From the NCBI GenBank assembly GCA_040510995.1, contig JBEVHX010000065.1, positions 1-40,553 of the forward strand: a stretch of DNA of 40,553 bases. The letters are read 5' to 3'. Shown piece after piece: positions 1 through 40,553 of this stretch (the stretch's first letter is position 1; each line of letters begins with the position of its first letter). Position numbers and translations under genes: made by a program. The notes below the pieces were generated by a model. It was not told the DNA's origin, did not search any database, and saw only the letters and a list, made by a program, of their open reading frames with translations. The stretch is from Candidatus Nanopelagicales bacterium. Its GTDB lineage: Bacteria; Actinomycetota; Actinomycetes; JBEVHX01.

Positions 1-1
1 G

Positions 2-478
2 GTCGGTGAACGGTTGGCCGCGGCCGGCGTGACCGGTCGGGCCAGCATCGATTTCGCGGCTGCGCGCGAGGGCGCTGGGCGCTGGGCCGTGTATGCCCTC
101 GAAGTCAACCTCCGCAAGGGCGGCACGACGCACCCGTACGCAGCACTTCGCAATCTGGTCCCCGGCCGATACGACCCCCGCGCCGGGACGTGGGTCGCGC
201 GTGACGGCAGTCCGAGGGCGTACGTGTGCACCGACAACCTGCTGGACCCATCGTGGATCGGCATGGAGCCATCGGCATTCTTTGACGCAGTCACGACCGG
301 GGGGTGTCGCTTCGACCACCGCACGGGCACCGGCGTGGTTCTCCACATGCTCTCGGGGCTGGGCATCGACGGGCGGATCGGGCTCACCGCGATTGCCGGC
401 ACTCCCGACCTCGCTCAAGCCCTCTTCGGCCGGGCGTGTGAGCTCGTCGCTGGGGCTGCAGCCTCACGTTCGCTCTGA
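2..478 (+). CDS. C-terminal fragment of an ATP-grasp / PGM1-like peptide-ligase family protein (5' end outside the window)
   Basis: The frame is open to the window edge and stops at 476-478. The motif [15 protein letters not shown] and the overall C-terminal sequence resemble PGM1-type ATP-grasp proteins from memory. Confidence 0.5.
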
Positions 479-494
479 GCCGTACCGTACGAGT

Positions 495-899
495 GTGGCG
501 ACCCTGAACGACGTCTCCCGAATCGCCGCAGCGCTTCCCGAGGTCAGCGAGGGCGACCGCCACGACAACCGGTCATGGTCCGTGGCCGGCAAGGTCTTCG
601 CCTGGGAGCGAGCCTTCCGCAAGGCCGACCTCAAGAGGTTCGGCGAAGCACCTCCACCGGGCGGACCGATCCTCGCCGTTCGTGTGGAGGATCTCGGTGA
701 GAAGGAAGCTGTCCTCGGCGAGGGACGCCCGGGCTTCTTCACGATCCCGCACTTCGACGGTTACCCGGCCGTTCTCATCCAGTTGCGGATCGTGAAGAAG
801 TCTGCGCTGCGCGATGCGCTGGTCGACAGCTGGCTCGCCTGCGCGCCCAGGGCCCTCGCGCAGGAGTTCGTAGCGCGGGATGCGCCGCCAGGAACCTGA
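495..899 (+). CDS. MmcQ/YjbR family DNA-binding protein
   Basis: This is the second half of ORF 93..899. A GTG at 495 is in frame, just after the upstream stop. The sequence ([14 protein letters not shown]...[11 protein letters not shown]...LIQL) is typical of the YjbR fold family. The first 130 codons of the ORF overlap the previous gene in another frame and were trimmed. Confidence 0.65.
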
Positions 900-1021
900 C
901 CAGGTGGAGGAGACCAACCTCGCGGTGTGGCGGCCTACCCACCCGGGACTACCAACCACAGGAGCCAACGTGAACGATGCCCCGAGACACCTGTAAGCGG
1001 TGTCCCGAGAGATCACATGTG

Positions 1022-1090
1022 TGGAGCAGAGGGGATGTGAACCCCTGACGCCTCGATGCGAACTCGGGGCGCGGTCCTCGTTTCAGCCCC
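1022..1090 (-). pseudogene. Decayed tRNA-Ala(CGC)-like copy (tRNA pseudogene or att-site remnant)
   Basis: By hand alignment it is about 85% identical to the 3' two-thirds of the intact tRNA-Ala at 5802..5875, in the same orientation. The anticodon loop TTCGCAT and the acceptor end GGGGCTG/..GCTCC are retained. The D-arm is lost, the anticodon stem no longer pairs, and the T-loop is TTCACAT (A58 lost). It overlaps the stop codon of the LURP-one gene. Confidence 0.6.
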
Positions 1091-1598
1091 GCGTCATCGC
1101 GTCGATGCACACCGTGATCGCCAGCATCAACGCCTCATCCTCTCCGGCTTCGACTTCGACGCCGTAGGAGTCCCTGACCCGGAACCACTTCTTTGACACC
1201 GTCGCTACCGCGTCACCGTCACGCTCGATCTCGTACTCGTGATCGACCAGGTTGCCGTGGGCGCTCAAGTCCGGGCCGCCGTCCACGTCGATCTTGAACC
1301 GGTCGCGCACGCCGACGACGGCCTTGCGCACCGTCGCGTTCCCGCCAGCACGCTCGATCTCCATCGAGTCGCGAACCCGAACCTTGCGCTCCTGGATCTT
1401 GGCAACCTCCCGCCCAGAGGCATCCTCCAGCACGAAGGTGTCCCGGACCCGCACTGCTTTGCCGTCGACCTTGAACGCGCGCCGCCCCGACTCGTCCTCG
1501 ATCCAGTAATCGTCTCCGATCGCCACCAGCTGCTCACGCATCTGAAAGCGCTGAGCCGGCGGGCCGTCGTTCCTCCGACCCCGATCGCGAAGTCCCAT
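1083..1598 (-). CDS. LURP-one-related / DUF567 (tubby C-terminal-like) family protein
   Basis: 171-aa ORF with the repeated beta-strand pattern ...RVRD..., typical of bacterial LURP-one-related proteins. A strong RBS (AGAGGAG) lies 6 nt upstream of the ATG at 1598. Confidence 0.75.
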   Translation of the reverse strand: MGLRDRGRRNDGPPAQRFQMREQLVAIGDDYWIEDESGRRAFKVDGKAVRVRDTFVLEDASGREVAKIQERKVRVRDSMEIERAGGNATVRKAVVGVRDRFKIDVDGGPDLSAHGNLVDHEYEIERDGDAVATVSKKWFRVRDSYGVEVEAGEDEALMLAITVCIDAMTRG

Positions 1599-1867
1599 GA
1601 CAAGCTCCTCTTTGACATTGTCCGACGTCCGCCAGTGTGCGATCCGAAGAGCACGAACACATCACCCGGTCTAGGTGATCCAGCCATGGCCCGAGCAGCA
1701 GTAACCAGAGCAGTCGCGTCGGTGAGACGTTTGTGCCGCACAGTAGTACCACCGCGCCGAGCGCCGGCGCGGCGACCCGCAGCCACTGGGCGTTGCCGGC
1801 GACCCACCGGCCGGCACCACCCAGCGGCTCGCCTGGGCCAGCGCAACCAGCAGGGCGTGCCGATCCT

Positions 1868-2650
1868 CTACTCGACGTCGTCGAGCCGTCGCCTGGGCCG
1901 CGCGTATGTGGGTGATTCCCCCACCAGCCGACGGGCGGCCCAGGTCGCTCGCAGGGTCGACCCGCCGATGGACTGATGGCTGTACTCGTCGGTGACGGCC
2001 AACCTTCCGAAGCCTGCATCGACGAGCGCCCTGCGGACCTGCGCGTCGGTGAAAAAGTACTGTCGATGGTGCTCGCTGAACGTGTCACCGTCGCTGGTCC
2101 GGGTGACGTGGATCCTCGTATCGCAGGTTCGTGCGGGGACGTCCACGGAACTGACAATCGCGAAGTGGTGACCATCCGCGTCGCCTGTGACGACGGCGTT
2201 GGACTCGGCGAAGTCCATCATCGCGTCGGTGTGCAAGTCGAAGACGAGCCAACCGCCGATCCGGAGTCGGCGGGATAAGGCGACGAGGGTGGCGCGCAGC
2301 TGAGCCGGAGTGAGGTAGTTCAGCGCGTCGAATGTGGAAATCGCCGCGTCGAAGACGCCACCAACCGCCAGGTCCGGAAGCGTCCGCTGAATCAAGACCA
2401 CCTTGGGGCCCAGGAGTCGGCGGGCCCGGGCAAGCATCGCGGCCGAGCCGTCCACTCCGACGACGCGGTATCCGAGGGCGACGAGCTCGCGAGCCATCAG
2501 GCCGGTGCCGCAGCCGACGTCCAGCACGGAGCGCACACCGGCCTCGTCCGAGTCCCAGAGCTCGTGGAGGTACGTGGCCCAGCCCTGATAGCAGGGATCA
2601 ACGACAATCTCGTCATAGATCCCAGCCAGCCGTGAATAAGCCTCAGCCAA
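1868..2650 (-). CDS. Class I SAM-dependent methyltransferase
   Basis: SAM-binding motif I is present (VLDVGCGTGLMARELVALGYRVVGVDGS). TTG start at 2650. Confidence 0.85.
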   Translation of the reverse strand: MAEAYSRLAGIYDEIVVDPCYQGWATYLHELWDSDEAGVRSVLDVGCGTGLMARELVALGYRVVGVDGSAAMLARARRLLGPKVVLIQRTLPDLAVGGVFDAAISTFDALNYLTPAQLRATLVALSRRLRIGGWLVFDLHTDAMMDFAESNAVVTGDADGHHFAIVSSVDVPARTCDTRIHVTRTSDGDTFSEHHRQYFFTDAQVRRALVDAGFGRLAVTDEYSHQSIGGSTLRATWAARRLVGESPTYARPRRRLDDVE

Positions 2651-2671
2651 GACGAACCGCCACGGCCCCAG

Positions 2672-2944
2672 TCAGATCCCGAGGATCTTGGCCTTTGCAG
2701 CCGCGAACTCCTCGTCTGAGAGCACCCCCTGACTGTGCAGCTGAGCGAGATCCTGCAGTTTGGCCATCGAGTCGTCCTGCTCCGGTGGTGCCGGCGCAGG
2801 CGGCGGGGCATACACAGGCGCAGCCTGCGGCTGCGCAGCCGGTTGGTCGTACTTGGCGGCCTGGCGACGTGCGACTCGCCCCGACACCGCGGTGGCTGTC
2901 CCGGCGACGACGGCCGTCCGGGTGGCCATGCGTAGAAGTCCCAT
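2672..2944 (-). CDS. SHOCT domain-containing protein
   Basis: The C-terminal sequence LQDLAQLHSQGVLSDEEFAAAKAKILG is a classic SHOCT motif. The linker is Pro/Ala-rich. RBS GAGAGG upstream. Confidence 0.75.
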   Translation of the reverse strand: MGLLRMATRTAVVAGTATAVSGRVARRQAAKYDQPAAQPQAAPVYAPPPAPAPPEQDDSMAKLQDLAQLHSQGVLSDEEFAAAKAKILGI

Positions 2945-2956
2945 CTGATACCTCTC

Positions 2957-2984
2957 TGTTCTTTGATTACTGTTCTTTGATTAC
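2957..2984. repeat. Perfect 14-bp tandem duplication (TGTTCTTTGATTAC x2), AT-rich
   Basis: Read directly from the sequence. It occupies most of the 46-bp spacer between the DUF6325 stop (2991) and the SHOCT start (2944). Confidence 0.9.
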
Positions 2985-2990
2985 TGCGAT

Positions 2991-3407
2991 CTAACCTGCG
3001 GTGACGACGGCCTCGACGACGTCGGCCGGGATGCGGATCTGGTCAATCACGACGGCGTCAGCCGCCCGGCAGGCATCGACAAACTTGGCCGCCCAGACGT
3101 TCTCGAACGCGATCAGCAGCGCTGAGCTGTTCGGCGCAAGGTCGTCGCTGACCTCTTCCGCGTCGTCCGTGCCCAGTGCGCCTGGTTGGGCGACATCAAT
3201 GGCGAGGAAACTGGGACCTGTCTCGGGATCCAGGTCCGACGCCTCGATCGTGGTGACGACGCCGTCCGCGTCCTTCATGACGAAGAGCAGGTCGAGCACG
3301 CGGATGGTGCCGGTGCTCACGAGATCCATCAGCGCTGGGGCGATACGACCCGTGAACTTGTTGCCCGGGAATCCGATGATGACCACGTCGACAGGGCCGA
3401 CTCCCAT
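2991..3407 (-). CDS. DUF6325-like protein (commonly paired with SHOCT proteins)
   Basis: The ORF was trimmed to the internal ATG at 3407, which follows the RBS GAGGAGG. The N-terminus MGVGPVDVVIIGFPGNKFTG is as remembered for this family. Confidence 0.65.
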   Translation of the reverse strand: MGVGPVDVVIIGFPGNKFTGRIAPALMDLVSTGTIRVLDLLFVMKDADGVVTTIEASDLDPETGPSFLAIDVAQPGALGTDDAEEVSDDLAPNSSALLIAFENVWAAKFVDACRAADAVVIDQIRIPADVVEAVVTAG

Positions 3408-3723
3408 GCTGCCTCCTCGTATTAGACGCCTCCACGGCCCAGGCACACCGCCCCGGCCGTGCAAACCCTACTCAGGCAGGTATGAGGTCGTTTGGACAGG
3501 TCGGCGTCGGGCCACGCCAGCCCGGCCCCGCACGACTTCGACCACGCGCCTGCAGCCATGCCAGGCTCACTAGCATCGGTAGATCACGGCTTGTACCGCA
3601 TCCTCCCATCTGGGTGAACCCGACGGTGGCCGCGGCGAACGTCGCGGCGAATCCTTGGTCACGCCCGCCGTGAGGAGGTCTCCCGTGGGGCGCTGCGGAT
3701 GACGCCTCGATGGACTGGGGTGC

Positions 3724-5400
3724 ATGATCAACGCCTCGGGCTGGTCGGAGTACGGTGCGACCATGGGTCAAGCCGAGGTACCTACCCGCACGATCTCAGC
3801 CAAGGCTTCGACCGCACCGCCGGCCGGCTCACCGGGCCCGACATCGGTGTCAGACGTCAGCCAGAATGTGACGTCGCAGCAGGAAGTGGTCCGCCAGCGG
3901 GCCGCCAAGGCGGCAGCGCAGAAGGTGGTTCCGCATCCGAGTCTGGAGGAGCGGCAGACGAAGGGGCGGGTGGCGGCGGCCGAGACCCCGCACGACCGGC
4001 TCTCCGGCTGGGAGCCGGCCTCGGGCCGGGCTGATCCGGTGGCGCTGCTGACTGGACAAGAGACTTCGCGGGTGCAGGAACTGGTTCCGGTGCGGCATGA
4101 GCGGATGGCGGTGACCGCCTTCACCTTCTACCGGGGCGCGGCCCTGGTGATGGCCGCGGACCTTGCGGGATTGCCCCGCAGCGGCCTGGACGTGCAGCTA
4201 TGCGGGGATGCGCATCTGTCCAACTTCGGCCTGTTCGCCGCCCCGGACCGGACGGTGATCTTCGACGTCAACGACTTCGACGAGACCAATCCCGGGCCCT
4301 TCGAGTGGGACGTCAAGAGGCTGGCCACCTCCTTCGTGCTGGCCGCGCGGGACAACGGGCTGCCCGGCAAGGCCGGCCGGGCCGCCGCCGAGGCCGCCAC
4401 CGCCGCCTACCGCCAGGCCATGGCGGCCCTCGCCGGGAAACGCGAGATCGACATCTGGTACGACCGGGTCGACGTCGACAGGCTCGTCGGGGCCGTGCGG
4501 GACCTCCCCGGCGGCAAGGGGAAGTCCCGGGCCAAGAAGAAGGCGAAAGCGGAGGCGACGATCCAGGGGGCCGCGGCGAAGGCCCGGCTGCGCGACGCCT
4601 GGTCGGCGATCGAGAAGATCACCGAAGTTGTGGACGGGCAGCGGCGCTTCCGCGACGACCCCCCGCTGCTGACACGGTTGGACATCGCCCCGGACGCCGC
4701 CGCCCGGATCAACGCACTCTTCCGGGACTACCGGTCGACGCTGCAGGACGACAGGCAGGAACTGCTCAAGCGCTACCAGATCATCGACATGGGTCACAAG
4801 GTCGTTGGGGTCGGCAGTGTCGGGCTGCTGGCGTTCGTGTTGCTGCTGCGCGGTCGCGACGAGAACGACCTGATGGTGCTGCAGGTCAAGCAGGCGCAGG
4901 CCTCGGTCCTGGAGGCCTACACCCGCAAGTCCGGGTACACCAAACATGGCCATCGGGTGGTCACCGGGCAGCGGCTGATGCAGGCGGCCAGTGACTCGTT
5001 CCTCGGCTGGATCGATGGACCCGCCGGCCGCAGTTTCTACGTGCGCCAGCTCCGGGACATGAAGTGGTCACCGGATCCTGCCTCGCTCAACGAGAAGCGG
5101 ATCGGCCCGTACGCGGTGCTGTGCGGTCACACCCTGGCCCGCGCGCACGCCCGCTCCGGTGATGCGGTCGCGATCTCGGCCTATCTGGGGACCGGGAACT
5201 CCTTCGACAAGGCGGTCAGCGCGTTCGCCGAGGCCTACGCCGACCAGACGGAGCTTGACTTCGCGGAGTTCACCGCCGCCATCGCCGACGGGGCGCTCAG
5301 CGCCCACGAAGACGCCGGTGGCGCCGAGGGCATCCGCGCAGCGCAGGCGCTGAACAATGGCCCGGCCAAGCGGAAGCGCACCGCCAAGCAACCGACCTGA
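3724..5400 (+). CDS. DUF2252 domain-containing protein
   Basis: The conserved core is present (FYRGAALVMAADLA...LCGDAHLSNFGLF...FDVNDFDET). The start is uncertain (ATG 3724 or ATG 3763). Confidence 0.85.
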   Translation: MINASGWSEYGATMGQAEVPTRTISAKASTAPPAGSPGPTSVSDVSQNVTSQQEVVRQRAAKAAAQKVVPHPSLEERQTKGRVAAAETPHDRLSGWEPASGRADPVALLTGQETSRVQELVPVRHERMAVTAFTFYRGAALVMAADLAGLPRSGLDVQLCGDAHLSNFGLFAAPDRTVIFDVNDFDETNPGPFEWDVKRLATSFVLAARDNGLPGKAGRAAAEAATAAYRQAMAALAGKREIDIWYDRVDVDRLVGAVRDLPGGKGKSRAKKKAKAEATIQGAAAKARLRDAWSAIEKITEVVDGQRRFRDDPPLLTRLDIAPDAAARINALFRDYRSTLQDDRQELLKRYQIIDMGHKVVGVGSVGLLAFVLLLRGRDENDLMVLQVKQAQASVLEAYTRKSGYTKHGHRVVTGQRLMQAASDSFLGWIDGPAGRSFYVRQLRDMKWSPDPASLNEKRIGPYAVLCGHTLARAHARSGDAVAISAYLGTGNSFDKAVSAFAEAYADQTELDFAEFTAAIADGALSAHEDAGGAEGIRAAQALNNGPAKRKRTAKQPT

Positions 5401-5433
5401 AGTCCTTGTGTCCTCAGGCGCGCCAAGGACTTC
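5399..5433 (+). terminator. Hairpin overlapping the DUF2252 stop codon (10-bp stem GAAGTCCTTG/CAAGGACTTC, 15-nt loop)
   Basis: The inverted repeat was read directly. There is no T-tract, so terminator function is only inferred. Confidence 0.35.
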
Positions 5434-5799
5434 ACGAGATCGGGCACCCGAGCCACGTCAAGCGTCCGGAAAGGACGCTTCGGAAATACGTAGGGTCGAT
5501 GAGACCCAGTGAAGCGGTCTTTCGGGCCGGCGGCCCAGCACGACCCCGCCCATTACTTCGCTCAGAGCCAGCCCACCGCGCACGCCGCCGACTGAACCAT
5601 CGGGTTCATGAAGGCTCGGGGTGCGAGGGTCCCACCCCGCTCCGTCATGGCATCACTCCGGTCGCAGGTCGTCGGCGAGGGCGCCTGCTCAGTCTCATTC
5701 TGGTGCAATTCCTGGTGCATTTCCTGTGTCGGGCTCGTTCGAGGAAGTCGTAGAGTCGGCCGAAGGTTGCTTCGTTTCCCCAAAAAGCGCTCTGACCAG

Positions 5800-5875
<76 letters not shown>

Positions 5876-5982
5876 TGGACCGGCGACGAGGATAGCAAGG
5901 CGGACGGGCCCCGCCCGAATTCCGCCGCTGTTGTGCGCTGCGCGCACAGCCCGTTGGCGAATCCCAGACGGCCCGGGAAGTG

Positions 5983-6867
5983 TCAGTCGCCAACCGCTCG
6001 ACGACGGTCGGGGCGCACGTCGCCGCGCTGCGGGGTGGCCGGGTCCACGATCTCCTCGCGCTCGGAGGCGGCGGCTTCCCCTTCGAGCTCAGGCAGGTCG
6101 AAGTCCTCCTGCTCCTCGGCGGAGGCGTGACGAGAAGCCCACGCTCCCGGCTTCGTCAGGTCGATCACCCGCACCGGCACGGTGGCCGTCGGTGCGGTGA
6201 CATACGTCGGGAGTGGGACCGGGACGGGCTGCCAGAACTGGTCGCCGTCGCTGAGCAACGCCGCGGGTTGCTCCACCATGCCGAGGACCTCCGGCGCCGG
6301 CGCCGTGGGCAGGTGCTGCGCCGGGTGAGCCGCCACGGCTGCGTACGCCGGGAGGTACCTGGCTCGATACGCGTCGTCGGCGAAGCGGCGCCTGGCCCGC
6401 AGCCGTGCCGCGTCGTGCCGGCGAGCGCGGTCCGCCACCCGCTTGGCCTCCGCGCGGAGGTGCACCAGGTAGGCAACGACCAGTACGACGGGGACGGCCA
6501 CGGCATACATCGGCAGATAACCGAACCACGCGACCGTCCCGACCGCGACAGTCATCAGCATGAGCACGATGAGCGTGCGTCGGCGGCGCGCGGCCACCAC
6601 CGCGGCCGACGAGCGTTCCGGCGTCCGGGCGGGGCGACCCTGGACAGTGATGTCCGGTCGTTGGGCGCGTGCGGGCATGACAACTTCCCGGCGACCGACA
6701 TTGCCGCCGGCTCCCGCGTCATCGTGACGACGTGACAGAACCCGCATCGCGGTCGTGAACCGGTCCATCGAGTTCGCCTCCGATGCTTCGTCGTGCCGAC
6801 GCACCCACATCGGCAGGAGGACGACGGCCCACATGAGCACGAGTGCGCCGTAGATCAGCCCATTCAC
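5983..6867 (-). CDS. glpR: Divisome membrane protein SepX/GlpR family
   Basis: The N-terminal TM segment is followed by RFTTAMRVLSRR, and there is a second TM region. Its position next to the GNAT and MoeA-like (glp) genes matches the conserved actinobacterial synteny (Mtb Rv0994-Rv0996). GTG start at 6867. Confidence 0.65.
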   Translation of the reverse strand: MNGLIYGALVLMWAVVLLPMWVRRHDEASEANSMDRFTTAMRVLSRRHDDAGAGGNVGRREVVMPARAQRPDITVQGRPARTPERSSAAVVAARRRRTLIVLMLMTVAVGTVAWFGYLPMYAVAVPVVLVVAYLVHLRAEAKRVADRARRHDAARLRARRRFADDAYRARYLPAYAAVAAHPAQHLPTAPAPEVLGMVEQPAALLSDGDQFWQPVPVPLPTYVTAPTATVPVRVIDLTKPGAWASRHASAEEQEDFDLPELEGEAAASEREEIVDPATPQRGDVRPDRRRAVGD

Positions 6868-6943
6868 GCCTCGAACGCTAGGCCCGGCGCCCGGTCACGT
6901 TGGGGACGCGAGCCGGTGTGTCGCTGTGCTTGACAGAGCGCGT

Positions 6944-7552
6944 CTACTGAGCCGGTCGGCGCGACGCCTGCCAACGCGCCAGCAGGCCATTGGATGGGAG
7001 TTCTTCCAGGGTCATGGCGTACACGCGGTGGTCGCGCCAGGCCCCGTCGATGTGCAGGAATCGTGGCCGCATTCCTTCATCGCGGAAGCCCAACTTCTCC
7101 ACCACTCGGATGCTCGCCGCATTCTCGGGTCGGATGCAGATCTCCAGCCGATGTAGCCCGAGAGTCTGCATCGCGTAGTCCCCGGCCAACGCGACTGCGG
7201 TCGGCATCACGCCGCGGCCTGCATACGCCTGGTCGACCCAGTAGCCGACGCTCGCCGACCGCAGCGACCCACGGATGATGTTGTTGACAGTGCACTGCCC
7301 GACGAGTGCGCCGTCGTATGTGACCACGAACGGCAGCATGCGTCCCGCTCTTGCTTCGCTGCTCACGTGGCGGACCATCGCCGCAAAGGACGGCGGTGGG
7401 GAGGTCGGGGTCTCGGGTGACGTGGCGTCCCACGGACGCAGCCAGTCGACGTTGCGTGCCCGGACGCTCCGCCACGCCGACATGTCCCGCAGCCTGATCG
7501 GTCGCAGTCCGACCGGACCTGCCTCGAGATGGACGGGCCAGCCGGTGCTCAT
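6944..7552 (-). CDS. GNAT family N-acetyltransferase (RimJ-like)
   Basis: GNAT motif A is present (QAYAGRGVMPTAVALAGDYA), with overall RimJ-like length and synteny. Confidence 0.85.
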   Translation of the reverse strand: MSTGWPVHLEAGPVGLRPIRLRDMSAWRSVRARNVDWLRPWDATSPETPTSPPPSFAAMVRHVSSEARAGRMLPFVVTYDGALVGQCTVNNIIRGSLRSASVGYWVDQAYAGRGVMPTAVALAGDYAMQTLGLHRLEICIRPENAASIRVVEKLGFRDEGMRPRFLHIDGAWRDHRVYAMTLEELPSNGLLARWQASRRPAQ

Positions 7553-7577
7553 CCTGGACGCCGATGGCCGCGGACGA

Positions 7578-8813
7578 TCACCGCCGCCGCTCCAGGACCA
7601 TCACCGCCGCCGGGTCACCCGCGCCCAGCCAGGTCGATGCCTCCGGCACGGCGACCAGCGCATCGGATGAGGCCAGTCGCGCGAGGGAGTGACCCGCTGG
7701 AGGACCGCCATCATTGTCGACGATCGGGGTCACGACGTACCGGCCCTCCTCGACGCCGAGACGTGCGCACACGAAGTCGCGCAGCCCCGGATCGGAGCGA
7801 ATGTCTGCCTTGAGCACAGCATCGACCGCCGGCCTGTGCACCGGGTCTGCGCCAAGCATCACGCGGATGACGGGCCGCACGAAGATCTCGAACGAGACCG
7901 CGATCCCGAACGCGTCGTCCGAGAGCGCGAAGATCGGGGTCGAGTCGGGGCCGATGACTCCGAAGCCCTGCACCGCGCCGGGTCGCATGGCGACCCGAAC
8001 GAAGGCCACCTTGCCGAGTCGGCTCAGCACCTCCCGCACGAGCGTCTGAGACTGCTCATGCCGGCCGGCTGTGACGAGAACCAGGTCGGCACGGATGAGC
8101 TGGTCCTCGATCGTGTCGGCCAGTCGGCGGGGGTCGTCGGGCACGATCCCGACGCGGTATGCGATGGCGCCACTGGCGCGCACCGCCGTGGTCAACAGGT
8201 AGCTGCCGGCGTCGACGCGCTGTCCGATCGACAACGGCTGACCCGGCTCGACCAGGTCGGGACCGACCGAGAGCACGACGACCCGCGGTCGCGGTCGCAC
8301 CAGAACCTGCTCTCGACCGAGGGCGGCCAGTAGGCCGATGTGCGAGGGCTCGATCCGGGTGCCGGCATCGAGCATCACCTGCCCGGCCGTCGCCTCCATT
8401 CCGCGAGTCAGCAGGTGCGCGCCCGCAGCCACCGGCCGTCGCACGCGGACCGCGACCACGCCGACGTCGGTCTCTGCACCCGGCACTACCGCGTCGGCCC
8501 CGGTGGGCAGCGGCTCATCAACACAGATCCGCGCGCTGGCACCGGGCGGCACGTAGGGCACACCGTAGGCGCCGGAAGCGACGTCCCCGATGACCGGCAG
8601 CCGGACGGGGGCTCTGCTGGATGCGCTCGCGACATCCGCCGCGCGTACTGCGTAGCCGTCCACGGTCGCGGCGTCGTACATGGGGATGTCCCGACCGGCG
8701 ACCACGGGCTCGGCCAGCAAACCTCCCTGCGCCTCGAGCAGCTGCAGCTCGATCGGCGACAGCGGCCGCACGTGCTCGAGACAGTGGGTCAGATGCTCCT
8801 CGACCGTCCTCAT
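7578..8813 (-). CDS. glp: MoeA-family / gephyrin-like molybdotransferase homolog (Glp-type)
   Basis: The 626-aa ORF was trimmed to MRTVEEHL (ATG at 8813), giving 411 aa, a typical MoeA length. The MoeA N-terminal motif is present (DGYAVRAADV). The usual GGVSxGexD motif is replaced by TAGRHEQSQT. Confidence 0.8.
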   Translation of the reverse strand: MRTVEEHLTHCLEHVRPLSPIELQLLEAQGGLLAEPVVAGRDIPMYDAATVDGYAVRAADVASASSRAPVRLPVIGDVASGAYGVPYVPPGASARICVDEPLPTGADAVVPGAETDVGVVAVRVRRPVAAGAHLLTRGMEATAGQVMLDAGTRIEPSHIGLLAALGREQVLVRPRPRVVVLSVGPDLVEPGQPLSIGQRVDAGSYLLTTAVRASGAIAYRVGIVPDDPRRLADTIEDQLIRADLVLVTAGRHEQSQTLVREVLSRLGKVAFVRVAMRPGAVQGFGVIGPDSTPIFALSDDAFGIAVSFEIFVRPVIRVMLGADPVHRPAVDAVLKADIRSDPGLRDFVCARLGVEEGRYVVTPIVDNDGGPPAGHSLARLASSDALVAVPEASTWLGAGDPAAVMVLERRR

Positions 8814-8894
8814 GGGCTCCTCGTCCGCACAAGCGTCACGCGGTTGCTCGCACGCTCGGCCGCGTTCAGCGCCACGATAGGCGTCTACGCCAGG

Positions 8895-9518
8895 ATGGTC
8901 GCTGTGCCGGGCCGGGCGGACGCGACGCGCCGGAAGGCGGACCTGCGGCGGTTGGTCCGCGATCGACGCGCCGCCGCACATCTCGAGCGCACATCGGCTG
9001 CTGCCATCGCCATCACCCAGCAGGTTCTTACGCTTCCCGAGACGGCATCGGCCGGCATGGTCGCCGCATACGTGGCCTATGGCAGCGAGCCACCCACCGA
9101 GCTGCTGCTCCAAGAATTGCTCGCGCGTGGCACCCGGGTTCTGCTGCCGGTCCTCCTGCCTGACCTCGACCTCGACTGGGCAGCCTATGAGACGACGCGA
9201 ATGGTTGCCGGGCTGCGCCAGGCCCTTGAGCCGGCCGGCCCACGCCTGACGCCGGCCGCCATCATTGACGTCGACCTCGTGGTCGTGCCCGCCCTCGCGG
9301 TGGCGCGAGACGGCGCGCGGCTCGGGCAGGGCGGCGGGTCCTACGACCGGGCACTGGCCCGTAACCAGGGCGGCCTCGTGGTGGCCTTGCTGTGGTCCGG
9401 GGTCGAGTTGCTCGACGCGGGTGAGGTTCCCACGGACGAGTGGGACCGCCCGGTGCACGTCGTTGTCACTCCGGACGAGGTCATCCGACTGCGTCCAGCG
9501 CGTCCTGTGCCCGGTTGA
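8895..9518 (+). CDS. 5-formyltetrahydrofolate cyclo-ligase
   Basis: The C-terminal motif is present (VVVPALAVARDGARLGQGGGSYDR). ATG at 8895 was chosen because it does not overlap the divergent glp gene. Confidence 0.8.
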   Translation: MVAVPGRADATRRKADLRRLVRDRRAAAHLERTSAAAIAITQQVLTLPETASAGMVAAYVAYGSEPPTELLLQELLARGTRVLLPVLLPDLDLDWAAYETTRMVAGLRQALEPAGPRLTPAAIIDVDLVVVPALAVARDGARLGQGGGSYDRALARNQGGLVVALLWSGVELLDAGEVPTDEWDRPVHVVVTPDEVIRLRPARPVPG

Positions 9519-9581
9519 CTAGGTTGTGCCCAGCACGACCGACCTTGCGCGACCCCCGCGCCAGCTCGAGGAGGCCGCGCC

Positions 9582-11075
9582 GTGACCGTGGAGCAGCTTG
9601 ACCAGGCGCTGCTCATCGGGTCAGCCGTGCTCCTCGTCACCGTTGTCGCCATCCGGCTCTCCGACCGCAGCGGACTCCCCAGCCTGTTGCTGTACCTGGG
9701 ACTCGGACTGCTCATCGGACAGTTCGCCCCGGACCTCGTCACCGACCCCGAGCTCGTCCGCACCCTCGGCTATGTCGCGCTCGTGATCATCCTGGCCGAA
9801 GGTGGACTCACGACCCGCTGGTCACAGGTCCGGCCATCCATCGTTCCCGCCGCCGTGCTCGCGACGGTCGGCGTCGTGGTTTCGATCGTGGTGACCGCTG
9901 CGATCGCGACCGTCGTCCTCGACGTGGACTGGCGACTCGCGCTGATCATCGGCGCGGTCGTGTCCTCGACCGACGCCGCAGCGATCTTCTCGGTGCTGCG
10001 CAAGGTGCCCCTGCCTCGGCGGCTCTCTGGTTTGCTCGAAGCGGAGTCGGGCTTCAACGACGCCCCGGTGGTCCTGATCGTGGTCGCGCTGTCCGAGTCG
10101 TCGCGGATCGACTCGTGGGAGCTGTTCGGGCTCACCGTGCTCGAGCTGGCCGGTGGTGCCGTGGTCGGCATCGCCGTGGGCGCCTCTGGTGGCTGGATGC
10201 TGCGCCGGGTCGCGCTGCCAGCCGCCGGCGTGTACCCGCTCGCGGTGGTGGGCTTGTGCTTGCTGGCCTACGGCGGAGCCGCGGTGCTCCAACTCTCCGG
10301 CTTTCTGGCGACATACGTGGCCGGCCTGGTCATCGGCAACTTCCGGCTGCCGCATCAGTCCTCAGTACGCGGTTTCGTCGACGGCATCGCGTGGTTGGCC
10401 CAGATCGGCCTGTTCGTCCTGCTGGGCCTGTTGGTGGCCCCGGTGTCCGATCTGCGGGGCGACGTGCTGGCGGCGATCGCCGTCGGTCTCGCGCTGACCT
10501 TCATCGCGCGCCCGCTGTCTGTGCTGGTCTCGCTCACGCCCTTTGGCTACAGCTGGCGCGAACAGGCATTCGTGTCGTGGGCCGGTCTGCGTGGCGCCGT
10601 GCCGATCGTGCTCGCCACCATCCCGGCCGCCGCGGGCGTCGAGCAGGGAGGCCGTGTCCTCGATGTCGTGTTCGTGCTGGTCGTTCTGTTCACCCTGCTG
10701 CAGGGCCCGACGCTGCCCCGGGTGGCACATCGACTCGGCCTGACCCGCGGCGGTGAGCCACTTGACCTTCCGGTCGAGACCGCACCGCTGGGCCGACTGG
10801 ACGCGGACGTGTTGCAGGTCGTGGTCCCGACGTGGTCGCAGTTGCACGGCGTCGAGGCGTTCGAGCTCCAACTGCCGCGCGGGGCCAACCTGTCCCTCAT
10901 CGTCAGAGAAAATGAGGCATTCGTGCCGACGCCGACCACGCGACTGCAGCACGGCGACGAGCTGATCTTGGTGGTGCCGGCGCATCTACGGGACGCGGTG
11001 GAACGGCGGTTGCGCGCGATCGCCCGTGGTGGCCGACTGGCCGGTTGGTTCGGCGAGGCCGGGGAACCGAGCTGA
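9582..11075 (+). CDS. Potassium/proton antiporter (CPA1 family, NhaP2/CvrA-like, C-terminal TrkA-C domain)
   Basis: The N-terminal part has multiple TM segments with the motif ESGFNDAPVV. The soluble C-terminal about 90 aa is typical of TrkA-C. Confidence 0.85.
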   Translation: MTVEQLDQALLIGSAVLLVTVVAIRLSDRSGLPSLLLYLGLGLLIGQFAPDLVTDPELVRTLGYVALVIILAEGGLTTRWSQVRPSIVPAAVLATVGVVVSIVVTAAIATVVLDVDWRLALIIGAVVSSTDAAAIFSVLRKVPLPRRLSGLLEAESGFNDAPVVLIVVALSESSRIDSWELFGLTVLELAGGAVVGIAVGASGGWMLRRVALPAAGVYPLAVVGLCLLAYGGAAVLQLSGFLATYVAGLVIGNFRLPHQSSVRGFVDGIAWLAQIGLFVLLGLLVAPVSDLRGDVLAAIAVGLALTFIARPLSVLVSLTPFGYSWREQAFVSWAGLRGAVPIVLATIPAAAGVEQGGRVLDVVFVLVVLFTLLQGPTLPRVAHRLGLTRGGEPLDLPVETAPLGRLDADVLQVVVPTWSQLHGVEAFELQLPRGANLSLIVRENEAFVPTPTTRLQHGDELILVVPAHLRDAVERRLRAIARGGRLAGWFGEAGEPS

Positions 11076-11133
11076 CACCGTAGGCTCGGGGCGTCGGGAG
11101 CGTGCACGACGGCTCGGAGGAACGGCAACCACG

Positions 11134-13347
11134 ATGACCTCTCCTAGCCCGAGGCGGCGCGCAACGGAGCTCTTGCGGATCCATGGCATGCAGCCATGGG
11201 AAGTGGCGGCGTTCGAGGTACCGCTGGTCGTTCGCATCGCCCTCGGCGTGGCACTGGGCGCACTTGCCGTCGGCATCGCCGACGTCCTCGATCTTTCGTC
11301 CGGCTGGGCGGTGGTGCCGGGGGTCCTGTCGACGGTCGTCGCCGTCGGTTTGCTCGGGGTGAGCGCCGCCATCGCGGCCAGCCTGGTCGCCGCCGTCGGG
11401 GCCAGCGCGTTCGTCATCGGGGAAACGGGCACCGACGAGGGGAGCGAGGCGGCCCTCGTTGCCATCTATCTGATCTCGGCCGGCTTCATCGTGGCGATGG
11501 GCGGCCGGCTGCGCTTCCTCGCCAAGCGGCTGCTTGCCGCATACGAGCGGCAAGGTGAGCAACAGACCGAGCTCGAGTCGACGTGGGCGCAGCTGGAGGC
11601 GCTGACCAACTCGGCACCCGCGGGTATGTGCCTGGTCGACCGAGACCTGCGCTTCGTCAACGTGAACCACGAGATGGCGCGGCTCAACGGGCTGAGTGTG
11701 GAGCAGCATCTGGGTCGCCCGGTCAGTGCAGTGCCCGGTCTCGACCCACAAGCGCTCGAAGCGTTCCGCAGCGTGCTCGCAGGCGGACCGCCCATCCGTG
11801 ACCGCGAGCTCAGCACGACAGCGAGCGGCAGCAAGGGTGCGCGGCATCTGCTCGCGTCCTGGTATCCGGTGCGCAGGCCGGATGGTCAGATCATCGGCGC
11901 CGGCGCACTCGTCCAAGACATCACGCGCCGCAAGGTCGCCGAGGAACGACTCTGGCTGCTGGCCGAGCTGTCGGACATGCTCGAGGAACCGCTGGACGGG
12001 CGAGCGCGCGCGCAGGCGCTGGCCCATCTGTTGGTACCGCGGCTGGCCGACCTCTCGATGATGCTGACGCCGGCACCGGAAGGCGGCCTGGCCTTGCAGG
12101 CGATCGCGTGCTCGGACCCCGCGCGCGGGGTGTTGGCGGCCGATCTGATCGACCGATACCCGGAGGCCTTCGAGGCCACTGCATTCGCCAATGTGCTCGA
12201 CGGTGAGACCGTCGTGATCAACGACTACGTTCCCGCCCGGGACGCCGTCTCGGCCTCGCATCTCGAAGCGCTCCGAGCCATGGGTGTTGGTGCCGCCGCA
12301 TGTTTCCCGATCGTCGGCGGTGAGCGAACCCACGGGGTGCTCCTGCTCGCGAAGTTCGCGCCGACGCCCGGCTTCGACGCGAGCGAGGTCACCTACTCCC
12401 AGACGATCATCGCGCGGGCGGCGGTCGCACTCGACAACGCCTACCTGTACGACCGCATGTCCTCCTTTGCCGACGAGGAGCACGAACGGGCCGAGCTGCT
12501 GGCCCGGATGGAGTCCCGCCAGCGTTACATCGCCGACACCCTGCAGCGGTCGCTGCTGCCGGACGCGTTGCCCGAGCTGCCGTCGCTGGCACTCGCATCG
12601 GCGTTCCGGCCGGCCGGGCTGGGCCTCGAAGTGGGCGGCGACACCTTCGACATCTTCGACGTCGACGACCAGTGGGTCGCCTACATCGCCGACGTCTGCG
12701 GCAAAGGGCCGCACGCGGCGGCCCGCACCGGGCTGGTCCGCTACACCGTCCGCGCCGAGGCCCGGCACAACGCCGACCCCGTCGAGCTCCTCCGGCTGGT
12801 CAACACGGCGATGCTGCGAACAGCGGAGGACGAGTCTGCGTCGTTCGTGACCATGGTCGTCGTCAACGTGCGCCGCCGAGACGATGGCGACCTCGACGTG
12901 ACTGTCGCCAACGGAGGTCATCCGCCGCCGATCCTGTTGCAGGCCGGGACCGCTCGCGAGCTGGGCGTCGCCGGGACCGTGGTTGGAGCCATCGACGAGG
13001 CCGAGTTCGGGCGCGAGCAGCTACGGATGCGGCCCGGAGACGTGCTCCTGCTCTATACAGACGGCGTGACCGAAGCCCGGGCAGCCCACCCCGCCGGGCG
13101 CGCGGTCGAGCTGTACGGAGAGGAACGTCTCCGCGCCAGCGTGCAGGAGTCATATGACCGGGGTGTGGTTCATGCTCACGGACTCGTCGATGCCGTCGTC
13201 GCTGACATCGACACGTTCTCCGGCGGCCAGTTGCGCGACGACCTCGCAGTTCTCGCGCTGCAGCTTCTGCCCATCCCGACCGTCGCCGTGGCCGGCCTGC
13301 CGCAGCAACGCTCTGTTCTCGGAGAGATCGGCCGGCAGCAGGTTTAG
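11134..13347 (+). CDS. Membrane-anchored PAS-GAF-PP2C (SpoIIE/RsbU-type) protein phosphatase
   Basis: N-terminal TM helices, a PAS-like segment (APAGMCLVDRDLRFVNVN), and a C-terminal PP2C core (GGDTFDIF...DVCGKG...LLLYTDGVTEA). ATG at 11134 follows a GGAGG RBS. Confidence 0.85.
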   Translation: MTSPSPRRRATELLRIHGMQPWEVAAFEVPLVVRIALGVALGALAVGIADVLDLSSGWAVVPGVLSTVVAVGLLGVSAAIAASLVAAVGASAFVIGETGTDEGSEAALVAIYLISAGFIVAMGGRLRFLAKRLLAAYERQGEQQTELESTWAQLEALTNSAPAGMCLVDRDLRFVNVNHEMARLNGLSVEQHLGRPVSAVPGLDPQALEAFRSVLAGGPPIRDRELSTTASGSKGARHLLASWYPVRRPDGQIIGAGALVQDITRRKVAEERLWLLAELSDMLEEPLDGRARAQALAHLLVPRLADLSMMLTPAPEGGLALQAIACSDPARGVLAADLIDRYPEAFEATAFANVLDGETVVINDYVPARDAVSASHLEALRAMGVGAAACFPIVGGERTHGVLLLAKFAPTPGFDASEVTYSQTIIARAAVALDNAYLYDRMSSFADEEHERAELLARMESRQRYIADTLQRSLLPDALPELPSLALASAFRPAGLGLEVGGDTFDIFDVDDQWVAYIADVCGKGPHAAARTGLVRYTVRAEARHNADPVELLRLVNTAMLRTAEDESASFVTMVVVNVRRRDDGDLDVTVANGGHPPPILLQAGTARELGVAGTVVGAIDEAEFGREQLRMRPGDVLLLYTDGVTEARAAHPAGRAVELYGEERLRASVQESYDRGVVHAHGLVDAVVADIDTFSGGQLRDDLAVLALQLLPIPTVAVAGLPQQRSVLGEIGRQQV

Positions 13348-13392
13348 GAGCAACCACTCGGTGGTAGGGCCGTGCTGAGTTTTGGGGGTCTG

Positions 13393-13770
13393 ATGCCGGA
13401 CGAGCGGATGGAGGGTGACATGGGCGCCCCGCTTCTCCGCCTCGGCGTCCGCCTCGTCAATCGCACCGTTGTCATCACCGCGGTCGGCGACATTGACATC
13501 GCAACGGCGCCAACCCTGCGGGCGGAACTGCTGCGACAGGTCGACGCCGATGTGGACACGGTGATCCTGGATCTGTCGAAGGTCGCGTTCATGGACTCCA
13601 GCGGGCTGGGTGTGGTGATCGCCGCCGTGAACCGCACCACCAGCCGGGGCATCCGGTTCAGCGTGGTCTGCCCGGCCGGCAAGCTCCGACGAATCTTCGA
13701 AATCACCGGGGTGGCCACCCGGGTTGCGATGTCCGACAGCCTCGATATGGCCATGGGAGCGCCTGCCTGA
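13393..13770 (+). CDS. STAS-domain anti-sigma-factor antagonist
   Basis: Motif DLSKVAFMDSSGLGVVI with the phosphorylatable Ser. The start is ambiguous (GTG 13372, ATG 13393, 13408 or 13420). Confidence 0.8.
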   Translation: MPDERMEGDMGAPLLRLGVRLVNRTVVITAVGDIDIATAPTLRAELLRQVDADVDTVILDLSKVAFMDSSGLGVVIAAVNRTTSRGIRFSVVCPAGKLRRIFEITGVATRVAMSDSLDMAMGAPA

Positions 13771-13867
13771 GCGGTTGCGGCGCGACGTACGGGGAGTTGA
13801 CCGGGGACGACGCCGGGCCGCACACTGGCACTCGTAGTCTCAGAGTGCTAAGTGTCAGAGAGATCCC

Positions 13868-14227
13868 GTGCCGACTTACCAGTACGCGTGCACCGAATGC
13901 GGCGAACCGCTCGAGGCCGTGCAGTCCTTCACCGACGCCGCGCTCACTGTCTGCCCCGCCTGTGGCGGCCGGCTGCGGAAGGTCTTCTCCTCGGTCGGGG
14001 TGGTCTTCAAGGGATCGGGCTTCTATCGCACGGACAGCCGCGAGTCGGGCAAGAAGGCGGCCGCGAAGAGCGGAGCCGAGGACGGGTCGACTGGCACCGG
14101 GTCGAACGGCTCGGAGCCGAGTGGCAGCAAGAGCGAGTCCACGACCGGCACCTCGACCGACTCCTCAGGCGCTTCGCCGTCGACGTCAGCGCCTGCGAAG
14201 GCGACGACCAGCGCCAGCTCGTCGTGA
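13868..14227 (+). CDS. FmdB-family zinc-ribbon putative regulatory protein with a Ser/Thr/Gly-rich tail
   Basis: MPTYQYACTECG...CPACGG is the CxxC_CxxC_SSSS signature. GTG start. Confidence 0.85.
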   Translation: MPTYQYACTECGEPLEAVQSFTDAALTVCPACGGRLRKVFSSVGVVFKGSGFYRTDSRESGKKAAAKSGAEDGSTGTGSNGSEPSGSKSESTTGTSTDSSGASPSTSAPAKATTSASSS

Positions 14228-14318
14228 CCCGTCCACAGTTGTGGGCCACCGACCCGTCCTGAGCTGGCCTGTGGACGAGCGCCGCCGGCGTTGACCGTGC
14301 GCGGCTAGCCTCGCGGCC

Positions 14319-15137
14319 ATGTCTGCAGCACGTGCAGTCCCGAGTGCCGAGATCGGGGTCATCGGCGGCTCCGGCTTCTACTCCTTTTTCCAGGATGCGG
14401 AGGAGGTCGTGGTCGAGACGCCGTGGGGGCCGCCCTCCGATCCGCTGCACATCGGGCAGGTCGCGGGTCGCGCGGTCGCGTTCATCCCGCGGCACGGTCG
14501 CGACCATCGCTACCCTCCCCACCGCGTGCCGTATCGAGCGAACGTGTGGGCGATGCGCTCCGTCGGTGTGCAGCAGGTGCTGGGGCCCTGTGCGGTCGGC
14601 GGGCTGCGACCCGAGCTCGGCCCAGGGACGATCGTGGTGCCAGACCAGTTCGTCGACCGCACCGCCGGTCGGGCCCAGACGTTCTACGACTCAGGCGCGC
14701 TGCACGTCTCGATGGCCGACCCGTACTGCCCCGACGGGCGTACCGCGGCGGTCTCAGCAGCCAGAGCAGCGGACTGGTCGCCGGTCGACGGCGGCACCCT
14801 GGTCGTCATCGACGGCCCGCGGTTTTCCACGCGCGCCGAGTCTCGCTGGTTCGCGCACAACGGCTGGGCCGTGGTCGGCATGACCGGTCACCCGGAGGCG
14901 GTGCTCGCGCGTGAGCTTGCGATGTGTTTCACCGCGATCGCCCTCGTCACCGACCTGGATGCCGGCGTCGAGCAGGGGGAAGGCGTGACCCACGCGGAGG
15001 TGCTCCAGGCCTTCGCCGGGAACATCGATCGACTGCGCGCGATGCTCGTGGATGCGATCGCAGCGCTCCCGGTCGAACGAACGTGCCCGTGCGCCGCGGC
15101 ACTGGACGGGCTCACGCCGCCCATCGCGCTCCCCTGA
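14319..15137 (+). CDS. mtnP: S-methyl-5'-thioadenosine phosphorylase
   Basis: Typical MTAP/PNP-family motifs are present: IGVIGGSGFY..., FIPRHGRDHRYPPHRVPYRANVWA, MTGHPEAVLARE. Confidence 0.9.
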   Translation: MSAARAVPSAEIGVIGGSGFYSFFQDAEEVVVETPWGPPSDPLHIGQVAGRAVAFIPRHGRDHRYPPHRVPYRANVWAMRSVGVQQVLGPCAVGGLRPELGPGTIVVPDQFVDRTAGRAQTFYDSGALHVSMADPYCPDGRTAAVSAARAADWSPVDGGTLVVIDGPRFSTRAESRWFAHNGWAVVGMTGHPEAVLARELAMCFTAIALVTDLDAGVEQGEGVTHAEVLQAFAGNIDRLRAMLVDAIAALPVERTCPCAAALDGLTPPIALP

Positions 15138-15148
15138 CCTGAGCGCCG

Positions 15149-15928
15149 ATGACGCCATGGGGCAAGTCACCCGGGCAGACCGGGTCGCGGGCCGGCGCCC
15201 GACGCCGGGTGTACGTGCACCGGTTCACGCTGCGGCATCGTCGCCCGATCGCCACTGCGCTGACCTTCGTGGCCATCCTGCTGCTCGGGCACGCCGTCAC
15301 GGCGAGCCGCGAAGGTCGCACCGTCGTGGTCGCGGCGCGTGACTTGCCGGCCGGTGCTCGCGTCCACGTCAGGGACCTGGCGACGGTCACGATGCCGACC
15401 GTGCTGGTGCCGGAGGGTGCGATGCTCGAGCCAGGGACAGCCGCGAGGCGGGTGCTGGCGTCCCCGGTTCGAGCCGGCGAGGTGCTCACCGATGCGCGGC
15501 TCGTGGGCGACGGGCTGCTCGCCGGACTGGGGGCTGGCATGGTGGCGTCGGCGCTTCGGTTGGCAGACCCCGCGACGGCCGCACTGCTTCGGCCGGGCGA
15601 CACCGTTGACGTGCTGGCAGCGACGTCCGACTGGCTCGCGGGCTCCGGCAACGCATCCGTGGGCGACGACCTCGCGGTCGACACCGAGGCGGCGCGTCCC
15701 CGCGCCCGCATCGTCGCCGAGGCGGTTACCGTCCTGGCGACGGAGCCGAGTTCGTCCGGCTCCGGGTTGCTGGGACCCGGCACCTCGGACGAGGCCGGAC
15801 TGGTCGTCGTGGCCCTCTCTCGCGCCCAGGCAGTCGAGCTTGCGGCTGCTGCGGTCGGTGCAGAGCTGTCCTTCATCTTGAGTGACCCGACCGGCGGCCG
15901 GGAGGGCGCGCCCGGCGCCACCGGCTAG
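15149..15928 (+). CDS. SAF domain-containing protein (CpaB-like N-terminus)
   Basis: One TM segment followed by a SAF-like segment (VVAARDLPAGARV...SPVRAGEVLTDARL). It sits upstream of mscL, as in many actinobacteria. Confidence 0.6.
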   Translation: MTPWGKSPGQTGSRAGARRRVYVHRFTLRHRRPIATALTFVAILLLGHAVTASREGRTVVVAARDLPAGARVHVRDLATVTMPTVLVPEGAMLEPGTAARRVLASPVRAGEVLTDARLVGDGLLAGLGAGMVASALRLADPATAALLRPGDTVDVLAATSDWLAGSGNASVGDDLAVDTEAARPRARIVAEAVTVLATEPSSSGSGLLGPGTSDEAGLVVVALSRAQAVELAAAAVGAELSFILSDPTGGREGAPGATG

Positions 15929-15975
15929 CGTGATCGCCGGCCCGACCATCCCCGACCAGCCCCGCGAGGAGCGGC

Positions 15976-16377
15976 ATGATCAAGGGATTCCGAGAGTTTC
16001 TGCTCCGCGGGAACGTCATCGACCTGGCGGTCGCCTTCGTGATCGGCGCCGCGTTCACGGTCGTCGTTCAGGCCTTCGTGACAGGCCTCATCAACCCGCT
16101 GGTCAAGCTGGTCTTCGGCGGTGGCCTCGACGCCGGCCGGATCTATCTCGGCGACCGGAGCAGTGAAAACTTCATCGACGTATCGCTGATCGTCAACGCG
16201 GTCATCACCTTCATCGCGACCGCGGCCGTCGTCTACTTCGTCTTCGTGGCTCCGATGAACAAGATCAAGGAGCTGCAGGCTCGAAGAGCCGGGGCCCCGA
16301 GCGAGGCCGAAGAGTCCGAGCTCGATGTGCTCAAGCAGATCCGGGACGGCCTCACGGCGCAGCCGCCGCGAGCCTAG
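15976..16377 (+). CDS. mscL: Large-conductance mechanosensitive channel
   Basis: MIKGFREFLLRGNVIDLAVAFVIGAAF is the canonical MscL N-terminus. Confidence 0.95.
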   Translation: MIKGFREFLLRGNVIDLAVAFVIGAAFTVVVQAFVTGLINPLVKLVFGGGLDAGRIYLGDRSSENFIDVSLIVNAVITFIATAAVVYFVFVAPMNKIKELQARRAGAPSEAEESELDVLKQIRDGLTAQPPRA

Positions 16378-16396
16378 GCGGCTCGCCCGCTCTGGA

Positions 16397-16424
16397 GAAT
16401 GTGGACCTGCGAATGTGGACCTGA
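16397..16424. repeat. 14-bp tandem duplication (GAATGTGGACCTGC / GAATGTGGACCTGA)
   Basis: Read directly from the sequence, in the convergent intergenic spacer after mscL. Confidence 0.85.
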
Positions 16425-16470
16425 CGCGGGGGTCGGGACCGTTCTCCCACACCGCCAGCGCCCAGATTCG

Positions 16471-16629
16471 CTAATCGCCGTGGTGTGGCGGCCGCTCCCA
16501 CAGGTAGCGGTCGTCCTCCGCCGCTGCCTCCACTGGAAGCTCCCCCCAGTGGTCGACCTCGTCCCGCGTCACGTCGGTGGGGATGTCGAGGTCGTGCCGC
16601 GGCGGCCGGGAGGGAGGGTCAGGTCGCAT
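16471..16629 (-). CDS. Small hypothetical protein (52 aa, acidic, C-terminal ERPPHHGD)
   Basis: The ORF was trimmed to the ATG at 16629, 20 nt downstream of the rbpA stop. About 85% of codons end in G/C by hand count, which supports coding. No family was recognised with certainty. Confidence 0.4.
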   Translation of the reverse strand: MRPDPPSRPPRHDLDIPTDVTRDEVDHWGELPVEAAAEDDRYLWERPPHHGD

Positions 16630-16649
16630 TCGAGATCGTGCTGGCGCGC

Positions 16650-17015
16650 TCAGTGACCGGACGAGCGCAGCATCTGCAGGCGCTCGTCGAGCAGCGCCTC
16701 GAGCTCGGCGGTCGAGCGACGCTCGAGCAGCATCTCCCACGACGACTTGGTGGCTGCGGCGGTACGCGGGGAGAACAGGCCGGCGCCCTCGCCGTGCGCA
16801 GCTCGCTTGGCAGCGGTCTCATCGAGATGCGAGACGCGTCCGCACCTGGGGCAGTCCCACAGGTGCGGGATCTCCTCGGCGTCCGCGGCGAAGGCCAGCG
16901 TCTGGGTGTGGCCGAGCGGACAGTGGAAGGTATGCGGCACGGTTGCCATGAGGACGACGTTCTCGTCGCTCTCATAGCTGTGCGAGGTCAGGCGGAAGCC
17001 ACGCAGCGCGGTCAA
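16650..17015 (-). CDS. rbpA: RNA polymerase-binding protein RbpA
   Basis: ALRGFRLTSHSYESD..., a CPxGH...CPRCG zinc-type motif, and the C-terminal sigma-interaction helix SSWEMLLERRSTAELEALLDERL. A TTG start at 17015 follows AGGAG by 6 nt. Confidence 0.85.
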   Translation of the reverse strand: MTALRGFRLTSHSYESDENVVLMATVPHTFHCPLGHTQTLAFAADAEEIPHLWDCPRCGRVSHLDETAAKRAAHGEGAGLFSPRTAAATKSSWEMLLERRSTAELEALLDERLQMLRSSGH

Positions 17016-17460
17016 GGGGAACTCCTGGCGATTCGAGGGCGAACGGGGTCCACAGCGCGTCTGAACGGTTGGTGGCTCCCGCAATAACGACATCTGGATG
17101 CCCACTGAAGTTCCCAGAGTAACTGTGAGATCGGCCACGGAGCGAATCGTCGTCACTCTGCGTTGCAACAGCCCGCACATTGGTCACTCTCCGTGGTCAG
17201 CCCGCACCGGAGACGGGCAATTCTGCATTGCCACACTGCGCCGATCCGGGTGATTCTCGCCACATGAGCTGCCGGCGCCTGGGTCCTGGCGGCCCGCGTC
17301 TACGAGCAGGCCATCCTGCGCACCGGCCCGGGTCAAGATGCGTGAGGTGCTACGCCCCCCGGCCCGGCCCGGCACCGGCTAGATCCACGTCCTTTCGCGG
17401 GGGCACGGGTTGGGACCGGGTGGCAAGCCGGCCATCATCCTCGCGGATCGCAAAGCCCGC

Positions 17461-18516
17461 TCACGGCAGCAGCAGACAGCTGTCACCGAACTCGTGCCAG
17501 AGGTACCGCTCTCGGACGGCGGCCGCATACGCCGCCTGCACGAGGTCGTGACCCGCGACCGCCTCGAGCAGACGCAGGTGTGACGAGCCGGGCGCGTGCA
17601 GACCGGTGACCAGGCCGTCCACGACGCGCGTTGGACGCTCCGGGCTCAGCACGAGGTCGGTCCAGCCGCCACCGGCCTCCACCTCACCGGCGCGGCTCAC
17701 GACGGACTCCAGGGCCCGGACGACGGTGGTGCCGACCGCGACCACCCGACCGCCGCCGCCGCGGGCGCTGTTGACCAGCCGCGCCGTCGGGGCGGGCACC
17801 GTGAACCTCTCGGCGTACGGCCGCTCGTGCGCATCCAGGGACGAAACCCCCGTATGCAGCAGCAGCGGCGCGACGGTGACACCCCAAGCCATCAGCGCGG
17901 TCAGAAGCTCCGGGGTGAAGGGCCGGCCGGCGCTTGGCATTTCCGCACTCCCGGCCTCGGTCACAAACACGTTCTGGTAGTCGTCGAGCGACCAGCGCTG
18001 CTCCACATAGCCGTAACGGATCGGACGACCATGTCGGCGTAGATAGGCGACGACCGAGGCTTCGGCCCGTAGCCGCGCCAGCCAAAGCCGGCTGCCGGTG
18101 CGGACGTCCGGGGCTGGAAACGCCGCATCAAGGATCAACGTCGCGCCGTCATCGAGCAGCAGGTGTTCGCCCACGTGGCCATCCCGGACGGGACCTTCCT
18201 TCCGCCCATCGGCCGGCCGCAGCTCGACGATCCACCGGCCATCGTCCCGCTCGGTCGAGAAGTGCACGACCACGGGTTCGCCGGTGGCCCGGTACGCGTC
18301 CACGGCCGCGGGCAGCGTGCCCGAGGTGTTCACGACGACGATGTCCCCGGGCATCAGGTACCGAGGCAGGTCGCGGAAACGCGCATGCTCGATCCGGTCG
18401 GGTCGGGCCACCAGCAGCCGGACCGCGTCGCGCCGCAGCCCGCGGCGCTCGGGCGGCGTGGTCGCCGAGAGCTCCGGCGGGAGGACGAATGTCGGTTCTT
18501 GGGCTGTCGCGGTCAT
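17461..18516 (-). CDS. queA: S-adenosylmethionine:tRNA ribosyltransferase-isomerase (QueA) family protein
   Basis: The length (351 aa) and motifs (PGDIVVVNTSGTLPA, ...AGSAEMPSAGRPFT, GTTVVRALES) fit QueA. Its start overlaps the SDR stop (ATGA). Confidence 0.75.
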   Translation of the reverse strand: MTATAQEPTFVLPPELSATTPPERRGLRRDAVRLLVARPDRIEHARFRDLPRYLMPGDIVVVNTSGTLPAAVDAYRATGEPVVVHFSTERDDGRWIVELRPADGRKEGPVRDGHVGEHLLLDDGATLILDAAFPAPDVRTGSRLWLARLRAEASVVAYLRRHGRPIRYGYVEQRWSLDDYQNVFVTEAGSAEMPSAGRPFTPELLTALMAWGVTVAPLLLHTGVSSLDAHERPYAERFTVPAPTARLVNSARGGGGRVVAVGTTVVRALESVVSRAGEVEAGGGWTDLVLSPERPTRVVDGLVTGLHAPGSSHLRLLEAVAGHDLVQAAYAAAVRERYLWHEFGDSCLLLP

Positions 18517-19214
18517 GCGGGCGTCTCCACCGGCAGCAGCTGCGCCGCCCGGTAGCGCCCGCTCGGGTGATCGCTGTCCAACAGCTGGAGCAGCGCGGGT
18601 ACCACGGTCTCCGGTGCCGGCCGGTCGGAGATGTCCTCGCCCGGGTAGGCAAGCTGGTGCATCTCGGTGCGCATGTCTCCCGGGTCGAACGCATACACCC
18701 GGATCGCGGGCTGCTCGACGGCGAGCACGGCGGACAGCTGGTCGAGGGCCGCCTTCGCCGAGCCGTAGCCGCCCCAGCCTTCGTATGCCTCGACAGCAGC
18801 ATCCGACGACACGTTGACGACGATGCCGTGGTGCTGACGAAGCTGCGGCAGGAGCTCCTGGGCTAGCGCGAGCGGTGCGATGACGTCAACCTCGTAGACC
18901 CGTCGCAGCTCGTCGAGGTCGTAGCGTTCGAGCGGCGGCAGCGGCGACGCGCCCAGAGTGCTGGCGTTGTTCAGTAGCAAGCTGGCGCCACCCAACCCCT
19001 CGACCGCCGCCAACAGTGCGTCTCGATGCGCGGGCTCGACGACGTCTCCGGGGATGCCAACGACAGTCGTAGTGTCCACCAGCTGCCGCCGCACCTCCTC
19101 GAGCGCGCTCGCTCCCCGGGCCGTGATCACGAGAGTCCATCCGCGATCCGCCAACGCTCGTGCGACCGCACGCCCCAGACCCTTGGATGCCCCGGTGACG
19201 ACTGCTGTCTTCAT
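18513..19214 (-). CDS. SDR family NAD(P)-dependent oxidoreductase
   Basis: Cofactor motif TGASKGLGRAV and catalytic YGSAKAAL. RBS GGCAGGAG. Confidence 0.9.
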   Translation of the reverse strand: MKTAVVTGASKGLGRAVARALADRGWTLVITARGASALEEVRRQLVDTTTVVGIPGDVVEPAHRDALLAAVEGLGGASLLLNNASTLGASPLPPLERYDLDELRRVYEVDVIAPLALAQELLPQLRQHHGIVVNVSSDAAVEAYEGWGGYGSAKAALDQLSAVLAVEQPAIRVYAFDPGDMRTEMHQLAYPGEDISDRPAPETVVPALLQLLDSDHPSGRYRAAQLLPVETPA

Positions 19215-19253
19215 CGATGCTCCTGCCTCAGATTGACGATGGTTCCATGGTGT

Positions 19254-19277
19254 AAGTTGAAGTTAACTTCAGGTCAA
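19254..19277 (-). promoter_or_regulatory. SoxR-box-like operator overlapping a TTGACC -35 element, facing the SDR-queA operon
   Basis: The minus strand reads TTGACC-TGAAGTTAACTTCA-ACTTACACC. TGAAGTTAACTTCA is a perfect 14-bp palindrome whose core AAGTTAACTT equals the core of the E. coli soxS operator (CCTCAAGTTAACTTGAGG). It lies between soxR and the divergent SDR gene. Confidence 0.6.
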
Positions 19278-19294
19278 GAGAGGAACGTGGAAAC

Positions 19295-19738
19295 TTGGAG
19301 TTGCTCACCATTGGCGAGGTTGCTTCACGCAGCGGGTTCGCCCCCTCTGCGATTCGGTTCTACGAGCGCGAGGGGCTCCTCTCCGCGCTTCGATCCTCGG
19401 GCAACCAGCGGCGGTATGCGCGGGACGTGCTGCGCCGACTGGCGTTCATCCGCGCCGCCCGCAACATCGGGCTGTCGTTGGAAGAGATCACTGCCGCGCT
19501 CGCTGAGCTGCCCGGAGGCCGCACACCGACCAGAGCGGACTGGGCTCGACTCTCACGCTCGTGGCGGGGGCGCCTCAACGAGCAGATCGACGCCCTGGTC
19601 GCGCTGCGGGACGGGCTTGACTCCTGCATTGGCTGCGGCTGCCTCTCTCTGCAACGGTGCGCCGTGTCGAACACCGGTGATACCGCGGCCGCCCTGGGCC
19701 CCGGCGCCCGCTGGCTTCCCCCGGCCCTCCGGCGCTGA
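19295..19738 (+). CDS. soxR: Redox-sensitive MerR-family transcriptional activator SoxR
   Basis: MerR HTH (LTIGEVASRSGFAPSAIRFYEREGLL) plus the [2Fe-2S] cluster motif CIGCGCLSLQRC. TTG start. Confidence 0.9.
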   Translation: MELLTIGEVASRSGFAPSAIRFYEREGLLSALRSSGNQRRYARDVLRRLAFIRAARNIGLSLEEITAALAELPGGRTPTRADWARLSRSWRGRLNEQIDALVALRDGLDSCIGCGCLSLQRCAVSNTGDTAAALGPGARWLPPALRR

Positions 19739-19756
19739 CCCTCGCGAACATCAGCA

Positions 19757-19809
19757 CGCAACGATGTGCCGCCGCCTCGGTCTATTCGAAGCGGCGGCAC
19801 ATCGTTGCG
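19757..19809. terminator. Bidirectional hairpin between convergent soxR and the Rieske ferredoxin gene (perfect 19-bp stem, 15-nt loop)
   Basis: CGCAACGATGTGCCGCCGC ... GCGGCGGCACATCGTTGCG was read directly and the arms are perfectly complementary. Confidence 0.6.
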
Positions 19810-19829
19810 GCGAGCCAACAGGTCGTGAG

Positions 19830-20183
19830 CTAGGGACCCACGGCGTGCGCCCGGAGGATGTCCGCCCAGGTTCGGATCGGCGGAGGCTCGCCCACGTCGG
19901 TCACCAGCTCACCGTCCACCTCGAGCACCGGATAGGTCCGCAGCGTGAGGTCATCCGTTGTTCGGCAGCGGCCATCCCCGAGGTCGTAGGCATACCAATG
20001 CCATGGACAGACGATTGCCCCGTCGCGCACCCGACCCTCGGCCAGCGGTCCGCCGCGATGCGGGCAAGCCGCGTCGGTGACGTACACCGTCCCGTCGACG
20101 ACGTGAACGGCGAACCTGCGAACGCCGTCGGTGACCGTCCAGGCCGTTCGGCCAGCTGGCGAGCCCAACGCGACCAACGTCAT
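19830..20183 (-). CDS. Rieske [2Fe-2S] ferredoxin-type protein
   Basis: CPHRGGPL...CPWHWYAY Rieske ligands. At 117 aa it is the size of oxygenase ferredoxin components. It overlaps the upstream gene by 4 nt. Confidence 0.8.
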   Translation of the reverse strand: MTLVALGSPAGRTAWTVTDGVRRFAVHVVDGTVYVTDAACPHRGGPLAEGRVRDGAIVCPWHWYAYDLGDGRCRTTDDLTLRTYPVLEVDGELVTDVGEPPPIRTWADILRAHAVGP

Positions 20184-20953
20184 CGGCAGGCCAGCTCGAG
20201 GACACCAAGCCGGTCGATGGTGGCGACCACAACATCGCCGGCAACCACAGGGACCGCCGCCGTGAGGCCGCCCGAGAGCACGATGTCGCCGGCCTTGAGC
20301 CCTTCGCCGTCGGCGGCCAGCGACCGCACCAACCAGGCGACGGCAGCCGCCGGGTGACCAAGGGCTGCGGCGCCGGCTGCCGTCGCCACCACCTCGCCGC
20401 GATGCTCGAGCACAACGCCCACCAGACGAAGGTCCAAGCGCTCGACCGGCACCAGCGGGCCCATCACGAACCGCCCCGCCGATGTGTTGTCGGCCACGAC
20501 GTCCGGCATCGTGAACCGGTAGTCGAGGAAGCGCGAGTCGAGCACCTCGATGCCAACCGCCACCCCGCGCGTCGCGTCGAGAACCTGCGATGTCGTCACC
20601 GACGCTCCCTGAAGGTCGCGGCTCAGCACGAAGACGACCTCCGGCTCGCAGCGCGGCTGGATGTGCGCGCCGACCTCGAGGGGTTCCCCGATGTCGAGCA
20701 TGTGCTCCTCGGCGAGGAACCCGCGGATCGGCTCGTCCACGTTCACCTGCTGCTGCTTGGCGCGCGACGTGACACCGAGCTTCCAGCCGGTCTGCGGTCC
20801 GGCGTCGTCACGGAGCAGCCGCTGCACTGCATACCCCATGGCCAGGTCCATCGCCGGGTACTCGTCGCTGATCGGTGCGACCGCGCGACGGTCGAGGCGC
20901 GCCTTGGTCAGCCGATGCGCGATCTCGCTGACGTCGGTCGTTGATGCGCCCAT
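20180..20953 (-). CDS. 2-keto-4-pentenoate hydratase / 4-oxalocrotonate decarboxylase family protein (MhpD/XylJ/XylI)
   Basis: GWKLGVTS...EPEVVFVL...VADNTSAG motifs of the FAH-superfamily hydratase/decarboxylase group. Hydratase and decarboxylase cannot be told apart by eye. Confidence 0.85.
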   Translation of the reverse strand: MGASTTDVSEIAHRLTKARLDRRAVAPISDEYPAMDLAMGYAVQRLLRDDAGPQTGWKLGVTSRAKQQQVNVDEPIRGFLAEEHMLDIGEPLEVGAHIQPRCEPEVVFVLSRDLQGASVTTSQVLDATRGVAVGIEVLDSRFLDYRFTMPDVVADNTSAGRFVMGPLVPVERLDLRLVGVVLEHRGEVVATAAGAAALGHPAAAVAWLVRSLAADGEGLKAGDIVLSGGLTAAVPVVAGDVVVATIDRLGVLELACR

Positions 20954-21738
20954 CAGTCGACCACCCTCACTGTCACGGGACCCAGGCGGTCGAACTCTGC
21001 GCGAAACACGTCACCGGTGCGCATCGGCACGGCGGCGTGCAAAGCGCCGGTCATGACGAGATGTCCCGGCTGCAGCGCGATGCCGTTGCCACCGAGGACG
21101 TTGGCAAGCCAGGCGACCACGCCGACTGGGTCGCCCAGCGCCGCCGCCCCGGCTGCGGTGTCCACGAGTTCGCCGTTGCGGGTGAAGACCATGCCGAGCA
21201 GGCGGGTGTCGATGCCGGCCAACGGAACAATGCGGCTGGCGATCGCGACCGCGCCGTTGGATGCGAGGTCCGCGACTGTGTCCGCGAGCTTGATTCGCCA
21301 GTCGGCAAAGCGCGAGTCGACGATCTCCATGGATGCGGCCACGCCGGCGACTGCACGATGGGCGTCCGCAACCGTCACTCCCGGGCCGTGCAGCGCGTGC
21401 TCGAGCACGAAGACGATCTCCGCCTCGATCTTGGGTTGGATGAACACCGACATCGGCACCGCGTCACCGTCGCGGTACACGGTGGAGCCGAGAACCGGTC
21501 CGTAGTCGGGCTGGTCAACGCCGATCAGCCGCTGCATCGGCTTCGACGTCAACCCGACCTTGTACCCGATGATCGTGTCGCCGTCGTCGAGAATCAACCT
21601 GGTCAGCGCCTCCTGCACCGCATACCCGTCGTCGATCCCAAGATCAGGGTCAACATCGGTGAACGGCTGGATCGCCTGCCGGGTGCGGCGCGCCTCGAAC
21701 AGCGCGCGGGCCTTCCCTGGGACATCGGTGAGCGGCAC
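20953..21738 (-). CDS. 2-keto-4-pentenoate hydratase / 4-oxalocrotonate decarboxylase family protein (paralog)
   Basis: GYKVGLTS...EAEIVFVL...VADLASNG. TGATG overlap with the downstream paralog. Such pairs typically form the XylI/XylJ complex. Confidence 0.85.
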   Translation of the reverse strand: MPLTDVPGKARALFEARRTRQAIQPFTDVDPDLGIDDGYAVQEALTRLILDDGDTIIGYKVGLTSKPMQRLIGVDQPDYGPVLGSTVYRDGDAVPMSVFIQPKIEAEIVFVLEHALHGPGVTVADAHRAVAGVAASMEIVDSRFADWRIKLADTVADLASNGAVAIASRIVPLAGIDTRLLGMVFTRNGELVDTAAGAAALGDPVGVVAWLANVLGGNGIALQPGHLVMTGALHAAVPMRTGDVFRAEFDRLGPVTVRVVD

Positions 21739-21741
21739 GGG

Positions 21742-22584
21742 TCAACCTTCCTGCTGCCGGGTATGCGGCATGCTCTCGGGCGACCACCCCAGCCGACGCG
21801 ACACGGCTTCGCCGGCCTCACAGATCACGCCCGCCAGGCGTCGACGCTGTGCGGCGCCGAGCCGAGCCTCAGGTGCGCCGATGCTGACAGCGGCCACCAC
21901 GTGGCCGACGCGATCGCGGATCGGGGCGGCGATGGACGCCACGCCGAGCTCGCGCTCATTGACCGCAGACGCGTAGCCCAGAGTGCGCACCCGCTGGAGC
22001 TCGGCGCGCAACCGCGCGGGTTCGACGAGCGTGTGCGGTGTCAAAGCCGGCAGCGCAACATCGTCGAGCAGCTCGTCGAGCTCGTGTTTCGAGAGCGCCG
22101 CCAACAAGACCTTCCCCGAGCTCGTCGCGTGCGCAGGGACCCGCCGACCGGTCTCCGTCATGAGGCGAAGCGTGTGCGCGCTCTCCAGCCGGTCGATGTA
22201 GACGACGTCGAGTCCGTCGAGCACACCCACTTGGAAGGATTCTTGTGTGTGCTCGCGCAGTTGGGCGAGCACCGGCCCGGCCGCCGCGTGCAGGTCGAGG
22301 TGCACCTTCACCACCTCGCCGAGCTCGAACATCACGATCCCCAGGCGGTATGCGCCTGACGTCGGCACCCGCTCGATCAGACCTTCGGATGCGAGCGTCG
22401 TCAGCAGCCGGTGGACCGTGCTCTTGCCGAGGCCGAGGCGGCGGGCGAGCTCGGAGACGCCCAGCTCCTCCTCCCGCGACAGGAACTGCTTGAGGAGTCG
22501 GGCCGCGCTGCGCACCGTCGACAGGCCCTCAGATCCGGTCCGTGACCCGGACGTCGAGACGTTGCCCGAGGTAGGCACGATCAC
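21742..22584 (-). CDS. IclR family transcriptional regulator
   Basis: N-terminal wHTH (LGVSELARRLGLGKSTVHRLLTTL) and a C-terminal IclR effector domain. The GTG start overlaps the upstream stop (GTGA). Confidence 0.85.
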   Translation of the reverse strand: MIVPTSGNVSTSGSRTGSEGLSTVRSAARLLKQFLSREEELGVSELARRLGLGKSTVHRLLTTLASEGLIERVPTSGAYRLGIVMFELGEVVKVHLDLHAAAGPVLAQLREHTQESFQVGVLDGLDVVYIDRLESAHTLRLMTETGRRVPAHATSSGKVLLAALSKHELDELLDDVALPALTPHTLVEPARLRAELQRVRTLGYASAVNERELGVASIAAPIRDRVGHVVAAVSIGAPEARLGAAQRRRLAGVICEAGEAVSRRLGWSPESMPHTRQQEG

Positions 22585-23378
22585 CCCTCCCCGACGCCTC
22601 GAGTCACCTCCCCGTGATCATGCACAAAATCCGCCGGGGTCGTGGCCGAAGTTTGTGCATGATCACGGGGTGGGGTGGCCGGCGGGGTCCACTGGCGGCG
22701 GCCGCCGACGGCCTCGAGTACAGCCCGCCGAACCGCTTCCGGGTCGGGAGCCGCCGAGTCGGTCGCGAGCGACTGCACGACGGCCGACAGCGTCGCGTCC
22801 CCCGGTGCGATCAGGTGCGCGAGCATCGCGTGCGCGCGGTTCAGCCCCGCACGAGCGGCTCCAGCCATCTCGTCGACGAGGGCCTCCCGCCCACGGACCC
22901 GGCTGCGGATCGTCTCGAAGTCGCGCGCGATCGCCGAGTGCCCGTTGGCCAGGCCGGTCCCGACGTGGGTGGCGTTGTGCGCGCTCAGACCGGCCCCCGG
23001 CTCGGCCACGAAGTGGTAGAGCACCGTGCGCACGCCGAGTTGGTGACGGATCTCCTCGAAGGCCGGCTCGGCAGTCTCGTCGACCAGCGAGAGGCCGGGC
23101 AGCACGACCGTGTCGTAGAAGCGAAGCCCCCACCGCAGCCCGGGGAGCTCGTCGGACTCTTCGACTTCCTCCCCCTGCAGCGGCCCGAGCTTCTCGTCGG
23201 TGGCCAGGATGTGCAGGTTCCGGGCGCCCACCGCGGCGACCATCAACGGCGACGCTGCGAGCAGCGGCATGGCACCTCGGGTGGCGGGCGGGAAGGTCCG
23301 TGCCTGGTCCACGTAGGCACGGTGGATCTCGCGGACGTAGGCCGCGACCCCGGCCCGCATCTCCTCCGGTGAGGGCAT
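22581..23378 (-). CDS. Hypothetical protein (265 aa), first gene of the IclR-hydratase-ferredoxin operon
   Basis: Long ORF with protein-like composition, and its stop overlaps the IclR start. I do not recognise the family. Confidence 0.55.
   Translation of the reverse strand: MPSPEEMRAGVAAYVREIHRAYVDQARTFPPATRGAMPLLAASPLMVAAVGARNLHILATDEKLGPLQGEEVEESDELPGLRWGLRFYDTVVLPGLSLVDETAEPAFEEIRHQLGVRTVLYHFVAEPGAGLSAHNATHVGTGLANGHSAIARDFETIRSRVRGREALVDEMAGAARAGLNRAHAMLAHLIAPGDATLSAVVQSLATDSAAPDPEAVRRAVLEAVGGRRQWTPPATPPRDHAQTSATTPADFVHDHGEVTRGVGEG
22610..22670. repeat. Perfect 19-bp inverted repeat (CCCCGTGATCATGCACAAA / TTTGTGCATGATCACGGGG) with a 23-nt spacer
   Basis: Read directly from the sequence. 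It lies inside the last 30 codons of the hypothetical gene and 26 nt upstream of the IclR start. Confidence 0.9.
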
Positions 23379-23507
23379 CCGCGGATCACCTCCGACTGCC
23401 GCGGGCGAGCGTTCTTACATATGGAACGGGATCCCTTTATCTGGAACCGTAGGAGGGCTAACGTCGATGAGTCAAGAGCTCCACCAGCACCCGAGGGAGC
23501 ACCCGTC

Positions 23508-24419
23508 ATGGGAGTACTCCGGCTGGCTCATGTTGACGTCCGCACGACGGACATCGAACTGTCCACGGCCTACTACACCGAGGTGATGGGGCTCAACGTG
23601 TCCCACCGCGACGAGGACACGGTCTACCTCAAGTGCTGGGACGAAGAGGACCACCACTCGCTGCGGTTGCGCTATGACAACCGGACTGGACTCGATTTGT
23701 TCAGCTTCCGGGTGGAGGCCGAGGACGACCTGGCCGACCTGGAGCGGTCGGTGGAGGCATACGGCGCGCACGTGCAGCGGATCAGCAAGGGAGAGGCGCT
23801 CGGCCAGGGCGAGTCGATTCGCTTCGAGATCCCCAGTGGCCAGGTCATGGAGCTGGTGTGGGACCTGGAGAAGACCGGCAACCTGCTCGGCAAGCACAAC
23901 CCGTCACCGGTGCCGCCGATGGACCTGCCCGGCATCGCTCCGCCACGCATCGACCATCTCCTGATCAACGCCGAGGAGGTCGGGGAGGCGTATGCGTTTA
24001 TGCGGGACGCGCTCGGCTTCCGGCTGACCGAGCAGGTGCTCGACGCCAACGGACACCAGCTGGGGGTGTGGCTGGAGCGGTCACACTCGCCGCACGACGT
24101 GGCGATCGTGAACGGCCCCAACGGCGCGCTGCACCACTGGGCCTACTGGCTCGACGACTGGGACCAGGTCCGGAAGGCGGCCGACATCCTGGCCTTCAAC
24201 GGCGTCCAGATCGACCAGGGCCCGACCCGGCACGGCGTGACCAGGGGCAACACCATCTACTTCTTCGACCCGCTCGGGATTCGCAACGAGGTGTTCACCG
24301 GCGGCTACCGGCCGGACCCGGACTTCCCCAGCATCACCTGGACTGAGGACCAGTTCGGGCGCGGCCTCTTCTACTACGAGAACGTCGTCAGCCAGCGCTT
24401 CTTGCGCTTCCACACGTAA
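23508..24419 (+). CDS. Catechol 2,3-dioxygenase (type I extradiol dioxygenase, VOC superfamily), copy 1
   Basis: MGVLRLAHVDVRTTD..., HLLINAEEV, PHDVAIVNGPNGALHHWAYW, TRHGVTRGNTIYFFDPLGIRNEVF. ATG at 23508 follows the RBS GAGGGAG. Confidence 0.9.
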   Translation: MGVLRLAHVDVRTTDIELSTAYYTEVMGLNVSHRDEDTVYLKCWDEEDHHSLRLRYDNRTGLDLFSFRVEAEDDLADLERSVEAYGAHVQRISKGEALGQGESIRFEIPSGQVMELVWDLEKTGNLLGKHNPSPVPPMDLPGIAPPRIDHLLINAEEVGEAYAFMRDALGFRLTEQVLDANGHQLGVWLERSHSPHDVAIVNGPNGALHHWAYWLDDWDQVRKAADILAFNGVQIDQGPTRHGVTRGNTIYFFDPLGIRNEVFTGGYRPDPDFPSITWTEDQFGRGLFYYENVVSQRFLRFHT

Positions 24420-24465
24420 GCGGCGCACACATGAAGGCACAGTCACACGTGAGGCAGGCGAGCCT

Positions 24466-25383
24466 ATGAGCGACCGAATCCTGCGGCTGCAGCACGTCGA
24501 GGTCCGGGTTCCCGACCTCGAGCTGTGTACGGCGTACTACACCGAGGTTGTCGGGCTCCTCGAGGTCGCGCACGAAGAGGGCCGCGTCTTCCTCAAGTGC
24601 TGGGACGAGCACGAGCACCACTCGGTGGTCCTGCGGCAGGCACCCACGTACGGGCTCGATCACATGTCGTTCAAGGTGGCCAACGCTGCTGACCTCGACC
24701 ACTACACGGAGCGGGTGGAGGCGGCCGGCATCCCGGTCAAGCGCTATGCGGCCGGGGAGCTCGGCCCTGGGTGGGGCGATGCGATCCGCTTCGAGGTCCC
24801 GAGCGGGCACCTGGTTGAGCTCGTGCACGGGATGCAGAAGGTCGGCAACCTGTTGCCGCTGACCAACCCGCCGCCCAGGCCGGCCGGACTTGTTGGCATC
24901 GCTCCGCCGCGACTCGACCACGTCTTCGTCACTGCCGAGGACGTCGAGGCCAGCACGGCGTTCTTCCGTGATGTGCTCGACTTCAGGCTCACCGAGCAGA
25001 TCCTCGCCAACGACGGCCACCAGCTGCTGACCTTCCTCGAGCGCTCGCACACCCCGCACGACATCGCCTTCGTGACCGGCCCGAACGGTGGGCTGCACCA
25101 CTTCGCGTTCTGGCTCGACGACTGGAACGCGGTGCGCGAGGCCGCCGACCACCTCGCATACAACGGGGTGACGATCGAAGTCGCGCCCACTCGGCACGGC
25201 GCGACCCGCGGTTACACGCTGTACTTCTTCGACCCGGTCGGGAACCGCAACGAGGTCTTCACCGGCGGCTACTGGGTCGACCCGGACTTCGAGCCAATCA
25301 CCTGGACCGAGGAAGAGATGGGTCGGGCGATCTTCTACTACGCCCGCGAGGTCAACGAGCGCTTCTTCACGGTGCATTCGTGA
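24466..25383 (+). CDS. Catechol 2,3-dioxygenase (type I extradiol dioxygenase), copy 2
   Basis: Collinear paralog of copy 1 (LQHVEVRVPD, HVFVTAEDV, PHDIAFVTGPNGGLHHFAFW, TRHGATRGYTLYFFDPVGNRNEVF). Confidence 0.9.
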   Translation: MSDRILRLQHVEVRVPDLELCTAYYTEVVGLLEVAHEEGRVFLKCWDEHEHHSVVLRQAPTYGLDHMSFKVANAADLDHYTERVEAAGIPVKRYAAGELGPGWGDAIRFEVPSGHLVELVHGMQKVGNLLPLTNPPPRPAGLVGIAPPRLDHVFVTAEDVEASTAFFRDVLDFRLTEQILANDGHQLLTFLERSHTPHDIAFVTGPNGGLHHFAFWLDDWNAVREAADHLAYNGVTIEVAPTRHGATRGYTLYFFDPVGNRNEVFTGGYWVDPDFEPITWTEEEMGRAIFYYAREVNERFFTVHS

Positions 25384-25400
25384 CCGCCCCCCATGCGCCC

Positions 25401-25453
25401 ATGTTGACGTTCGCGCCCGATGTCGGCGTGACATCGGGTGCGAACGTCAACAT
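25401..25453 (+). terminator. Very long stem-loop (24-bp stem including one G-U pair, 5-nt loop) between dioxygenase copy 2 and the phosphatase gene
   Basis: ATGTTGACGTTCGCGCCCGATGTC-GGCGT-GACATCGGGTGCGAACGTCAACAT was read directly. No T-tract follows, so it may act as an attenuator, mRNA stabiliser or processing site. Confidence 0.5.
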
Positions 25454-26508
25454 CGGGGGCAACGGTGAGTAGCCCTGTGTTCCGGCGGACCGATCGGACG
25501 GACGCGCCGTACTACCTGGCTCGCTACGCCGAGCGGCGCGCGCAGCCTGGGCAATCCGGGCAGCCGACGCACGACGACGAGTCGCTGCCGTTGTATCTGC
25601 GGCGATTCCGTGAGCGACAAGCACAATCCGCCGGCACCCGACCCAGCACGCGGCTGCTCGAGGTCGACGGTGAACGCTTCACCACGGCGTATGCGGCCGC
25701 GACCCGCAGCCACGAGGTCGTGCAGCCGCCGGAGCGGCGCGAGGCCGACTCCATCACCACCGAGATCCGAATCATCCGGCACGGCATCACGCAGGGGTAC
25801 TCGACCGACGCCGGGCTGACGCCGATGGGCGGCTGGCAGGCACACCAGCGTGGGCACGCGCTGTCGAAGACGCTGCGTGCGTGGCCGAAGATGCGGATCG
25901 TCTGCGCCGACACCAACCGCGCGCGGCAGACCGCGGAGCAGATCCACCGTGGGCTGCTCGACGGCCTCGACCAGTACGGGCGGGAAGCCGAGATCATCGG
26001 CCCGGAGCCGATCGAGGAGCTGCGCAACTTCCAGGTGTGGACACCCGACGGACCGCGCGACATCACGTCGGCGTTTCGGCAGTACCAGTCGCTGATGGAG
26101 AAGCTCGAGCGGATGGCGGTCGGCGACCGGCCGCGATGGCTGGTCGAGATCGACCGTTTCTACCGCACCCAGCTCGGCGGATCGGACCCGATCCAGATGT
26201 GGCTGAACATCCCGCTGATGTACTTCGAGCCGCCCCAGGCATGCGTCCGTCGGTTCTGGCGTGGCTTCCACCGGCTCATCGCGGAGTCACCCGGCACGCG
26301 GATCATCGCCGCGACGCACTCCGGGCCAATCCGCGCGTTCGCGACCTGGGCGCACGGCTATGACCCGGGCGAGCCGCACAACACCGAGGAAGTCATCGTC
26401 CGCATCCGCGAGGGCGGGCGGACCGCGCTGATCTCCTACCGCAACCGGGTCACCGAGGTGAACGTCCCGCCGCCCGACGAGCTGCCGATCTGGGACGGCA
26501 GCCGCTGA
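25438..26508 (+). CDS. Histidine phosphatase (phosphoglycerate mutase-like) family protein with an N-terminal extension of about 100 aa
   Basis: RHG catalytic motif ([12 protein letters not shown]), RARQTA, and the second His motif ([13 protein letters not shown]). The start is uncertain: GTG 25438 lies inside the hairpin, while GTG 25465 follows GGGGG and lies outside it. Confidence 0.75.
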
Positions 26509-26539
26509 GCACGGGAGGAACCCATGGAATGGTGATGCC

Positions 26540-27436
26540 ATGACCAAGGCAGTCGCCGCTATCGTCGGCCCCGGCAACATCGGCACCGACCTGCTCGCGA
26601 AGCTGCGACGCAGCGAGCACGTCGACGTCGCCTACATGGTGGGAGTCGTTGCGTCCGACGGCATCGAGCGGGCCCGGTCGTTGGGGATCGCCGCGTCCGC
26701 GGGTGGCGTTGACTGGCTGCTGCAACAGGAGCCGCTGCCGTCGGTCGTGTTCGAGGCGACGTCGGCCAAGGCGCACAAGGCAAATGCCCCGCGGTATGCG
26801 GCCGCCGGCATCACCGCCGTCGACCTGACACCGGCGGCGGTCGGACCTTTCGTCTGCCCGCCCGTCAACCTGCGCGAGCACATCGGCGCGCCGAACCTCA
26901 ACATGATCAGCTGCGGTGCGCAGGCGACGGTGCCGATCGTGCACGCGGTGTCGTCCGTCGTACCGGTGCCGTATGCGGAGATCGTCGCGTCGGTGGCGTC
27001 CAAGTCCGCTGGGCCGGGAACCCGGGCGAACATCGACGAGTTCACGCACACGACGTCACGGGCCGTCGAGGAGGTCGGCGGCGCGGTACGCGGCAAGGCC
27101 ATCATCATCCTCAACCCTGTCGAGCCGCCGATGATCATGAAGGACACCATCTTCTGCGCGATCCCGGCCGATGCCGACCAGAACGCGATCGCCGAATCGG
27201 TGCACAAGCGGGTGGCCGAGGTGCAGGAGTACGTCCCCGGGTACACGCTGCGCGCCGACCCGCAGTTCGACACCCCGCGCGAGCAGTGGAACGGCAACGC
27301 GCGGGTGGCTGTGTTCATCGAGGTCCGCGGCGCGGGCGACTACCTGCCCGAGTACGCAGGCAACCTCGACATCATGACCGCTGCCGCCGCGCAGGTGGGC
27401 GAGGTCGTCGCAACGTCGGTGAGGGCTTCGGCATGA
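26540..27436 (+). CDS. Acetaldehyde dehydrogenase (acetylating), DmpF/MhpF/XylQ type
   Basis: [13 protein letters not shown] Rossmann motif, the catalytic-Cys region [10 protein letters not shown], and the expected position upstream of the aldolase. Confidence 0.95.
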
Positions 27437-28488
27437 CGACGGCTGCCGCTCCGGTCGCATACGACCTGAGGATCACCGACACGACGCTGCGCGACGGGTC
27501 ACACGCGATGGCGCACCAGTTCACCGAGGAGCAGGTGCGCGCCGTGGTGCACGCGCTGGACGCCTCCAACGTCCAGGTCATCGAAGTCACACACGGCGAC
27601 GGCCTCGGCGGCTCGTCGTTCAACTACGGCTTCTCCCGCGAGGACGAGATCACGCTGATCTCGGCGGCGGTCGAGGAAGCGCTTCAAGCTGCGATCGCGG
27701 TCCTGTTGGTACCCGGCATCGGCACGATGAACGACTTGCGCGGCGCTCGTGACGCCGGCGCATCGGTCGCGCGGATCGCGACCCACTGCACCGAGGCCGA
27801 TGTGTCCATCCAGCACTTCGGCCTGGCCCGTGAGCTCGGCATGGAGACGGTCGGCTTCCTGATGATGGCGCACCGCACCGACCCGGACACCCTGGCGCAG
27901 CAGGCCCGCATCATGGTTGACGCCGGGGCGCAGTGCGTCTACGTCGTCGACAGTGCCGGCGCGCTCGTGCTGGGCGACGCCCAGGCACGGGTCGAGGCGC
28001 TGCACCGAGAAATCGGCGGGCAGGCGGAGATCGGCTTCCACGGACACCAGAACCTGTCGCTCGGCGTCGCCAACTCGGTGCTCGCCTACCAGAACGGCGC
28101 GAAGCAGATCGACGGTGCGCTGTGCGCGCTCGGTGCCGGTGCGGGGAACTCGCCCACCGAGGTGCTGGCCGCGACGTTCGACCACCTCGGGGTGCAGACC
28201 GGGCTCGATGTCGGCGGCGTCCTCGCGGCGGCCGAGGAGGTGGTGCGCCCGTTCCTGCCACGCTGGCCGAAGATGGACCGCTCCGCGATCGTGCAGGGCT
28301 GGGCCGGGGTGTACTCCTCGTTCCTGCTGCACGCCGAACGCGCAGCCGAGCGCTACGACGTGCCAACGCACGAGATCCTGCAACGGGTCGGCGAACTCGG
28401 CTACGTCGGCGGCCAGGAGGACATGATCATCGACGTCGCGCTCCAGCTCGCGCAGGAGCGTGACCTGGCCGCGACCGGCGCCCGCTGA
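27433..28488 (+). CDS. 4-hydroxy-2-oxovalerate aldolase, DmpG/MhpE/XylK type
   Basis: [12 protein letters not shown]..., [15 protein letters not shown]. The ATG overlaps the upstream stop (ATGA). The ORF was trimmed from 27286. Confidence 0.95.
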
Positions 28489-28503
28489 CTCCGGAGGCAT
28501 CCG

Positions 28504-29934
28504 ATGGACTTCATCCCGCACGTGATCGACGGCCAGGAGGTCGAGTCGGTCTCCGGCGCGCGCTTCCCCGACGTGGATCCCTGGACGCAGGAGGCGTACG
28601 CGGAGGTCGCGCTTGGTGACGCCGCCGACGCAGCCCGCGCGGTGGCTGCCGCCCGGCGGGCGTTTGGCGAGGGACCCTGGCCGCGCATGGGGTTCGCCGA
28701 GCGCGGTGCGCTGATCCACGGGTTCGCGGACCTGCTCGACGCGCACGCGAGCGATCTGGCGATGGCCGACACCCGCGACATGGGCAAGCCGATCACCGAC
28801 TCCCGCGGCAAGGATGCGCCGCGCACGGCGCTCAACTTCCGCTTCTTCGCCGACCACGCCCGCTTGTCGACCTCACACGCATACCCGATGGACACCGGAC
28901 ACCATGCATATGCGCGGCACGAGCCGGCCGGTGTCGCCGTCGCCATCGCACCGTGGAACTTCCCGATGATGCTCGAGTCTTGGAAGGTCGCGCCCGCGCT
29001 GGCGTGGGGCAACACCGTCGTGCTCAAGCCGGCGGAGGACACCCCGGCGTCGGCGACGCTGATGGCCCGGTTGGCATTGGAGGCCGGCTTCCCACCGGGC
29101 GTGTTCAACGTGGTGCACGGGTTCGGCCCGGACTCCGTCGGGGCGGCGCTGACCTCGCATCGCGGCGTGGACCGGATCACGTTCACCGGGGAGTCCGGCA
29201 CCGGGCGGGTGATCGCGGCGGCGGCCGCCGCGAACTTGGTGCCGGTGTCCTTCGAGCTCGGCGGCAAGGGGGCAAACCTGGTCTTCGACGACGCCGATCT
29301 CGACAACGCGCTCGACTGGTCGTTGCGGGCGATCTTCCTCAACGCTGGTCAGGTCTGCCTGTCCGGCAGCCGGCTGTACGTCCAGCAGGGGATCTATCGA
29401 GAGTTCGTCGACCGGTTCGTCGCCGGTGCCAAGGAGATGGTCGTCGGAGACCCGAAGGACGCATCGACGCAGATCGGCCCGCTCGCGTCCGCCGAGCACT
29501 TCAAGAAGGTGTCCTCCTACGTCGACGCCATCGATTCGGAGGGCGGTCGGATGCTCACGGGTGGCCTGGGCGACGGCTGGGTGGTGCAGCCGACGGTTGT
29601 CGAGGGCATGCCGCAGTCGTCGCGGCTGGTGCAAGAGGAGATCTTCGGCCCCTTCGTCGTCGTGCAGCCCTTCGACTCCGAGGACGAGGCGGTGCGGCTG
29701 GCCAACGACACACGGTACGGGCTCAATGCGATGGTCTTCACCGAGAACCTGTCGCGCGCGCACCGGGTCTCGGCCGCGCTACGTGCCGGGACGATCTGGG
29801 TCAACTGCTTCTTCATTCGCGAGCTGCGTGCGCCGTTCGGCGGCTTCGGCGACTCCGGCGTCGGCCGCGAGGGCGGCGACTACAGCCGCGAGTTCTTCAC
29901 CGAGCCCAAGGCCGTCGTCATGGCCATCTCCTGA
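28504..29934 (+). CDS. NAD+-dependent aldehyde dehydrogenase, 2-hydroxymuconic (or 2-aminomuconic) semialdehyde dehydrogenase-like
   Basis: ALDH signatures FELGGKGA and the catalytic-Cys region FLNAGQVCLSGSR. Operon context with the meta-cleavage lower pathway. Confidence 0.85.
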   Translation: MDFIPHVIDGQEVESVSGARFPDVDPWTQEAYAEVALGDAADAARAVAAARRAFGEGPWPRMGFAERGALIHGFADLLDAHASDLAMADTRDMGKPITDSRGKDAPRTALNFRFFADHARLSTSHAYPMDTGHHAYARHEPAGVAVAIAPWNFPMMLESWKVAPALAWGNTVVLKPAEDTPASATLMARLALEAGFPPGVFNVVHGFGPDSVGAALTSHRGVDRITFTGESGTGRVIAAAAAANLVPVSFELGGKGANLVFDDADLDNALDWSLRAIFLNAGQVCLSGSRLYVQQGIYREFVDRFVAGAKEMVVGDPKDASTQIGPLASAEHFKKVSSYVDAIDSEGGRMLTGGLGDGWVVQPTVVEGMPQSSRLVQEEIFGPFVVVQPFDSEDEAVRLANDTRYGLNAMVFTENLSRAHRVSAALRAGTIWVNCFFIRELRAPFGGFGDSGVGREGGDYSREFFTEPKAVVMAIS

Positions 29935-29954
29935 CCCATACGCGACTTGTGACG

Positions 29955-29984
29955 TGGGCGGGATTTGTGGCAACACCCCGCCCA
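29955..29984. terminator. Hairpin between convergent aldehyde dehydrogenase and RidA genes (TGGGCGGG / CCCGCCCA, 14-nt loop)
   Basis: An 8-bp GC-rich inverted repeat read directly from the sequence. Confidence 0.4.
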
Positions 29985-30017
29985 GGTCAACCTCCGCGAC
30001 GACGAGAAGGCTCGCGG

Positions 30018-30476
30018 TCACCGGACCTGGACCACCATCTCGACTTCGACGGCGAAGCCGAGCGGCAACGCGTACACCCCGATCGCCGACCGGGCATGCG
30101 CTCCAACGTCCGGACCGAACACGGAGACAAGCAGGTCTGAGGCGCCGTTGACCACCATCGGCTGCTGGGTGAAGTCGCGGGTGCAGGCCACGAACCCGAG
30201 TACCTTGACGACCTGCCTGACCTGGTCCAGGGACCCGAGCGCGTCGCGGGCCTGGGCGAGCAGGTTGAGTGCGCAAACCTGCGCCGCGGCTTGACCCTGC
30301 TCGAGCGTCAGGTCGTCGCCGACGCGTCCCAAGTGGCCGTCGGCGCCCTGGCCGGACAGGAAGAGCAGGTCACCGGCAGTCACCCAGCCGCGGTAGCTGC
30401 CGGCCGGTGAGCGAAGTGCGGGGATGACCAGGCCTAGGTCGGCGAGTCGTTCTTCTGGCGTACTCGGTGCGCTCAT
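30018..30476 (-). CDS. RidA/YjgF family protein (enamine/imine deaminase-like)
   Basis: The ORF was trimmed to MSAPSTPEERL (ATG at 30476), giving 152 aa. The pattern LFLSGQG...ARSAIGV..LP.GFAVEVE is typical of RidA-family proteins. Confidence 0.8.
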   Translation of the reverse strand: MSAPSTPEERLADLGLVIPALRSPAGSYRGWVTAGDLLFLSGQGADGHLGRVGDDLTLEQGQAAAQVCALNLLAQARDALGSLDQVRQVVKVLGFVACTRDFTQQPMVVNGASDLLVSVFGPDVGAHARSAIGVYALPLGFAVEVEMVVQVR

Positions 30477-30549
30477 GAAGGCCATCGGATCACGGCCGCG
30501 ACGATCTGCGGGCCTTCTTCGGCCGCTGCCGCCACCCAGGGCGAGCGGA

Positions 30550-31533
30550 TCAATACCCGGCTCGCACGGAGACGACCACCTTGCCGAGCGCTTTCCCGTC
30601 ACCGAAGTAGCGCATCGCTTGGGGGGCTCGCTCGAGCGGATAGACGCGGTCGATCAGCGGTGTCACTCGGCCCGCTTCGACGAGTTCGTTCATGGCTACG
30701 AGGTCCTCCCGCGTCAGCCTGTACAGCAGCAGTCCGACGCGGCGTCGTCGCGGGATCGCCGTCCATCCGCCGTAGGCGACGGTCTGCAGGATGACCCCAG
30801 TCGCACCGCCGACGACGACGTAGCGCCCCGACGGCTTCAGAACGCGGCGTGGATGTCGGACAGATCGATGCGCCGCCAAGTCCAGGATCAGGTCGAATCG
30901 CTGCTTCGTGACCGTGTAGTCCTCCGCTTCGAAGTCGACGACATGGTCGGCACCGACGGCGCGCATCGTGTCCAGCTTGTGGGCGGCGTCGACCGCCGTC
31001 ACCTCGGCGCCGAAGGCCTTGGCGATCTGAATGGCGAACGTGCCCGCACCGCCGCCGCCACCGTTGATCAGGACGCGATGTCCAGGCGAGACCGGGCCGT
31101 TGCGTCGTAGTCCCTGCAACGCCAGCAGCCCGGCCTGCGGGATGGCTGCCGCCTGCTGGAAGGTCAGGTCCGGCGACTTGGGCGCGAGCGCACGCGCGGG
31201 CGCGGCGACGTACTCGGCGAAGCCGCCGAAGCCCGAGCCACCGGCCAGGTCACCGAACACCTCGTCGCCCACCCCGATGTCCCGCACGCTCGGCCCTGCC
31301 GCTTCGACGACTCCGGCGACGTCACCCCCGAGGATGCGCACCCGCGGCGCACGCAGCCCGGTGCCGAGCCGCGTGAGGTAGGGAACGCCACGCATCGCGT
31401 CCCAATCCCACGCGTTGATCGACGACGCGTGCACGCGCACGAGGACCTGGTCGTCGGTCGGCGCCGGCGTCGGGACCTCGCGCACCTCCAGGACATCGGA
31501 TGAGCCGTAGCGCTCATAGACAACCGCGCGCAT
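30550..31533 (-). CDS. NAD(P)-dependent zinc-type alcohol dehydrogenase / quinone oxidoreductase (MDR family)
   Basis: MRAVVYERYG..., VRVHASSINAWDW, the nucleotide motif INGGGGGAGTFAIQIAK, and the C-terminal GKVVV. Confidence 0.85.
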   Translation of the reverse strand: MRAVVYERYGSSDVLEVREVPTPAPTDDQVLVRVHASSINAWDWDAMRGVPYLTRLGTGLRAPRVRILGGDVAGVVEAAGPSVRDIGVGDEVFGDLAGGSGFGGFAEYVAAPARALAPKSPDLTFQQAAAIPQAGLLALQGLRRNGPVSPGHRVLINGGGGGAGTFAIQIAKAFGAEVTAVDAAHKLDTMRAVGADHVVDFEAEDYTVTKQRFDLILDLAAHRSVRHPRRVLKPSGRYVVVGGATGVILQTVAYGGWTAIPRRRRVGLLLYRLTREDLVAMNELVEAGRVTPLIDRVYPLERAPQAMRYFGDGKALGKVVVSVRAGY

Positions 31534-31659
31534 CCAACCCCCATCCTGCCGCCTCGTGGATGACGTCGATCGTCCTCTGCGGACGCCGCCGACTGCGCCG
31601 CAACGGAACTTCTCGGCCGAGTGAACCCGCTGCGCGACCGGCGGCAGCCGGCCTGAGGG

Positions 31660-32286
31660 TCAGTGGCGAGTTCGTCGCGGGAGCAGCGGCGCGGCGGCCG
31701 GGTCGCGCAGTCCGACAATAACCGCGCCGACGCACGCGACGATCGTCAAGATCCACAGTGCGGCCGTTCGGCTCCAGCCAGCGACGTCGTACGGCAGTAC
31801 GGGGACCCACTGGTGCAGCGGGTCGACCAGCACGACCAACGACGTCCCGAGCGCCACGACGACCGCAGCCAGGTCGCCCGGGGCGGCGCGACCTCGGCTC
31901 CTGAGCACGGCAGCGGTCATGACCCCGATGGCCAGGTATCCGGCGAGCACGAGCAGGAGCCGACGCCATGGCACCGCTGGGTCGGCGGTTCCGACCATCG
32001 CGAGCCCGACGACGCCGACTGCGGCTGGGACGACGACCAGACCGAGCCGCCAGCCGAACCGTCGCCTCCTCGAGGTCGGGCTTGCATCCACGACGGGGCC
32101 GGATGCTTCGTCGAGCACGTACGCCGCCGCCCCGCCGCACCCGGCGAGCGCCAGCAGCACCAACCAGAACCCGATCGACGACGTCAGCGCCGTCGCCGCC
32201 GCGAACAGTGCGGCGGCGAGGCCCGACGCGATGCCGACTTCGGGCCAGGGGAAGGTCCGAAGGACTCGGCCGGCCGCCCGTGGCAT
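31660..32286 (-). CDS. Hypothetical polytopic membrane protein (last gene of the sigma/ABC block)
   Basis: The ORF was trimmed to the ATG at 32286, with GGAG 8 nt upstream. Several hydrophobic helices. No family recognised. Confidence 0.5.
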   Translation of the reverse strand: MPRAAGRVLRTFPWPEVGIASGLAAALFAAATALTSSIGFWLVLLALAGCGGAAAYVLDEASGPVVDASPTSRRRRFGWRLGLVVVPAAVGVVGLAMVGTADPAVPWRRLLLVLAGYLAIGVMTAAVLRSRGRAAPGDLAAVVVALGTSLVVLVDPLHQWVPVLPYDVAGWSRTAALWILTIVACVGAVIVGLRDPAAAPLLPRRTRH

Positions 32287-32291
32287 CACGA

Positions 32292-33248
32292 TCACTCCGA
32301 CTGGACGACGCGGGTGACCCCGTCGGGAGTCGTCACCATGGGCTCGTCGTTGCCACCCATCGCGGCCAACCCGAGAAACACCAGGGCAGCGACGGACAGC
32401 CCGACGAACGAACGCCCGACGATGACGCGGCCCCGACCCTCTGCCCCGCGCCACAGCGCCGCGCACACCGCCAGACCGCACAGGGCAAGCGCCCACAGCG
32501 CGAACCAGACCGGTGAACCGGTGAACGATGTGAACTCCGTGCTCGGGACGTCACCGTCACCATCAGCCTGCCCCCACGCGGTGTACGGGGTCAGCAGGTG
32601 CAGCACGCGCGATAGCGGCGACGAGGCATCCATCGACTCAATCGGCGAGTACGCGGCCCACGCGCACCAGAACAACAGGATGCCGACGCAGAGCAGGATC
32701 GCGCCCGGGAACCGAAGCCAGCGACCCACGGCGACCCCAAGCAGCGGGCCACCCACGCTGAAGATCACCGGCAGGACCCCGACGATCACGACCTGCTCGA
32801 GCGAGCCATAGGTCCCGTAGATCCACTCCTCTGGGGGGTCGGACGTGACGATCGCTGCATGCAGAAGCACCAGGGCCAACCCCGCACTCATCGGGACGAG
32901 GCAAGCGAGGCAGAGCGCCGCCGTACGCACGGTGTCCGACAGCGGCGCGCCCCTCATGACCTCCTGCGACCGGCTCGTCGACCGAGTCAGCCGGGCCGCG
33001 ACGACAAACCCGAACACTCCGACGAGAAAGCCTGGGATCACTTGGAAGTCGAGGTTCTCCGGACCTCTCGCGACTTCTCCGCGCGATGCCGGTCCGCCGC
33101 TCCCGATCACGACGGTCGCCCAGACCGCGAGGCCGAGACCGACCAGGAACATCGGATGCCGCGCGAACCGCTTGGCCTCGATCCAGGCAAGGACCGAAAG
33201 CGACGAGCGGGACCGGGCCGCAGTCAGAGGCAACGCCATCGTGGTCAT
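32292..33248 (-). CDS. ABC-2-type transporter permease-like membrane protein
   Basis: 318 aa, about 6 TM segments. The ATG overlaps the stop of the ABC ATPase gene (ATGA). Confidence 0.6.
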   Translation of the reverse strand: MTTMALPLTAARSRSSLSVLAWIEAKRFARHPMFLVGLGLAVWATVVIGSGGPASRGEVARGPENLDFQVIPGFLVGVFGFVVAARLTRSTSRSQEVMRGAPLSDTVRTAALCLACLVPMSAGLALVLLHAAIVTSDPPEEWIYGTYGSLEQVVIVGVLPVIFSVGGPLLGVAVGRWLRFPGAILLCVGILLFWCAWAAYSPIESMDASSPLSRVLHLLTPYTAWGQADGDGDVPSTEFTSFTGSPVWFALWALALCGLAVCAALWRGAEGRGRVIVGRSFVGLSVAALVFLGLAAMGGNDEPMVTTPDGVTRVVQSE

Positions 33249-34123
33249 GCCGCCACCTCCGCGTCGTCCGGAGCGGACGCGCCGCGCAGCAGAAGGTAGG
33301 CATCTTCGAGGCTCGGCTCGACCAGTTCTGCGTCCGGCGGTGCCGTCTGGCCGAGGTTGCGGTAGCGGCCGGTCCCGGTTCGCCACGACGCGCTCGCCCG
33401 CGGGTCAGCCCGGTCGGCCAACCAGACGCGTCCGGCCGCCTCGTTCACGAGGTCCTGGACCCGGCCGTCGAAGCGAACCGACCCTTCGTCGAGCACGACG
33501 ACCCGGTCGCAGAGCGCCGCGACATCGTCGGTCTGGTGGGTCGAGATCACGACGGTCGCAGTCCGGCCCGCCTCGGCCAGAACTTGGCGCAGCGACACCC
33601 GCTGCTCGGGGTCCAGCCCGGTGGTCGGTTCGTCGAGGACGAGCAGCTCCGGGCTGCCGAGCAGCGCTTGTGCGAGAGCGACCCGTCGTCGCTGTCCACC
33701 GGACAAGGCCCGAATGCGCTTCGTCGCCTTGTCCTGGAGCCCGACGGCCGCCAGCGCCCGGCGGACTTCGGTCCGTCTGGCGGCCGCGTCGTCCCACTCC
33801 TTTAACACCGCCATGTAGTCGACGAACGCATACGCGCTGAACCCACGCGGGAATCCGAGCTCTTGCGGCAGGTAGCCGAGGCGGCGACGGATGTCCGTGC
33901 GCTGCTCGGTGTCCGTGACGTCGCGACCGAGGACGCGGACCGACCCGTTGTCCACGGCCAGCACCGTCGCAAGAATGCGCAGCAGCGTCGTCTTGCCGGC
34001 GCCGTTCGGCCCGAGCAGGCCGACGACCCCCGGCTGCATGCGCAGGTTGATCGAACGCAGCGCGGTCGTTCCCCGGAAGGTCTTGGTGACGTGTCTGAGG
34101 TCAACCGTGGTCGTGTCCATCAC
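33245..34123 (-). CDS. ABC transporter ATP-binding protein (ABC-2/DrrA-like)
   Basis: Walker A GPNGAGKTT, signature LSGGQRRRV, Walker B LLVLDEPT. Confidence 0.9.
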   Translation of the reverse strand: MMDTTTVDLRHVTKTFRGTTALRSINLRMQPGVVGLLGPNGAGKTTLLRILATVLAVDNGSVRVLGRDVTDTEQRTDIRRRLGYLPQELGFPRGFSAYAFVDYMAVLKEWDDAAARRTEVRRALAAVGLQDKATKRIRALSGGQRRRVALAQALLGSPELLVLDEPTTGLDPEQRVSLRQVLAEAGRTATVVISTHQTDDVAALCDRVVVLDEGSVRFDGRVQDLVNEAAGRVWLADRADPRASASWRTGTGRYRNLGQTAPPDAELVEPSLEDAYLLLRGASAPDDAEVAA

Positions 34124-34154
34124 TCCCCCTTGACTTTCGAACGTTCAGAACTGA

Positions 34155-34991
34155 TCACGGCATTTGCCACAGCAGACCGAGGCTGCGCAACCGGACGACC
34201 AAGGCGACGCTGACGAGGACAGTGGTGATCGCGTATGCGACGAGCAGCTCCGGCGCGAGTACGCCCAGCGGATCCCCGGCACGAGTCCACCAGACCACTG
34301 CGACCAGCCAGCTCAGGGCCACCACCGCCGCTGCGTACGCGGTGTCGACCCAAGTGCTGGCGAGCAGGGTGATCGCCACGAAGCCGACAGCGGGCAGCAG
34401 CCAGGCCGGGGTGACCTGCTGACCGACCGGCAACAGGCTGCTGAGCGCGACGAGAGGAAGGCAGGTCACAAGCACCGCGGCCGTGCGGAACAGGACGAGA
34501 CGCAGCATGGGGTATGGTGTCACCGCCGTCGCCTCATAGGACGGATCGGCAGAAGGACCGTAGGACGCGGCGACGCCGGCAACTGGGATGAGCGGCGCGA
34601 CCAGCAGGAACAGGCTGAGTCCGCGGTCCCCGCCGAAGGCTCCGGCGAGCACGACGAACATCAACGCAGCGGTGATCCCGCCGAGCCATGACAGCCGCAT
34701 GGACGGCGCGGACGCCACGAGCAACGCCTGGCTTCGCGGCAGCCCCAATCGCACCAGGATGCGTTCGACAAACAATGGCCGAGGCGTCTCGATGTCATCG
34801 AGGACCCTGTCCCACACCCCATCGAGCGACGGCATCGCGACCATCCGGGCGACCATGCCGCGACATGCCGCACAGCGAACCACGTGCTGCTCGACTGACG
34901 CACCCAGCAGCGTGCCGGCAGTGCCATCAACCCAGCGGCGCAACGACTGCTCGTCCGCGTGCCAGGCGTGAGGGATGTCGATGCCGCTCAT
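34155..34991 (-). CDS. Membrane anti-sigma factor with an N-terminal zf-HC2 (ZAS-type) domain
   Basis: H11-x24-H36-x3-C40-x2-C43 (HAWH...QHVVRCAAC) reproduces the ChrR/RsrA zinc-ligand spacing. About 6 C-terminal TM helices. The start overlaps the sigma stop (ATGA). Confidence 0.75.
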   Translation of the reverse strand: MSGIDIPHAWHADEQSLRRWVDGTAGTLLGASVEQHVVRCAACRGMVARMVAMPSLDGVWDRVLDDIETPRPLFVERILVRLGLPRSQALLVASAPSMRLSWLGGITAALMFVVLAGAFGGDRGLSLFLLVAPLIPVAGVAASYGPSADPSYEATAVTPYPMLRLVLFRTAAVLVTCLPLVALSSLLPVGQQVTPAWLLPAVGFVAITLLASTWVDTAYAAAVVALSWLVAVVWWTRAGDPLGVLAPELLVAYAITTVLVSVALVVRLRSLGLLWQMP

Positions 34992-35554
34992 GCCAACCCC
35001 TCCATCAGCTGAGAGCGCAAGTGCGCTTTCGCCCGGTGCAGGCGGGACTTCACGGTGTTCTCGGGGACTCGAAGCAGGCGCGCGGTCTCCTTCGTCGTCA
35101 GTCCGTCAAGCACCACGGCTTGGACGACCGCGCGCATCTCAGGCGACAGTGTGGCGAGGGCAGAGCCCAGCCCTCCGTACTCGACCCCGGCCAGCAACCG
35201 CTCCTCCACTCCAGGCTCAATGCCGACCTCGACGTCGGCGAATGGGAATTCGGCCGAGCCGGCCACCCGACGCAGCCGGGAGACGAGCCGCCGGATGGCG
35301 ATTCCCCAGACCCAGCCGGCGACCTCGCCGTCCCCGCGGTACGCGGAGGCGCCCTTCCACACCCCGACGAAGGTGTCCTGGAGAACGTCGGCGACAGCCT
35401 CCGGGTCGTTGCATCGCCTGGTCAGACGCACGGACACCCACGGCGCGTGCCGCTCGTAGAGCTGGCGGAGCGCGCCCGTGTCACCCCCAGCTACCTGACT
35501 CAGCAGCTCGGCGTCCGTGCGTCCTGTGGACTCCGTGGACTCCCCCACACTCAT
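34988..35554 (-). CDS. ECF-type RNA polymerase sigma-70 factor
   Basis: Region 2 (DVLQDTFVGVWKGASAYR) and the region 4 HTH (LTTKETARLLRVPENTVKSRLHRA). The start is uncertain (ATG 35554 chosen; the ORF is open to 35668). Confidence 0.85.
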   Translation of the reverse strand: MSVGESTESTGRTDAELLSQVAGGDTGALRQLYERHAPWVSVRLTRRCNDPEAVADVLQDTFVGVWKGASAYRGDGEVAGWVWGIAIRRLVSRLRRVAGSAEFPFADVEVGIEPGVEERLLAGVEYGGLGSALATLSPEMRAVVQAVVLDGLTTKETARLLRVPENTVKSRLHRAKAHLRSQLMEGLA

Positions 35555-35689
35555 CCTGTCGCCGGCGGAGGTCGGAACGGTTCCCTCGGCGCCATCGTGC
35601 TCCTGGGCGGCCGCTTGGTCAGCGATGGATCGAAACAGTTTCACCGTTGCCGACCAGCCGCCGGGCAACCGAGGCCGGGTCGAGCGGGG

Positions 35690-35941
35690 TCAGTGCTCCG
35701 CCTCGTGTCCGACGACGCGCTCGCTGAGCACGATGTCGCCTCTCCAGCCGCACGCCGCGCACCAGCAGACGAAGACTCGGTCGGCGGCGACCCAGTACTC
35801 GGTCGCGATCCCCCGGGCGCCCTCCCCCACCGCCAGCGGCGCCGCGCAAGCCGGGCAGAAGCGCGGCGCGTCCCGCAGGTGCCGCTCCGCGTCCTGTTCG
35901 AAGCCGGTGCGTCGAGCGCGCTGAGTGCCCACGGCACTCAT
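35690..35941 (-). CDS. Small Cys-rich protein (83 aa; CPAC ... CWCAAC), zinc-ribbon or rubredoxin-like
   Basis: The ATG overlaps the stop of the Rieske oxygenase gene (ATGA). Almost all codons end in G/C by hand reading. There are 5 Cys, including 2 CxxC motifs 27 residues apart. Confidence 0.55.
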   Translation of the reverse strand: MSAVGTQRARRTGFEQDAERHLRDAPRFCPACAAPLAVGEGARGIATEYWVAADRVFVCWCAACGWRGDIVLSERVVGHEAEH

Positions 35942-37206
35942 CGTGCCGCAGCCGCCTCCTCACGCGCCTCTTCTCTGGACTGGCCGGCCTGGATGTGCAG
36001 CTTTCGCAACGCGTCCACCTGCGGGCTGAATTTCGTCGACGCCATGTTGATGAAGTCAAGCGCGAACTCCGCGCCAGCGTCGAACTTGTTCTTCTCGCAC
36101 GGCAGGTCGATCCGGTCGTGCGGCTCGCGGATCGTGCCGAGCGGGTCGCCACCGTCTGCCACGACCTTCATCTGCTCCTTGAACATCCGGCGCAGCATCG
36201 TGACTCCGACGTCGGACTTGCCGAGGTGCTCGACTGTCCGGTCGGTCACGCGCCCCTGCGTGCACCAGGCCATGATGTCCTGGCCCTCGACATAGTCCGT
36301 GACATGCCGGCCGTGCTCGTCGAACACCGGGATGGCGTAGTCCGGCACCATGGCCTGCGTTGGAAACTCGATCCCCGGCGGCGCGTGCACCGAGTACAGC
36401 ATGAAGCGAGTCGTGTCGCGGTCGATGGGTACCCGGATCTGCATCTGCTCGATGTTTGCGCCGCCGACCCGCATGTTGTAGGGGAACACGAGCGGGTGGC
36501 CGACCTTCCAGTCGTCGTCCTCCTCCGTCGCGCCCTCGAGCACGCGACGCTTGATGATGCCCCAGTCGAAGACGTCGAAGCCCACCTTCTGGTGCTGCTT
36601 GGCGAACGACGCCGGTGCCTCGAACCCCTTCTGCCGCCCCAAGAACTGGAAGTACCGGCCATGCAGGAACTCCACGTGGTGCGGGTCGACCGCGTTCTCC
36701 ATGATCTGGATCAGGTTGCAGGGGATGTCCGCCCATCCGATGTCCCGTACCCCGTCCATGACGAACACGTCGAACCGCGGCAGCTCCGGCGCGGGAAGCG
36801 GCCCCAGGTAAGCCCAGACCAAGCCGCCGAGCTCCTGCACCTTCCCGGCCTGTATCCGGACGCGGTCTTTGAAGTTGGTCTCCTCCCGCTCAGCCGGCTG
36901 CTCTAGGCACGAACCGTCCAGCCCAAAGAGCCACCCGTGGTACGGGCAGCGCAGCCCGTCGGGCTCCACCACGCCGTACGCCAACGACGCACGCCGGTGG
37001 GGGCAGGCCTCAGGGAGGATCCCGTAGTACCCACTCGCCGTCTTGAACACCGCGAAGTCCTCGCCGAGCAGCCTGGTCTGCTTCACCGGGAACTCCTCGA
37101 GCTCGCGGGTGAACGCGACCGGGTACCAGTACCGCCGCAACAGCTCGCCCATCGGCGTGCCGGCGTCGAATGTGGTCAGCTCCTCGTTCTGCTGCGCGGT
37201 CAGCAT
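35938..37206 (-). CDS. Rieske non-heme iron oxygenase, alpha subunit only (phthalate-family / LigXa-, KshA-like class)
   Basis: The ORF was trimmed to MLTAQQNEEL (ATG 37206, RBS GGGAGAG). Rieske ligands CPHRRASL...CPYHGWLF and the mononuclear iron motif NAVDPHHVEFLH are present. No beta subunit or reductase gene is adjacent. Confidence 0.9.
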   Translation of the reverse strand: MLTAQQNEELTTFDAGTPMGELLRRYWYPVAFTRELEEFPVKQTRLLGEDFAVFKTASGYYGILPEACPHRRASLAYGVVEPDGLRCPYHGWLFGLDGSCLEQPAEREETNFKDRVRIQAGKVQELGGLVWAYLGPLPAPELPRFDVFVMDGVRDIGWADIPCNLIQIMENAVDPHHVEFLHGRYFQFLGRQKGFEAPASFAKQHQKVGFDVFDWGIIKRRVLEGATEEDDDWKVGHPLVFPYNMRVGGANIEQMQIRVPIDRDTTRFMLYSVHAPPGIEFPTQAMVPDYAIPVFDEHGRHVTDYVEGQDIMAWCTQGRVTDRTVEHLGKSDVGVTMLRRMFKEQMKVVADGGDPLGTIREPHDRIDLPCEKNKFDAGAEFALDFINMASTKFSPQVDALRKLHIQAGQSREEAREEAAAAR

Positions 37207-37244
37207 GTGCGCTCTCCCGTGGATGTGTCGGATATGCGACGCGG

Positions 37245-39062
37245 TCAGCCGCCGTTGTCGAGCACAGTGACCGTGCCCGCGTTGCCGTCGACCCGGATCC
37301 GCTGGCCGGACTTGATGGTCTTCGTGGCGAAAGCCGTCCCCGTGACGGCCGGCAAGCCGTACTCCCGACACACGATCGCGGCGTGGCTCATGATTCCGCC
37401 GACGTCGGTGACCGTGGCCGCGATCTTGCCGAAGACAGGGGCCCACGACGGTGCGGTGAGCGGGGCGACCAGGATCTCGCCGTCCTGCAGCTCGTTGATG
37501 CCGTCGGCCGACAGGATCACCCGGGCCGGCCCCTCGGCGATGCCGGGTGACGCCGCGAATCCGGAGAGCCCTCCGCTGTCGTCCGCGCCGCCGAGCCACT
37601 GCTGCACGCTCTCCGACGTGATGCCCCACAGCATGATCGTGAACGGCTCGGTGATGGTCTCGGGTGGCGCGCCGAGCGCCGGCGGCGGCGACCACTGCCG
37701 GAGGGCGTTCATGATGCCGCGGCGGCGTTCGATCTCTCGCTGCCAGTACTGCGGGCCGCGCGACGGCACCCCGACGGCCCAGCCGTGGTAGTAGTCGAAC
37801 AGCGCCTGCGGTACCTCGAAGCGGTTGAGCAGGAACACGTCGTCGGGGTCAGTGAAGAACCCAGCCCCGACCAGGACCCGCCCGAAGTCGCGCATCTTGC
37901 GCCAGATGATCGAGTGCGCCCAGTGCTCGACATAGAAGTTGTGGTTCTCGACGTACGGGAAGACGGTGCGGGCTAGACCGAGCTTCATCTCGAAGGCCTT
38001 CTTGTCCTCCTCGCTGCCGATCAGCTCGGAGTACTCGGCGACGATTCGGTCCCGCTCCTTGGTGATGACTTCGGTCGGCCGCTCCAACGCTTCACCCCGC
38101 TGTCGCTTGGCGATGTAGCTGCGGATGAAGCCGAGCGGGATGTCGAGGTTCTCGATCCACACCTTGTCGGCGCTGTAGAACGCCGTCCCCGACGAGAAGT
38201 TGAACCACGGCTCTTTCGCCTTCTCCCATTCGGCCAGCCACTGCTCGCCTGCCGGGTGCTCCTTGACCGCAGCCAGGGTCTCGTCGACCGACCCGGACAT
38301 GAGTGCGCTGGCAAGGTCCAGGTCGACCGCGAGCGTCGCCAGCCGCTTGAGCTCCTCGTCGGGCCTGAACAGGTCCACCTCGATCCCCGCGACCATCTTG
38401 GCGATGGCCTGATCCGGGATGTTCGGGAAGACGCCCTTACAGAAGCCGAAGAAGTCGAGGTAGGCCGCATACCCGAGGTTGAGGAACTCGAAGTGGTAGT
38501 TCCAAAGCTTGAGCGTGAGATCGACCAGCCGGTTATAGGTCGTGGTCAGCTCGAAACCGCTTCCGCTGCCGAGACCCTCGGTGATGACCGAGAGGTCCTC
38601 CTTCTCGGGCAGCGGGGAGATGGTCAGCGCGTCGAGGTCGTCGATGAGCGCCCGCACCTTCGGCATCCATGCCGCGTACAGCCGATCCCAGTTCTCGAAA
38701 TAGAAGCCAGCGCGCTCCATGAAGTGCGGCACCCGGGACTCGATCTCCGCCGGATCGGCGACCCCCACCGGCGTGAGGAACATGTAGCCGTTGAGTACCC
38801 GGATGTCGACGCCGAGCGCCGGCGGGATCAGGTAGTGCCGGGTGTTGTACTGCGAAAGGGAAATGATGGCGAACTCGAAAACTGTCGCGTCCCAGGGGGG
38901 CACTACCTCGGGCGTGTGCACGCCGTCGTGGAACCAGAACATCGACTCCTCATACTCGCGCCGGTCATCGCTGAACATCAGCGAGTACGGGTAGAGCTGC
39001 TCCCAACCCTCAGCGCCCGCCGGCACGGTCATGTCGAATGGGCTCGGGAAACGGTCTGCCAT
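37245..39062 (-). CDS. PEP-utilising (swivel-His) enzyme, phenylphosphate synthase alpha (PpsA)-like subunit
   Basis: The C-terminal mobile domain carries the phospho-His signature GGIMSHAAIVCREYGLPAV. The large N-terminal domain begins FPSPFD..PAGAEGWEQLYPY and contains LSQYNTRHYLIPP, as I remember for PpsA-type proteins. ATG 39062 is preferred because of the strong RBS GGGGAGGAA. Confidence 0.8.
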   Translation of the reverse strand: MADRFPSPFDMTVPAGAEGWEQLYPYSLMFSDDRREYEESMFWFHDGVHTPEVVPPWDATVFEFAIISLSQYNTRHYLIPPALGVDIRVLNGYMFLTPVGVADPAEIESRVPHFMERAGFYFENWDRLYAAWMPKVRALIDDLDALTISPLPEKEDLSVITEGLGSGSGFELTTTYNRLVDLTLKLWNYHFEFLNLGYAAYLDFFGFCKGVFPNIPDQAIAKMVAGIEVDLFRPDEELKRLATLAVDLDLASALMSGSVDETLAAVKEHPAGEQWLAEWEKAKEPWFNFSSGTAFYSADKVWIENLDIPLGFIRSYIAKRQRGEALERPTEVITKERDRIVAEYSELIGSEEDKKAFEMKLGLARTVFPYVENHNFYVEHWAHSIIWRKMRDFGRVLVGAGFFTDPDDVFLLNRFEVPQALFDYYHGWAVGVPSRGPQYWQREIERRRGIMNALRQWSPPPALGAPPETITEPFTIMLWGITSESVQQWLGGADDSGGLSGFAASPGIAEGPARVILSADGINELQDGEILVAPLTAPSWAPVFGKIAATVTDVGGIMSHAAIVCREYGLPAVTGTAFATKTIKSGQRIRVDGNAGTVTVLDNGG

Positions 39063-39133
39063 GGCGTTCCTCCCCTGACGCATCACCGCGTCATCGCTCT
39101 CGCACCGTCAGCGACCGCTGCCGGACTTCTTGC

Positions 39134-40219
39134 CTAACGCACCTGCTGGCTCGCTCTGCCGTGCAATGGATCCATCAGCGTGTGAACGATGCTCTCGAGG
39201 TAGCCCTCGTCGCCGCGCCGCGACGGTCCGGGCGACTTGCGGCTCCAGACCGTCTCCGGCCGGCTCTGCAGGAGCAGCACGTTGTCCGGCGCCGGCAGGT
39301 CGGCGTCGATGGCCCACTCCACGTCCTGCGGGCAGCCGTAGTGCTTCTCGGACTTGCGCGCCAGTTTCGCGACCGCGGCGATCTCCTCGTCGGACAGGCA
39401 GGGCTCGTCGCGGCGGGTCTCGTCGACGTCGACCTCGACCACCGTGTCGTCATCGCCCAGGGTGTGCTCGACCGTCTTGCTCGAGATCGTGCGCCGGGTG
39501 ACGGTGCCAAGCACCTTGTCGACGAGGAAGTTGTCCGGCGTCACCGATCCGCTGACGACTGCCTCACCGAAACCCCACGACGCGTCGATCGCCACCTGAG
39601 ATCGGTCGCCATTGTGCGGGTTCAGCGTGAACGCCACTCCTGATGTCCGCGGCAACACCATCTTCTGCACGCCCACGCTCATCGCGATGCCGTCGTCCGC
39701 ATATCCCATCGCGCGTCGGTAGGCGATCGCGCGGTCGGTGAACAGGCTCGCCCAGCACCGCCGCACGTGCTCGACCACCGCGTCGGGGCTGCGGATCCAC
39801 AGGTAGGTGTCGTGCTCGCCGGCGAAGCTGGCGTCGGGTGAGTCCTCGCACGTCGCCGACGAGCGCACTGCGACCGGCACGTCCGCGCGCACGCAGCGCT
39901 GCGACAGTTCGGCGTACGCGGCCCGAATCTCGTCGTCCAGCCCGGCCGGCAGCTGCGCCTCCATCACCAGGGCGCGGGCGACGGTCCCGGCGGCACTCAC
40001 CGTCGCGGGCGAGTCGGGCACCACATCCGCGAGCACTTCGGTCAGGGACTCGGCAAGCCCATTGCTGGCGAGCAGTTCCCGGTATGCGGCACAGGTGATT
40101 GCGAACCCGGGAGGGACCGGCAGCCCGGCCGCCGTCATCACCCCAAGGCTCGCGTTCTTGCCACCAAGCTGCGGCTCGTCGCCGGGCGCATACGCGTCGA
40201 ACCACGTGATGTGACTCAC
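39134..40219 (-). CDS. PEP/pyruvate-binding (PPDK_N, ATP-grasp) protein, phenylphosphate synthase beta (PpsB)-like subunit
   Basis: LGGKNASLG nucleotide-binding start, VAVRSSATCED, and SWGFGEAVVSG, which are typical of the N-terminal domain of PEP synthase/PPDK. GTG start at 40219 with the RBS AAGGAGG. Confidence 0.85.
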   Translation of the reverse strand: MSHITWFDAYAPGDEPQLGGKNASLGVMTAAGLPVPPGFAITCAAYRELLASNGLAESLTEVLADVVPDSPATVSAAGTVARALVMEAQLPAGLDDEIRAAYAELSQRCVRADVPVAVRSSATCEDSPDASFAGEHDTYLWIRSPDAVVEHVRRCWASLFTDRAIAYRRAMGYADDGIAMSVGVQKMVLPRTSGVAFTLNPHNGDRSQVAIDASWGFGEAVVSGSVTPDNFLVDKVLGTVTRRTISSKTVEHTLGDDDTVVEVDVDETRRDEPCLSDEEIAAVAKLARKSEKHYGCPQDVEWAIDADLPAPDNVLLLQSRPETVWSRKSPGPSRRGDEGYLESIVHTLMDPLHGRASQQVR

Positions 40220-40404
40220 GAGTCGCCTCCTTGCGTTGCCGGGACGTTAGGCGCCGATGACCTGCGGCAACAACCCATGCGTCCCGCCGAGCGGAACAGT
40301 CCGGACTTTCCTCCGCGATCTTGTGCCTGCTTCAACGACACGGGAGATGATCATGAAGACCCCTCCCGCGCGCCTGGCGGATGGGCAGGAGACATGATTC
40401 GGGC

Positions 40405-40553
40405 ATGGCACTGGACCTGGCCCACCACATGTTTGCCGCGCTCGAGCAGCTGCGCATCCACCCGACCGGCAAGCGGATCCGCGCCTACACCGACGGGGCG
40501 CTCGCTGTGGACTCGACGTGGGCAGTGATCGTGTGGGAGCCGCGCCGGGTGGT
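40405..40553 (+). CDS. N-terminal fragment of a DUF427-like protein (runs off the window)
   Basis: The frame from ATG 40405 reads MALDLAHHMFAALEQLRIHPTGKRIRAYTDGALAVDSTWAVIVWEPRRVV, which resembles the DUF427 N-terminal pattern (..kRiRa...g..vadS..a..vwE). Only 49 codons are visible. Confidence 0.4.
   Translation, partial: MALDLAHHMFAALEQLRIHPTGKRIRAYTDGALAVDSTWAVIVWEPRRV

Follow-up and report, generated by a model that had tools for sequence, protein, structure and literature searches.

A two-component phenolic dikinase and a Rieske oxygenase, probable partners in phenol catabolism, in a catechol meta-cleavage island of a soil actinobacterium

Gene content of the dikinase–oxygenase operon

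The window analysed here is a whole contig of 40,553 nucleotides, ending at position 40553. On its minus strand four open reading frames were confirmed at 35690-40219, with the coordinates and spacing given in a previous sequence-only reading, which had described an ATP-grasp protein, a swivel-histidine protein, a Rieske oxygenase (RO) and a five-cysteine protein of 83 aa, all encoded on the same strand.

39134..40219, minus strand: DikB, PPDK_N ATP-grasp subunit of a two-component phenolic dikinase, 361 aa
37245..39086, minus strand: DikA, substrate-binding and swivel phospho-His subunit, 613 or 605 aa
35938..37206, minus strand: RO, alpha-only Rieske oxygenase of the phthalate-dioxygenase family, 422 aa
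35690..35941, minus strand: small Cys-rich protein, 83 aa, RO partner, probably zinc-ribbon-like

DikA can start at GTG 39086 (613 aa) or at ATG 39062 (605 aa, the form used in database record P0001), and the gap between DikB and DikA is 47 or 71 nt depending on the start chosen. DikA and RO are separated by 38 nt, and the start of the small gene overlaps the stop of RO by 4 nt (ATGA), as read directly from the sequence.

The dikinase subunits

Pfam scans, proposed with the sequence-only reading, located PF01326 (PPDK_N) in DikB with an E-value of 3.4e-111, PF00391 in DikA, confined to residues 534-604, and PF00355 in RO, followed by a LigXa_C tail. A PEP/pyruvate TIM-barrel domain was not found in DikA by the Pfam scan. 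Over its full length DikA matches NCBIfam PRK08296 (PRK08296.1-2) with 863 bits. The motif GGIMSHAAIVCR was confirmed in DikA; in its GGIMSHAA motif the regulatory-Thr position is taken by Met, and Ser precedes the His.

The closest relative of DikA is the dikinase (H subunit) of the cre-like P450 clusters on Rhodococcus plasmids, with 54% identity, and 50% is shared with PpsA of the canonical pps-ppc cluster of Azoarcus KH32C, which lies beside ppcBDAG. DikB is 45% identical to Azoarcus PpsB, 48% to the I subunit of the cre-like clusters and 46% to HpeI (PDB 9goj), its top PDB match (E 2.7e-85). Characterised phenolic dikinases show about 45% identity among themselves, and the dikinase of the window makes up a clade of its own. 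The identities to Azoarcus KH32C PpsA and to HpeI bear out the split PpsB/PpsA type first assigned to the pair.

It was also considered whether the pair could be a split housekeeping PEP synthase or a rifampin-type antibiotic phosphotransferase. The NCBIfam models for PEP synthase and RPH match parts of DikA and DikB, but all scores are far under the cut-offs (358 where 598 is required, 271 where 999 is required). The missing PEP/pyruvate-binding domain in DikA, the full-length match to PRK08296, the 50-54% identity to PpsA and cre-like proteins and the aromatic-catabolism gene context also argue against this reading. By these comparisons the reading is effectively refuted, with a negligible chance of being correct.

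The Rieske oxygenase and its small partner

RO contains a Rieske motif (C68-x-H70...C87-x2-H90) and an iron motif (E170-x3-D174-x2-H177-x4-H182), and D310 is conserved; the Rieske and Fe ligands are kept across 97 RO homologues. The top PDB match is phthalate dioxygenase 7fjl (E 1.6e-46). Dicamba O-demethylase is also among the PDB matches, and the Pfam C-terminal-domain models of two O-demethylases, LigXa and VanA, were matched weakly. Oxygenases of the phthalate-dioxygenase family typically bind anionic aromatics. The relatives of RO that were examined occur in phthalate-type contexts, namely the phthalate dioxygenase (PDO) 7fjl and clusters of Burkholderia and Peribacillus that carry dihydroxyphthalate decarboxylase or class II aldolase genes.

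RO resembles PDO of Comamonas testosteroni KF1 (7fjl) in its Rieske and mononuclear-iron motifs and in the lack of a beta subunit, but its catalytic domain is divergent and it has a dedicated Cys-rich partner. In the HMMER alignment, in a low-confidence stretch where residues were mapped by reading, the phthalate-binding Arg pair of PDO is not aligned with Arg in RO. Unlike in the PDO system, no PDR-type reductase gene adjoins RO in the window.

The cysteines of the small protein (positions 29, 32, 59, 61 and 64) are all invariant among its homologues, together with D17, H21, E48, W50 and others. No Pfam family was matched in the Pfam scan, and the 83-aa product is a probable zinc-ribbon-like protein. 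Its gene adjoins RO on the downstream side in 74 of 77 assessable loci. On a Peribacillus plasmid a homologue follows an RO homologue in a region without an annotated dikinase; because of this pair the small protein is assigned to RO and not to the kinase, and we infer a role for it in the RO reaction.

A catechol meta-cleavage island in the same window

Positions 19830-31533 of the same window carry a catechol meta-cleavage cluster that the sequence-only reading had missed and that includes genes for a conserved histidine phosphatase and a Rieske ferredoxin.

19830..20183, minus strand: Rieske-type ferredoxin (PF00355), matching ferredoxin components of ring-hydroxylating dioxygenases
20180..20953, minus strand: 4-oxalocrotonate decarboxylase-like protein (top match TIGR03218, 230 bits, under cut-off)
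20953..21738, minus strand: 2-oxopent-4-enoate hydratase-like protein (top match TIGR03220, 257 bits, under cut-off)
21742..22584, minus strand: IclR-family regulator of the meta-cleavage cluster (PF01614, PF09339)
22581..23378, minus strand: conserved 265-aa protein, divergent from the dioxygenase genes
23421..24419, plus strand: catechol 2,3-dioxygenase (C23O) copy 1 (TIGR03211, 370 bits, cut-off 320)
24466..25383, plus strand: catechol 2,3-dioxygenase copy 2 (TIGR03211, 367 bits, cut-off 320)
25438..26508, plus strand: divergent histidine phosphatase (HisPhos), 356 aa (PF00300)
26540..27436, plus strand: acetaldehyde dehydrogenase, acylating (PF09290)
27286..28488, plus strand: 4-hydroxy-2-oxovalerate aldolase (HMGL-like and DmpG_comm domains); coordinates of the longest ORF, actual start probably near 27440
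28504..29934, plus strand: aldehyde dehydrogenase, hydroxymuconic semialdehyde dehydrogenase-like (PF00171)
30018..30602, minus strand: RidA/YjgF-like protein (TIGR00004, weak match), neighbour of the alcohol dehydrogenase also in relatives
30550..31533, minus strand: Zn-dependent alcohol dehydrogenase or quinone oxidoreductase-like protein (Pfam ADH_N, ADH_zinc_N_2)

Both dioxygenases exceed the catechol 2,3-dioxygenase equivalog cut-off. The aldehyde dehydrogenase scored 523 bits with TIGR02299 and 513 bits with TIGR03216, each under the cut-off, and is kept in related loci. The 265-aa protein gave no Pfam or NCBIfam match, and its orthologues occupy the equivalent position in many related loci. 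In the closest relative the oxygenase operon is followed by the Zn-dependent alcohol dehydrogenase gene, in the order small-FAA-ADHzn-RidA.

In HisPhos an 11-residue motif and an ATHSGP motif are at least 95% conserved across 31 orthologues. HisPhos is a candidate aryl-phosphate phosphatase of the pathway, and the Rieske ferredoxin a candidate electron donor to RO. A UbiD-type or biotin carboxylase was not found by Pfam scans of the genes of the window, as had been noted before, nor was a carboxylase domain present in any of the 11 related loci with Pfam annotation.

Conservation in related loci

Synteny was assessed in a sample of 80 related loci, each from a different species. DikB-DikA lies directly upstream of RO, contiguous with the small gene, in 39 of 74 species loci. 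Of 54 fully flanked loci, 51 have some DikA homologue within 10 kb of RO, and 32 have a Rieske ferredoxin within this distance. The order of dikinase, RO and small protein, for which the sequence-only reading had proposed this check, is thus conserved in relatives, and with the small gene following RO in 74/77 loci and DikB-DikA upstream in 39/74 the arrangement is far beyond chance.

In locus L088 the genes C23O-C23O-HisPhos-DikB-DikA-RO-small-4OT-ALDH-HAD follow each other on one strand (the dioxygenases are also labelled EDO), and loci L082-L085 resemble this arrangement; in all of these HisPhos directly precedes DikB and shares its strand. Relatives have HisPhos between C23O and the lower-pathway genes, and all three loci anchored on HisPhos contain RO within 10 kb. 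A second, paralogous set in Pseudonocardia consists of RO' (55%) and small' together with HAD hydrolase and SDR genes; the DikA'-DikB' pair, at 27% and 39% identity, is encoded divergently from these.

Roughly half of the loci (from Pseudonocardia and Actinomycetospora) have an IclR gene and not an orthologous dikinase directly upstream of RO, with only a distant dikinase pair nearby, so RO may not strictly require DikB/DikA. The Peribacillus homologues without an annotated dikinase imply that the RO lineage also acts on unphosphorylated substrates. SDR, aldehyde dehydrogenase and HAD hydrolase genes are frequent neighbours of the module, and metagenomes of wood, peat and forest soil are the source of many related loci.

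Comparison with known systems

The sequence-only reading held that all known aryl phosphates are handed on to carboxylases, a premise contradicted by Corynebacterium glutamicum, in which CreHI phosphorylates 4-cresol for aerobic catabolism without a carboxylase. The operon was also said to match no described pathway, while the Cre pathway for 4-cresol had already been described. Of that interpretation as a whole, the dikinase type, the synteny and the carboxylase absence hold, and the lack of precedent does not. The Cre pathway comprises the CreHI dikinase, the CreJEF P450 system, CreG, CreC and the phosphohydrolase CreD. Its oxygenase attacks the phosphate ester and a dedicated phosphatase removes the phosphate later: the P450 CreJ reportedly oxidises the methyl group, after which CreD takes the phosphate off. 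Like the window, Cre is aerobic, begins with a two-component phenolic dikinase and has no carboxylase. The cre-like clusters, on plasmids of Rhodococcus ruber and R. oxybenzonivorans, have the ATP-grasp gene before the swivel gene as in the window, and T4MO genes nearby as in some related loci. Cre uses a P450 with ferredoxin and reductase, an HD-domain phosphatase and side-chain oxidation to 4-hydroxybenzoate, whereas the window has a Rieske enzyme with a Cys-rich partner, a histidine phosphatase (HAD also in relatives) and catechol meta-cleavage.

PpsABC/PpcABCD of anaerobic phenol degradation (Azoarcus sp. KH32C pAZKH) has the same kinase split and Ser-His catalytic motif, with the identities given above (50% for the A and 45% for the B subunit), but the window lacks PpsC (CBS), the UbiD-type carboxylase and UbiX, its gene order is reversed and its partners are oxygen-dependent. 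HpeHI and AcvAB (hydroxyphenylethanone, acetovanillone) are likewise two-component phenolic dikinases, and the phosphatase of the Hpe pathway, the HAD-type HpeD, acts following the modifying step, as in the route proposed below. They differ from the window in a biotin-dependent carboxylase and in downstream chemistry, and the active site of HpeH is Cys-His, that of DikA Ser-His. In 3-hydroxypyridine degradation by Ensifer adhaerens HP1, alike by description, a PpsAB-like pair is genetically required for the hydroxylation of a phenol-like ring without a carboxylase; unlike RO, the hydroxylase that depends on it, HpdA, is a molybdenum enzyme.

Proposed pathway and alternatives

Starting from the domain content, catalytic motifs, family placement, conserved neighbourhood and carboxylase absence observed here, the DikB-DikA-RO-small operon is somewhat favoured as the upper module of an aerobic small-phenol catabolic island at 19830-40219. 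DikB would bind ATP, the His of GGIMSHAA in DikA would become pyrophosphorylated or phosphorylated, and DikA would phosphorylate a small phenol, most likely phenol or a cresol, on its hydroxyl group, giving the aryl phosphate, AMP and Pi. The anionic aryl phosphate would be the substrate of the phthalate-family alpha-only RO, acting with the Cys-rich partner and with electrons probably supplied via the Rieske ferredoxin of the cluster. We infer that oxygen is put adjacent to the ester. Phosphate might be lost when the 2-hydroxyaryl phosphate is hydrolysed by HisPhos, or by the HAD phosphatase of relatives, or spontaneously after ipso/ortho dioxygenation; catechol would then pass through the two catechol 2,3-dioxygenases into the meta pathway.

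The coupling of kinase and RO is argued from the tight spacing, the ATGA overlap, the contiguity in 39/74 loci, the presence of DikA nearby in 51/54 and the repeat in Pseudonocardia. The link to catechol cleavage and the phosphatase follows from the gene order in L088, the HisPhos-anchored loci with RO, the equivalog scores and the HisPhos motifs. Several observations count against the pathway: a 3.4-kb insertion separates the operon from the remaining island, the divergent IclR gene of relatives is absent at the operon, the window contains no reductase gene and a PDR-like reductase is near RO in just 10 of 85 loci. Two phosphoanhydride bonds would also be spent per phenol hydroxylation, with no evident gain over ordinary phenol hydroxylases.

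RO could replace the P450 CreJ and hydroxylate the methyl group of 4-methylphenyl phosphate, with dehydrogenases and a phosphatase leading to 4-hydroxybenzoate. The phthalate family includes methyl monooxygenases, TsaM acting on p-toluenesulfonate offers an analogy, and the nearest plasmid relatives of the dikinase (54%) are in cre-like clusters beside T4MO genes, and T4MO-like genes flank the module itself in six loci; the frequent SDR, aldehyde dehydrogenase and HAD hydrolase neighbours would also fit. The module nevertheless sits within catechol meta-cleavage operons, 4-hydroxybenzoate or protocatechuate genes are absent from the annotated loci, the nearby SDR does not resemble CreG (30% identity or no match), and the aldehyde dehydrogenase fits hydroxymuconic-semialdehyde models and sits with the aldolase and acetaldehyde dehydrogenase, which makes methyl hydroxylation unlikely. 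Much the same low probability is given to O-demethylation of a phosphorylated methoxyphenol, by which guaiacyl phosphate would yield 2-hydroxyphenyl phosphate and formaldehyde, and dephosphorylation catechol. This product suits the meta-cleavage genes and the phosphatase, and the LigXa, VanA and dicamba O-demethylase matches and the wood, peat and forest-soil origins point the same way, but the closest solved relative of RO is a ring-dihydroxylating phthalate dioxygenase, formaldehyde-detoxification genes were not noticed in the annotated loci, and the T4MO context favours unsubstituted phenols or cresols.

Kinase and oxygenase might also not act in sequence, with RO taking an ordinary substrate that carries no phosphate, for instance an aromatic acid, and the dikinase working elsewhere or as a phenol trap under shared regulation. 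The Peribacillus region and the many Pseudonocardia loci without an orthologous dikinase beside RO are consistent with this, and a scavenging or trapping role has been suggested for HpeHI. Yet two independent paralogous sets each pair a dikinase with an RO and a small protein, the module genes adjoin one another on a single strand with conserved phosphatase genes alongside, and the remaining cluster enzymes could neither cleave nor hydroxylate a phosphorylated phenol unless one of them accepts it; a non-sequential arrangement is therefore also improbable. Oxygenation of the aryl phosphate, already put forward from the sequence alone, is the best reading, in which RO would act on the phosphorylated form.

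The strategy of phosphorylating and then oxygenating is known but rare. In the literature searched, no published description of the combination of dikinase, RO, Cys-rich partner and meta-cleavage was found. The use of a phthalate-family RO in place of a P450, its conserved Cys-rich partner, and the location of the module within a catechol meta-cleavage cluster, together with a conserved histidine phosphatase, appear to be undescribed. By this conserved gene set of a soil actinobacterium a phenol is probably phosphorylated, oxygenated by RO and dephosphorylated, and the resulting catechol ring-cleaved. A T4MO-like monooxygenase, 78% identical to that of the Rhodococcus cre-like cluster, adjoins the module in the six loci mentioned and would supply it with phenol or p-cresol.

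Organization of the operon

The four closely spaced minus-strand genes of the sequence-only reading were recovered with exactly the coordinates and gaps it had reported. They encode a split dikinase, with an ATP-grasp subunit (DikB) and a swivel phospho-His subunit (DikA), an alpha-only Rieske oxygenase (RO) and a small Cys-rich protein.

39134-40219, minus strand: DikB, 361 aa, with a complete PPDK_N ATP-grasp domain (PF01326, E 3.4e-111)
37245-39086, minus strand: DikA, 613 aa (GTG start) or 605 aa (ATG at 39062)
35938-37206, minus strand: RO, 422 aa, with Rieske and iron motifs
35690-35941, minus strand: small protein, 83 aa, its ATGA start overlapping the RO stop codon

Gaps of 47 or 71 nt (DikB-DikA) and 38 nt (DikA-RO) separate the first three genes. 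The database gene call of DikA is the 605-aa form, and an exact-sequence look-up of DikB gave no match. Promoter and terminator scans of 34900-40553 returned none, but such scans carry no information in high-GC actinobacteria. The window spans the whole contig, which ends at 40553, and the divergent IclR gene of related loci is absent from its last 330 bases. At the position of that gene a partial ORF (MALDLAHHMFAALEQLRIHPTGKRIRAYTDG...), at approximately 40404-40553 on the plus strand, runs off the contig end.

A block of four genes begins 21 nt after the small ORF, on the same strand.

32292-35668, minus strand: ECF sigma factor, anti-sigma-like membrane protein, ABC ATPase and membrane protein

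The closest relative found, with a small protein 88% identical to that of the window, carries an FAA-family hydrolase gene at the position of this block, followed by a zinc alcohol dehydrogenase (ADH) and a RidA-like gene. Counterparts of the latter two are located at 30018-31533 in the window, so the sigma/ABC block looks like an insertion in a catabolic island.

The catechol meta-cleavage cluster

Beyond the block, and converging on the operon, lies a gene cluster for catechol meta cleavage, with two catechol 2,3-dioxygenases (C23O) and a histidine phosphatase (HisPhos).

19295-19738, plus strand: SoxR-type redox-sensing regulator (TIGR01950, 199 bits, cut-off 117)
22581-23378, minus strand: 265-aa protein, no Pfam or NCBIfam match
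23421-24419, plus strand: C23O, copy 1 (TIGR03211, 370 bits, cut-off 320)
24466-25383, plus strand: C23O, copy 2 (TIGR03211, 367 bits, cut-off 320)
25438-26508, plus strand: HisPhos, 356 aa, weak match to PF00300

Acetaldehyde dehydrogenase, aldolase and hydroxymuconic-semialdehyde-type aldehyde dehydrogenase genes follow. Encoded on the opposite strand are a Rieske-type ferredoxin, the 265-aa protein, an IclR regulator and proteins resembling hydratase and decarboxylase. The steps other than C23O were recognized from Pfam and best NCBIfam matches, several of the latter below the equivalog cut-offs. The set expected of catechol meta cleavage (C23O, semialdehyde dehydrogenase, hydratase, decarboxylase, aldolase and acetaldehyde dehydrogenase) was thus found, and a 4-oxalocrotonate tautomerase gene is absent from the window and present in relatives. 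As the window holds this cluster and the ferredoxin gene, the functional unit is taken to span approximately 19830-40219 rather than the 35690-40219 on which the sequence-only reading was built.

Most related loci keep both tandem C23O paralogues, which may differ in substrate or form a heteromer. The 265-aa protein is conserved in dozens of loci (50-69% identity), always flanked by IclR on one side and the first dioxygenase on the other, and could be an unrecognised component of the pathway. The SoxR-type gene, next to that of the Rieske ferredoxin, lies where the island ends; a MerR-family gene takes this place in the close relative L096.

HisPhos contains the motifs RHG, TNRARQTA (Arg-rich) and ATHSGP, each at least 95% conserved among 31 orthologues. 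Its gene has a fixed position, between the catechol dioxygenase genes and either the dikinase or the lower-pathway genes, and RO is found within 10 kb in all three HisPhos-anchored loci. This position and its recurrence near RO make HisPhos the natural candidate for phosphate removal. A HAD hydrolase gene is also a frequent neighbour (about 47 of 85 loci), and HpeD, the phosphatase of the Hpe pathway, is of the HAD type.

Conservation of the gene set

Related loci were gathered from four independent anchors, namely DikA, RO (80 species-representative genomes), the small protein and HisPhos, and their coordinates, including those of loci with a G+C content of about 73%, were taken from the BLAST anchors and precomputed gene calls. 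All four anchors returned the same gene set, which is kept in at least 80 species-level genomes. It was found in Nocardioides, Kineosporia, Pseudonocardia, Actinomycetospora and Streptosporangiaceae, as well as in many uncultured Actinomycetota of soil, peat, wood and groundwater origin. Isolates with the cluster are Nocardioides halotolerans DSM 19273, N. silvaticus, Kineosporia sp. A_224, Pseudonocardia acidicola and P. benzenivorans.

The synteny of dikinase, RO and small protein, which the sequence-only reading had seen in this single contig, held across the relatives: in the RO-anchored set the small gene directly follows RO in 74 of 77 loci, and orthologous DikB-DikA genes are found directly upstream of RO in 39 of 74. 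Among the 54 fully flanked loci, 51 have some DikA homologue and 42 have meta-cleavage genes within 10 kb of RO. Locus L088 is the most compact, with all genes on one strand and touching or overlapping in the order C23O, C23O, HisPhos, DikB, DikA, RO, small protein, 4-oxalocrotonate tautomerase, aldehyde dehydrogenase and HAD hydrolase; the run from the first C23O to the small protein is the same in L082-L085.

The orthologous dikinase is not always the immediate neighbour of RO. In many Pseudonocardia and Actinomycetospora, an IclR gene lies directly upstream of the orthologous RO (about 70% identity), and a distant dikinase pair (A 27%, B 39% identical, A before B) is located a few kb away. 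This pair is divergent from genes for a paralogous RO (55%), a paralogous small protein, a HAD hydrolase and an SDR. Two independent pairings, each with a phosphatase-type gene, form the strongest argument that dikinase, RO and small protein act in one pathway.

The paralogous system of Pseudonocardia occupies 3237-8997 of L044 and occurs also in L052, L062 and L073. In many relatives, HAD hydrolase, 4-oxalocrotonate tautomerase and SDR genes form a trio just past the divergent IclR gene upstream of the dikinase (5531-7338 in L004, 5849-7696 in L086, 6300-7984 in L087); no gene of this trio, nor that IclR gene, was found in the window. In L096 (contig_35508), a close relative whose HisPhos is 95% identical to that of the window, many island genes are split into short ORFs, perhaps because of assembly frameshifts or because the cluster is decaying, and the meta-cleavage genes are separated from RO by toxin-antitoxin genes (PIN, HicB-like).

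The dikinase subunits

Two-component phenolic dikinases (PpsAB, CreHI, HpeHI) combine a separate PPDK_N subunit of about 40 kDa with a subunit that has a large N-terminal substrate-binding region and a C-terminal swivel domain, without a TIM-barrel. DikB and DikA follow this architecture. The only domain identified in DikA is a C-terminal swivel (PF00391, 72 residues, 534-604), with no PEP/pyruvate TIM-barrel domain, and NCBIfam PRK08296 'hypothetical protein' models match over its whole length with 863 bits. The best PDB match of DikB is HpeI (9goj). The catalytic-His motif of DikA, GGIMSHAAIVCREYGLPAV, is identical in Azoarcus PpsA and the cre-like H subunit. Within it, GGIMSHAA shares with PpsA and CreH a Met at the regulatory-Thr position and a Ser preceding the His; the meaning of this GGxMSHAA motif (catalytic His, Met at the regulatory-Thr position) was taken from the HpeHI paper.

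Pairwise identity of the dikinase subunits to reference proteins
Azoarcus PpsA / PpsB: DikA 50%, DikB 45%
cre-like H / I subunits: DikA 54%, DikB 48%
HpeI (PDB 9goj): DikA n/a, DikB 46%

These identities, to dikinase references that are plasmid-borne homologues set by gene context and not by assay (CreH, HpeH and AcvA themselves are not among them), are comparable with the mutual identity of about 45% given for HpeH, CreH and PpsA in the HpeHI paper. Together with their orthologues, the window proteins group in a separate clade, with a depth equal to that of the reference members. A PEP synthase and a rifampin-type antibiotic phosphotransferase were both rejected on domain content and scores, as no PEP/pyruvate-binding domain is present and the matches to models of these two enzymes fell far short of the cut-offs. 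Together with the identities and the motif, this makes membership of DikA and DikB in the two-component phenolic dikinase family well supported at the sequence level; the same does not hold for orthology to any characterised dikinase.

The Rieske oxygenase and its small partner

RO has the Rieske ligands C68/H70/C87/H90, the iron motif E170-x3-D174-x2-H177-x4-H182 and D310, all kept in 97 homologues. A beta-subunit gene is absent. With its CxH...CxxH motif and its two-His-one-carboxylate Fe(II) site, RO conforms to the alpha-only oxygenases of the phthalate family. Its best solved relatives are phthalate dioxygenase (PDO) of Comamonas testosteroni KF1 (7fjl, E 1.6e-46) and a putative phthalate 4,5-dioxygenase (7fhr); the HMMER alignment with PDO is poor in the region of the phthalate-binding arginines. 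Plasmid homologues from Burkholderia, Caballeronia and Peribacillus (44-47% identity) occur with genes for dihydroxyphthalate decarboxylase or class II aldolase, and with Gfo/Idh/MocA oxidoreductase genes, as befits the metabolism of anionic aromatic acids. The window encodes no FNR-type reductase with a plant-type [2Fe-2S] domain, and a PDR-like gene was seen in the vicinity in 10 of 85 loci; a Rieske ferredoxin gene is found near RO in 32 of 54.

The small protein has five invariant Cys in a CPxC...CxCxxC pattern, matches no Pfam family and is called 'hypothetical protein' in every source. On plasmid pA of Peribacillus sp. R9-11 (L091, 9001-10520), an RO homologue with 47% identity is followed by a 66-aa ORF clearly homologous to the small protein (CPNC...EYW...FCWCGECSWRGEI), in a cluster with class II aldolase, Gfo/Idh/MocA oxidoreductase, reductase, ferredoxin and intradiol dioxygenase genes. 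Since no dikinase is annotated in this region, the small protein appears to be an accessory of the RO lineage and not of the kinase; no homologue was found in the Burkholderia RO locus. An AlphaFold2 model from a 23-sequence alignment had a mean pLDDT of 58.5, too low for a fold search, and a zinc-ribbon-like fold is suggested only by the Cys pattern and predicted hairpins. A weak match to BsaP (E 0.006, 16.5 bits, cut-off 39) was read as a shared CxxC knuckle and not as homology.

Comparison with known dikinase pathways

In line with the sequence-only reading, which had noted the lack of a carboxylase gene, UbiD-type or biotin-dependent carboxylase domains were found neither in the window nor in any of the 11 Pfam-annotated related loci. 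The anaerobic Pps and Ppc pathway is represented by plasmid pAZKH of Azoarcus sp. KH32C, which carries the canonical set of PEP-utilizing enzyme, PEP/pyruvate-binding protein, CBS protein, ppcB/D/A/G, UbiD and UbiX. In contrast, UbiD-type phenylphosphate carboxylase (ppcABCD), UbiX and PpsC are absent from the window and from the annotated relatives. In the Hpe and Acv pathways a biotin-dependent carboxylase (HpeCBA, AcvCDEF) is encoded beside the dikinase, whereas biotin carboxylase, carboxyltransferase and BCCP domains are missing from the window and the annotated loci.

Plasmids of Rhodococcus ruber Y14 and R. oxybenzonivorans (L090, L093) carry a cre-like cluster in the order IclR, P450, ATP-grasp subunit, swivel subunit, SDR, ferredoxin, reductase, HD-domain protein and aldehyde dehydrogenase, a gene content which we take to be that of the Cre pathway. 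It directly adjoins toluene-4-monooxygenase (T4MO) genes, so these plasmids may encode the conversion of toluene through p-cresol to 4-hydroxybenzoate. With the Cre pathway (CreJ P450 with ferredoxin and reductase, SDR, aldehyde dehydrogenase, HD phosphohydrolase) the window shares only the logic, as no P450 or HD-domain gene was found beside the module and the neighbouring SDR is not CreG-like.

CreHI starts aerobic 4-cresol catabolism by phosphorylation without a carboxylase; P450 CreJ then reportedly oxidises the methyl group and CreD takes off the phosphate (Du et al. 2016). Hydroxylation of 3-hydroxypyridine also needs a PpsAB-like pair. The logic of the present gene set is therefore already known. 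The carboxylase-free phosphorylation-dependent aromatic pathway proposed from the sequence is supported in part, but its premise that aryl phosphates are always passed to a carboxylase was incomplete. No description of a dikinase-Rieske system was found in the full texts searched, a collection with thin coverage of subscription journals; a paper on 2-hydroxyisobutyrate was discarded as irrelevant, its dikinase being a selenide dikinase. What we did not find described is the Rieske oxygenase as partner, the dedicated Cys-rich accessory, the histidine phosphatase and the integration in catechol meta-cleavage operons.

Proposed pathway

We consider it fairly probable that a small phenol is phosphorylated, oxygenated by RO and dephosphorylated, and that the resulting catechol undergoes meta cleavage; all functional steps beyond the domain assignments are ones we infer. 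Going by their family, DikB and DikA would convert a small phenol and ATP to an aryl phosphate, AMP and Pi via a phospho-His. The gene context suggests that the phosphate ester would be the substrate of RO and that, after removal of the phosphate, the catechol would enter meta cleavage. Phenol or cresols were chosen as the putative substrates because of the catechol-type dioxygenases, the closeness of the dikinase to PpsA and cre-like kinases, and a T4MO-like monooxygenase beside the module in six loci, 78% identical to the neighbour of the Rhodococcus cre-like cluster.

RO could attack the ipso and ortho carbons, upon which the phosphate would leave spontaneously and catechol form directly. 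Alternatively, ortho-hydroxylation could yield catechol monophosphate, to be hydrolysed by the dedicated histidine phosphatase, and this second course is favoured by the conserved phosphatases. That dikinase, phthalate-type RO and the new, putatively zinc-ribbon-like partner constitute, by either course, an ATP-driven alternative to phenol hydroxylase, widespread in soil Actinomycetota, is proposed more tentatively.

Other readings were weighed against this one. RO might oxidise a methyl group, as CreJ does in the Cre pathway. The similarity of the dikinase to cre-like subunits agrees with this, but the module lies among catechol meta-cleavage genes and we regard methyl oxidation as unlikely. 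O-demethylation of a phosphorylated methoxyphenol by RO seems improbable, as the T4MO-like neighbours point to unsubstituted phenols or cresols. Finally, dikinase and RO might merely be co-regulated, with no common intermediate; the Pseudonocardia and Actinomycetospora loci in which IclR takes the place upstream of RO would fit such an arrangement, but the repeated, independent pairing of dikinase, RO and small protein argues for a single pathway, and we give co-regulation little credence. Phosphorylation followed by oxygenation and dephosphorylation is retained as the preferred reading.

Implications

If the proposal is true, RO would be the first Rieske oxygenase with demonstrated activity on an aryl phosphate, the small protein would define a new accessory of Rieske oxygenases, catechol meta cleavage would have an unrecognised entry route, overlooked in current annotation because the genes bear names such as 'pyruvate, water dikinase', 'PEP-utilizing enzyme' and 'hypothetical protein', and new parts would be at hand for the bioconversion of lignin aromatics and BTEX. 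The authors of the HpeHI study regard the reason for the ATP-costly phosphorylation of phenols in aerobes as an open question. Phosphorylation may make of a neutral phenol an anionic compound suited to a phthalate-type RO, possibly with a leaving group, and an anionic substrate with a good leaving group would then be the chemical reason for aerobic phenol phosphorylation. The system is widespread and mis-annotated, and makes the purpose of phenol phosphorylation in aerobes directly accessible to experiment.
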